Shown: piece after piece, positions 1 to 29,404 of the stretch | How the letters are laid out: each line of letters starts with the position of its first letter | Position numbering within the stretch: the first letter of the stretch is position 1 | Assembly: GCA_015661205.1 (NCBI GenBank) | Contig: JACVXV010000012.1 | Span: 1 to 29,404 of the forward strand | Reading direction: 5' to 3' | From: Candidatus Brocadiaceae bacterium | GTDB taxonomy: Bacteria > Planctomycetota > Brocadiia > Brocadiales > Brocadiaceae | DNA: 29,404 nucleotides | Position numbers and translations under genes: made by a program | Notes under the pieces: generated by a model | Told to the model about the DNA's origin: nothing | Databases searched by the model: none | The model's input: the letters and a program-made list of their open reading frames with translations, nothing else

Positions 1-248
1 CACTTTCGATACCATGCAAAATAATCCAGACTTGATTATCCCTTTAGTGGCGCAGTTTTGCCGACCATAATGTCTGTTTAATAATGCGCAGTTATATAGC
101 AGTTGCCCCTACAGGGTATATGCAGACTGGTGTATACACCCGATATAACGTCCATGTCCTTCGATCTTGCGAAAAGACGATGGCTGTGTTTGCAGGGAAT
201 ATCGTGTATTGTTGCTTCATTACACGGGAGGAGGAAAGGAACGGGGTC

Positions 249-551
249 TTACATCTGCATCCTCATAACTTCCTTGTAAGTCTCGATCAGTTTATTGCGG
301 GCTTCCATCATGAATTTAAAGCTGATTTCCGCCTTTGACATGGCGATCATGACTTCATGCACGTTTTCCACCTTGCCCGTAGCAAAGTTTTCTATGCTTT
401 CGTTGGCCTTGGATTGCAGGTCGTTGACTTCGCTGATGAAGCCGCCCAGGGTCTTTTTGAAAGAGTCTTTTCCTTCTCCATCGACGGACTTGGTAAGCTC
501 CGTGTTTGTTGGGAAAACCCCTTTATCATTATTAATTGACGTAATAGCCAT
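249..551 (-). CDS. fliE: Flagellar hook-basal body complex protein FliE
   Basis: 100-aa ORF with a C-terminus (HEVMIAMSKAEISFKFMMEARNKLIETYKEVMRMQM) typical of FliE. It lies immediately downstream of flgB-flgC in the canonical order. Confidence 0.85.
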   Translation of the reverse strand: MAITSINNDKGVFPTNTELTKSVDGEGKDSFKKTLGGFISEVNDLQSKANESIENFATGKVENVHEVMIAMSKAEISFKFMMEARNKLIETYKEVMRMQM

Positions 552-567
552 AGCCTAACCTCCTGTA

Positions 568-1017
568 CTACCTTCCTATAAGGGATAACGCCTTAGTGTT
601 CATGTCTTTTGTTGAATTTATTACCGCAAGGTTCGCCTCATACGATCTTGACGCCGTAATGAGATCGACCATTTCCGTTGCCACCTGTACGTTGGGCATA
701 TTCACAAAGCCCTTTGCATCCGCCTTCGGATGTCCCGGCATGTACTGAATGCTAAAGGGTTCCTGGCTTTTTACAATGCCCTTTACCTTAACGCCTCCCA
801 ACCGCTCTGATCCGCTGATACCTTTGGCGCCGCCGTTTTGCAATTCATTGAGTACTGCTGAAAATTCTACCTGCTCGCGCCGGTACGGGCCGCCTTCCGG
901 TGTGTCGGTGGCATTCGCGTTTGCGATATTGTTGGCAATTACATTCATGCGCATGCGCTCGGCGGAAAGACCGGAACAACTAATGTCAAATGCTGAAAGT
1001 ATTTTACCCATTCCCAT
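568..1017 (-). CDS. flgC: Flagellar basal-body rod protein FlgC
   Basis: Carries the rod-protein N-terminal motif SGLSAERMRMNVIANNIANANAT and the C-terminal motif VATEMVDLITASRSYEANLAVI. Size is 149 aa. The start could instead be the third codon (Met at 1011). Confidence 0.9.
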   Translation of the reverse strand: MGMGKILSAFDISCSGLSAERMRMNVIANNIANANATDTPEGGPYRREQVEFSAVLNELQNGGAKGISGSERLGGVKVKGIVKSQEPFSIQYMPGHPKADAKGFVNMPNVQVATEMVDLITASRSYEANLAVINSTKDMNTKALSLIGR

Positions 1018-1033
1018 AAGTCACCTCCTGGCT

Positions 1034-1414
1034 TTATGCCTTAGAATTGTCAATTGCAGATTTTACCATTTCCATTTTCTTGCCCAGTATCTGCGTGTAA
1101 ACGTTGTATTTTCCCGTGTTCTTGAGTAACGACGTTACTTCTGAGTCTATATTCACGTTATTGCCGTCGTTTCGTATGTTACCGCTGCCCTCTTTGTCCT
1201 TTGAAACCACGATCTTGGGCTGCAAGGTGGTTAGCTTGGCTACAGGCACGTCTTGAATTGCCCGTGAAAGCTGATCCTCAAAACTTACCTCCATCCTTTT
1301 GTATCCCGGCGTGTTGACGTTAGCAATGTTATTTGCAATAACCTTATGCTTCGTTGCGGATACGTTCATCATCTTTTCTAACAAGTTACTACTGGCGTCC
1401 ATTCCCGTAATCAT
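1034..1414 (-). CDS. flgB: Flagellar basal-body rod protein FlgB
   Basis: 126-aa ORF with the rod motif KHKVIANNIANVNTPGYKR. It is the first gene of the flgB-flgC-fliE series. Confidence 0.85.
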   Translation of the reverse strand: MITGMDASSNLLEKMMNVSATKHKVIANNIANVNTPGYKRMEVSFEDQLSRAIQDVPVAKLTTLQPKIVVSKDKEGSGNIRNDGNNVNIDSEVTSLLKNTGKYNVYTQILGKKMEMVKSAIDNSKA

Positions 1415-1556
1415 AGATCATTCTCCTTTAACGAGTGTTTTCGCGATTTTCCGGTTTCTGCGTCTATTAAGGAAGGGTGCTTGTCTGCCAATCCGTTCCA
1501 TTCCTTTGCAGCCACTACGTTCCGTATCAATGTTGAAACTTCTACGTTAAATTAAA

Positions 1557-1572
1557 AGCAAACTCAATGCCG
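1557..1572 (-). promoter_or_regulatory. Candidate sigma54 (-24/-12) promoter for flgB-flgC-fliE
   Basis: The minus strand reads CGGCAT-TGAGT-TTGCT. GG and GC have the canonical spacing of TGGCAC-N5-TTGCW. The site is about 145 nt upstream of the flgB start, and a sigma54 activator is encoded immediately upstream. Confidence 0.4.
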
Positions 1573-1659
1573 AACTCGCTCTTTTATCTATAATCGTCGA
1601 AAATGTGGGGTTCCGGTATGGTAAGCGGCCTGGGAACCATGACTTAGCGGGAAAAATAT

Positions 1660-3054
1660 TCAATCGGCACAGGAAATTGTTTCTCTTTCAAAGGATGAGC
1701 CACATGCTGCATCGTACTTGTTAAGCTTATTTCTCAACGTCCGTGTTGTAATTTTAAGCATTTCAGCGGCCTTGGTTTTATTTCCGCCGGTTTTTTCGAG
1801 TGTCGTGTAAATCAAATCCTTTTCAACATCCTCAATCGCATACCCGTGGGTGTGAGCGGTTTCGGATGAGGCTTCTTGTTTAGGGGAAACGAGGTGGCTA
1901 ACGTGTTTCAGCTCAAGCAGTTCTTCTGATCCCATAACCACGGCCCTATGGACGATATTCCGCAATTCCCTTACGTTTCCCGGCCAATCGTATTTACACA
2001 GATAGTCCATGGCCTCGTTGTTGATGGCCTTGACCGTTGCGTTGTTCTCAATGCTGTATTTTTTTAGGTAATAATCTACGAGGAGGGGGACGTCCTCAAT
2101 GCGCTCTTTTAAGGAGGGCAGATAAATAGGCACGACGTTGAGCCGGTAATACAGGTCTTCCCTGAACCGGCCTTCCTGAACCTCTTTCATCAGGTTTCTG
2201 TTTGTGGTGGCCACGATGCGCACGTCGATCTTTATCGTTTTCTCCCCGCCCACCCGCTCAAATTCTTCTTCTTCCAGCACCCTGAGCAGCTTGGCCTGTA
2301 TGTTGTGGGATATTTCGCTGATTTCGTCGAGGAGCAACGTGCCTTCGTTTGCCAGTTCGAAACGTCCTGCGTGCCGGGAAACGGCGCCGGTGTAAGCGCC
2401 CCGTTCGTGTCCGAACAGCTCGCTTTCCAGGAGCGATTCCGCCAGGGCGGCGCAATTAACGCGGATAAAAGGCTTTTCCGCGCGCGGGCTGTACAGGTGT
2501 ATGGCGTGCGCAATGAGTTCTTTGCCGGTGCCGCTTTTCCCCTGGATGAGCACGCTTGCCTTGCTTTGGGCTATTTTCTTTGCCTGCTCGTAAATCTGCG
2601 CCATCTTCGAGTTCTTACTAAACACGGGGTTACACTTTTCATCAATATTGGCGTTCGACCGCCAGAACCGGTTTTCAACGATCAACTTCTCCCGTTCGTT
2701 AACCCTTGAAATGAGTAGCTCTATCTGCTCAGGAGAAAACGGCTTTATAATGTAATCATAAGCACCCTTTTTCATGGCCTCCACGGCGGTTTCTATGGTG
2801 CCGTAAGCCGTCATGAGGATTACGGTGATCTCAGGATGCATGCTTTTTACCTTTTCAAGCACGTCCATACCACATAACCCGGGCATCTTCATGTCGAGAA
2901 AGATCACGTCGCATCGCTCTTTTGCCAGCTTTGCAATCGCCTGTTGCCCATCTCTTGCGTCCGTCACCGCGTACCCGTTCCTTCTCAGGGTTTCGCAGAG
3001 ATATTCACGCCCCAGCGCATCATCATCGACTACCATAATTTTTTCGACACTCAT
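1660..3054 (-). CDS. Sigma54-dependent two-component response regulator (NtrC family, FlrC/FleR-like)
   Basis: Has a receiver domain (DVIFLDMKMPG), an AAA+ Walker A (GKSGTGKE), the sigma54-contact loop GAYTGA (a GAFTGA variant), ESELFGHE, and a C-terminal Fis-type HTH (KTKAAEMLKITTRTLRNKL). Confidence 0.9.
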   Translation of the reverse strand: MSVEKIMVVDDDALGREYLCETLRRNGYAVTDARDGQQAIAKLAKERCDVIFLDMKMPGLCGMDVLEKVKSMHPEITVILMTAYGTIETAVEAMKKGAYDYIIKPFSPEQIELLISRVNEREKLIVENRFWRSNANIDEKCNPVFSKNSKMAQIYEQAKKIAQSKASVLIQGKSGTGKELIAHAIHLYSPRAEKPFIRVNCAALAESLLESELFGHERGAYTGAVSRHAGRFELANEGTLLLDEISEISHNIQAKLLRVLEEEEFERVGGEKTIKIDVRIVATTNRNLMKEVQEGRFREDLYYRLNVVPIYLPSLKERIEDVPLLVDYYLKKYSIENNATVKAINNEAMDYLCKYDWPGNVRELRNIVHRAVVMGSEELLELKHVSHLVSPKQEASSETAHTHGYAIEDVEKDLIYTTLEKTGGNKTKAAEMLKITTRTLRNKLNKYDAACGSSFERETISCAD

Positions 3055-3085
3055 TGTTGTTCCCCTGTAGAGTTAAACCCTTACC

Positions 3086-4423
3086 TTATGCAAACTGAGC
3101 GGACAATTCCCCTGTCTTTGAAAACATATCATCAAAGGTATAGAGATCGCACAGGGGATTTTTCAGTAAATGGGTGTAAAAGGTTGTTCCGCTACCTTCC
3201 AGGCTTTCAAAAAATATCTTCCCGTTGTGCGCCTCGACAATTTTGTTTACAATCGCCAGCCCCAAGCCGGTTCCTTCGTGTTTTGTCGTAAAAAAGGGGT
3301 CAAATATTTTACCCACCAGTTCTTTTTTTATCCCTGTCCCCGTATCTTTTATGCCGACCAGGACGTCCCCGTACGCGTGGTCTTCAGTCTTTGCCGTGAA
3401 TACCGTTAAAACGCCGCCCTGCGTCATGGATTGCACGGCATTCATGCACAAATTTAAAAATGCCTGCTGCAACTTCTCCGCGTCGCACCGTATCATGTCT
3501 GAGGCGGCGTCCAGGGTAAATTCCTTGATAATGTGAATGCCGGAGATGCCCTTTTGTTTCATGTCCTCGGCCACAAAAAAGAGTGTCTTATTCAGGATTT
3601 CCGAAATACGGCAATCCGAGATGCTTAATTTCAGGGGACGGGCAAATACCAGAAGTTCCGTAACGGTTTTGTTGAGGTTTTTCGTGCCCTGTATGATGTT
3701 TTTTACCAGCTTCTTTCGTGGGTCAGAATCGCTGAAGTCCCTGGCAAGCAGCGCAGAAAATCCTTCTATGCCGTTCAGGGGATTGCGTATCTCGTGTGCG
3801 ATGCACGCGGACATTGCGCCAATGGCCGCAAGCTTATCCGCCTTTCTCAAACGCGTCTCCAGTTCCCGGATTTCTGACAGGTCCCTGAATACTTCAACGG
3901 CGCCGATGGTGTTATCATGTGCGTCTTTAATGAGTGACACGCTGCTTTCAACCCACTTGCTCAACCCTTTGTCCGTTTCTATCTGGCGTTTCACGTCAAT
4001 GCAATTCCGCCCTCTTTTGAGCGTTAACAGCATAAGGGGGGCAGAGCCGTTACTGCTTTTAATAATAGCATCGACCCTTTTCCCTAACACGTCGGACGCA
4101 TTCAACCGCAAAATCTTTTCGGAAGCCCTGTTAAAGGTGGAAATTTCCCCCTTTAGATTAATGGCAATAACGCCGCTGTGGATGCTGCCTAAAAGGCTGT
4201 GCAGATATTTCGTGAGGCTGTCCAGTGCCTGTACCTTGTCACTCAGGCAGGCGTTTGCGTGAGCCATCTCCTCGTCAATCGCCTTTACCCTGTTCTGCAA
4301 CTGATTGTAGCTTTCTTCTAGCCGCAGGGTATACTGATTGAATTGGTTAAAGGCCGCCGTAAGGTCGGTTGTCTGGCATCGGGAAAATGTATTGAGTGGC
4401 GTGCTTTCCATGATCATACCCAT
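3086..4423 (-). CDS. Cytoplasmic sensor histidine kinase (coiled coil + PAS + HisKA + HATPase), FlrB/FleS-like
   Basis: H-box is HEIRNPLNGI. The N and G boxes are present (DTGTGI, GTGLGLAIV). A PAS-like segment reads GVIAINLKGEISTFNRASEKIL. No obvious transmembrane segment. It lies 31 nt upstream of the regulator gene. Confidence 0.85.
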   Translation of the reverse strand: MGMIMESTPLNTFSRCQTTDLTAAFNQFNQYTLRLEESYNQLQNRVKAIDEEMAHANACLSDKVQALDSLTKYLHSLLGSIHSGVIAINLKGEISTFNRASEKILRLNASDVLGKRVDAIIKSSNGSAPLMLLTLKRGRNCIDVKRQIETDKGLSKWVESSVSLIKDAHDNTIGAVEVFRDLSEIRELETRLRKADKLAAIGAMSACIAHEIRNPLNGIEGFSALLARDFSDSDPRKKLVKNIIQGTKNLNKTVTELLVFARPLKLSISDCRISEILNKTLFFVAEDMKQKGISGIHIIKEFTLDAASDMIRCDAEKLQQAFLNLCMNAVQSMTQGGVLTVFTAKTEDHAYGDVLVGIKDTGTGIKKELVGKIFDPFFTTKHEGTGLGLAIVNKIVEAHNGKIFFESLEGSGTTFYTHLLKNPLCDLYTFDDMFSKTGELSAQFA

Positions 4424-4429
4424 CCTTTT

Positions 4430-5557
4430 TTATTTCGATTCTTTGTTGCCGGACGCTGCAAGTAGTTGGTTATTTACCAGAGATTTCTTTTCATTCCAGG
4501 TCTTCCACCACTGAATGTCACTTATGTACCAATTGGCCTGGTCTATCAATTCGTTGTCGTGTGATAAACCGGTAAAACGTTTAAACTCACCAAGCGCGGC
4601 CTCAAAGTCCTTCAAATTCCGGTAACAATTCGCTATCTGGAATTGCGCCCATTGGTATTGTTCGGCGAGGCAGTTGTCGGGCGTGATCATCTTGTACGTC
4701 TTCAAAGCGTTCTCGTACTCACACAATTTGTAATAACACTCGGCAGCGTTAAAAGAGTTTACCGTTTTCATTTCCTTTTCCAACCGGGAATCCAGGGACT
4801 CTTCTGACGGCGCTTTTTGCTGTCCGACTGCCCGATTGCCGGCGTTTGTGCTTATGCCTTTTGCCGGTTTTCCTTCTGTCCTGGATAAGAGGGCATTTTT
4901 AGCGGACGACGTGTCATTTGCCGGGGTAGGCTTATTATTGAGAACCGTTGTCTGTGCGGATAAACCCTTCTCTTCGTAACCTTCTTCCAGTTTAAACTCA
5001 TCCGCTAATTGACCATATTTCTTTTCCAATGCTTGCAGTTTTTCTTTTTCTGCCTTGAGAATCGATAGTATCGCCTCTTCGCTAAGTTCGTCTTGTGTTT
5101 GTTTATCCGGCAATGCCGATGGTTGCGACAGTAACTGTGGTTGCGGTTGCAGCTTCGGCTCTAGCAGTGGCTGAGGTTGCGACCGTGGTTGTGGCTGTGG
5201 TTGCAGCTTCACCTGTGGCTTCGGCTGAGGTTGTGATAGCAACCGTGGCTGCTGCTGTATTTGCGGCTTTGGCTGCGGTTGCGATGGCGGAGCCGCAACA
5301 ACCTCCGGCTCCTGCACCTCCATCTCAAATAACTCCGGCGCTTGCTCCTTCGGCTCAGACGCCACCGGCTTTTCTTCTATTTTTACTTGTATGGGCCTGA
5401 GCAAAGGCCTTTCAATATCATTACTGAGATTTGTTTGCAGCTTGTCCGGCGCTGCGGATATCTTATTGTTAGAAATATTCTCGCCGCCTCCCAAAAGACA
5501 AGGTGTATACATTAATACGAAACCAAGGGCAATATAGGTAGTTTTTAGTTTTTTCAT
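4430..5557 (-). CDS. Secreted or lipoprotein-like PQ-repeat protein with C-terminal TPR-like repeats
   Basis: The N-terminus is hydrophobic and ends in a Cys (MKKLKTTYIALGFVLMYTPCLLGG). The central region is P/Q-rich and repetitive. The C-terminus has TPR-like helices (AECYYKLCEYENALKTYK, IANCYRNLKDFEAALGEF). Its stop is 6 nt from the kinase start, so it is probably the first gene of the operon. Confidence 0.6.
   Translation of the reverse strand: MKKLKTTYIALGFVLMYTPCLLGGGENISNNKISAAPDKLQTNLSNDIERPLLRPIQVKIEEKPVASEPKEQAPELFEMEVQEPEVVAAPPSQPQPKPQIQQQPRLLSQPQPKPQVKLQPQPQPRSQPQPLLEPKLQPQPQLLSQPSALPDKQTQDELSEEAILSILKAEKEKLQALEKKYGQLADEFKLEEGYEEKGLSAQTTVLNNKPTPANDTSSAKNALLSRTEGKPAKGISTNAGNRAVGQQKAPSEESLDSRLEKEMKTVNSFNAAECYYKLCEYENALKTYKMITPDNCLAEQYQWAQFQIANCYRNLKDFEAALGEFKRFTGLSHDNELIDQANWYISDIQWWKTWNEKKSLVNNQLLAASGNKESK
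5120..5284 (-). repeat. Imperfect tandem coding repeat (units beginning SQPQP, about 16-19 aa each, about 3 copies)
   Basis: The protein reads SQPQPKPQIQQQPRLL / SQPQPKPQVKLQPQPQPR / SQPQPLLEPKLQPQPQLL / SQP. The DNA shows recurring ggctgaggttgcgac...gtggttgcagcttc blocks. Confidence 0.6.
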
Positions 5558-5611
5558 AATTATCGTGACCTCTCTTTAAGTTTTAACCGGTTTGTTACTG
5601 CTTGATTTGTA

Positions 5612-5627
5612 AGCAAACGATATACCA
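5612..5627 (-). promoter_or_regulatory. Candidate sigma54 (-24/-12) promoter for the TPR-kinase-regulator operon
   Basis: The minus strand reads TGGTAT-ATCGT-TTGCT, an exact GG-N10-GC geometry with the TTGC -12 element. It lies about 55 nt upstream of the ATG at 5557 and closely resembles the flgB candidate. Confidence 0.45.
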
Positions 5628-5972
5628 CCGTATAGACAATAGTATCCACCAACAACCATTAACAGGCAATACACACTCTTAACAACTTAGAACACAAGAA
5701 GTTACAGGTGCTAAGCCGGCACAAAAACAACTTTCGTTCCCCTTCCTTCGGACACCTTCAGGTAAGTAATTCCATAAGTACACGGCTATCCCAGGAGAAA
5801 AATGTGAACACCGGGGAATACGGGAAGGTGAAAAATCAGACACGTGGTATTTGTGTTTTATTATCCACCGGTCTAAAGTTAATCCTTCGGCAGTCAATGT
5901 ACTTATTTTAATATATTTCTTTCCCTCTTTAAAGATTGATATGCGATAAATTCAGACAACGCATTTCTTTTG

Positions 5973-6214
5973 AAATTCTACAAAATCGATAAACCCTTGC
6001 TACTGCAACCGGGGGGGGCAAAAGGCTCAAGCGCTCTGCCTGCAACCCGAAACACCTCTTCCAACAGCCATTTTTTATTGCCAGCCCTGATGCGTAGCCG
6101 GTCAATCGCCCGTCCGCACCGATAACCCTGTGGCAAGGAATTATGGGAGGGGATTGTTGTGATTGGCGGAACCTACGGCCCTGGACGCCCTGGGACTCCC
6201 GATCCGATCTGCTT
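5973..6214 (-). pseudogene. Relic of the 3' end of an ogt/MGMT gene (frameshifted fragment)
   Basis: Roughly 80-90% identical by eye to 10069-10308. It still encodes [24 protein letters not shown] but has indels in the C-run and in the T-homopolymer (6 T versus 7 T) that break the frame. No N-terminal half is present. Confidence 0.7.
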
Positions 6215-6573
6215 ATTCATAGATTTACTAAAGAGCCGGGTTTCCTTGACAGGCAGGGGAAAGAACACTATAATAGCACCCGTCTTTTAGAGTTTGTGAA
6301 GTTTGAACAGTGGTGGTTCAGATATTGGGTTGAAATCTGAGCCTGGCTGATTGCATGAGGTGTTCGATCCTCTTGGATGATTTCGCAAGACAGCCAACAC
6401 CGTTATCTCATTCGAAAATATCGGGCTAAAGGAGATTCTTAAGTTGTATCAAGCTAAACAAAAAAAGGTCATCCATAATATTGGGGATCAACTGTAGTCC
6501 ACGCGCTGAGTTTCTTGGTTAAGGAGGACCACGACCGCATGAACTTTTCTTATTGTGAAGGGATGCGCCTACC

Positions 6574-7728
6574 GTGTTCATGGTAATGGACAGTTCTCTC
6601 TTTTCCTTCGCAATGGTTTGGTGCTACAGACTGTTTTTTGCGATCTTATACGGATTGTCTTTCAATATGCTCAGAATCAACCTCAATGCAAAAGCTTGGA
6701 GAAACCTTCGTAGGGTGTATGCCGATCAGCCTATTTCCCCAGTTTTAGCCATGCAAAACCGCTTTTCAAGTATGTGGCTCTCAATATTGGAGCGCATTGC
6801 TTGCACGCTGTCAAAAACTTCCTCCAAGCCACCGGAAGTTGTTTTTATCATCGGACATTGGCGTTCCGGCACGACTTTTGTTCACGAAATACTATGTCAA
6901 AACCAAAAGGTAAATTTTCCTACCACCTATGCCTGTATGAATCCACAGGTATTCCCGATAACCGAGGCAACCGTTTTAAATTATTCAGTTAAGTATTCTT
7001 CTTTGCGCCCAATGGATAATATGACCATAACTTCAGCGTCCCCACAGGAAGATGAATTCGCCCTTCTGGCTTTGGGTGCGCGATCTCCCTATGAGGGCTT
7101 GCTTTTTCCCAAAGCCATTGAGCGAGGGTTGGCAGCGGCAGATCCCAACGATCTCACTGAGATTGAAATGCAAGAGTGGGTTTGCATATTTACCCGTTTC
7201 ATTAATCAAGTATCAATCCGCAAGCCCGGATGTCCTGTCGTACTCAAATCGCCCACTCATAGTTACCGGGTAAAGTTACTCTCGCGGCTTTTTCCGGATG
7301 CTCGTTTTATACACATTGTTCGAAACCCTCTTGATGTCTATCGCTCTACTCTGAATATGTGGCAGAAGCTGTGCTCGCTTTATTCTCTGACCGACCTGCC
7401 CGACGAGAACGTGCTATCCAGAAACGTTATTGAAAATTGGGTACGCATGGAAGAAAAACTGGATGCTGCCATACCAGGCTTGCGTGAAGAAAACTATGTG
7501 CGGATACACTATGAAAGCCTTACCGCGAACCCTGCCGGGGAGATGGAGCGAATCTATGCCAAGCTTAGATTGGAGGGCTTTGCCACGGCCTTAGCATACA
7601 TCGAAAAGCTGCACCCATTTAAAAAAAATCGCTTCGAACTTGCCCCTAATAAGGCAAATGAAGTTTTCCTCGCATGGGAACACATCTTTGAAAAATACGG
7701 GTACCCTGCGCCTACTTGTTCAGTTTGA
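6574..7728 (+). CDS. PAPS-dependent sulfotransferase family protein
   Basis: Has a 5'-PSB loop GHWRSGTT and a 3'-PB-like motif RNPLDVYRS, both typical of Sulfotransfer_1/3 proteins. The start is uncertain (GTG 6574, ATG 6580 or 6586). Confidence 0.75.
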   Translation: MFMVMDSSLFSFAMVWCYRLFFAILYGLSFNMLRINLNAKAWRNLRRVYADQPISPVLAMQNRFSSMWLSILERIACTLSKTSSKPPEVVFIIGHWRSGTTFVHEILCQNQKVNFPTTYACMNPQVFPITEATVLNYSVKYSSLRPMDNMTITSASPQEDEFALLALGARSPYEGLLFPKAIERGLAAADPNDLTEIEMQEWVCIFTRFINQVSIRKPGCPVVLKSPTHSYRVKLLSRLFPDARFIHIVRNPLDVYRSTLNMWQKLCSLYSLTDLPDENVLSRNVIENWVRMEEKLDAAIPGLREENYVRIHYESLTANPAGEMERIYAKLRLEGFATALAYIEKLHPFKKNRFELAPNKANEVFLAWEHIFEKYGYPAPTCSV

Positions 7729-9634
7729 AGTGGGCATAGATCAACTCACGCATTTTTTTTGCTTTCTCAGGATTGCTGTCGATAAGATTATTGCCTTCTT
7801 TGGGATCTGATGCGAGATGGTAGAGTTCTTCTTTGCCCGTTGCCAAATAGCGTACCAGTTTCCAATCCTCTTGCATGACCGCAAAAGTACCCTTGCTTGG
7901 CGGCACAAAACGGCTATCCATTTCCAAGTTCATGGAAAATTTTGGCTGTATAGTCGGCTTTCCTTCCAGCATAGAAGATTTTAGCGATTCTCCTTCTACC
8001 CAAGTGGGAATGGGTAAATTAAGCAAGTCTATCACCGTAGGCAACAAATCCACTTGTCCCGCATAGGAAGCGATACGCTTACCTTCTCTTTGCCCTGGGA
8101 GATGGATCATCATCGGGACGTGGATTAATGGCTGATGGAGGTAGGTACCACCGTGTTGCCAATAACCCTTGGTAAAAGACTCACCATGATCTGCTGTAAC
8201 GATAATGATAGAGTCATCGAAACGTCCCATAGCCTTTAGCTTTTCGAGAAAGTCTCCGACTTGCGAGTCGGTATCCAAGACAAATTCATCGTACCGCAAC
8301 CTCAGTTGTTCAACCTCTGGTTGCCGCTGCGGAGGATAATTGTTACCTGGAATCCTTACTAAATCGTACAGTGTCGAAAAATTATTGAAATTGCCAAACT
8401 GATACTTAAAAGGGGAGGCTGGTAGGTAAGGACTGTGAGGTGGAAGTATATGTGCCCAGACAAACATTGGTTGCTGCAATGATGAAAAAAAGGGCAGTGT
8501 TCTATTAAAGACCAATTCGGGCGGGAAAAGGGAGTTTTCTTCGTTATGTGTAACAAGTATGAGTTCGAACACTTCGCTCCACACATCAATATGTTTTCCG
8601 TAGTTCTTCACTCGAAAAAACTGTTTAGAAATTGGACTAGTTGCAATCATTCCTCTTACTGGTTTCTCGGTGACCGCAGAAAAACTGTCTGTTATCATCA
8701 GCGATAAAGGGTGTGCAGCACCGTTTGCCACAATAGCCGCAGATTGATAACCATTGTCTTTCAGTATCTGTGCTAGATTTTTCTTCCGATCTTCTTCAAG
8801 AAAGTAGCTGGCGTGTTGGTTCACGCCGTGAGTTGATGGATACAAGCCGGAGATAAATGATGCGACCGAAGGTGTTGTCCAATTGGAAGATGAAAAAAAA
8901 TTATCAAAGACATAACTTGCTTTCGCGAAAGCTTCCAACCTTGGTGTCGTAGTAGGTAGGTGATAACCGTAGAGGGACATATCTTCTGCAGTTAGTGTGT
9001 CAATGGAAAGCAAAATAACGTTGGGCATGCCTGCGCTTGGAGAGGAGTTTTGGCTAGACTTAATCTCATCGTAATCGTGTATCACGATACCGTTCAAGGC
9101 TACCACTGACCCTGACAAGGCAATCAAGACCAGAACAGCCTTATTGCCTTTTGCTAGCTTATACTGAATTAAATTCCCCACTGCTTGTAAATTAAATTTC
9201 CATACCATAAAAACAAAAAGAATGATAATCAGCAACAGAACCAAAGGTTTTGTTGCACCAAATACAAAGATAACCCCGGTTACCTGTTGCAACCAGATTC
9301 TCAGAAGTTGCAATAAAAATACCAGTGATATTGCCAATATCGCTATGTTTACCACGGCATATACTGTTTCGTTGGTTTTTCCGTATGTTTTTTGGAAAGG
9401 GATACCAACTAACGTCACAATCCCGGCTAACAAAAACCCGATACCTGCAGACACAAAGGACGCCAACAGAACTATCATAGAAACTTCTTTGATGATGTCT
9501 ATGGTTGGCATGGATAGCATCCACGAGTTAAGCTGATGCAACAAGACAATAGGCAGGAAAAATAGGATCTGAATAGTGGAAAGGTAAAAAAAGAGCTGCT
9601 TTGTTAAACGAAGAAAGGTGGGGACGTGATTCAT
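7712..9634 (-). CDS. Membrane-anchored alkaline-phosphatase-superfamily (sulfatase/LtaS/EptA-like) transferase or hydrolase
   Basis: The N-terminal ~190 aa form several hydrophobic helices. The catalytic domain has VILLSIDTLTAEDM, SNWTTPSVASFISGLYP (Thr at the nucleophile position, no Arg) and TADHGES. Confidence 0.75.
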   Translation of the reverse strand: MNHVPTFLRLTKQLFFYLSTIQILFFLPIVLLHQLNSWMLSMPTIDIIKEVSMIVLLASFVSAGIGFLLAGIVTLVGIPFQKTYGKTNETVYAVVNIAILAISLVFLLQLLRIWLQQVTGVIFVFGATKPLVLLLIIILFVFMVWKFNLQAVGNLIQYKLAKGNKAVLVLIALSGSVVALNGIVIHDYDEIKSSQNSSPSAGMPNVILLSIDTLTAEDMSLYGYHLPTTTPRLEAFAKASYVFDNFFSSSNWTTPSVASFISGLYPSTHGVNQHASYFLEEDRKKNLAQILKDNGYQSAAIVANGAAHPLSLMITDSFSAVTEKPVRGMIATSPISKQFFRVKNYGKHIDVWSEVFELILVTHNEENSLFPPELVFNRTLPFFSSLQQPMFVWAHILPPHSPYLPASPFKYQFGNFNNFSTLYDLVRIPGNNYPPQRQPEVEQLRLRYDEFVLDTDSQVGDFLEKLKAMGRFDDSIIIVTADHGESFTKGYWQHGGTYLHQPLIHVPMMIHLPGQREGKRIASYAGQVDLLPTVIDLLNLPIPTWVEGESLKSSMLEGKPTIQPKFSMNLEMDSRFVPPSKGTFAVMQEDWKLVRYLATGKEELYHLASDPKEGNNLIDSNPEKAKKMRELIYAHFKLNK

Positions 9635-10098
9635 TTCGTTAATCTTTTTTTATACGATTACGGCTAAAGATACGTCGAATTGAATACCAAAGTGCCTTTA
9701 CCTGGTTAGAAAAAAATATCCAAACCGCTATTGCAAGGGCAACCAACGGTGCCAATAACTGGAAAAGGTAACCTCCAGCATTTGGGTCAATGTAGGCAAA
9801 GTGAACAGCGTCAGCAAAATCATGGTGTTGTTTTCATGCAAATTAGGTGTTAGTAAGAGTTTGCCGCCGAGAATGTGGAGGACGAACACAAGTATGAATC
9901 ATATTATAAAGCTGAGGGGTTTATCAAGAAAATTATAGACAAACAAGCCAGGTTTTCGGTGCTTAACCCGGTGATCACTGGGGATTCGTCCGGTATTTTT
10001 CGAAAAACAGAAGCCTTTGGCTCTATGTTGCCGGTATCCATGTAATCGAGTACCGCAACGTGGGCTTTAAAATTCTACAAACCGATAAACCCTTGCTA

Positions 10099-10734
10099 TT
10101 ACAGCCGGGGGTCAAAAAGCCCAAGCGCCTTGCCTGCCACTCGAAACTCCTCTTCCAGCAGCCATTTTTTTACCACCAACCCTGATGCGTAGCCGGTTAA
10201 TCGTCCGTCCGCACCGATAACCCTGTGGCAAGGGATGATGGGGGGGAGGGGGTTGTTGTGATTGGCGGAACCTACGGCCCTGGACGCACCGGGACTCCCG
10301 ATCTGCTCAGCAACCCACTGATAAGATCGGCATTCTCCGTAAGGGATATCCTGCAGTTTCTTCCACACCTTCGTCTGAAACGGGGTTCCATTGCTTGTAT
10401 CCAGGGGGAAGTCGAATGTCACTTGCTTACCGGAGAAGTATGCCCTTAGAGCGGCTATTTCATACTGTAGGGATACATCGTTTCTTTCTATGGGCGTTGC
10501 TGCTTTTTTGAAAAAGGCGTGCAGAAAATCGTTTTCCGTATCGTGGGGAAAGGAAATCCGGCACACACCATGCGCATTTTTTGCCGCGAAGAGCAGCCCT
10601 ATTGGGGTGGAAAGACTACTGAAGTAAATCGCACCGGGATTATCTTCTTGCACTTTTGTTTGCGGCGCCCTTATTTCCCGCGCCCTCGTCTTTGCCCTTT
10701 GCGCCTTTACCGGCGCCTGAACCTTTACGTCCAA
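10099..10734 (-). CDS. ogt: Methylated-DNA--protein-cysteine methyltransferase (MGMT/Ogt)
   Basis: Active site is [17 protein letters not shown], preceded by the helix-turn-helix region [25 protein letters not shown]. The true start may be the in-frame GTG at 10653, which would reduce the overlap with the upstream gene from 95 nt to 14 nt. Confidence 0.85.
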   Translation of the reverse strand: MDVKVQAPVKAQRAKTRAREIRAPQTKVQEDNPGAIYFSSLSTPIGLLFAAKNAHGVCRISFPHDTENDFLHAFFKKAATPIERNDVSLQYEIAALRAYFSGKQVTFDFPLDTSNGTPFQTKVWKKLQDIPYGECRSYQWVAEQIGSPGASRAVGSANHNNPLPPIIPCHRVIGADGRLTGYASGLVVKKWLLEEEFRVAGKALGLFDPRL

Positions 10735-11470
10735 TAGTGCTGCGGTATCCCGCGACGATCCCCATTAGAACCAGGGTTGATGAAAACAAAAATACCAGCG
10801 CGCAGAGGGACAGGACGGTTATTGCCCATAAATCATGGATGCAAAAACGCCACCATGAATATTTCGACAGGCGCACGCCGAATTTTTCCAGACAGAAAAA
10901 AGTTAGCGCCAGGACGAAAAACCCAAGGAGTAAAAACTTAATATCCTCTTTTTTGGGTGCCATGGAAAAAGAAAAAACAAGGGCGGTCAGCAAAAAGAAG
11001 ATATGGCCTATATTGGTGATGTGAAACTGCTTATAGAAGGCGCAGAATGTCGTAACAGCGGCAAAATAGAGATACTTTACGATACAGAATAACCCATAAA
11101 GTGAAAAGTGGAACTCGTAATTAATAGATTGCGTGAAGCGGATGGGGTTGCCAAGTATTGTTGATATAAAAAAGATAAAAAAGGCGCAGCCGAAAATAGG
11201 GGCGGCGACGATCAGAAAGTCGAACAACACCGGAATCTTCGGCTTGTCATACTTGATTTCCGAACCGTTGAGCGCAAACAAGTTCAACTCTTTAATGGTT
11301 GTTCCCGTTATGAGGCATACGAGCGCGTGGCTAAGGTCGTGAACGATGCTGCCGGGCAAAAGGAATACCTTGATAATTTTTGCATCTGCATATTTTCCCC
11401 ATAATCCGGAAGTAACAGAGCTGAGTATGGCAACCAGGATAAGGCCTAGACCGAGCATTAAGTATATCAT
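10640..11470 (-). CDS. Integral membrane protein with an HxxxH motif and a Gly/Lys-rich C-terminal tail
   Basis: Has about 7 hydrophobic segments, the motif VHDLSHALVCLITG, and the tail GRKGSGAGKGAKGKDEGAGNKGAANKSARR. I do not recognise a family. Confidence 0.5.
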   Translation of the reverse strand: MIYLMLGLGLILVAILSSVTSGLWGKYADAKIIKVFLLPGSIVHDLSHALVCLITGTTIKELNLFALNGSEIKYDKPKIPVLFDFLIVAAPIFGCAFFIFFISTILGNPIRFTQSINYEFHFSLYGLFCIVKYLYFAAVTTFCAFYKQFHITNIGHIFFLLTALVFSFSMAPKKEDIKFLLLGFFVLALTFFCLEKFGVRLSKYSWWRFCIHDLWAITVLSLCALVFLFSSTLVLMGIVAGYRSTIGRKGSGAGKGAKGKDEGAGNKGAANKSARR

Positions 11471-11622
11471 ATTCTTAAATTAATACATCCTCCAGTATTC
11501 CCCTTTTTATCGGTTTGATACTTCACTTCGTTAATCGTGACCAGTATATTACAGAGAGATAGATTAGCAAAGCAGCAGGCGGTCTGTCAAACAGAAAGTA
11601 TTGAGGAAAGCAAATATTTGTT

Positions 11623-11650
11623 TTGCAATTTGACGCGAGAAATATATAAT
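11623..11650 (+). promoter_or_regulatory. Candidate sigma70 promoter upstream of tRNA-Ala
   Basis: TTGCAA at 11623-11628, a 16-nt spacer, then a perfect TATAAT at 11645-11650. It is about 65 nt upstream of the tRNA. Confidence 0.35.
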
Positions 11651-11716
11651 TTATACGTTGTAGAAACTTTCTGCCGAATAGCAACTACATTAGTAGCTCA
11701 TAAAGAATACGTGAGT

Positions 11717-11792
11717 GGGGACGTAGCTCAGATGGGAGAGCGTCTCGTTCGCAATGAGAAGGCCAGGGGTTCGATTCCCCTCGTCTCCACCA
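11717..11792 (+). tRNA. tRNA-Ala (anticodon CGC), CCA encoded
   Basis: Folds as a cloverleaf by hand. The acceptor GGGGACG/CGTCTCC contains the G3:U70 alanine identity pair. The D arm is TAGCTCAGATGGGAGAGC, the anticodon stem is TCTCG/TGAGA with loop TTCGCAA, the T arm is AGGGGTTCGATTCCCCT, and the 3' end is ACCA. Confidence 0.9.
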
Positions 11793-11902
11793 TTTATGTT
11801 TTCATGGGTCAAGGCCTTGCTAAGCTTCAAGCCTTTCCTTAGACTTTATGAAGACATATTCAACGGTAACCAAGCCTATTCAAAACCAAGACCATTTGCT
11901 TT

Positions 11903-12436
11903 ATGTATGTTGGCATTGATATTATTGAGATAAAACGCATAGAAAGATTGTTTTCTGCAAATGAAGGTTTTTTAAAGAAAATCTATACGGAAAACGAGGT
12001 CGCCTACTGCAACGGAAGAAAAAATAAATACCAGCACTTTGCCGCCCGCTTTGCCGCAAAAGAAGCCATGTTCAAGGCGCTTGGAACGGGATGGGCGGGG
12101 ACGATGAAGTGGACTGATATTGAGACGCTCAATGACGAAACGGGCAGGCCCTATCTCAATTTGTACGGAAGCGTAAAAGAACTGGCGGACAAGAAAAACA
12201 TCAATTCTATCGCAGTGTCACTATCCCACTGCCAGGATTATGCTATAGCAGAGGTGCATGCAGAGGCTGTTGCAGAATTAGTTGATGAACGTATAGCAAC
12301 AAAGCAGGATTTGAAAGAACTGGAAATAATACTAAAGCAAGATGTAAAACAACTGGAATTGCGCCTAACCATTCGTCTGGGCGCTATGATGGCCGCCAGT
12401 ATTGCAATTATCGCCGCATTGGTTAAGTTGCTGTAG
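11903..12436 (+). CDS. acpS: Holo-[acyl-carrier-protein] synthase (4'-phosphopantetheinyl transferase) with a ~55-aa coiled-coil/transmembrane C-terminal extension
   Basis: AcpS motifs are VGIDIIEIKRIERL, RFAAKEAMFKALG and SLSHCQDYAIAEV. An extra tail, ATKQDLKELEIILKQDVKQLELRLTIRLGAMMAASIAIIAALVKLL, follows the normal end of AcpS. Confidence 0.8.
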   Translation: MYVGIDIIEIKRIERLFSANEGFLKKIYTENEVAYCNGRKNKYQHFAARFAAKEAMFKALGTGWAGTMKWTDIETLNDETGRPYLNLYGSVKELADKKNINSIAVSLSHCQDYAIAEVHAEAVAELVDERIATKQDLKELEIILKQDVKQLELRLTIRLGAMMAASIAIIAALVKLL

Positions 12437-12460
12437 AAGGAATGCAAGAGAGGGATATTC

Positions 12461-13942
12461 ATGAAAAAACTTGTGTTGATTAATCCTCACCCCATCGGAA
12501 ACGTCGGGGAGGAAAACGTATCCGTACTAAACCAAATGCCGGTAAATCTCGGCTATCTCAAGGTGTTAACCCCAAAAAACTGGGACGTCGATATCATCGA
12601 CGAAACCCAGGAACCCGCTGTAGATGAAGCCACCGGCGATATTACCTTCGGAGGGGCGGACCTGGTGGGCGTCACCGCCGTCAGCTACCAGGCGCAACGG
12701 GCGTATCAGATTGCAGCCGCGTGCAGGAAACGGGGCATACCCGTCATAATGGGCGGCATCCATGCCACCAGCTTCCCGGAAGAGGCTGCAAAGTATGTGG
12801 ACTGCGTGGTGACCAGGGAGGCCGTTACTACCTGGGAAAAGATTATCAGCGATTTCGAGAAGGGGCAGCTCCAAAAGCGATATGACGGTGTGCTGACCCC
12901 CATGGAGCTTTACCACGGCCTGCGCCCCGATAGAAAATTTCTGCAAGACAAATACAAGTACCGCTATTCAGGGATTATTACCACCGCCGGATGTCCGTTT
13001 AGTTGTGAGTTCTGCTCCGTTCCGCAGTTCCAGGGAAAGAAGTACCGGGAAAGGCCGATAGAGGACGTGCTGGACGAGTTTGAGTCCATCAAGGGGCAAT
13101 TCCGTGGACTGATCCTGACGGATGAAAATTTTTACGGCCACAGCAAAAAGTCCAACGAGCGGGTGCGGGAGCTTTTCAAAGGGATGGTGGATAGGGGTAT
13201 TTACCAAAACTGGTTTGGCTTTACCTCGCTCAACATCTACCAAGACGACGAAACCCTTGAATACATGAAGAAGAGCGGGTGCGTCGGCGTGCTTATCGGC
13301 ATCGAATCCATCAACGAAGAAGCCCTGAAGACGATGAACAAGAACGTAAACCTGCGCATATCCATAGAAAACTACTTCGAGGCAATAGCCAACATCCGCA
13401 AGCATGGCTTGGCCGTTTGGGGAACGATGGTCTTCGGCAATGACGCCGATACCCCGGACACCTTTAAACAGGTTGCCGAATTTGTCCTTAATTCCCACGT
13501 AGACGTAATGACCTGCGGCATCTTATGCCCATTCATCAATACGCCGCTGTACCACCGTTTAAACAACGACGGCAGGCTTTTCAGGACGAATTTCCCGGCG
13601 GATTGGAAGTATTATACTTCGCACCACCTCACCTACATCCTCAAGAACATGACCCTCCAGGAGATCATCGACGGCTTCCAGTATCTGTACGATAAGATTT
13701 ATGACACCAATGTATTGCGGAAGCGGTTTCAGAATGCCAAAGAGGTTCTTGCGGACAATATGAACGCCGCCATGTTCGCATTCCGTGTAAACCTGGACTG
13801 GCAAAGCGTCTACCAGCACCTGATACAGAATTTGAAAGACTTGCAGACAACGGGGGTTTACGACGAGGTGTTGAAGCAACATAATCAGTCGAAAAAACAG
13901 GGGAGAACAGTGGATCTGAGGCCATTGGAGGTTTCCCCCTGA
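12461..13942 (+). CDS. B12-binding-domain radical SAM enzyme (class B)
   Basis: Has an N-terminal cobalamin-binding-type Rossmann segment (LVGVTAVSYQAQRAYQIAAACRKRGIPVIMGGIHAT) and a CxxxCxxC cluster motif (CPFSCEFCSV). Confidence 0.85.
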   Translation: MKKLVLINPHPIGNVGEENVSVLNQMPVNLGYLKVLTPKNWDVDIIDETQEPAVDEATGDITFGGADLVGVTAVSYQAQRAYQIAAACRKRGIPVIMGGIHATSFPEEAAKYVDCVVTREAVTTWEKIISDFEKGQLQKRYDGVLTPMELYHGLRPDRKFLQDKYKYRYSGIITTAGCPFSCEFCSVPQFQGKKYRERPIEDVLDEFESIKGQFRGLILTDENFYGHSKKSNERVRELFKGMVDRGIYQNWFGFTSLNIYQDDETLEYMKKSGCVGVLIGIESINEEALKTMNKNVNLRISIENYFEAIANIRKHGLAVWGTMVFGNDADTPDTFKQVAEFVLNSHVDVMTCGILCPFINTPLYHRLNNDGRLFRTNFPADWKYYTSHHLTYILKNMTLQEIIDGFQYLYDKIYDTNVLRKRFQNAKEVLADNMNAAMFAFRVNLDWQSVYQHLIQNLKDLQTTGVYDEVLKQHNQSKKQGRTVDLRPLEVSP

Positions 13943-13994
13943 ATTAGCTTCCGTAGTTGAATGAAACAGGCAACAAACACAAGGAGCAGTGAGT

Positions 13995-14690
13995 ATGCCG
14001 GCTATAAAAGAACGAGTCGAGACCCTTGAGGAAGTGCTTAAGGAATGTGCCAAAAATATCAGCCTTTTAAGCATTTCTCAGACACAGACGGACAGAGAAC
14101 TCCGTGACTTTAAGGGAGAGATGCAGGGCTTTAAAGACGAGATGAAAGACTTTAAAAGCGAGATGCTTGATTTTAAAAGCGAAATGAAGGAATTTAAAGA
14201 CAAGATGTTGAAATTTAGTGAAGAATCAAAGGAGGATAGAATCCGTTGGTACAAACAATGGGGTGATATTGCCAATAAATTCGGTACGATTGTAGAGGAT
14301 ATGGTAGCTCCCAATATTCCGGGAATTGCCCGCACTTATTTCGGGTGTGAGGATTTGGATTTTTTCGGATTGAGGATAACGAAAAAGAATTTAAGGGATA
14401 AATCAAGAAGCCGGGAGTTTGACATAATAGCGGTGGCCGGCGGTGTGTTTATCATTAACGAAACCAAATCTACGCCGAGGGCCGAGTACATCCAGGATTT
14501 TGTTGAGACGCTTAAAGAGGTGCCTGATTATTTCCCGGAATCTCTGGAGAAAAGAATAATTCCTGTTTTTTCTTCTCTTTATCTTCCGCAAAACGTGATA
14601 ACATACCTTACAAGAATGAAGATTTACGCAATGGCAATAAAAGACGACACCATGGATTTGCTAAATTATAGGTCAATTTGCGCGGGTTAG
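13995..14690 (+). CDS. Coiled-coil plus PD-(D/E)xK-like protein (DUF3782-like by recollection)
   Basis: AAGGAG lies 8 nt upstream of the ATG at 13995. The N-terminus has heptad repeats DFKxEMx. The C-terminal core, EFDIIAVAGGVFIINETKS, fits a D...E-x-K nuclease motif. Confidence 0.55.
   Translation: MPAIKERVETLEEVLKECAKNISLLSISQTQTDRELRDFKGEMQGFKDEMKDFKSEMLDFKSEMKEFKDKMLKFSEESKEDRIRWYKQWGDIANKFGTIVEDMVAPNIPGIARTYFGCEDLDFFGLRITKKNLRDKSRSREFDIIAVAGGVFIINETKSTPRAEYIQDFVETLKEVPDYFPESLEKRIIPVFSSLYLPQNVITYLTRMKIYAMAIKDDTMDLLNYRSICAG
14106..14231 (+). repeat. Tandem 21-nt (7-aa) coding repeat, 5 good copies plus 1 degenerate
   Basis: The units read DFKGEMQ / GFKDEMK / DFKSEML / DFKSEMK / EFKDKML / KFSEESK. 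The DNA units resemble gactttaaaagcgagatgctt. Confidence 0.8.
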
Positions 14691-14694
14691 GACT

Positions 14695-15906
14695 ATGTCA
14701 AAGGTTGTCATCACCGGTTTAGGATTGGTTACACCCGTCGGCATCGGCGTCAAAAAAAGCTGGGAATCGTTCCTCCTGGGCAGGAGCGGCGCAAACGAGA
14801 TGAAGTCCTTTGACACCTCGAAATACAAGGTACACCGGTCTTGTGAGGTAAAAGACTTTGCCTTGGACGTCGAACTGGACAACCAGATAAAAGAAAACAC
14901 TATCCATAAATACGTCTACTACGCCGCCCGTGAAGCCTTACGGGAAAGTGGCCTGCCGGATGAAAAACACTGCGACCGTGAACGGTTCGGCGTCGCCATC
15001 GGGACGCTGGCCGCAGAACTGACCCCTTTTGAAAGATTGCTGAGACTAGACCTCTCGAAAAAAGATAACGGCTTCGACAAAACGGTGGCTGCCGTCTATC
15101 CGCCCAACTCCATCACCAACGTCCTTGCCCACTATTTCGGCTTTGAAGGGCCGACGCTGATCTCCCTGAATGCCTGCTCTTCCGGCAACCACGCCATCGC
15201 CTGGGCGTATGACCGCCTGATGGAAGGCAAGGTTGACGTGGTAATGGTCGGCGGGGGAGACATGATCCCCCAAACGGAGTTCACCCACTTCCACAACCTC
15301 AAGTCACTTGCGCCGGAACGGTGCCAACCCTTCGACAAAAACCGCCAGGGTCTCATGATTGGCGAGGGCGCCGGCATCCTCATCATGGAACGCTACGAAT
15401 TTGCGAAAAAACGCGGTGCGAAGATTATTGCCGAAATGGCCGGGTACGGGCTAAGCTGCGATGGATTCCACATGACCGCGCCCCATCCGGAAGGCGACGG
15501 CGCCGTGAAATGCATGAGCGATGCGATAAAAATGGCAGGCCTTTCGTCCACCGATATCGACTACATCAACGCACATGGCACAGGTACCCCGCACAACGAC
15601 AAATCGGAGACCATCGCCATAAAACGGGTATTCCAGGAACGCGCATACAAAATACCGTGCAGCTCCACAAAATCGATGATAGGCCACCTTATGGGCGCCG
15701 CCAGCGCCGTTGAATCGGTCATCTGCTGCCTGACATTGCGGCACGGGATGCTGCCCCCAACCATTAACTACGAAACACCCGATCCTGAATGCGATCTCGA
15801 CTATATACCGAACACCGCGCGGGAATTGAAGGTACGGCACGTCCTAAACAACTCCTTCGCATTCGGCGGTAATAATGCGACGACGATATTCAGCAGGGTG
15901 GAGTAA
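14695..15906 (+). CDS. Beta-ketoacyl-ACP synthase II-like ketosynthase (catalytically complete)
   Basis: The Cys-His-His triad is present: LNACSSGNHAI, INAHGTGTPHND, STKSMIGHLMGAAS. The C-terminus NSFAFGGNNATTIF is typical. Confidence 0.9.
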   Translation: MSKVVITGLGLVTPVGIGVKKSWESFLLGRSGANEMKSFDTSKYKVHRSCEVKDFALDVELDNQIKENTIHKYVYYAAREALRESGLPDEKHCDRERFGVAIGTLAAELTPFERLLRLDLSKKDNGFDKTVAAVYPPNSITNVLAHYFGFEGPTLISLNACSSGNHAIAWAYDRLMEGKVDVVMVGGGDMIPQTEFTHFHNLKSLAPERCQPFDKNRQGLMIGEGAGILIMERYEFAKKRGAKIIAEMAGYGLSCDGFHMTAPHPEGDGAVKCMSDAIKMAGLSSTDIDYINAHGTGTPHNDKSETIAIKRVFQERAYKIPCSSTKSMIGHLMGAASAVESVICCLTLRHGMLPPTINYETPDPECDLDYIPNTARELKVRHVLNNSFAFGGNNATTIFSRVE

Positions 15907-16028
15907 GAGGAACTGCTCACTGCAGAGGGCGCGGAGGACGCTGAGAAATGTAAGGGGAAAGATACGGTCTTTCGGCTTACCAAACACGTATCATTTATTG
16001 ATGATGAACAGCAAAGGCTGAATACATA

Positions 16029-16910
16029 ATGACAAAAAACACACAACCACTTGCAGAGGTCTTTGGGCATTTCGTTGAGGATATATCTCCTAAAGCAAAT
16101 CGATACCGATCTGGTCGATTATGCCCATTCAATAACAAGGTTCCTAACTGTACCAAAGACAAGGCAAAAAATCCACTCGGCGTATGTAGCGTGTTTCACG
16201 ATGGAGTTCCGACAATAACATGTCCTATCAGGTTTAGGGAGGATTGGCTTATTACCGATGATGCAGCCTCTTTTTTCTTTGGAGATGGCGTCGCCTGGAG
16301 TTCACTTACAGAAGTTCGTCTGAACGACGCGACCGGGAAATCGGCCGGCAACATTGACGTTGTACTTGTCGCTTACGATGACAATGGAAAGGTTTTTGAT
16401 TTTGGTGCCCTGGAAATACAAGCGGTTTACATCTCCGGGAACGTCCGCGACCCCTTTGAATATTATATGACGAACCCAAAAGCTCACGCTCAAATGGACT
16501 GGTCAGCACAGCCAAATTACCCGCGACCAGATTATCTATCTTCTTCACGAAAACGTTTAGCACCTCAACTTCTCTATAAGGGTGGAATCCTTCATTCTTG
16601 GCGCAAGAAGACAGCCGTTGCATTAAACAGGAGTTTCTTTGAGACACTTCCGCCTTTGAAAACAATCAGCAAATCGAAGGCCGATATTTCTTGGCTTATA
16701 TACGATCTTCAGTTGGTCAAAGAGGAGGGACAATCAAGGTTCACACTAACAAAGACTGACGAAGTTTTTACGGAATTTGAGCCGGCCCTTCTAGCTATAA
16801 CGACTTCCTCACCGGGAAATATAGACGATTTTATAAACTTGCTTCAAGAGAAGCTTGATGAGCAACTTGAAACGCCGCCAAACAACAAAACAATTGAAAA
16901 GCCATTCTGA
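16029..16910 (+). CDS. NotI-family type II restriction endonuclease-like protein
   Basis: The N-terminus has a Cys-rich motif (CPFNNKVPNCTKDKAKNPLGVCSV...TCPIRFRED) of the kind found in the NotI family. A core D...E-x-Q/K-like motif reads GNIDVVLV...FGALEIQAVY. It is adjacent to a methyltransferase. Confidence 0.6.
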   Translation: MTKNTQPLAEVFGHFVEDISPKANRYRSGRLCPFNNKVPNCTKDKAKNPLGVCSVFHDGVPTITCPIRFREDWLITDDAASFFFGDGVAWSSLTEVRLNDATGKSAGNIDVVLVAYDDNGKVFDFGALEIQAVYISGNVRDPFEYYMTNPKAHAQMDWSAQPNYPRPDYLSSSRKRLAPQLLYKGGILHSWRKKTAVALNRSFFETLPPLKTISKSKADISWLIYDLQLVKEEGQSRFTLTKTDEVFTEFEPALLAITTSSPGNIDDFINLLQEKLDEQLETPPNNKTIEKPF

Positions 16911-16911
16911 C

Positions 16912-17859
16912 ATGAAAATATTCAGACAACAATCATTTTTCCCGGAATTGTGCGAGGCTGAAACACGTAAGCCGGTTAATGTCGCTTCTGTGCCGCAAAG
17001 AAGCCCATTTCGGTATCCGGGAGGGAAAACATGGTTTGTTCCAACGTTTCGTGACTGGATTAGAAATCAACATCCTAAACCGGAAATCCTGATCGAGCCG
17101 TTTGCAGGGGGAGGCATTATAAGTATCACCGCCTTGTTTGAGGAATTCGTCTCACGTGTCGTTATGGTTGAGATTGACGAGGATATCGCGGCTGTGTGGC
17201 AATCGGTGGTTGATGGACATGCGGGATGGCTTGCGAAAAGAATCCTTGATTTTGATCTGACCAAGGAATCAGTTATACAGGAAATATCGAAAACAGACGT
17301 TAGCGTCAGAGAGAAGGCGTTTCAAACCATTTTAAAAAACCGCACGTTTCACGGCGGTATATTGGCTGATGGCTCAGGCTTCTTAAAACACGGGGAAAAC
17401 GGCAAAGGAATCCGTTCCCGTTGGTATCCAGCCACCATTGCTAAGCGGTTCAACAATTTGGAACTCGTTGCTGATAGGATTGTTTTCCGTCAGGAAGACG
17501 GGTTTGAAGTCATGCAGGAGTATTCTCAACGCAATGACGTAGTATTCTTTATTGACCCGCCTTATACGGCCGGCGGAAAGAAGGCAGGCAAACGTCTTTA
17601 CCGTCACTTTTGCATAGACCATGAACGTTTATTCTCCTTATGTCAATCGATAAAAGGCGATTTCTTAATGACCTACGACAATGCGGATGAGGTTAAGACA
17701 ATGGCAAGGGCGCATGGCTTTCAGATGCGGCTTATTCCTATGAAGAACACCCACCATGCGGCAATGGAGGAACTGGTTATCGGTAAAAACCTGTCATGGA
17801 TGGATCGCTATGCAGCAGTGCATGAACCGTTTGCTGAATATAAAGTTAATGGCAAGTAA
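16912..17859 (+). CDS. Dam-like (D12 class) N6-adenine DNA methyltransferase
   Basis: Has the SAM motif FRYPGGKTWFVP and the catalytic motif FFIDPPYTAGG. The ATG at 16912 lies 1 nt after the nuclease stop. The track ORF start at 16855 overlaps the upstream gene and is less likely. Confidence 0.8.
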   Translation: MKIFRQQSFFPELCEAETRKPVNVASVPQRSPFRYPGGKTWFVPTFRDWIRNQHPKPEILIEPFAGGGIISITALFEEFVSRVVMVEIDEDIAAVWQSVVDGHAGWLAKRILDFDLTKESVIQEISKTDVSVREKAFQTILKNRTFHGGILADGSGFLKHGENGKGIRSRWYPATIAKRFNNLELVADRIVFRQEDGFEVMQEYSQRNDVVFFIDPPYTAGGKKAGKRLYRHFCIDHERLFSLCQSIKGDFLMTYDNADEVKTMARAHGFQMRLIPMKNTHHAAMEELVIGKNLSWMDRYAAVHEPFAEYKVNGK

Positions 17860-17911
17860 ATCAACTAAGATATAAAACATTCTATAACAGTACGTCATTT
17901 TCGAGAGGGGT

Positions 17912-19828
17912 GTGCCTGTGAGCAACGAATTGACTTTTGAAACATTTGAAAAAGAATGGTTGTTAGATATTGTGTCTGAAAACCCGAGCACGATTGAACT
18001 AGGCAGACGGTTTTCAAAAAAACTGGTCAGCCAGTGGCTCGATTTTGCAGAGGATATCGAGTCTCCAGACGACGTTGTTTACTGTGACGGTACGGGTGAT
18101 GGGGGTATTGACATCGCGTGCTTACAGAGGGGTGATGATACCGAAGACAATTCTAACGGCGGTGACACATGGTATTTAGTTCAGAGTAAGTATGGGGCTG
18201 CTTTTGTCGGGACAAAAACTTTAATAGAAGAAGCGCAAAAGCTTATTGATACCATTGATGGGAAGAGGAATAATCTTTCATCGCTTGCAGCAAGCCTTGT
18301 TGAGAGACTTCAAACTTTTCGGAAGCAAGCATCTGAAAAAGACAAAATGGTTATCGTTTATGCTATACAAAGACCACTCTCTGAGGATGAAAGACGAGCA
18401 GTAGAAGACATTAAAGCAATGGGCAAGAATCGGCTTGGGTCTCTGTTTGATACGGATGTTGTTAGTCTCGAAACAATCTATCACAGGACGCTTGAGGAAA
18501 TCAGTCATATAAAAAAGACACAGGTCTTGATAACTGCTCACTTGGTTCCCTCTGGTGAAGAAATGCTTGTGGGTTCTGTTGGATTGCTTCAACTCTTTGA
18601 ATTTTTAAAGAATTACAAGGCAACAACTGGTGATATTGATATGCTTTATGAAAAGAATGTACGAAAGTTTCTTGGCAGTAGAAGAAAAGTAAACAAGGGA
18701 ATTGAAAATACTCTTTTGACAAAACCTGAAAGATTTGGACTCTACAATAACGGAATTACAATCGTGGTTGAGGAGTTTCAAAAGCTACCTAACAATATTG
18801 AATACGAACTGACTGAACCTTTTGTAGTCAATGGTTGTCAAACAACAAGGACGATTTGGGAAGTCTTGTATAGGAAACTTGAAGCAGGAGGCACTGGCAA
18901 AAATCCAGAACTGGAAACATGGAAAAGAAATCTTGGAAAAGGCATCGTGGTTATTAAAATAGTTAAGGTTGGAATAAGGGGCGATGAACTTCTTACTGAA
19001 ACCACAAGATATACGAACAGTCAGAATGCAGTAAGTGAAAAAGACTTCATAGCGCTTGAGAGTGATTTTCAAAAGTGGTCAAAAAACATGGCTTCCAAGT
19101 ACAATGTTTTTCTGGAAATCCAGCGAGGAGGTTGGGATTCCCAAAAAGCATACCAAAAACAAAACCCTGATACGAGGCAGTTTACTGAATGCATAAATGC
19201 CTTTGACTTGCTGAAGGTCTACGGTGCTGCGTGGTTAGGGGAGGCAGGTATTTCATTTGGGAAAAATCCACCCTTTGCCCCCGGAGGAAGCTTGTTTCAT
19301 AAAATCGTAAAGCAGGAAGACTTTGGTCTTGATGACTTATACTGTGCATTCCAATTATACAAGGCTGGAGGGCATTTCAAGTTTGGTCGTGGTGCAGAGA
19401 AACAACAACGAGGACAAACAAGGCATTTGTTTTACATGCTCACAGTTGAACTGCTTAAAGACTGCTTTATTGCGGCTGACAGGGTGGCAACAAACAAAAA
19501 TATTACCATCGCATTCTTGAATCTCTTCAAGCCCAAAAATGAGATGGCATTAAATGCATTGCTTGAATACTCAATCTCTATAGCTGACGATTATCTGACT
19601 CATGGGCACGAGTATTGTGTGTTTAAGGAACCAAAGTTTTTGGAAAAAGGCAGTGATTTAAATAGTTTTCTGAAATGGGAACAGCTTGGCAAAGGAAATG
19701 ACTCCACCCCCTTATTGAACAACCTTCTTGCACAGTATAAGATCGCCTTAAAGGGTGGCATAGGCGGTCAACCAAAATACAGAGATATGATAAGAGCCAT
19801 CATTCTCACTCCTGATACAGCGGAATAG
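17912..19828 (+). CDS. AIPR-family abortive-infection protein with an N-terminal Mrr/PD-(D/E)xK-like motif
   Basis: AIPR hallmarks are LYNNGITIVVEEF and VVNGCQTTRTIWEVL. The N-terminus, DGTGDGGIDIACL...WYLVQSKYG, resembles the Mrr-type D...Q-x-K core. It has a GTG start with GAGAGGGG upstream. Confidence 0.8.
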   Translation: MPVSNELTFETFEKEWLLDIVSENPSTIELGRRFSKKLVSQWLDFAEDIESPDDVVYCDGTGDGGIDIACLQRGDDTEDNSNGGDTWYLVQSKYGAAFVGTKTLIEEAQKLIDTIDGKRNNLSSLAASLVERLQTFRKQASEKDKMVIVYAIQRPLSEDERRAVEDIKAMGKNRLGSLFDTDVVSLETIYHRTLEEISHIKKTQVLITAHLVPSGEEMLVGSVGLLQLFEFLKNYKATTGDIDMLYEKNVRKFLGSRRKVNKGIENTLLTKPERFGLYNNGITIVVEEFQKLPNNIEYELTEPFVVNGCQTTRTIWEVLYRKLEAGGTGKNPELETWKRNLGKGIVVIKIVKVGIRGDELLTETTRYTNSQNAVSEKDFIALESDFQKWSKNMASKYNVFLEIQRGGWDSQKAYQKQNPDTRQFTECINAFDLLKVYGAAWLGEAGISFGKNPPFAPGGSLFHKIVKQEDFGLDDLYCAFQLYKAGGHFKFGRGAEKQQRGQTRHLFYMLTVELLKDCFIAADRVATNKNITIAFLNLFKPKNEMALNALLEYSISIADDYLTHGHEYCVFKEPKFLEKGSDLNSFLKWEQLGKGNDSTPLLNNLLAQYKIALKGGIGGQPKYRDMIRAIILTPDTAE

Positions 19829-19857
19829 TTAGGGCATAATAAATCGCTCAAGACGGA

Positions 19858-19878
19858 CGTGGCGATACTTCCGCCACG
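19858..19878 (+). terminator. Weak hairpin downstream of the AIPR gene
   Basis: CGTGGCG-atacttc-CGCCACG, a 7-bp stem, sits 30 nt after the stop. The following T-tract is poor (cttagtttg). Confidence 0.3.
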
Positions 19879-19920
19879 CCGCTTAGTTTGAGCGTTATAC
19901 AAACGAATTACATGGTCTTT

Positions 19921-19983
19921 TGTGGCGAAGGTGTAAAAAACACATGAAAAACAGAGTCTTTGTCACAGCCAGGTAGGTTGTGT
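19921..19983 (+). pseudogene. Relic copy of the 5' end and upstream leader of the KS-beta-like gene
   Basis: tgtggcgaaggtgtaaaaaacacATGAAAAACAGAGTCtttgTCACAGcc here matches tgtaacgaaggtataataaagaaaATGAAAAACAGAGTCgttaTCACAGgc at 20331-20394. The relic reads MKNRVFVTAR then stop. Confidence 0.6.
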
Positions 19984-20015
19984 TAAGCAAAGCGAACCCG
20001 ACAAAGGAATGGGTT

Positions 20016-20192
20016 ATGAATAAAAAGCAGAGAGAAAATACAGCGAAGCTTCTTTATGACATTGTAAGATATTCCATCGTAGGGATAATCTTCATAAACT
20101 TTGCGCCGGGCAAGAAAATCAATTTTGTTTCAATAACATTGGGGATTTCCTTTTCATTGTATTGCTTTTTTAATAGCATATTTGCTCGATAA
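20016..20192 (+). CDS. Small hypothetical membrane protein (58 aa)
   Basis: MNKKQRENTAKLLYDIVRYSIVGIIFINFAPGKKINFVSITLGISFSLYCFFNSIFAR contains two hydrophobic helices. A weak AAGGA lies upstream. No homology recognised. Confidence 0.3.
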   Translation: MNKKQRENTAKLLYDIVRYSIVGIIFINFAPGKKINFVSITLGISFSLYCFFNSIFAR

Positions 20193-20207
20193 GAAGGAGG
20201 ACTAAAA

Positions 20208-20321
20208 ATGGACAGTCTAACGTTTAGCTTTTTAATGGTAGGTGTATTTATTCTTTGTGTTGGTTTGTTTGTTTACATTGAAGATCGGATGGGAAAGAGT
20301 AAGGGCAAGCACAGCCATTAA
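20208..20321 (+). CDS. Small hypothetical membrane peptide (37 aa), not in the ORF track
   Basis: A strong AAGGAGG at 20193-20199 lies 8 nt before the ATG. The peptide MDSLTFSFLMVGVFILCVGLFVYIEDRMGKSKGKHSH has one transmembrane helix and a basic tail. Confidence 0.4.
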   Translation: MDSLTFSFLMVGVFILCVGLFVYIEDRMGKSKGKHSH

Positions 20322-20359
20322 ATTTGTGACGGTTTTGTAACGAAGGTATAATAAAGAAA

Positions 20360-21595
20360 ATGAAAAACAGAGTCGTTATCACAGGCATAGGCGTTGTATC
20401 TCCGATTGGATGCGGCAAGGAGGCGTTTTGGAACGGCCTTGTTGAGGGAAGGCAGGGCATAGCGCCGATGGCATCCCTTGACCTCTCCCCTTACCGATGC
20501 AAACTCGGCGGCGAGGTGAAAGACCTTAAACCCGAAGTATACCTCGGGAGCAAGGGACTCAAGTACCTGAACAAGGGAACCCGGTTCCTCGGCTCAGCCT
20601 CAAAGATGGCGCTGGACGACGCAAAACTGCCGCTGGACGGGTCGTTTGGCGACCGGATGGGCGTTGTCGTCGGATCGTCCCTGGGGAATTTCTCCGAGAC
20701 AACCGACTATTTTTACGAAATCATCAAAACCAGCCCATCCGAATTGTCGCCCATGATCAGCTACGACGTCGCCCTGAACTCTTCCATCAACTATGTCTCC
20801 GTCACCTTTAAAATGAAGGGAGTCGCGCGCACCATTTCATCCGGCTTTACGTCGAGCGCCGACGCCGTTGGGGACGCATTCAAGATGGTACAGCGCGGCA
20901 TGACAAAAATAATCGTCACCGGCGGAGTAGAGCAAATCTCCATAGACCTGTACCTGATATTTTACCTGCGCGGCCTGCTGTCAGGCGTAGACGGCGCAAA
21001 AGAGGCGTGCCTGCCCTTCGACAGCGCCCGAAACGGCTTTGTCATGGCCGAAGGCAGCTACATCGTCATCCTGGAAGAACTCCAGCACGCCCTCGACCGC
21101 GGCGCCCCTATTTACGCCGAGGTAAAGGGGTTCGGCAGTTCCTTCGTTGGTGGCAAGCAACACCCGCCGGAAGTGCGGGTAGCCCGCGCGGAGAAGGCCA
21201 TGCGCGCAGCCGTGGAAGACGCCGGGATAAAGAACGAAGACGTCCAGTTAATAAGCGCAAACGCAAACGGCTGCAAGCTGCAAGACGCAGTAGAAGCAAA
21301 GGCCATCCAGTCCCTCTTCGGCGCAAATGGCGGTGGCATCCCCGTCTCCGCAATCAAATCAAACCTGGGCGAGTCGTACGGCGCAGCCGGTACCGCACAA
21401 ATCATTTCCACCCTCATGTCAATCAACACCGGCCAAATACCGCACATCATCAACCACAGCACCAACGACCCTGAAATCAACCTAAACCTCATCCGCGAAA
21501 AACCCGCAAAAAAAGACGTCGGGAACGCATTGATAAACAATATGGATTATGATGGGAATAATGCTTGTTTGGTGGTGGGTAAGTTCTGTAAGTAA
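20360..21595 (+). CDS. Ketosynthase paralog lacking the catalytic triad (KS-beta / chain-length-factor-like)
   Basis: The KAS fold is clear (VVITGIGVVSPIG, VTGGVE, KSNLGESYGAAG). By hand alignment to FabF motifs, the active-site Cys is Phe (TISSGFTSSADAVG, codon 20846-20848), the first His is Asn (ISANANGCKLQD) and the second His is Glu (KSNLGESYG). Confidence 0.85.
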   Translation: MKNRVVITGIGVVSPIGCGKEAFWNGLVEGRQGIAPMASLDLSPYRCKLGGEVKDLKPEVYLGSKGLKYLNKGTRFLGSASKMALDDAKLPLDGSFGDRMGVVVGSSLGNFSETTDYFYEIIKTSPSELSPMISYDVALNSSINYVSVTFKMKGVARTISSGFTSSADAVGDAFKMVQRGMTKIIVTGGVEQISIDLYLIFYLRGLLSGVDGAKEACLPFDSARNGFVMAEGSYIVILEELQHALDRGAPIYAEVKGFGSSFVGGKQHPPEVRVARAEKAMRAAVEDAGIKNEDVQLISANANGCKLQDAVEAKAIQSLFGANGGGIPVSAIKSNLGESYGAAGTAQIISTLMSINTGQIPHIINHSTNDPEINLNLIREKPAKKDVGNALINNMDYDGNNACLVVGKFCK

Positions 21596-21700
21596 TGTGA
21601 TGCTTCGTGAACTTTGCCGGGTTGGGTAATGGTACTCGACTGATTATTAAATGGCACAAGCGAATAGTTTTTATCATTTACGACGAGTTAAAGAAAATTT

Positions 21701-24700
21701 ATGAATTCAGACCTGACCTTTATCACCAACGAAGAAAATAGAAGCCTGTTAGAAAGATTTAGGATACTTATTAAAGATACCCGACTCTTTGATGTGCTTG
21801 TTGGTTATTTCTACACAAGCGGGTTTCACGCACTTTATAAATCACTCGAAAACACTGAAAAAATCAGAATTTTGGTTGGTATAAATACTAATAAACAAAC
21901 TGTTGAACTCATTCAAAAAGCAAAAGTTGAACAACCAACCCTTCAGTATTCGCATGCAGAAGTAAAGGAACAGCTAGAGGTTTCTGTTACAAAAGAAATT
22001 GAAGACTCAGAGGATAGCCCTGCCGTTGAAGAAGGCATCCTAAAGTTTATTGAATGGCTAAAAAGCGGAAAATTAGAAATCAGGGCATACCCAACTGAAA
22101 ACATTCACGCAAAGGTTTACATTATGACCTTTGTTGAAGGTGACAGGGATATAGGGAGAGTCATTACAGGGTCAAGCAACTTCACTCAATCAGGCCTCAT
22201 TGACAACTTTGAGTTTAATGTCGAATTAAAAAACAGGGCAGATTACGAATTTGCATTGCAAAAATTCAACGAACTATGGAAAGACGCTGTTGATGTAAAG
22301 GAACGATATATTGATACAATTCAAATAAAAACCTGGCTGAACAATACCATTACCCCTTACGAATTGTACCTCAAATTTTTATATGAGTATTTCAAAGAGG
22401 AACTCAATCAGGCAGATGAAGTATTTTTGAACTATCTTCCTCAAGAATTCAAAAAACTGGCATATCAGGAGCAGGCCGTTTTAAATGCTAAAAAGATACT
22501 TCTGGAATACGGCGGTGTTTTTATCTCTGATGTTGTAGGGTTAGGCAAGACATACATATCTGCAATGCTGGCAGGGCAGCTTGACGGCAGAACACTTGTT
22601 ATTGCCCCACCTGTATTGCTTGAAAGATCAAACCCCGGCTCCTGGACTAATGTGTTTTCCGATTTCAAGGTACCAGCCGACTTTGAATCGCTCGGCAAAT
22701 TGGATGACCTTATTAACAGAGGGACAGAGAAATACACCAATATTATTGTTGATGAGGCACACCGTTTTAGAACGGAAACAACGATTACCTATGAGAAATT
22801 GGCGGAAATCTGCCGTGGCAAAAGGGTTGTTCTTGTAACGGCGACTCCCTATAACAATGCGCCAAAAGACATCCTAAGCCTTTTAAAGCTATTCCAGAAA
22901 GCCAGAAAAAGCACTATACCAAATCTGCCTGATATGGAAGGCTTTTTCAATAACCTGGATAAAAAATTGAAAAAACTGGACAGGCAGAAAGATTATGTCA
23001 AATACATAAGTACTGTGAAAGAAAATGCGCTGGAACTTCGTGAAAAAGTCCTCAAATATTTAATGGTTCGCCGTACCCGAACGGAAATCGAAAAATATTT
23101 TGGTGAAGACATAAAGAGCCAAAACCTCAAATTCCCTGATGTTGAAAAACCAGTCCCCCTTTTTTATGAACTCAATGATACGGAGGATGAAGTCTTCAAC
23201 AAAACCATTGAATTGATAGCGCAAAAATTCAAATACGCCCGTTATATGCCCATGATTTATTATGAAGGTAAAGTTGATCAGCTTGAAAAGCAGTCCCAGC
23301 GAAACATGGGCAAATTTATGAAAATCCTGCTGGTAAAGCGTCTTGAAAGCAGTTTTTTTGCATTTAAAAATTCGGTGGATAGATTCCTGCGTTCTTACGA
23401 GATGTTTATAAAAGAGCTTGATAACGGAAATGTTTATGTGAGTAAAAAGCATTCTCATAAAATATTTGAACTGTTGGAGAGTGATGACGATGAAGCCGTC
23501 CAGCGATTGATAGATGAGGGCAAGGCTGAAAGATATGTAAGCACTGAATTTAGAGAAGCCTTAAGAAATGATTTACAGCACGACCATGACATTCTCCTAG
23601 AGATTAAAAAACTGTGGCATCATATTGACCGCGACCCGAAGCTTTTAAAATTTTTGGCGGAATTGTCTAAAAACCCGGTTTTAAAAGCAAATCATCTGAT
23701 TATCTTTACAGAATCAAAGGAAACCGCAAACTATCTGTTCAAAAACATCAGTCAACACTACCCGGGTAAAGTACTCTGTTTTACAGGGGATTCAGGCGAG
23801 GCAACGCGCGATATGGTAATTGAGAATTTTGACGCCAGATCACGTCATCCTAAAGAAGATTATCGTATACTGGTCACTACTGAAGTATTGGCTGAAGGTG
23901 TTAACCTGCACCGCTCTAATACGGTGATAAATTACGATATCCCCTGGAATCCTACGCGCATGATGCAGCGGGTAGGGCGTGTCAACCGTGTTGATACATC
24001 ATTTGAAACGATACATACCTTTAATTTCTTCCCGACCAAACAATCAAATGACCAGATAAAACTGAAAGAAGCAGCAGAGGCTAAAATCAATGCCTTTTTA
24101 ACCCTGCTTGGAGGTGACGCAGAACTTTTGACTGAGGGTGAACCCATTGGCTCGCATGAACTATTTAATCGGCTGATTTCCAAACAGACGCTGGAAGGCG
24201 AGGAGAGTGCAGTGGAAAGCGAATTGAAATATCTCCATATTATTAAAGAGATTCGCGATAAGTCCCCCGATCTTTTTGAAACGATAAAACGTCTCCCCAA
24301 AAAGGCGCGCACTGCAAAAACCCTGACAGGGTTCTCAACCCTGTCAGGGTTGATTACCTACTTCAGACGGGGAAAATTGCAGAAATTTTTTGAAACAAAA
24401 CATGAAGGTGGGGCTGAAGAAATGGATTTTCTGACTGCGGCTAAACTGCTGGAGAGTACTCCTGATACGATGAAGGAAAAACTCCCCGAACAGTTTTACG
24501 ACCTCCTGGATAAAAATAAAGAGGCATTTGTTTTAGCGACAACAGAAGAAATGCCTCAGCAAAGTTACAGAGGTGGACGTGACAGCTCTGCAAATATCCT
24601 TAAAATATTGAAGGCCACCATAAGAAACACCCAAAAACTGACAGAAGACCAGGAACTATACCTAAAAAAAGTTCTCATCCAGCTTGAAGAAGGCGGACTG

Positions 24701-25483
24701 CCCAAACAGACGGCAATGCAAACACTGAAAGCCCTGAATGCGCTTCAGAATGAAATCGTTAATCCATTCAAGGTACTGGCGGTTCTTCAGACCCATATTC
24801 CGAAAAAACTTCTGGAAGAACACTATGCAGAACAGAACCCTGTGGTATTTGGCAAGCGGGAAGTTATACTCTCATTATATTTAGCAGGAAAACCCTGTCA
24901 GGGTTATTGGAGAAAGGCAATGAGCACAACAGCCACGCCGTTGTTACCAGGGAACTGGTATCATATTTATAATCGGGGTATCAATGGCGAAACTCTTTAC
25001 CACACTGATGCAAACTACCAATACTTTCTGCACTTGCTCGCCAAATATGTTTTCCACACAGCAAAAGTCTATGCGTATTGTCTTATGAAGAACCATTTTC
25101 ATTTGTTGGTTTCTATTCGTGATGATACAAAAAGAAAGCCACATCTCTATTTTTCAGACATGTTTAACAGCTATACCCAAGGGCTTAACAAACAACTGGG
25201 ACGGACGGGAAGTCTCTTCGAACGCCCCTTTCGCCGTAAGGTGATTTCATCTGAAAATCAGCGAGTTCAGGTAACTTTCTATATACACAATAATCCCCGG
25301 CATCATGGCATAATGAATGACTTTGCTGAGTACCCGTACTCCTCATACAGGGCTGTGCTGTCGAACGCACCAACGAAAATAGAGCGCGAAGCAGTGCTTT
25401 CGTGGTTTGGTGGGCGTGATGGTTTCTTGGCATATCATAGCATTGGTTGCGATGACATTTCAGATAATCTAATATTGGAGTAA
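21701..25483 (+). CDS. PLD(HKD)-nuclease / SNF2-family helicase, read through in frame into a RAYT-like HUH transposase domain
   Basis: The N-terminal HKD motif is NIHAKVYIM...GRVITGSSNFTQSG. Helicase motifs are I (VGLGKTY), II (IIVDEAHRFR), III (LVTATPYNN) and the C-terminal lobe (LVTTEVLAEGVNLH, PWNPTRMMQRVGRVNRV). The last 187 codons are a Y1/HUH transposase (see the mobile element feature). Confidence 0.85.
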   Translation: MNSDLTFITNEENRSLLERFRILIKDTRLFDVLVGYFYTSGFHALYKSLENTEKIRILVGINTNKQTVELIQKAKVEQPTLQYSHAEVKEQLEVSVTKEIEDSEDSPAVEEGILKFIEWLKSGKLEIRAYPTENIHAKVYIMTFVEGDRDIGRVITGSSNFTQSGLIDNFEFNVELKNRADYEFALQKFNELWKDAVDVKERYIDTIQIKTWLNNTITPYELYLKFLYEYFKEELNQADEVFLNYLPQEFKKLAYQEQAVLNAKKILLEYGGVFISDVVGLGKTYISAMLAGQLDGRTLVIAPPVLLERSNPGSWTNVFSDFKVPADFESLGKLDDLINRGTEKYTNIIVDEAHRFRTETTITYEKLAEICRGKRVVLVTATPYNNAPKDILSLLKLFQKARKSTIPNLPDMEGFFNNLDKKLKKLDRQKDYVKYISTVKENALELREKVLKYLMVRRTRTEIEKYFGEDIKSQNLKFPDVEKPVPLFYELNDTEDEVFNKTIELIAQKFKYARYMPMIYYEGKVDQLEKQSQRNMGKFMKILLVKRLESSFFAFKNSVDRFLRSYEMFIKELDNGNVYVSKKHSHKIFELLESDDDEAVQRLIDEGKAERYVSTEFREALRNDLQHDHDILLEIKKLWHHIDRDPKLLKFLAELSKNPVLKANHLIIFTESKETANYLFKNISQHYPGKVLCFTGDSGEATRDMVIENFDARSRHPKEDYRILVTTEVLAEGVNLHRSNTVINYDIPWNPTRMMQRVGRVNRVDTSFETIHTFNFFPTKQSNDQIKLKEAAEAKINAFLTLLGGDAELLTEGEPIGSHELFNRLISKQTLEGEESAVESELKYLHIIKEIRDKSPDLFETIKRLPKKARTAKTLTGFSTLSGLITYFRRGKLQKFFETKHEGGAEEMDFLTAAKLLESTPDTMKEKLPEQFYDLLDKNKEAFVLATTEEMPQQSYRGGRDSSANILKILKATIRNTQKLTEDQELYLKKVLIQLEEGGLPKQTAMQTLKALNALQNEIVNPFKVLAVLQTHIPKKLLEEHYAEQNPVVFGKREVILSLYLAGKPCQGYWRKAMSTTATPLLPGNWYHIYNRGINGETLYHTDANYQYFLHLLAKYVFHTAKVYAYCLMKNHFHLLVSIRDDTKRKPHLYFSDMFNSYTQGLNKQLGRTGSLFERPFRRKVISSENQRVQVTFYIHNNPRHHGIMNDFAEYPYSSYRAVLSNAPTKIEREAVLSWFGGRDGFLAYHSIGCDDISDNLILE
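24319..24351. repeat. REP-like hairpin dimer copy 1 (inside the helicase ORF, in frame)
   Basis: Sequence is AACCCTGACAGGGTT-ctc-AACCCTGTCAGGGTT, translated as TLTGFSTLSGL. Confidence 0.85.
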
Positions 25484-25530
25484 CTTTACCGTCCGTTAAC
25501 CCTGACAGGGTTTGAAACCCTGTCAGGGTT
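24891..25530 (+). mobile_element. REPtron-like unit: REP half-site, RAYT-type HUH/Y1 transposase ORF (24920-25483), REP dimer
   Basis: AACCCTGTCAGGGTT sits at 24891-24905, GGAGA at 24913-24917 and an ATG at 24920. The protein has NWYHIYNRG, the HUH motif NHFHLLV and the Tyr motif FYIHNNPRHHG, and is 187 aa long. A REP dimer follows at 25498-25530, 15 nt after the stop. Confidence 0.65.
25498..25530. repeat. REP-like hairpin dimer copy 3 (intergenic)
   Basis: Sequence is AACCCTGACAGGGTT-tga-AACCCTGTCAGGGTT, with perfect 15-nt arms. Confidence 0.85.
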
Positions 25531-25550
25531 CAACAGGAATAAAAAATACT

Positions 25551-26930
25551 ATGGATAAACATCAAGCTCAAAACATTATCAGAGAAACCTTTGAAAACTC
25601 TTTTGATAAAGAGAGGTTTGTCGGTTTTATTAAAAACCTTTTAAAACGTATCGAAGAAGATCGTATCCCGCAGCGGCAGGGACAATTCATCCCTGAAGCT
25701 TACAGACAATATATCAGCACACTTGAAAGAATAGGTAAATTCAATGACGGTGAAAACAGAATTGATATCCTTATCATCAAACTCCAAAAAGAGACCTCCC
25801 TTGAACGCGCCCGCACCATGCAGAGAAACTTTGTTGCTGGATATTTACAGGGCAAATACGGTAGTTCAAATGAAAAAGAAGCGGCGCTTGTTGCCTTTGT
25901 ATCGCCCGATGAGAAAGACTGGCGGTTTTCACTGGTAAAGATGGACTACAAGTTTGAACAGACTCAAACTGGCATAATGAAGGTAAAAGACGAATTCACG
26001 CCTGCGCGGAGATGGTCGTTCCTTGTGGGTAAAAATGAAACCAGTCACACTGCCCAGAACAGACTGGTTAACATGCTGGCAAATGACGAACACAGTCCAA
26101 CCCTTGCCGAACTGGAACAGGCATTTGACATTGAAACCGTTACCAAAGAATTTTTCATTAAATACCGTGAGCTTTTTATCCGCACAAAAGAGGAACTGGA
26201 CAAAGTGGTAGAAAACGATGCGAAAATCAAAGCAGATTTTGAGGCAAAAAGTGTAAACGTCGTTGACTTTGCCAAAAAACTTCTTGGACAGATTGTATTC
26301 TTATATTTCCTGCAAAAAAAAGGGTGGTTTGGCGTTGGGCGTGATGCCGAATGGGGCACTGGCTCTAAACACTTTTTGCGTGAACTCTTTGGGAAAAGGC
26401 ACGGCGACTATAAAAATTTCTTCAATGACATTCTGGAACCACTCTTTTATGAAGCTTTGCGTAATGACCGCAGTCATGATGACCACTATTACAGCCAATT
26501 TAACTGCAAAATCCCGTTCTTAAACGGCGGTCTTTTTGATCCCATTGGCAATAACGGTGGATATGATTGGATTAAAACTGATATTCATCTGCCGGACAGC
26601 CTGTTCTCTAATAAAAATAAAACCAAAGAAGGCGATGAGGGCGATGGCATTCTGGATATTTTTGACCGCTACAACTTTACCGTCAGAGAAGACGAGCCGC
26701 TGGAAAAGGAAGTTGCCATTGACCCCGAACTTCTGGGCAAGGCGTATGAAAAGTTCAATGCCATCCGCCCTGACAACTTTGAGGAATATAAAAAGGCATT
26801 AAAGAGCGGGAAAAAAGGTGAAGAAAGCAAATTCAACAAGCAATACGGCGTTTACTACGCCCCCCGTGAGATTGTCCACTATATGTGCCAGCAGATACCT
26901 GCACACAGAATTGATCACTCCCCACCCTGA
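25551..26930 (+). CDS. Eco57I/PglX-like N6-adenine methyltransferase, N-terminal fragment (ends in a stop inside a REP copy)
   Basis: The ATG at 25551 (MDKHQAQNIIRETF) lies just after the REP dimer. The fragment contains FLYFLQKKGW, NGGLFD and the conserved YYAPREIVHYMCQQ block. Its TGA at 26928-26930 is the ctGAca of the REP arm. Confidence 0.75.
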   Translation: MDKHQAQNIIRETFENSFDKERFVGFIKNLLKRIEEDRIPQRQGQFIPEAYRQYISTLERIGKFNDGENRIDILIIKLQKETSLERARTMQRNFVAGYLQGKYGSSNEKEAALVAFVSPDEKDWRFSLVKMDYKFEQTQTGIMKVKDEFTPARRWSFLVGKNETSHTAQNRLVNMLANDEHSPTLAELEQAFDIETVTKEFFIKYRELFIRTKEELDKVVENDAKIKADFEAKSVNVVDFAKKLLGQIVFLYFLQKKGWFGVGRDAEWGTGSKHFLRELFGKRHGDYKNFFNDILEPLFYEALRNDRSHDDHYYSQFNCKIPFLNGGLFDPIGNNGGYDWIKTDIHLPDSLFSNKNKTKEGDEGDGILDIFDRYNFTVREDEPLEKEVAIDPELLGKAYEKFNAIRPDNFEEYKKALKSGKKGEESKFNKQYGVYYAPREIVHYMCQQIPAHRIDHSPP

Positions 26931-28977
26931 CAGGGTTCCAAACCCTGTCAGGGTAGAAGACATCAAGGCCCTGATACACCTCGGTGAACATATTAGCGAA
27001 AATGAAGAAATAGCGCTGATCAAAGGACGAAAAATTCTAGAGGGCAAAAAGAAATCTTCGGGTTACAAATCACAATTGCCCGAAATCATACGCAAGAATG
27101 CCGTATTAATTGATCAGAAACTGGCGGACATCACCGTCTGTGATCCGGCAGTTGGTTCCGGCGCATTTCCTGTGGGCATGATGAGCGAAATTGTAAAGGC
27201 AAGAAGTGTGCTAACGACCTTTATTGTAACTCAAGCGTCCCTGTCTGCATGTGGAGACGCACAGGCAGGCAGCTTGAGTCCAGAAACACTGACAGGGTTC
27301 CAAACCCTGTCAGTGCTAAGGTCAGACCCACCGAGAACAACCTATGATTTCAAACGGCAATGCATTGAAAAATCTCTTTACGGTGTGGATATTGACCCCG
27401 GCGCTGTGGAAATTGCAAAACTTCGGCTGTGGCTATCGCTTGTTGTAGATGAAGATGACATAAAGAACATCAAGCCCCTGCCCAATCTGGATTATAAAAT
27501 TGTCTGCGGGAATTCGTTGCTGGGAGTGGAGAAAAACCTGTTTAACGATCATCTTTTTTTAAAACTGGAAAAAATAAAACCGCTCTACTTCAACGAAACC
27601 AACCCTACAAAAAAGCAGGACTTTAAAAAGCAGATTGATGAACTGATAAGCCAGATTACCAATGGCCATAAAGAATTTGATTTTGAGATTTATTTTTCCG
27701 AAGTGTTTCATCATAAAAAAGGATTTGGCATTGTGATTGCCAACCCACCGTATATCAGGGCCGAAGAATTGGGTGATCTGAAAATACACCTTAAGGCTAC
27801 CTATTCCGTATTCGCCCCTGCCGGTGATATTTTCTCTTACTTTTACGAGAAGTCTTTTAATATTCTGAAAACTCAAGGTGTATTTTGCTTTATCAATAAT
27901 GCGTTTGATAAAACAACTGCTGGAAAAACTTTGCGGGATTACGTTGCGAAAAAATGTTCACTCAAGAAATATGTGGATTTTAAATCTGTCGTTGTTTTTG
28001 AGGGTACGATAACTTACCCTATAATTCTACTTGCAACGAAATCAATGCCTCAAGAGACATTTGAATATCTCAAAGTTACCGAAGACACACTCATGAAGTT
28101 TAATTTTGGTGGGGATATTGTTTATACACCTTTGCCAAGGTCGGCACTGAAGCAGTCTTCATGGAGTTTTGATCATCAGGGGCAAGCTGAGCTATCAGAA
28201 AAGATAGCTAAACATAAGAAGTTGAGAGAAGTATTTGGAAAGTGTTATCGCGGTATTATTACCGGCATAAATGATGCCTTTATAGTAGAAAAAGATTTAG
28301 GCAACATCAAACACTTAAAACCTGTTTTTGAGGGTAAGGACATCAAGAAATGGTTAACACCAGCCATTGGCAAGAAAATGATTGTCTTTGAGAATAAGTC
28401 AACGCGCACGGTTTATAACGGGCAAAACGAAGCGAAAGCGTTTAAAGCTATTCAGGTGGCTTTTCCAGAAATCATGAATCATCTTGAACCCTTTGCCGAA
28501 GCAGCTAAAAAGCGATATGACAAGGGTGAATACTGGTGGGAACTTAGAAACTGTGCTTATTACGACCTTTTTGGAAGACCAAAGATAATTTTTCCCAATC
28601 TTCAAAGCACCAATAAGTTTGCTTATGATACGAGCGGAACGTACCTCAATGCCCCGGCGGTTTTCTTACCGACAGATGCAAAATGGTTATTGGGTCTTCT
28701 AAACTCAAAAGTGGTCTGGTATTTCTTGAAGACAATTTGTGTTGTTAGAAACGGTGGATTTATTGAGGTAAAACCTCAATATTTCGAGCAAATTTCAATA
28801 CCATCCCTCAAAGACACGGATAAGAAACAACTAGATTCTCTCGTTGACCAAATCCTCACTGCAAAACAAAACGTTCCCGATGCCAACACGTCGGCGCTGG
28901 AAAAACAGATTGACCAGATGGTTTACAAACTTTACGACCTCACGCCTGATGAGATTGAAATTGTGGAGGGCAAATAA
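26818..28977 (+). CDS. Eco57I/PglX-like N6-adenine methyltransferase, C-terminal fragment (catalytic motifs plus target-recognition domain) in the +1 frame
   Basis: Motif I is VCDPAVGSGAFPVGM, followed by YGVDIDPGAVEIAKLRLWLSLV and motif IV VIANPPYIRAEEL. A TaqI/Eco57I-type C-terminal domain (YWWELRNCAYYDLFGRPKIIFPN, GGFIEVKPQYFEQISIP, LYDLTPDEIEIVEG) follows. The first ~25 codons of the track ORF overlap the upstream fragment and are probably not translated as such. Confidence 0.8.
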   Translation: MKKANSTSNTAFTTPPVRLSTICASRYLHTELITPHPDRVPNPVRVEDIKALIHLGEHISENEEIALIKGRKILEGKKKSSGYKSQLPEIIRKNAVLIDQKLADITVCDPAVGSGAFPVGMMSEIVKARSVLTTFIVTQASLSACGDAQAGSLSPETLTGFQTLSVLRSDPPRTTYDFKRQCIEKSLYGVDIDPGAVEIAKLRLWLSLVVDEDDIKNIKPLPNLDYKIVCGNSLLGVEKNLFNDHLFLKLEKIKPLYFNETNPTKKQDFKKQIDELISQITNGHKEFDFEIYFSEVFHHKKGFGIVIANPPYIRAEELGDLKIHLKATYSVFAPAGDIFSYFYEKSFNILKTQGVFCFINNAFDKTTAGKTLRDYVAKKCSLKKYVDFKSVVVFEGTITYPIILLATKSMPQETFEYLKVTEDTLMKFNFGGDIVYTPLPRSALKQSSWSFDHQGQAELSEKIAKHKKLREVFGKCYRGIITGINDAFIVEKDLGNIKHLKPVFEGKDIKKWLTPAIGKKMIVFENKSTRTVYNGQNEAKAFKAIQVAFPEIMNHLEPFAEAAKKRYDKGEYWWELRNCAYYDLFGRPKIIFPNLQSTNKFAYDTSGTYLNAPAVFLPTDAKWLLGLLNSKVVWYFLKTICVVRNGGFIEVKPQYFEQISIPSLKDTDKKQLDSLVDQILTAKQNVPDANTSALEKQIDQMVYKLYDLTPDEIEIVEGK
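26924..26954. repeat. REP-like hairpin dimer copy 4 (at the break between the two MTase fragments)
   Basis: Sequence is ACCCTGACAGGGTT-cca-AACCCTGTCAGGGT. It reads HPDRVPNPVRV in the downstream frame and gives a TGA stop in the upstream frame. Confidence 0.85.
27230..27278. repeat. Second, unrelated imperfect palindrome immediately 5' of REP copy 5
   Basis: CTCAAGC-gtccctgtctgc...gcacaggcaggca-GCTTGAG has perfect outer 7-nt arms and imperfect inner arms. It lies inside the MTase ORF. Confidence 0.4.
27287..27315. repeat. REP-like hairpin dimer copy 5 (degenerate, inside the MTase ORF, in frame)
   Basis: Sequence is CACTGACAGGGTT-cca-AACCCTGTCAGTG, translated as TLTGFQTLSVL. Compensatory changes (CC to CA, GG to TG) keep the arms complementary. 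Confidence 0.8.
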
Positions 28978-29044
28978 ACAGGTATGATTTATCATGTTGA
29001 CATAACAAGTGATGGTCATTCCACTTTTGTTAGAGGATTACTTC

Positions 29045-29404
29045 ATGACCAATAATACAGATAGTCCCATGCTTGAATCTGCATATAAATCTGTTCAGGA
29101 CTGCTTCGCTTCGGCCCCCGTCATTGTATTGGGGAGTGGCCACTCATGTGCTTTTGATATCCCTGGCATGCCACAACTCACGGACTATATACGTTCTGAA
29201 GTTCCCAGAGAAGTAGCACCTAATGACAATCAAACGTGGAAGACATTTGAGGAAAAGCTCCAGAGTCTATCTCTTGAGGCTGCGCTCCGCGAAATCCAGT
29301 TAAGCCAGCGGCTAACTAATCTCATAACCCAAGTTCAACAAATTCGTCACAAAAAAGGTAAAAAACGAGCAAAAAACGGGTATGCAAAAGTCATAACCCC
29401 TTGA
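29045..29404 (+). CDS. Hypothetical protein with a weakly SIR2-like N-terminal pattern
   Basis: AGAGGA lies 7 nt upstream of the ATG at 29045. VIVLGSGHSCAFDIPGMPQLTDYI loosely fits the G-x-G-x-S...G-x-P...L pattern of SIR2_2-type defence proteins. The ORF stops exactly at the window end after a Lys-rich tail, so it may be truncated or frameshifted. Confidence 0.3.
   Translation: MTNNTDSPMLESAYKSVQDCFASAPVIVLGSGHSCAFDIPGMPQLTDYIRSEVPREVAPNDNQTWKTFEEKLQSLSLEAALREIQLSQRLTNLITQVQQIRHKKGKKRAKNGYAKVITP

Follow-up and report, generated by a model that had tools for sequence, protein, structure and literature searches.

We analysed a stretch of 29,404 nucleotides from a Candidatus Brocadiaceae bacterium (contig JACVXV010000012.1; hereafter, the window). 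From position 21701 onwards it carries, all on the forward strand, a nuclease–helicase gene and a methylase gene (together, the cassette), REP palindromes with an associated transposase gene, the start of a SIR2 gene and the terminal sequence of an IS element.

The first gene (21701–24883) was assigned from Pfam, PADLOC and homologues to an HKD (PLD) nuclease–SNF2-like helicase of ~1061 aa. In the open reading frame (ORF) that contains it (21701–25483), Pfam matched PLDc_2 at aa 30–193 (21788–22279; E 6.6e-11), SNF2-rel_dom (E 5.4e-10) and Helicase_C (E 2.3e-20), and the PADLOC model 'HKD+Snf2' (PDLC01075) matched with E 1e-44. All of the motifs named in the original prediction were located: HAKVYIM (22106–22126) and GSSNFT (22169–22186) in the nuclease, and GLGKT (22538–22552), DEAH (22751–22762), TATPYNN (22838–22858) and QRVGRVNRV (23966–23992) in the helicase, the motifs of which span 22538 to 23992. 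The nuclease region has one HxK motif only, the single HKD motif at 22106–22126. The helicase's C-terminal region is helical, and the structure model of the helicase was poor (pLDDT 50). The protein is 77–90% identical to homologues of ~1063 aa (more than 100 among the matches listed), and helicase identity across bacterial and archaeal phyla is 70–90%. It deviates at 4 of 452 columns conserved at ≥97%, each time conservatively, a number equal to the control median, and the helicase moiety is still intact.

The second gene, which encodes the methylase, is split over two ORFs (25551–26930 and 26818–28977) because 11 nt are missing after 26896 when compared with four homologues (L005, L007, L008 and L009); the frame switch was visible by tblastn. 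Its 5′ fragment (25551–26930) encodes a family-specific N-terminal α/β domain (aa 1–185) followed by a helical pre-methylase region, and its 3′ part (26897–28977), in the other frame, encodes a gamma N6A core and a TaqI_C-type target-recognition domain (TRD), as matched by Pfam and PADLOC. The product is a gamma N6-adenine methylase of the Eco57I/MmeI type that ends in a TaqI_C region for target recognition. Pfam matched Eco57I (E 7.9e-35), TaqI_C (E 1.8e-12) and also MmeI_Mtase; the DPAVGSGAF and NPPY motifs lie at 27142–27168 and 27742–27753; and the PADLOC model REase_MTase_IIG (PDLC03596; length 1148) was covered at positions 1–444 (E 1.5e-235) and 564–1144 (E 1.2e-118). The original prediction had identified these domains and motifs correctly and had missed the exact lesion. 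With the methylase frameshifted, modification and recognition are almost certainly lost in the window copy. In the source annotations, members of this family are called Eco57I-domain methylase or PglX.

Mobile elements and the SIR2 gene

Eight REP palindromes were found in the window, all of them within 24320–27320 (0.02 expected by chance). This invasion, including the transposase gene at 24920–25483, had been overlooked. A REP doublet at 24317–24353 lies in frame in the helicase gene, contributing TLTGFSTLSG to a variable linker, and the same insertion is present in loci L001, L004, L006 and L007. At the gene's 3′ end, a single REP (24889–24905) supplants the natural stop codon: helicase homologues terminate in '...LYLxGE*', whereas the window reads 'LYLAGKPCQGYW...'. 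Because this REP replaced the natural end, the helicase ORF is fused in frame to that of a REP-associated tyrosine transposase (RAYT; 24920–25483, 187 aa), which starts at an ATG of its own and has GGAG upstream. What had been described as one gene thus does encode the nuclease–helicase, but its last 187 codons, from the ATG at 24920 to 25483, are a separate RAYT gene that was not recognized.

The RAYT matched NCBIfam NF047646 (E 1.3e-12, 47.8 bits) under the cut-off of 80. It has a HUH motif (HFHLLV, 25094–25111) and a tyrosine motif (YIHNNP, 25280–25297), the arrangement being that by which RAYT/REP is recognized, with REP palindromes on either side of a HUH/Tyr Y1 transposase. In L001, a separate gene of 187 aa occupies this position, and its product is 87% identical to the RAYT. 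Further REP doublets lie between the RAYT stop and methylase start codons (25496–25532) and, in frame, in a variable linker of the methylase (26921–26957). An in-frame composite insert of 108 nt (27226–27333), consisting of a hairpin and a REP doublet (27283–27319), separates methylase motif I from YGVDID; by tblastn, it was missing in L009, and a different insert occupied the same place in L005.

Downstream of the methylase gene, 29045–29328 contains the N-terminal 94–95 codons of a SIR2 gene. The original prediction saw only a weak pattern here and raised the possibility of a third component of the system. Neither point held: the PADLOC SIR2 model (PDLC04087) matched with E 7.5e-23, revealing a real SIR2 N terminus that extends to ~29328, where homology to locus L008 ends, and SIR2 lies downstream of the cassette in just 2 of ~75 related loci. 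The fragment has 86% aa identity to the SIR2 of L008 (360 aa), immediately downstream of which HerA is encoded (HerA E 1.4e-242). Because this orthologue is followed by HerA, we assign the SIR2 ORF to a separate SIR2–HerA (Nezha) system, of which it is predicted to be the first gene, and not to the cassette. The strong SIR2 model match and the HerA next to the orthologue resemble Nezha; in contrast to it, the window SIR2 is cut by an IS element after ~95 codons, and any HerA gene would have to lie past the end of the window. The last 75 nt (29330–29404), also overlooked previously, are not SIR2 but terminal sequence of the interrupting IS element, within which the window ends, and L084 has the same sequence ahead of a gene for a 637-aa DDE_Tnp_1 transposase.

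Conservation of the helicase–methylase pair

Co-occurrence of the helicase and the methylase had been set beforehand as a test on which the original prediction could fail, and the prediction withstood it. The two genes adjoin, on the same strand and in the same order, in 75 of the 76 related loci with enough downstream DNA, these loci being drawn from the best 80 helicase matches and so biased towards intact helicases. The gap between them is 11–18 nt in 42 of the 75 paired loci, and in S. fumaroxidans they are 1 nt apart, amid housekeeping genes. No conserved third gene was found, as no flanking gene occurs in more than 5 of the 38–49 loci with enough flank. DrmA, DrmB/DUF1998, DUF499 and DUF3780 genes were absent from the window ORFs and do not recur as flanking genes in the related loci. 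With neither a conserved third gene nor DISARM or MANTIS partners, the cassette is therefore a self-contained two-gene module, one that is very widespread and restriction–modification (R-M)-like. The 150 best relatives of the methylase N-terminal domain included no helicase–methylase fusion (~2200 aa) and so offer no Rosetta-stone support.

Between or after the two genes, some loci carry inserts encoding Schlafen/AlbA_2, Bro-N/ORF6N, PIN, RhuM or AAA_13 proteins. These are accessory types typical of type I R-M operons.

Across the methylase family, mean pairwise identity was 0.57 at aa 1–50, 0.7–0.85 at aa 51–450 and 0.74–0.82 at aa 551–650 (the motif I region), but just 0.18–0.29 in the hypervariable TRD. 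A conserved body combined with a hypervariable TRD is the pattern expected of diversifying specificity.

The methylase could instead be a self-sufficient type IIG R-M enzyme with an N-terminal nuclease, leaving the HKD–SNF2 protein as an accessory or second-line effector. REase_MTase_IIG was its best HMM, matched over the full length, and REBASE-style annotation classed a related protein from P. intermedia as type IIG (PMC5608340). The N-terminal α/β domain is also modelled as well folded, with a β-β-β-α-β order compatible with a restriction-endonuclease-like fold. However, Pfam returned no nuclease or MmeI_N match in methylase aa 1–448 even at E<5, and Foldseek gave no match below E 0.03 to the PDB. 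Among 110 diverse N-terminal domains, a conserved (D/E)xK was absent; there was no invariant acidic/lysine triad, and the conserved residues were mostly Arg, Ser, His and Trp. A self-sufficient enzyme would also leave the strict pairing with the HKD nuclease–helicase unexplained, and we consider this reading unlikely.

Somewhat less probable is a helicase–nuclease that acts alone, either as a modification-dependent enzyme (type IV, SauUSI-like) or as a general anti-phage protein, beside a methylase that is unrelated or a merely protective orphan. The combination of PLD and SF2 helicase is shared with SauUSI (bioRxiv 10.64898/2026.09.23.753747), and both the window and 15 of 56 related loci retain the helicase beside a truncated methylase, although the truncations in the related loci could be assembly errors in metagenome-assembled genomes. 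Against this, no target-recognition domain is recognizable in the helicase, Pfam being blank for aa 801–1061, and the near-obligate adjacency, the overlapping or 11–18-nt junctions and the co-conserved methylase N terminus point to a two-subunit enzyme.

Comparison with known systems

The original prediction described the domain set of type ISP enzymes (LlaGI and LlaBIII) as divided between two genes, PLD taking the place of Mrr, and the domain matches agree. The order of nuclease, SF2 motor, gamma N6A methylase and TRD is the same; the cassette has the SF2 ATPase, gamma N6A methylase and single TRD that characterize type ISP; and an asymmetric site and ATP-dependent cleavage would be expected in both. 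By contrast, the cassette consists of two polypeptides, not only in the window but in each of the 75 related loci, where type ISP has one; its nuclease is PLDc_2/HKD and not Mrr-type PD-(D/E)xK; its motor is SNF2-like; and its methylase has an extra N-terminal domain.

An N-terminal HKD–helicase effector has been characterized in MANTIS/Gao_RL/Hma/DUF499-centred BREX-related (BR) type 2 (MtsA–D; bioRxiv 10.64898/2026.09.23.753747; PMC12839542). This relative was missed by the original prediction, which knew of no characterized system with exactly this layout; we likewise found no experimental study of the two-gene PLD-helicase and methylase layout in the literature. Also missed was a passing mention of a Cj0031-like type II R-M gene with a PLD–SNF gene upstream of it (PMC9881135). 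Like the cassette, MANTIS is R-M-like: it has a single-HKD PLD nuclease at the N terminus of an SF2/Snf2 helicase, pairs this effector with an N6-adenine methylase that takes its specificity from its TRD, and has an operon that accommodates inserted defence genes. The cassette differs in that it has neither the DUF499 AAA+ loader (MtsA) nor the small MtsB (DUF3780) and in that its Eco57I/MmeI/PglX-type methylase has an N-terminal domain specific to the family. Because the helicase scored 142 bits against the anti-phage PLD-helicase model NF042964 (cut-off 1100), it belongs to a different family from that of MANTIS, with the same layout.

Class 1 DISARM (DrmD, DrmMI, DrmA, DrmB and DrmC) shares a helicase of SNF2 type, an N6A methylase and PLD with the cassette, in which, however, PLD is fused to the helicase and DrmA and DrmB (DUF1998) are absent, in line with the earlier view that this is not class 1 DISARM. 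A reduced or degenerate class 1 DISARM or MANTIS/Hma/BR type 2, its other genes elsewhere or lost, is very improbable: the helicase partially matches DrmD, HmaA and PLD-helicase models and has the layout of MtsD (PMC12839542; bioRxiv 10.64898/2026.09.23.753747), but it scores far under the curated cut-offs (for DrmD model NF038317, 131 bits against 610; for NF038318, 79 against 950; for NF042964, as given above), the Eco57I/MmeI-type methylase matches DrmMI only partially, and the partner genes are missing from both the window and any recurrent flank of the 38–49 related loci with enough of it.

The methylase core and the TaqI_C/MmeI-like, hypervariable TRD are shared with type IIG/IIL enzymes (Eco57I and MmeI) and BREX PglX. 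The cassette methylase differs from these in having no detected nuclease motif and an obligate helicase–nuclease partner, and the other BREX genes are absent. SauUSI (type IV) and NgoAVII/CglI also couple a PLD nuclease to an SF2 ATPase, with a single HKD per chain that implies a dimeric active site. Unlike the cassette, SauUSI has no methylase and relies on a TRD of its own to recognize modified DNA, and in CglI/NgoAVII the PLD nuclease and the motor are on different proteins and the methylases are separate too.

Proposed mechanism and implications

We favour, with a probability of roughly 60%, a mobile two-gene R-M-like cassette in which the methylase directs an HKD–SNF2 nuclease, present in the window as a decayed copy beside a separate SIR2 gene. 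DNA cleavage, translocation and helicase–methylase contact are all inferred here. The ~1150-aa methylase would read a short asymmetric site through its hypervariable C-terminal TRD and methylate one adenine, thereby marking one strand of the site, and its strongly conserved N-terminal region would dock the ~1063-aa helicase–nuclease. On unmodified DNA, the SNF2-like motor, loaded by the methylase–TRD subunit, would use ATP to move along the duplex. Because each helicase chain has one HKD motif, two chains would have to pair so as to build the one PLD active site by which unmodified DNA is cut. Restriction would depend on methylase-directed recognition and probably on inter-site communication, as in type ISP, type III and MANTIS. 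In MANTIS, the PLD-helicase MtsD is a dimer that forms a single PLD active site, and modification as well as restriction is directed by the methylase (bioRxiv 10.64898/2026.09.23.753747). In P. intermedia, a type IIG-like methylase whose gene adjoins that of an SNF2/RAD54 helicase methylates GGYGAB (PMC5608340).

More tentatively, the intact homologues may constitute a distinct, uncharacterized class of ATP-dependent R-M systems, which might be called 'split type ISP' or 'minimal MANTIS': the methylase–TRD would directly load the HKD–SNF2 protein, without an AAA+ loader. If so, the cassette would swap TRDs but otherwise spread almost unchanged across bacterial and archaeal phyla (70–90% aa identity), and a conserved slot between its two genes would take up secondary defence genes.

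The helicase–nuclease gene and its RAYT extension

The first gene of the cassette lies in an ORF of 1260 aa (21701–25483, plus strand) that opens with a PLD-like domain (Pfam PLDc_2, aa 30–193, E = 6.6e-11), followed by an SF2 helicase (SNF2-rel_dom, E = 5.4e-10; ResIII; Helicase_C, E = 2.3e-20). The motifs HAKVYIM (22106–22126), GSSNFT (22169–22186), GLGKT (22538–22552), DEAH (22751–22762), TATPYNN (22838–22858) and QRVGRVNRV (23966–23992) all lie on the plus strand of this ORF, and the nuclease region contains only one HxK motif. The top model in the defence libraries was PADLOC PDLC01075 ('HKD+Snf2'; E = 1e-44, aa 13–799). Matches to the PADLOC models DrmD, BrxH, HmaA, DpdE and 'PLD_Helicase' were limited to the helicase lobes, and the NCBIfam model phospholipD_antiphage scored 142, far short of its cut-off of 1100. 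A PDB sequence search found no close solved relative. AlphaFold modelled the whole helicase poorly (pLDDT 50), and the Foldseek matches of this model (Chd1, INO80, CSB and RapA) weakly back the description 'SNF2-like'. Aligning 79 family members gave 452 columns with at least 97% conservation; the window deviates at four of them (E/D, V/I, M/L, I/L), which is the median of the remaining aligned sequences. The helicase part of the window copy is thus undecayed.

We found that this frame runs on into a gene for a REP-associated tyrosine transposase (RAYT). Helicase homologues have about 1063 aa and terminate in '...GKREVILSLYLxGE*'. In the window, 'LYLAG' is followed by a single REP palindrome (24889–24905), which deletes the stop codon, so that the frame stays open from the helicase into the RAYT gene (ATG 24920 to 25483, plus strand, 187 codons). 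The latter has its own ATG with GGAG upstream, encodes HFHLLV as its HUH motif and YIHNNP as its tyrosine motif, and matches the RAYT model with an E value of 1.3e-12, under the curated cut-off. The 1260-aa fusion ORF had no match in public assemblies, and a look-up of the adjoining ketoacyl-synthase gene returned a single 6.9-kb contig that ends within the helicase gene. A scan for promoters and terminators gave nothing above chance.

The REP sequence ACCCTGWCAGGGT occurs eight times in the window, always between 24320 and 27320, against a chance expectation of 0.02. Besides the single REP, doublets lie within the helicase gene (24317–24353), between the RAYT and methylase genes (25496–25532) and at two places in the methylase gene (26921–26957 and 27283–27319). 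The helicase doublet stands in place of a short variable linker. Because it is common to four other anammox-type loci (L001, L004, L006 and L007), it must be old and tolerated. The window is colinear with L001 from 21700 to 26752 at 85% nucleotide identity, RAYT gene included, and the two RAYT proteins are 87% identical. In the RAYT orthologue of L001 (13267–13830), the closest relative, the HUH motif reads HFYLLV, so this copy may be inactive. Five anammox-type genomes (L001, L004, L006, L007 and L008) carry the same REPs at matching positions; in the 12–23 kb fetched for these loci, the RAYT gene and REPs were restricted to the cassette. Several REP doublets are read in frame within apparently intact proteins, as TLTGFSTLSG.

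The methylase gene and its lesion

The methylase gene starts at ATG 25551. Its N-terminal ORF (25551–26930) matches positions 1–444 of the 1148 in PADLOC REase_MTase_IIG (PDLC03596; E = 1.5e-235), and the ORF 26818–28977 matches positions 564–1144 of the same model (E = 1.2e-118). The second ORF contains Pfam domains Eco57I (E = 7.9e-35), MmeI_Mtase, N6_Mtase and TaqI_C (E = 1.8e-12), as well as the motifs DPAVGSGAF (27142–27168) and NPPY (27742–27753), both on the plus strand. DNA alignment with four homologues revealed that 11 nt (consensus GnCTGATnAAT) are missing right after CAGCAGA, at about 26896. This deletion changes the reading frame, which makes the window gene a pseudogene unless its two fragments somehow cooperate. 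The alignment also ruled out a REP doublet as the cause of the frameshift, as the deletion sits 25 nt upstream of the REP. The doublet at 26921–26957 and a 108-nt composite insert at 27226–27333 are both in frame and occupy linkers that vary among homologues. The original prediction was thus largely correct in the domains and motifs that it read from both genes, but it had missed the RAYT fusion and an IS element downstream, and had not located the methylase lesion.

The loop between motif I and YGVDID holds unlike short repeat-derived inserts in the window (27226–27333) and in the related locus L005 (12862–12949), each translated in frame. Another family member (P0165) has a similar 'LSACG..AQAG' peptide in its N-terminal domain. 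This suggests that some loops in the methylase family tolerate MITE insertions.

Mean pairwise identity along 39 full-length methylases was 0.67–0.85 for aa 51–450, 0.74–0.82 around motif I (aa 551–650) and 0.18–0.29 in the TRD (aa 751–1100). Residues 1–185 form a domain exclusive to the N terminus of proteins of 1030–1340 aa (799 clusters at E ≤ 1e-3), and none of its best 150 relatives was a fusion of helicase–methylase size (about 2200 aa). AlphaFold predicted aa 1–448 with a mean pLDDT of 75, and mostly 80–95 in the N-terminal alpha/beta domain. Foldseek of this model against the PDB returned nothing under E = 0.03, and Pfam gave no match to this region even at E < 5. The residues conserved in 110 diverse N-terminal domains (R60, D72, R88, R92, N93, W124-R125-F126-S127, R154, S156, G160, E163 and H166-T167-A168) contain no (D/E)xK signature. 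With neither a Pfam or Foldseek match nor this signature, there is therefore no sign of a nuclease in the methylase chain; one possible alternative is that a divergent nuclease is hidden in it.

The final ~100 nt of the methylase gene (window 28882–28995) encode a conserved '...YDLTPDEIEIVEG' tail and have matches at several distinct sites in the related loci L001, L005, L006 and L007. These matches hint at extra copies of the TRD tail or at other restriction–modification (R–M) genes nearby, and perhaps at TRD-exchange cassettes.

Pairing, junction and flanking genes

A search of the protein collection, limited to 8000 candidates, gave at least 7992 homologues of the helicase at E ≤ 1e-10. The best 120 of these are 77–90% identical and come from Brocadia, Kuenenia, Desulfobacterota, Nitrospirota, Bacteroidota, Marinimicrobia and one Methanosarcinales archaeon. 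A scan of one genome from each of 185,579 species gave 394 matching stretches, of which the best 80 (68–88% identical) take in Spirochaetota, Omnitrophota, Parcubacteria and Zixibacteria; these 80 plus L001 and L002 make up a set of 82 loci. At the DNA level, E. coli genomes yielded no homologue. Relatives on plasmids all fell below 60% identity, with the top one listed at 49% across 38% of the query, and those in phages reached only about 25%.

Consistent with the two-gene module that had been predicted, a methylase N terminus follows the helicase on the same strand in 75 of the 82 loci. In six of the seven exceptions, the available sequence extends no further than 1195 nt downstream, and the seventh (L080) retains a TRD remnant alone. 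The methylase ORF reached a stop codon in 56 loci (41 of at least 1000 aa, 15 truncated); these loci were picked for good helicase matches, so the counts do not allow a fair comparison of decay rates. Some of the truncations may stem from errors in metagenome-assembled genomes.

In 42 loci, 11–18 nt separate helicase and methylase. The pair in S. fumaroxidans MPOB (locus L002) is intact, with a helicase of 1086 aa and a methylase of 1147 aa; its genes are separated by 1 nt and lie among housekeeping and toxin–antitoxin genes. Longer junctions hold an inserted gene; roughly 17 loci have Schlafen AlbA_2 with HATPase_c_4 there, about six have Bro-N or ORF6N, and others have PIN or RAYT genes. The short junction is a recurrent insertion slot, seen in L006, L012, L013, L016, L018, L020, L021, L026, L028, L029, L030, L038, L045, L046, L048, L068, L074 and others. 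Accessory genes of the Schlafen/AlbA_2, Bro-N/ORF6N, PIN, RhuM and AAA_13 types are common within type I R–M operons. The Hma operon is reported to be a similar hotspot for insertion of defence genes (PMC11232893).

No family among clustered ORFs within 4 kb of the cassette occurred in more than five of the 38–49 loci with enough flank. The commonest downstream families, RhuM (five loci) and AAA_13 (four loci), recur shortly after the cassette. This lack of a recurrent flanking gene, and an NCBIfam DISARM DrmD score of 131, far short of the cut-off of 610, led us to reject identity with DISARM, in line with the original prediction.

The possible SIR2-like third component had to be abandoned. 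The ORF 29045–29404 does match PADLOC SIR2 models (E = 7.5e-23), but similar sequence follows the methylase gene in only two related loci, L008 (86% identity) and, weakly, L021. In L008, a 360-aa SIR2 (E = 3.4e-116) is directly followed by a 587-aa HerA (E = 1.4e-242; Pfam DUF87, HerA_C), which is the known two-gene SIR2–HerA system. Homology between the window and L008 ends at about 29328. A metagenome scan with the last bases found the final 75 nt (29330–29404) in one contig (L084, 3215–5250, minus strand), and there they immediately precede a gene for a 637-aa DDE_Tnp_1 transposase. An IS element thus cuts SIR2, and the window ends within it. The metagenome contig had no downstream defence genes.

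Upstream of the cassette are genes for a NotI-family endonuclease (16029–16910), a D12-class methylase (16855–17859) and AIPR/AbiU (17912–19828), enclosed by beta-ketoacyl-synthase paralogues (14695–15906 and 20360–21595), with a B12-binding radical SAM gene nearby (12461–13942). The defence genes appear to have landed within a lipid-synthesis cluster, and the region forms a small defence island under erosion by mobile elements.

Proposed mechanism and relation to known systems

The domain content, the obligate gene pairing, the variable TRD and the single HKD motif are established here, as are the lack of a detectable methylase nuclease and of a conserved third gene. By analogy with PLD nucleases, type ISP and type III enzymes, and MANTIS, we infer that the methylase–TRD chain would recognise an asymmetric site and methylate one strand, that its conserved N-terminal half would recruit the helicase–nuclease, and that ATP-driven translocation on unmodified DNA would unite two HKD domains for cleavage. 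In PLD nucleases such as Nuc and BfiI, two HKD motifs make one active site. In MANTIS, the dimeric PLD-helicase MtsD has one active site, and the methylase steers methylation and restriction alike (bioRxiv 10.64898/2026.09.23.753747). The intact helicase–nuclease beside a broken methylase fits a nuclease that is blind to its targets without the methylase, although the same picture would be expected if the inactivation were very recent.

The cassette shares the domain set and order of type ISP enzymes but is split over two chains and has a PLD nuclease. Like MANTIS (also Hma or BR type 2; PMC12839542), it has an N-terminal HKD-helicase effector, whereas it lacks DUF499 and DUF3780 and uses another methylase family. 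It has the SNF2 helicase, N6A methylase and PLD domain of class 1 DISARM without DrmA or DrmB. The methylase core and TRD resemble those of type IIG enzymes, MmeI and PglX, but the cassette methylase has an obligate helicase–nuclease partner and no recognisable nuclease. In the literature, we found only passing mentions of the exact two-gene layout and no paper testing it: a PLD (cd09178) plus SNF coding sequence is listed upstream of Cj0031-like type II R–M genes (PMC9881135), and in P. intermedia an SNF2/RAD54 helicase adjoins type IIG-like genes, one of which methylates GGYGAB (PMC5608340). Taken by analogy, the family probably represents a widespread, variant layout of ATP-dependent, methylase-directed restriction. 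Present annotations read only 'helicase-related protein' with 'Eco57I-domain methylase', 'PglX' or 'type IIG', so defence inventories probably mislabel the cassette.

The window copy is a decayed example and mainly illustrates erosion of a defence island by REP/RAYT and IS elements. If intact copies restrict as proposed, no simpler pairing of a PLD nuclease–helicase with a site-reading methylase would be known. To our knowledge, the step in which the methylase hands over to the nuclease is not yet settled for MANTIS, BREX or DISARM. This two-gene system could reveal how unmodified sites pass from the methylase to a translocating nuclease, and the hypervariable TRD that it carries on a near-invariant chassis could supply new specificities.

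Follow-up and report, generated by a model that had tools for sequence, protein, structure and literature searches.

Palindromes of the form AACCCTG-N-CAGGGTT recur inside and between the genes of a defence locus in an anammox-type bacterium, beside a gene for an HUH-type protein. The locus raises the question of what these repeats are, which unit of them is under constraint and how they came to reside in coding DNA. A first-pass annotation of the window (the whole stretch of 29,404 nucleotides analysed here) had described them as a local family of REP-type nucleotide elements, inserted into genes and linked to the HUH gene.

Repeats and the RAYT gene between them

Searching the whole window for AACCCTGNCAGGGTT with up to two mismatches returned nine matches, all inside 24319–27317, where 0.12 were expected from shuffles and none of 100 shuffles reached nine; the other 26 kb held no match at this threshold, so the family is as local and real as had been claimed. 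The nine matches form four 33-nt doublets and one singlet (Table 1). The coordinates given earlier agree with ours except that copies 4 and 5 had been drawn 1–2 nt too narrow, and the peptides read from copies 1, 4 and 5 are those reported. Two three-mismatch matches, at 7528 and 17787, are apparently due to chance. Folded as ssDNA hairpins, the window doublets reach −14.8 to −17.8 kcal/mol (z −6 to −7.5 versus shuffles), with the stable stem-loop typical of REPs (15-bp stem, 3-nt loop), and the singlet only −4.5 kcal/mol. Doublet 3 ends 20 nt upstream of the methyltransferase (MTase) start codon, and doublet 5 occupies a permissive loop of the MTase that connects motif I with the YGVDID segment. 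Elements related to the second palindrome of Table 1 ('VTQxS...KQDACDT') occur in the helicase linker of locus L016/P0013 and in the MTase of L005.

Table 1. Repeats and genes of the cassette, with positions in the window
Feature	Position	Strand	Description
HKD(PLD)-nuclease + SNF2 helicase gene of defence cassette	21701–24919	+	Pfam PLDc_2, SNF2-rel_dom, Helicase_C
REP doublet 1	24319–24351	.	Perfect arms, loop ctc; translated TLTGFSTLSGL; hypervariable helicase linker
REP singlet 2	24891–24905	.	T-centred; 5' flank of RAYT gene; reads KPCQG
RAYT-type HUH/Y1 tyrosine transposase gene	24920–25483	+	187 aa; HUH motif NHFHLL; catalytic Tyr in YIHNNP
REP doublet 3	25498–25530	.	Perfect, loop tga; intergenic; 3' flank of RAYT
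Type IIG-like RM methyltransferase, N-terminal fragment	25551–26930	+	PADLOC REase_MTase_IIG PDLC03596, model positions 1–444, E = 1e-235
REP doublet 4	26923–26955	.	Loop cca; one mismatch per arm, at outer end; HPDRVPNPVRV in downstream frame
MTase C-terminal part	26956–28977	+	Eco57I-type N6-adenine MTase domain and TaqI_C specificity domain; ORF callable from 26818
Second, unrelated palindromic element	27229–27279	.	ACTCAAGC...GCTTGAGT; in frame as VTQASLSACGDAQAGSLS; basis, fold; directly adjoins REP doublet 5
REP doublet 5	27285–27317	.	Loop cca; 1 + 2 mismatches (3 total); TLTGFQTLSVL

Covariation supports a 33-nt hairpin, not a 15-nt mini-palindrome, as the unit that is maintained. The 38 variant doublets carry 116 changed positions; for 45 of these the compensating change exists only in the 33-nt pairing, and for one only in the 15-nt pairing. 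In 177 of 179 doublets the bases at the two arm centres complement each other (A..T or T..A), and a direct duplicate never occurs. The doublets thus consist of two inverted REP halves with their complementarity preserved, the organization of a REPIN. Judged from these sequence comparisons, the functional unit is very probably the 33-nt hairpin, a 15-bp stem with incidentally self-palindromic arms and a free 3-nt loop. The compensatory changes reported for copy 5 come down to one compensated pair (left-arm C4>A with right-arm G12>T); a further change there is uncompensated. The GTAG/CGTC tag is absent from the flanks of 140 perfect doublets, which sets the family outside the tagged REP superfamilies; these flanks display only a preference for T(−1)/A(+1), of about 50%.

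The gene between copies 2 and 3 matches NCBIfam REP_Tyr_transpos with E = 1e-12, under the model's curated cut-off. Its family profile has a sole match in the PDB, E. coli TnpA_REP (4ER8, E = 1.2e-5), which aligns at the HUH and Tyr motifs, and a phmmer comparison with 4ER8 gives E = 0.41, a remote relationship. Pfam Y1_Tnp matches 20 of the 32 homologues with scores under its curated cut-off, the HUH and Tyr motifs show no variation, and JGI annotates the homologues as RayT. Four cassette copies of the gene have dN/dS values of 0.10–0.17, which indicates purifying selection, and dS values of 0.35–0.49 between them. In the window the singlet lies 14 nt upstream of the gene and a doublet 14 nt downstream, a layout shared by three other RAYT-bearing cassette loci and most of 11 distant loci. 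Each locus has one RAYT, and the cassette that carries it stands in differing genomic contexts between genomes. Neither Pfam nor NCBIfam annotation revealed a tnpB in the window. In all likelihood this gene and the nearby REP copies constitute a REPtron.

The doublet and the cassette in other genomes

An exact-match scan for the doublet in one genome per species, in which stretches and per-genome copy numbers are lower bounds, found it in at least 119 stretches from at least five phyla, including Brocadia/Kuenenia, Bacteroidota, KSB1, Balneolaceae and other genomes. Among the matches listed, 114 of 127 doublets (about 90%) do not lie deep in long ORFs, and 107 of 119 stretches contain no homologue of any cassette protein, so that most copies are solo. 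KSB1 RBG_16_48_16 carries doublets on at least 10 contigs, and the complete B. pituitae genome has at least five dispersed sites in addition to the cassette, a modest copy number. In related genomes the repeat is therefore multi-copy, dispersed and mainly extragenic, as REPs are. A RAYT homologue (33–57% identity) adjoins the doublet in at least 11 stretches, mostly with REPs on both sides. The genome-wide search that the first-pass annotation had called for, here made in other genomes, thus yielded further copies and the association with an HUH gene, and its view of a REP-type element linked to that gene holds.

Further anammox genomes also carry the helicase–RAYT–MTase cassette, and its REPs occupy corresponding positions there (syntenic in L002, L003, L005, L007, L016, L070, L099 and L124). 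In REP-less cassettes the helicase is followed directly by the MTase or by other cargo. The REP-flanked slot holds, depending on the genome, the RAYT gene, an antitoxin-like ORF (L099), an AlbA_2/Fic-like gene (L005) or PIN (L129). Because other cassettes carry REPs at the same sites, the five window copies would have arrived with the cassette, and the earlier description of them as insertions does not apply to this genome. Their concentration in a defence locus, regarded earlier as special, has the ordinary cause that the RAYT gene resides here; REPs also cluster around RAYT genes elsewhere (e.g. L017).

We therefore favor, as the most probable explanation by a wide measure, that the repeats form a REP/REPIN family whose cognate RAYT lies between copies 2 and 3, and that this REPtron occupies the helicase–MTase slot of a mobile defence cassette comprising the HKD–SNF2 helicase and the Type IIG-like MTase. 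By analogy with E. coli TnpA_REP and IS200/IS605 TnpA, the RAYT would bind and cut the 33-nt hairpin as ssDNA and so spread or maintain copies in trans. We infer this cleavage and mobilization solely from homology, which is itself remote.

An autonomous IS200/IS605-like IS could also be envisaged, in which the Y1 gene and its two flanking hairpins form a horizontally moving unit and the solo doublets are ends or PATE/MITE-like derivatives, rather than host-associated REPINs with a domesticated RAYT. Such a unit would be consistent with an identical 33-mer flanking transposases that are only 33–57% identical and belong to several phyla, with a RAYT whose cassette occupies different chromosomal sites, with hairpins on both sides of REP-flanked RAYTs, resembling IS ends (LE and RE), and with two RAYT matches within 3 kb in L079. 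The shifting genomic context of the cassette and its RAYT likewise appears to fit horizontal movement better than vertical inheritance of a domesticated RAYT. However, hairpins far outnumber transposase genes (107 of 119 stretches, among the matches listed, have none within 8 kb), tnpB is absent nearby, and the flanks vary between singlet and doublet with no fixed left/right asymmetry. In addition, purifying selection on the RAYT and the dS between cassette copies argue against recent identical IS copies, and a set of 2.9 million viral contigs yielded no copy. We consider this reading unlikely, and its difference from the REPIN–RAYT explanation is mostly one of degree, selfish versus domesticated.

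REP copies within coding sequences

The helicase gene matches PADLOC 'HKD+Snf2' C3a139 (E = 8e-45), and its homologues are about 1063 aa long. Here it has no stop codon and runs in frame into the RAYT gene (ORF 21701–25483), because singlet 2 reads TGT where the orthologues have TGA; in L003 and L007 the helicase ends at AAA CCC TGA within the REP. Copy 2 consequently also lies within an ORF, the read-through helicase tail. At the doublet 1 site the REP replaces a 27-nt linker, which is of the HKTEHANSL type in REP-less homologues. A homologue comparison had been proposed as a check: at this site the helicases of other taxa carry a 9-aa linker of unrelated sequence, so that the idea of a nucleotide element survives.

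The MTase is split over two ORFs (25512–26930 and 26818–28977), the C-terminal part matching Pfam Eco57I (8e-35), TaqI_C (2e-12) and positions 564–1144 of PDLC03596. Alignment with the intact B. pituitae gene showed that 11 nt are missing between 26895 and 26896, a frameshifting deletion that precedes copy 4 by 27 nt, and the upstream fragment stops at a TGA inside doublet 4. The claim that the copies leave the frame unbroken thus fails for the MTase, although the deletion and not the REP is responsible; in the intact MTase of L007 the orthologous copy-4 REP is perfect and in frame. The loop region that holds doublet 5 is short and REP-free in L002, and in L005 and L129 it contains a whole different Y1 transposase. 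Owing to the 11-nt deletion the window MTase is a pseudogene, in which decay of both REPs has set in.

The element spans 11 codons and is open in two of three frames on either strand, so that copies in permissive protein loops survive as 11-aa inserts (TLTGFxTLSGL or NPDRVxNPVRV); the third frame supplies a TGA. In-frame copies are also found elsewhere in unrelated genes, namely those for T9SS surface proteins, an AroA-like enzyme and RAYT itself. Since the copies arrived with it, the cassette has probably undergone several REP-associated changes: collapse of a doublet to a singlet with loss of the helicase stop codon and fusion of the helicase ORF to RAYT, deletion of the segment between two doublets at the copy-4 site, and exchange of cargo in the REP-flanked slot.

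Constraint on these coding copies is most evident at the helicase site. None of the 30 arm columns varies among eight orthologues, compared with 231 of 480 flank columns; the five orthologues of the protein-search set gave 0 of 30 versus 148 of 480 (p = 3.5e-5). At third-codon positions, 0 of 10 vary in the arms and 90 of 160 (56%) in the flanks (p = 4e-4). All three loop positions vary, and the residues that they encode are the only variable ones in the peptide. The arms are invariant while flanks and loop vary, thus indicating constraint on nucleotides; selection or templating at the level of the hairpin, as first suggested, agrees with this, with the 33-nt form as the hairpin concerned.

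Such conservation could also reflect hairpins that are the cassette's own cis-elements under selection, serving as a RAYT-driven on/off switch or means of module exchange, in mRNA structure or translation control, or as a self-marking site. Perfect arms in coding DNA over a dS of about 0.4 with a drifting loop, the position of REPs at domain boundaries and around a slot with genome-dependent cargo, and the restriction of decayed copies to the frameshifted MTase of the window would all agree with such a role. Nevertheless, most copies of the element stand alone between genes, in unrelated settings and in several phyla, close cassette homologues work without any REP, and the link between decay and pseudogenization is a single case. 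A second palindromic family at the same permissive sites argues for tolerance over function, and we regard a cis-acting role as very improbable. The idea that selection acts on the 11-aa segments as linker peptides, with the palindrome incidental, which the recurrence of TLTG[FL]xTLSGL at one helicase position in several anammox genomes might suggest, is refuted by the reading of the same DNA in two frames and between genes, the third-codon contrast, the loop origin of all variable residues, the unrelated linker of homologues outside the clade, and the presence of the 33-mer in unrelated proteins and intergenic DNA of several phyla, in keeping with the original proposal of a nucleotide element.

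Relation to known systems

As in IS200/IS605 and their miniature derivatives, subterminal hairpins lie on both sides of a Y1 HUH transposase, with presumed ssDNA-hairpin chemistry. Unlike in that family, both flanks consist of one and the same symmetric element and do not differ as left and right ends, the hairpins are mostly solo (107 of 119 stretches, among the matches listed, have no transposase), the transposase copies are diverged (dS 0.35–0.49) and not recent duplicates, and the window has no tnpB; membership was rejected on these grounds.

Intragenic placement, described at first as unusual, is documented for GTAG/CGTC REPs in Opitutus terrae, Thauera and others and for Rickettsia palindromic elements (RPEs; Di Nocera et al. 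2013, PMC3733652). These too are palindromes, often dimers, in frame within intact genes, notably helicase and DNA-repair genes, with several inserts per gene possible and some overlapping ORF ends. The present family differs from the GTAG/CGTC REPs in sequence and in being untagged, and from both groups in that its intragenic copies lie beside a RAYT gene and are syntenic across genera. RPEs are longer (about 100–150 bp) and have no known cognate transposase; as size, sequence and host differ, the shared in-frame residence in intact genes is an analogy, and assignment to the RPEs was rejected.

The E. coli REP/BIME system with TnpA_REP similarly combines an HUH/Y1 gene, the sole PDB relative of our family profile, with genome-dispersed short hairpin repeats of about 33–35 nt that flank it. 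In contrast, our hairpin has no conserved GTAG at its foot, the tag used by E. coli-type RAYTs, its stem is perfect with each arm itself palindromic, and the RAYT is remote in sequence and lies inside a mobile defence cassette.

The REPIN–RAYT systems of Pseudomonas and Enterobacteria (Bertels & Rainey 2011, PMC3116915; Bertels et al. 2017, PMC5581495) share with the present family a unit of two inverted REP halves and a short spacer, a long hairpin kept by compensated changes, solo units that greatly outnumber the transposase gene, and clustering of REPs beside RAYT. The present unit is 33 nt with a 3-nt spacer, compared with roughly 70–110 nt, and its copy numbers, as lower bounds, are so far modest. 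The REPIN families described so far are each confined to a lineage and passed on vertically, whereas this sequence is identical across phyla with RAYTs of 33–57% identity. We thus see in these repeats a hitherto undescribed family within a familiar class of bacterial repeats, rather than a new kind of system.

The 33-nt hairpin repeat and the unit that is maintained

A search of the window for AACCCTGNCAGGGTT at up to two mismatches returned nine matches, all within 24319-27317, against 0.12 expected from shuffles. These matches form four doublets and one singlet of the hairpin repeat (REP), which bears out the palindrome copies described in the first-pass annotation; its coordinates for the two degenerate copies were 1-2 nt too narrow. 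The left arm is centred on A and the right arm on T in all four doublets, and the arms are thus both near-direct repeats and reverse complements of each other. The predicted single-stranded DNA folds of the doublets are hairpins of 13-15 bp (-14.8 to -17.8 kcal/mol, z -6 to -7.5); the singlet reaches only -4.5 kcal/mol. Assignment to a known RNA family was discarded, as an Rfam search gave no credible match.

Features of the window discussed in the text (forward-strand coordinates)
Feature	Position	Description	Source
REP doublets, copies 1, 3, 4 and 5	24319-24351, 25498-25530, 26923-26955, 27285-27317	arm + 3-nt loop + arm	
REP singlet, copy 2	24891-24905	single arm	
Helicase	first part of ORF 21701-25483	HKD/PLD nuclease + SNF2	Pfam; PADLOC 'HKD+Snf2'
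RAYT (REP-associated tyrosine transposase)	ATG at 24920	187 aa; HUH motif NHFHLL, tyrosine motif YIHNNP	
Methyltransferase (MTase), Type IIG-like, split	ORFs 25512-26930 and 26818-28977	Eco57I + TaqI_C domains	PADLOC PDLC03596
Second palindromic family	27229-27279	ACTCAAGC...GCTTGAGT, in frame	
Further defence genes	16029-19828	NotI-like endonuclease + D12-class MTase, AIPR/AbiU	
SIR2-like gene	29009-29404 (window end)	defence	
Direct repeat, first copy	5983-6212	without long ORF; looks like a gene fragment	
Direct repeat, second copy	10079-10311	in O6-methylguanine-DNA methyltransferase gene (10099-10734, minus strand)	
In-frame tandem repeat	14094-14207	21-nt units, x4 or more; ORF 13989-14690	
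In-frame tandem repeat	5110-5271	54-nt units x3; minus-strand ORF 4430-5557	

Among the loci compared, 179 doublets have at most six mismatches, and 38 of them are variants with 116 changed positions in total. Watson-Crick compensation is found in the 33-nt hairpin only for 45 of these positions, in the 15-nt arm only for one, in both structures for 33 and in neither for 37; the changes compensated in both constitute the fully palindromic AAACCTGNCAGGTTT sub-family. The centre bases are complementary in 177/179 doublets, and copy 5 of the window (C4>A with G12'>T) belongs to the compensated variants. The ratio of 45 to 1 rules out the 15-nt mini-palindrome as the selected unit and argues that what is maintained or templated is the long 33-nt hairpin, which is about as large as one classical REP.

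The flanks of 140 perfect doublets (loci L002-L126) show a T(-1)/A(+1) preference alone; neither a GTAG or CGTC tag nor a target-site duplication or conserved target was seen in this set. Twelve of the 140 have additional, non-conserved flank complementarity extending 4-9 nt past the 15-bp stem, against approximately 0.6 expected (for example L060 4948, L074 472 and L118 1720), which could reflect insertion into existing hairpins or templated extension.

Copies within the helicase and methyltransferase genes

Close homologues of the helicase (77-90% identity) occur in many taxa. Those without a REP carry a conserved 27-nt segment with HKTEHANSL-like residues between ...RTAK and ITYFRR, and REP-bearing orthologues have the 33-nt doublet in its place, so that simple insertion at this site was rejected. 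The same position holds a singlet in L129 and a different palindromic element in L016 (Brocadia WS118); it is thus a permissive, hypervariable linker that has been struck repeatedly and whose old sequence the REP has replaced, not just interrupted.

Across eight helicase orthologues, 0/30 arm positions are variable, compared with 3/3 in the loop and 231/480 in the flanks. Restriction to the five orthologues that came from the protein search, which removes ascertainment by REP, leaves the contrast in place for all positions (arms 0/30, flanks 148/480; p=3.5e-5) and for third-codon positions (0/10 and 90/160; p=4e-4). Hairpin complementarity and arm sequence are actively preserved. A protein-motif explanation was rejected, since the arm third-codon positions are invariant and the loop residues vary. 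Loop triplets track taxonomy, with ctc/ctt in the Kuenenia-like group and ggg, gag, gga and tgg in Brocadia. The pattern is consistent with a single old insertion, with nucleotide-level constraint or conversion acting on the arms thereafter, and inconsistent with peptide selection or repeated re-insertion.

Helicase and RAYT genes share one reading frame in the window (1260 aa). In Kuenenia and B. pituitae the helicase ends in ...AAA CCC TGA, its stop codon being supplied by an A-centred REP. The window singlet is T-centred and has TGT where these orthologues have TGA, and the spacer between singlet and RAYT ATG is 7 nt shorter than in B. pituitae; the helicase ORF thus continues in frame into RAYT. 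The singlet could have arisen from a doublet via slippage between the halves. A GGAG 8-11 nt upstream of the RAYT ATG would still allow independent translation of the transposase.

Alignment of the MTase with the intact 1084-aa Ca. Brocadia pituitae orthologue revealed an 11-nt deletion (GCCTGATAAAT in B. pituitae) between 26895 and 26896, 27 nt upstream of copy 4. Because this deletion shifts the frame, the MTase of the window is probably a pseudogene. Copy 4 itself was rejected as the cause: it has the length of the orthologous in-frame B. pituitae copy, and the deletion lies upstream, which indicates that the frame was not broken by the REP. The first-pass annotation had described the copies in ORFs as leaving the frame unbroken; the MTase is frameshifted, by this deletion and not by the REP. 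A TGA within copy 4 now ends the upstream fragment. The only two degenerate REPs among the cassettes compared both lie in this frameshifted MTase, which is suggestive of a tie between REP decay and frameshift in a single case.

In B. sapporoensis and K. hertensis, a pair of doublets at the copy-4 site encloses approximately 100 nt of variable loop; L002 has this loop without any REP. The segment is missing from the window and from B. pituitae, each of which has a single doublet, as would be expected from deletion between two repeats. At the copy-5 site, the loop is short in L002; the window has a second palindromic element beside the REP, and B. pituitae has additional repeat-derived peptides. 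REP-bounded mosaicism between the MTases of the window and B. pituitae (L007) was rejected, as identity drops in the specificity domain and not at REP sites.

Two further kinds of sequence occupy these sites. The copy-5 loop of B. sapporoensis (L005 15418-18756) and of L129 (10987-15144) holds a complete but different Y1_Tnp/RAYT-like transposase (RRNLPHW...NHVHLL...YIAENP), which shares the MTase reading frame and is flanked by other repeat-derived peptides; gene callers give MTase and transposase as one protein of 1112-1385 aa. The second palindromic family, read as VTQ(A/V)xSL...KQDACDT, is also found at L016 4645-4710, in the N-terminal part of the L005 MTase and in protein P0013, and it uses the permissive sites of the REP, namely the helicase linker (L016, P0013) and the MTase loops (window, L007, L005).

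Transposase, cassette and occurrence in other genomes

RAYT matches the NCBIfam model 'REP-associated tyrosine transposase' at E=1e-12, under the curated cut-off, and has more than 3000 homologues, many of them named RayT by JGI. Searched with a profile of 32 homologues, the PDB yielded one relative, E. coli TnpA_REP (4ER8; E=1.2e-5), whose HUH and Tyr motifs align with those of the profile; 20 of the 32 match Pfam Y1_Tnp. The RAYT copies of four cassettes give a dN/dS of 0.10-0.17 at dS 0.35-0.49, which indicates that the gene is maintained.

An exact AACCCTGACAGGGTTNNNAACCCTGTCAGGGTT scan of one genome per species yielded at least 119 stretches. Among the matches listed, approximately 25 stretches are from Brocadia or Kuenenia and the remainder from Bacteroidales, Flavobacterium, Spirosomataceae, KSB1, Balneolaceae, Calditrichota and Moduliflexus/Vecturithrix. 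Viral contigs gave no match to the doublet, and phage origin or spread was rejected. The REP is a hairpin-forming, dispersed and mostly intergenic element: 114/127 listed doublets do not lie deep within long ORFs by a stop-to-stop heuristic. The 13 listed genic doublets, all read as TLTGFxTLSG(L/F) or NPDRVxNPVRV, are in helicase orthologues, RAYT genes, a membrane protein, an AroA-like enzyme and surface proteins, the last being large Bacteroidota proteins with the doublet in linkers N-terminal to a C-terminal sorting domain.

No homologue of any cassette protein is present in 107 of the 119 listed stretches, and most REP copies are thus solo. The REP is nevertheless physically coupled to a conserved HUH/Y1 transposase clade, in line with the association with the HUH gene that the first-pass annotation had set as its own test: in 11 listed stretches a doublet is adjoined by a RAYT homologue, 33-57% identical to that of the window. 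Most of these 11 stretches have a REPtron layout, in which REPs precede the RAYT start codon by 30-85 nt and follow the stop codon by 5-70 nt; several have a further doublet in frame inside the RAYT gene. Such doublets, seen in Bacteroidota (loci L017, L020, L060, L079 and L090; proteins P0193 and P0199), occupy one recurrent site after the HUH motif, with inserts such as NTPDRVSNPVRG.

REP-bearing cassettes were found in L002, a Kuenenia-like assembly (L003/L004), B. sapporoensis (L005), B. pituitae (L007), Brocadia WS118 (L016), L070, K. hertensis (L099), B. carolinensis (L124) and L129. These anammox cassettes have REPs at the five sites of the window, with presence/absence and singlet/doublet variation. 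In REP-less cassettes, the next gene after the helicase is the MTase (L128) or an AlbA_2/Fic-like gene (L127). The slot between the REP flanks holds RAYT in four genomes, a 65-aa antitoxin-like ORF in K. hertensis (L099 2096-2290, minus strand) and other repeat debris in WS118 (L016 5264-5999). Between helicase and MTase, an AlbA_2/HATPase_c_4/Fic-like_C gene occupies the slot at L005 13199-14596 and a PIN toxin-antitoxin pair at L129 10259-10905. The cassette adjoins ketoacyl synthase and SIR2 genes in the window; its neighbour is Mg-chelatase in the case of L002 and L129 and an ABC transporter in that of L005 and L007. These differing chromosomal contexts indicate that the cassette moves as a unit. 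REPs as cassette boundaries or a mobility module were rejected, as the window has no copy before 21701 or after 28977; among the cassettes compared, L124 alone has a REP upstream of the helicase.

The window represents a defence island with gene surroundings of anammox type; its defence genes are interleaved with radical-SAM and ketoacyl-synthase genes of a kind typical of anammox lipid clusters. Elsewhere in the window, sulfotransferase and sulfatase genes sit between two direct repeats of approximately 230 nt (86-91% identical, 4.1 kb apart), and there are two in-frame tandem repeats.

Proposed mechanism and comparison with known systems

By analogy with E. coli TnpA_REP and IS200/IS605 TnpA, RAYT would recognise the folded hairpin on single-stranded DNA, cut and join there, and so spread or maintain REP copies in trans, with insertions surviving in tolerant loops only. 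Residence in coding DNA needs no special mechanism, since the unit spans 11 codons and leaves two of three frames stop-free on either strand; the third frame donates TGA. A more far-reaching proposal, which we regard as improbable, is that REPs and RAYT are a working module of the anammox helicase-Type IIG cassette and not mere passengers. In-gene hairpins would then be held sequence-perfect by selection over dS ~0.4, would serve as markers of domain boundaries and lie on both sides of a slot with exchangeable cargo, and RAYT cutting at them could switch, rearrange or mobilise defence genes. Were this so, the identity of the 33-mer across phyla, at RAYT identities of 33-57%, would reflect a REP-RAYT partnership that is under unusual constraint and travels horizontally, in conflict with the model of vertically inherited REPINs.

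The general understanding of REPs is unchanged. REP/REPIN biology has mostly been studied in Proteobacteria, and the present data add an untagged, very compact (33-nt) REP family and RAYT clade from Planctomycetota (anammox), Bacteroidota, KSB1 and other phyla. They provide a clean natural example of coding-sequence REP arms conserved above the surrounding codons, and of genes remodelled by REPs through stop codons supplied or removed, ORFs fused and loop segments deleted. For annotation, TLTGFxTLSGL and NPDRVxNPVRV peptides and 'fusion' ORFs (helicase-RAYT, MTase-with-Y1_Tnp) should be treated as repeat-derived.

In the literature searched, the 10 listed of 12 papers that contain the core sequence do not concern bacterial repeats, and no report of REPs in anammox bacteria was found. 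The RPEs of Rickettsia are likewise described in-frame intragenic palindromes. In-frame intragenic REPs are also known, often as dimers, often in helicase or repair genes and sometimes two per gene (PMC3733652); the first-pass annotation named the kind of element correctly, as REP-type, and overstated its rarity. What is new is modest: a compact, doubly palindromic 33-nt unit, a REP and RAYT housed within a mobile defence cassette, quantitative evidence for stronger conservation of in-gene arms than of host codons, and 33-mer identity across phyla despite 33-57% RAYT identity. Described REPIN families, in contrast, are lineage-specific and vertically inherited (PMC5581495). By function and architecture, the system probably belongs with REP/REPIN-RAYT systems; lacking a tag, it falls outside the GTAG and CGTC REP superfamilies, and its dominant solo hairpins, absence of tnpB and diverged transposase copies set it apart from IS200/IS605-like behaviour.

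Follow-up and report, generated by a model that had tools for sequence, protein, structure and literature searches.

A REP-associated tyrosine transposase in frame with the helicase of a putative planctomycete defense operon, a probably strain-specific fusion

In a Candidatus Brocadiaceae genome, the helicase gene of a putative anti-phage defense operon and a gene for a REP-associated tyrosine transposase (RAYT) share one open reading frame, and we asked whether the two make up a functional helicase-HUH protein or have been joined by accident. In the window, by which we mean the whole stretch of 29,404 nt that was analyzed, the frame at 21701-25483 (forward strand, 1260 aa) is uninterrupted: it starts in a PLD/HKD-SNF2 helicase, crosses a 15-nt palindrome, and ends with a RAYT of 187 codons (Table 1), as had been described in an earlier note made from the sequence alone. 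The palindrome is translated as K-P-C-Q-G, and the junction reads tta gca gga aaa ccc tgt cag ggt tat tgg aga aag gca ATG. The RAYT's own Shine-Dalgarno sequence (GGAGA, 24909-24913), 6 nt upstream of its own ATG at 24920, is present as that note had stated, and the gene ends with a TAA at 25481-25483. The spacer between the REP and the ATG is 14 nt long in the window, where Kuenenia and B. pituitae have 21 nt, and it is by virtue of these 7 missing nucleotides that the RAYT ATG falls in the helicase frame. The window's frame predicts EVILSLYLAGKPCQGYWR as the fusion junction peptide and MSTTATPLLPGNWYHIYNR as the N-terminal peptide of free RAYT. The helicase and RAYT parts of the fused frame are both intact.

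Table 1. Features of the helicase-RAYT-methylase region (coordinates are those of the window)
Feature	Position	Strand	Evidence
PLD(HKD)-SNF2 helicase part of the fused ORF, 1064 codons, ending ...SLYLAGK where orthologs stop	21701..24892	+	Pfam, PADLOC, homologs
33-nt REP hairpin inside the helicase CDS, in frame (TLTGFSTLSGL)	24319..24351	+	fold -17.5 kcal/mol, z -6.3
Half REP, T-centered arm AACCCTGTCAGGGTT, at the helicase/RAYT junction, without the TGA of relatives	24891..24905	+	junction comparison, fold
Linker, nine codons PCQGYWRKA = REP + spacer, includes the RAYT Shine-Dalgarno sequence	24893..24919	+	sequence
RAYT gene, 187 codons + stop; HUH 25094-25102, catalytic Tyr121 25280-25282	24920..25483	+	profile, homologs, fold
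Complete 33-nt REP hairpin, 3' of RAYT, 20 nt upstream of the methylase ATG	25498..25530	+	repeat search, fold
Type IIG-like (Eco57I/TaqI_C) methyltransferase gene, two ORFs (25551-26930 and 26818-28977)	25551..28977	+	PADLOC, tblastn
REP hairpin in a methylase loop, in frame (PDRVPNPVRV), upstream of motif I	26923..26955	+	repeat search, fold
Degenerate REP hairpin, in frame (TLTGFQTLSVL), in the methylase loop between motif I and YGVDIDP	27285..27317	+	repeat search

We then examined the identity of the downstream part. Its score against the NCBIfam profile REP_Tyr_transpos (NF047646) was 48.1 bits (E 1e-12; cut-off 80) and that against Pfam Y1_Tnp was 17.6 bits (cut-off 23); both fall below the curated cut-offs, and the protein belongs to a divergent subfamily. 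The HUH and Tyr motifs read by the earlier note (HFHLL, residues 59-63, and YIHNNP with Tyr121) are present: in an alignment of 14 family members, H59 and F60 of the NHFHLL stretch at residues 58-63, Y121 and M1 turned out to be invariant, and H61 was conserved in at least 90%. NHFH and YIxNNP are motifs of RAYT subclass 2.4 (Quentin et al. 2018, PMC6006769). An AlphaFold (AF2) model (pLDDT 91.4) had as its top Foldseek match 4er8_A, a RAYT-REP complex (E 1.5e-8, TM 0.65/0.72), followed by IS200/IS608 transposases; the HUH motif aligns to HMH of 4er8 and YIHNNP to YIYINP. Searched with the single sequence or with a profile, PDB sequences yielded only weak 4er8 matches (E 0.41 and 0.014, respectively), and it took the comparison of structures to make the match clear.

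The profile hit and the fold match bear out the reading of 24891-25530 as a RAYT between its palindromes, and the gene is indeed flanked by cognate elements in the window, a half REP on the 5' side and a full REP on the 3' side. The 3' palindrome starts 14 nt past the RAYT stop; it had been called a REP dimer, and a palindrome is there, but when folded it gives one hairpin rather than a dimer, with a 15-bp stem and a loop of 3 nt (dG -17.4 kcal/mol, z -6.8). The junction 15-mer by itself folds weakly (-4.5 kcal/mol, z -1.7), so only half an element is present at the junction.

The nearest RAYT homologs (86 to 90% identity) are exactly 187 aa long and all begin at the Met corresponding to ATG-24920, and the Shine-Dalgarno sequence GGAG(G/A) is kept 6 nt upstream of the ATG in every locus compared. 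Release of RAYT as a free protein from its own start is therefore expected. Substitution rates (dN/dS 0.10 to 0.19; dS similar to that of the helicase) show that RAYT is under purifying selection and has diverged in step with the helicase.

The host gene encodes a protein with PLDc_2, SNF2-rel_dom, and Helicase_C domains (Pfam) that matches the PADLOC model C3a139 "HKD+Snf2" (E 8e-45), which PADLOC lists as a candidate only. An HKD nuclease and an SNF2 motor are thus combined in one protein, and the gene adjoins one for an Eco57I-type N6-adenine methylase (Pfam, PADLOC); the two are adjacent also in loci L002, L007, L009, and L134-136, and are separated by one gene in L005. The helicase is 77 to 90% identical across phyla, including an archaeon, and the pair is expected to be a horizontally mobile module, putatively of anti-phage defense. 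The operon resembles PADLOC C3a139, the DISARM DrmD/DrmMI-like pair, and type IIG REase-MTase, whose models it matches, but it falls below all NCBIfam curated cut-offs (PADLOC shows none) and differs from these defense pairs in its resident RAYT gene and frameshifted methylase. The frameshift lies just past the codons for YMCQQ (~26893-26897): ORF1 covers positions 1-444 and ORF2 positions 564-1144 of the PADLOC profile REase_MTase_IIG, and in tblastn with the B. pituitae methylase, the frame switches after YMCQQ, with SLIN missing. The same 459-aa ORF, and hence the frameshift, is reproduced in an independent Logan contig. In a promoter and terminator scan of 21400-25700, sites were no more numerous than in shuffled sequences.

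Alignment with orthologs placed the normal end of the helicase just before RAYT. The 120 best helicase homologs (991 to 1093 aa, typically about 1063; 77 to 90% identity) all end in ...YL(T/S/A)G(E/K)*, and every ortholog terminates 2 to 6 residues past ...SLYL. The order helicase-REP-RAYT-REP-methylase is common to 10 related anammox loci, each with a stop before RAYT; this stop is the TGA within the REP (AACCC-TGA-CAGGGTT) in Kuenenia (L003, L004, L008, and L013), B. pituitae (L007), L009, and L010-12, and a native TAG in L002. Since the stop of relatives lies inside the REP and the element sits at the normal helicase end, the REP/RAYT element has replaced the native stop, as the earlier note had proposed for an inserted REPtron. 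The 5' REP is a full hairpin in L002, L003, and L009 and a single arm in the complete B. pituitae genome, while the 3' REP, present after the RAYT stop in every relative, is a full 33-mer in L007 and L009 and a single arm in L002 (the L003 contig ends there). Three states of the junction were thus found at one site, namely, a full hairpin, an A-centered single arm, and a T-centered single arm, and compared with the 10 related loci, the window alone combines a single T-centered arm (AACCC-TGT-CAGGGTT) with the 14-nt spacer.

The fusion itself turned out to have no counterpart in the sets searched. In 5.8 billion clustered proteins, no helicase-RAYT fusion was present among the 120 best helicase matches or among the 120 best RAYT matches, all of the latter being stand-alone; the 150 RAYT cluster representatives (126 to 448 aa) were likewise all stand-alone, and none of the 10 syntenic loci had a fused junction. 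Neither the exact 1260-aa protein nor the exact 187-aa RAYT occurs in an index of 153 billion genes. The search for other PLD-SNF2-Y1_Tnp fusions having returned none among best matches, representatives, and syntenic loci, the idea of a functional, relaxase- or Rep-like helicase-HUH architecture is not supported, the more so as domain order and helicase class differ. The earlier note had taken the lack of a fusion in any related genome as the mark of a strain-specific accident, and that is what was found in the relatives compared; the helicase-RAYT fusion is thus, by this comparison, probably a strain-specific event and looks accidental.

REP elements are not confined to the flanks of RAYT. 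The 15-mer AACCCTGNCAGGGTT has nine copies in the window at up to 2 mismatches, against 0.12 expected (none of 100 shuffles reached nine), and all nine lie within 24319-27317, that is, in the 3-kb operon of the 29-kb window scanned. As a short repeat that is perfect in both inverted and direct orientation, the element occurs five times within 3 kb, and its 33 nt make up 11 codons that are open in two of the three frames. In the helicase, the hairpin at 24319-24351 replaces a 7-residue variable loop (K-HNTEHAN-SLITYF), and this only in the anammox group and P0223; that it is ancestral helicase sequence was rejected, as the 7-residue loop found at this place in most orthologs is a different one. 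In the methylase, the loop at 26923-26955 is the site of "class B" RAYT insertions in other methylases, with a hairpin at the matching site in B. pituitae, and the loop at 27285-27317 is the site of "class A" insertions, including that of B. sapporoensis (L005). At least three hairpin families have hit three loops of the two defense genes independently. The exact 33-mer occurs on several contigs in K. hertensis, Kuenenia sp. Bin_40, B. pituitae, and B. carolinensis, and across 119 genomic stretches of many phyla, 118 of 127 hairpin copies lie outside the interior of long ORFs. We rejected the view that the RAYT family is intrinsically linked to defense, since a 56%-identical member lies among unrelated genes and the hairpins are mostly extragenic in many phyla.

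The partner methylase itself contains, in other lineages, an unrelated RAYT that is read in frame and sits at the loops that carry REPs in the window's methylase. At least 26 full-length proteins of this kind were found, with conserved HUH and Tyr motifs and with no Met codon within ~40 residues upstream of the RAYT. Covalent combinations of RAYT and defense protein therefore exist and persist, and in-frame expression of RAYT, being common and conserved in these methylases, is not in itself abnormal in the operon family. On a more far-reaching reading, two unrelated REP/RAYT families would have settled in one and the same helicase loop, in the same pair of methylase loops, and at the junction between the genes, and RAYTs would be long-term components of such operons, selected for the element or the host and expressed via host genes; that this holds, and that the window's polypeptide is a working, non-accidental instance of it, we consider decidedly unlikely. 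In the open-access papers searched, we found none describing RAYT together with anammox bacteria, with restriction-modification or defense, or PF01797 together with PF07669/Eco57I.

We observed directly how the junction is built, that the fusion is unique in the sets compared, and that in most relatives the stop lies in the REP; the reading that we favor, and hold to be likely, is a strain-specific read-through caused by loss of that stop, with free RAYT still made and a fused product that is neutral or mildly harmful. A REP/RAYT unit, with the RAYT gene between its 33-nt REP hairpins, resides in the short helicase-methylase spacer of a putative anammox planctomycete defense operon. Its insertion overwrote the native helicase stop, and in most relatives the helicase terminates at the TGA in the center of the left REP arm. 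In the window, an 18-nt slippage deletion between the arms would have left only the right arm (AACCC-TGT-CAGGGTT), and the absence of the left arm, combined with the 7-nt shorter spacer, removes the stop and sets RAYT in frame. A ribosome that reaches the end of the helicase would then continue through the linker of 9 residues and all of RAYT, to a total of 1260 aa, while free RAYT would be initiated as a second product at its own Shine-Dalgarno sequence and ATG. The operon already has a broken methylase, and in it the fused protein may be a by-product with neutral or mildly harmful effects. As a counterpoint, an in-frame fusion needed two separate changes, arm loss and a shorter spacer, and selection could have favored these.

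An artifact of assembly or sequencing would remove the fusion altogether: the palindrome would have been collapsed, and the true genome would carry the 33-nt hairpin or an A-centered arm, with a TGA stop. We regard this as unlikely. It would fit the stop present in every relative, the perfect short repeat occurring five times within 3 kb, and the lack of the exact fused protein and RAYT in the gene index; moreover, the Logan contigs, assembled independently from what is probably the source run (SRR13434397), break on either side, ending at ~22187 and restarting at ~25077, so that the junction is outside their coverage. However, single-arm REPs stand at the same site in the complete B. pituitae genome, the neighboring methylase frameshift is reproduced by an independent contig, and the window's spacer also differs from that of relatives, which argues against a simple collapse of known sequence.

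A selected functional fusion, in which the SNF2 translocase would deliver the HUH nuclease to DNA, or RAYT would recruit the helicase/PLD nuclease to hairpin DNA, as a new defense or transposition activity, seems highly improbable, given that RAYT retains its own Shine-Dalgarno sequence and ATG, that the methylase is broken in this strain, that no other fusion was found in the four sets searched (120 + 120 best matches, 150 representatives, and 10 loci), and that the architecture is opposite to that of known HUH-helicase enzymes. In its favor are the intactness of both parts, the long co-divergence of RAYT with the operon at the low dN/dS and helicase-like dS given above, and the unrelated RAYT family that is expressed only in frame inside the methylase. 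The REP arm is palindromic apart from its central base, and this, together with the three junction states at one site and the ease with which an arm could be lost by slippage (the direct repeats are 7 nt long and lie 18 nt apart), would allow a switchable stop, where inversion or exchange of arms, brought about by RAYT or by slippage, would switch between TGA and TGT and thereby between separate and fused products; yet the read-through state is found in only 1 of 11 loci, and the frame-setting 7-nt change of the spacer is irreversible by arm exchange, which leaves this mechanism with hardly any likelihood.

REP/RAYT systems are usually described as single-copy, vertically inherited chromosomal residents. 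The window's RAYT shares with RAYT/TnpA_REP (E. coli TnpA_REP, PDB 4er8; Pseudomonas REPIN-RAYT) the ~190-aa single-domain HUH-Y1 protein and the hairpin-flanked gene, but it resides in a mobile defense operon with which it has co-diverged, and not in a housekeeping neighborhood; it shares the frame of the upstream gene, whose stop the anammox REP provides, and REPs recur in frame in neighboring coding sequences. In HUH-helicase enzymes (conjugative relaxases such as TraI, Helitron RepHel, and the Rep of parvoviruses and circoviruses), the HUH domain is N-terminal, the helicase is of SF1 or SF3, and the fusion is family-wide. In the fused frame, too, one polypeptide unites an HUH/Tyr nuclease with a DNA motor driven by NTP, but here the HUH part lies at the C-terminus and the role of the motor falls to a translocase of the SF2 SNF2 type that comes with a PLD nuclease; this fusion was found once. 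Rickettsia palindromic elements and other MITEs provide a precedent for palindromes tolerated in frame in genes, where they add a surface-loop peptide (PMC10969869); the window's repeats are similarly short, palindromic, and in frame in coding genes, and differ in being the cognate REPs of an adjacent RAYT and in being concentrated in three loops.

Since the fusion is probably a one-off that arose from the loss of a repeat-borne stop, it is not to be reported as a new helicase-HUH enzyme. Less expected is a RAYT that is embedded in a mobile defense operon, provides the stop of its host gene, co-diverges with it, and seeds in-frame hairpins into loops of defense proteins, and such long-term residence in a defense operon is unusual. 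If these associations are selected, REP/RAYT systems may spread between phyla by hitchhiking on defense genes, or, alternatively, defense proteins may have acquired a hairpin-specific single-strand nuclease.

The translational fusion of the helicase and the RAYT is real in the given sequence: a single open frame of 1260 aa (21701-25483, + strand, from the ORF listing of the window) runs from the helicase, whose top PADLOC model is the candidate 'HKD+Snf2', into the 187-codon RAYT through the junction aaa ccc tgt cag ggt tat tgg aga aag gca ATG. The earlier note had described a fused frame with flanking palindromes, and its frame, motif, Shine-Dalgarno sequence and ATG were confirmed; the downstream repeat that it called a dimer turned out to fold as one hairpin (15-bp stem, 3-nt loop, -17.4 kcal/mol, z -6.8). 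The 15-mer palindrome is present in 9 copies in the window versus 0.12 expected, and the lone copy at the junction folds weakly into a hairpin of 6 bp (-4.5 kcal/mol, z -1.7), so that the junction holds half an element.

Features of the operon in the window and in the compared loci (window coordinates unless a locus is named)
Feature	Location	Strand	Detail
PLD(HKD)-SNF2 helicase part	residues 1-1064 of 1260-aa ORF	+	Pfam PLDc_2, SNF2-rel_dom, Helicase_C
REP hairpin, in frame in helicase	24319-24351	+	peptide TLTGFSTLSGL
Junction palindrome AACCCTGTCAGGGTT	24891-24905	+	translated KPCQG
Shine-Dalgarno GGAGA	24909-24913	+	6 nt upstream of RAYT ATG at 24920
RAYT gene, 187 codons	ATG 24920 to TAA 25481-25483	+	part of fused ORF
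33-nt palindrome downstream of RAYT	25498-25530	+	repeat search
Methylase ORF 1	25551-26930	+	PADLOC REase_MTase_IIG positions 1-444
Methylase ORF 2	26818-28977	+	PADLOC REase_MTase_IIG positions 564-1144
REP hairpin, in frame in methylase	26923-26955	+	peptide PDRVPNPVRV
REP hairpin, in frame in methylase	27285-27317	+	peptide TLTGFQTLSVL
Window junction			right arm alone (ccc TGT cag), 14-nt spacer; no helicase stop
Kuenenia junction (L003/4/8/13)			aca gca aaa ccc TGA cagggtt-ctt-aaccctgtcagggtt, 21 nt, ATG; stop TGA at centre of left REP arm
B. pituitae junction (complete genome, L007)			left arm alone left; stop TGA at its centre
L009 junction			left arm present; stop TGA at its centre
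L010-12 junction			aaa caa ccc TGA; stop TGA within REP
L002 junction			native TAG immediately before hairpin is the stop
Methylase-embedded RAYT	L005:12456-13230 (B. sapporoensis MJUW02000018); L134:7001-10822		proteins P0241-P0352
Broken methylase, L002			825 + 202 aa
Broken methylase, L005			281 + 1112 aa
Broken methylase, L010			332 + 950 aa
Broken methylase, L007			N-terminal part out of frame

The RAYT segment matched NCBIfam REP_Tyr_transpos (E 1e-12), under the curated cut-offs of NCBIfam and of Pfam in the profile search. Its AlphaFold model (pLDDT 91.4, built with 14 homologs) had as its top structural match 4er8_A, the E. coli RAYT in complex with a REP hairpin (E 1.5e-8, TM 0.65/0.72), followed by IS200/IS608 transposases. 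The family alignment shows no variation at M1, H59, F60 and Y121, and at least 90% of its members share H61; the NHFH and YIHNNP motifs and the length agree with RAYT subclass 2.4 (Quentin et al. 2018, PMC6006769). GTDB representative genomes of several phyla carry the exact 33-nt hairpin in at least 119 stretches, and Kuenenia and Brocadia genomes have it on several contigs each; with just 9 of 127 copies well inside long open frames, it acts as a normal, mostly extragenic REP. The segment and its repeats form a genuine REP/RAYT unit that has settled inside a defence operon. In the RAYT copy of one compared locus (L002:6001-6564, P0002), HFYLL stands in place of HFHLL, and this copy may be inactive because its second HUH His is substituted.

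Across six loci, dN/dS was 0.10-0.19 for the RAYT (dS 0.28-0.71) and 0.11-0.22 for the final 150 helicase codons (dS 0.41-0.76); the two have diverged in step, and the RAYT is an old, selected resident of the operon. A remoter family member (56% identity) is placed among unrelated genes, and the link to the operon is thus specific to the anammox lineage.

Ten related loci share the order helicase, REP, RAYT, REP, methylase, and in each of the ten an in-frame stop lies within 8-31 codons 5' of the RAYT ATG. Comparison with orthologs lacking the element, which end natively (e.g., B. sapporoensis, ...YLTGK-taa), supported the earlier proposal that the REP inserted exactly at the native helicase stop and replaced it. 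In the helicase ortholog alignment, nearly all of the best 120 homologs stop at ...GKREVILS(L/M)YL(T/S/A)G(E/K)*, and the window reads ...SLYLAGK-PCQGYWRKA-MSTT. Judged from the compared junctions, two changes relative to the related loci are needed for the fused state: the arm with the TGA must be lost, and the spacer must be 7 nt shorter. Slippage between the two REP arms, deleting 18 nt, may have removed that arm, and the shortening would bring the RAYT into the helicase frame, since a spacer of 14 nt places it in frame and one of 21 nt would leave it out of frame.

No helicase-RAYT fusion was found beyond the window among the best 120 RAYT homologs (117-225 aa; the nearest, at 86-90% identity, exactly 187 aa with the same start Met), the best 120 helicase homologs (991-1093 aa, none with a Y1_Tnp domain), the 150 top-ranking cluster representatives in the RAYT search of 1.84 billion clusters (126-448 aa) or the ten related loci. 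Being unique among homologs and related loci and explained by the loss of the REP-borne stop codon, the fusion most probably represents read-through that is neutral and specific to this strain. A functional helicase-HUH enzyme resembling relaxases and Rep proteins, as had been suggested, was not supported: the fusion differs from these in domain order, helicase superfamily and conservation, and for these reasons is not a new class of such enzymes. The downstream gene is one type IIG-like Eco57I/TaqI_C methyltransferase broken into two ORFs. Its frame changes directly after YMCQQ, with SLIN absent (window 26890-26900, alignment with the B. pituitae protein), and the identical 459-aa ORF occurs in a Logan contig that was assembled independently from run SRR13434397, so that the frameshift is not confined to the assembly of the window. 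The break suggests relaxed selection on the operon in this strain, in keeping with an accident at the helicase end that was tolerated. It is less likely that the fusion itself is an assembly artefact, although the junction falls in a gap between Logan contigs, one stopping at ~22187 and the one with the methylase beginning inside the RAYT (~25077), and is thus without independent support. Other anammox loci have a broken methylase too, the position of the break differing from one locus to the next, with the helicase intact throughout; these breaks could be decay, phase variation or error.

Ribosomes translating the helicase through to the end would yield the 1260-aa protein. The free RAYT should still be produced from its own start, given that GGAG(G/A) lies 6 nt 5' of its ATG in 11/11 loci and that the start Met is common to all homologs. 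In the RAYT model residues 1-4 are disordered and the first strand begins at residue 13, so the helicase extension at the N terminus probably need not unfold it.

The REP hairpins also enter the coding sequences themselves. The 33-nt element equals 11 codons, and two of its three frames are free of stops. In the helicase, and in the anammox group only, it takes the place of a variable loop of 7 residues that lies between KKARTAK and LITYFRRGKLQKFF. Other helicase orthologs carry other hairpin-derived peptides at the same or a neighbouring loop, and in locus L134 (6378-6452) the same loop holds copies of another REP (ACAGACA-N4-TGTCTGT, translated TQTGMSV). A further in-frame hairpin element lies in the methylase (window 27229-27279, VTQASLSACGDAQAG; -15.6 kcal/mol, z -3.9), and loops of several orthologs of the helicase and of the methylase contain peptides resembling its product (VTQASSL...KQDAC, DLSACGHAQAG).

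B. sapporoensis (L005) has no RAYT after the helicase; its 1112-aa methylase ORF holds in frame a different RAYT (RRNLPHW ... NHVH ... YIAENP) flanked by ACAGACA-N4-TGTCTGT hairpins. In a homolog search with this protein, the ranking of which is biased because the query includes the insert, Y1_Tnp occurred together with Eco57I in 35 of the best 120 matches (26 of them full-length, 1273-1458 aa), from Omnitrophota, Acidobacteriota, Melioribacteraceae, Peptococcaceae and Brocadia. These embedded RAYTs, with the RRNLPHW/NHVH/YIxENP motifs of a second family, keep the HUH motif in 35/35 and the Tyr motif in 33/35, and no Met was present in the ~40 residues upstream of the R-x-L-P-H-W domain start in any of the 26 full-length proteins. 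Their two insert sites, between methylase motif I and YGVDIDP (14) and between SLINYL... and ...DIExLIHxG (12), are the same loops that bear the window's REP hairpins. On either side of the inserts stand REP-encoded peptides in variable arrays, (N)TDIPVC 5' and TQT(G/R)MSV 3'. For the 24 of these full-length proteins whose insert falls in the main RAYT subfamily, the inserts are 81% and 68% identical within the site classes and 65% between them, in step with the methylase N-terminal part (77% and 64% within, 53% between), which fits a few old insertions followed by evolution with the host gene. One RAYT-bearing methylase lies directly 3' of a 1107-aa PLD-SNF2 helicase. No description of a methylase-embedded RAYT was found in the open-access literature searched.

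The best 120 helicase homologs (P0121-P0240), at 77-90% identity, come from Planctomycetota (among them Brocadia and Kuenenia), Bacteroidota, Nitrospirota, Desulfobacterota, Marinimicrobia and one Methanosarcinales archaeon; such identity across phyla implies that the operon probably spread horizontally, recently and widely. Just upstream of the helicase is a second defence cluster (16029-19828: NotI-like endonuclease, D12-class methylase, AIPR abortive-infection protein), flanked by beta-ketoacyl synthase paralogs (14695-15906 and 20360-21595). Elsewhere in the window, a ~230-nt piece of the ogt (O6-methylguanine methyltransferase) region has a second copy 4.1 kb away (5983-6212 and 10079-10311, 86-91% identity), and three tandem 54-nt repeats (5110-5271, 63-72% identity) lie within a 375-aa ORF (4430-5557, - strand) that had no Pfam match.

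Two unrelated REP/RAYT families have settled time and again in the same loops and at the same junction of this operon, in a coding-compatible manner. This leaves a small probability that in-frame RAYT expression is more than an accident, and it is this pattern of repeated colonisation around the operon that is the part worth following up.
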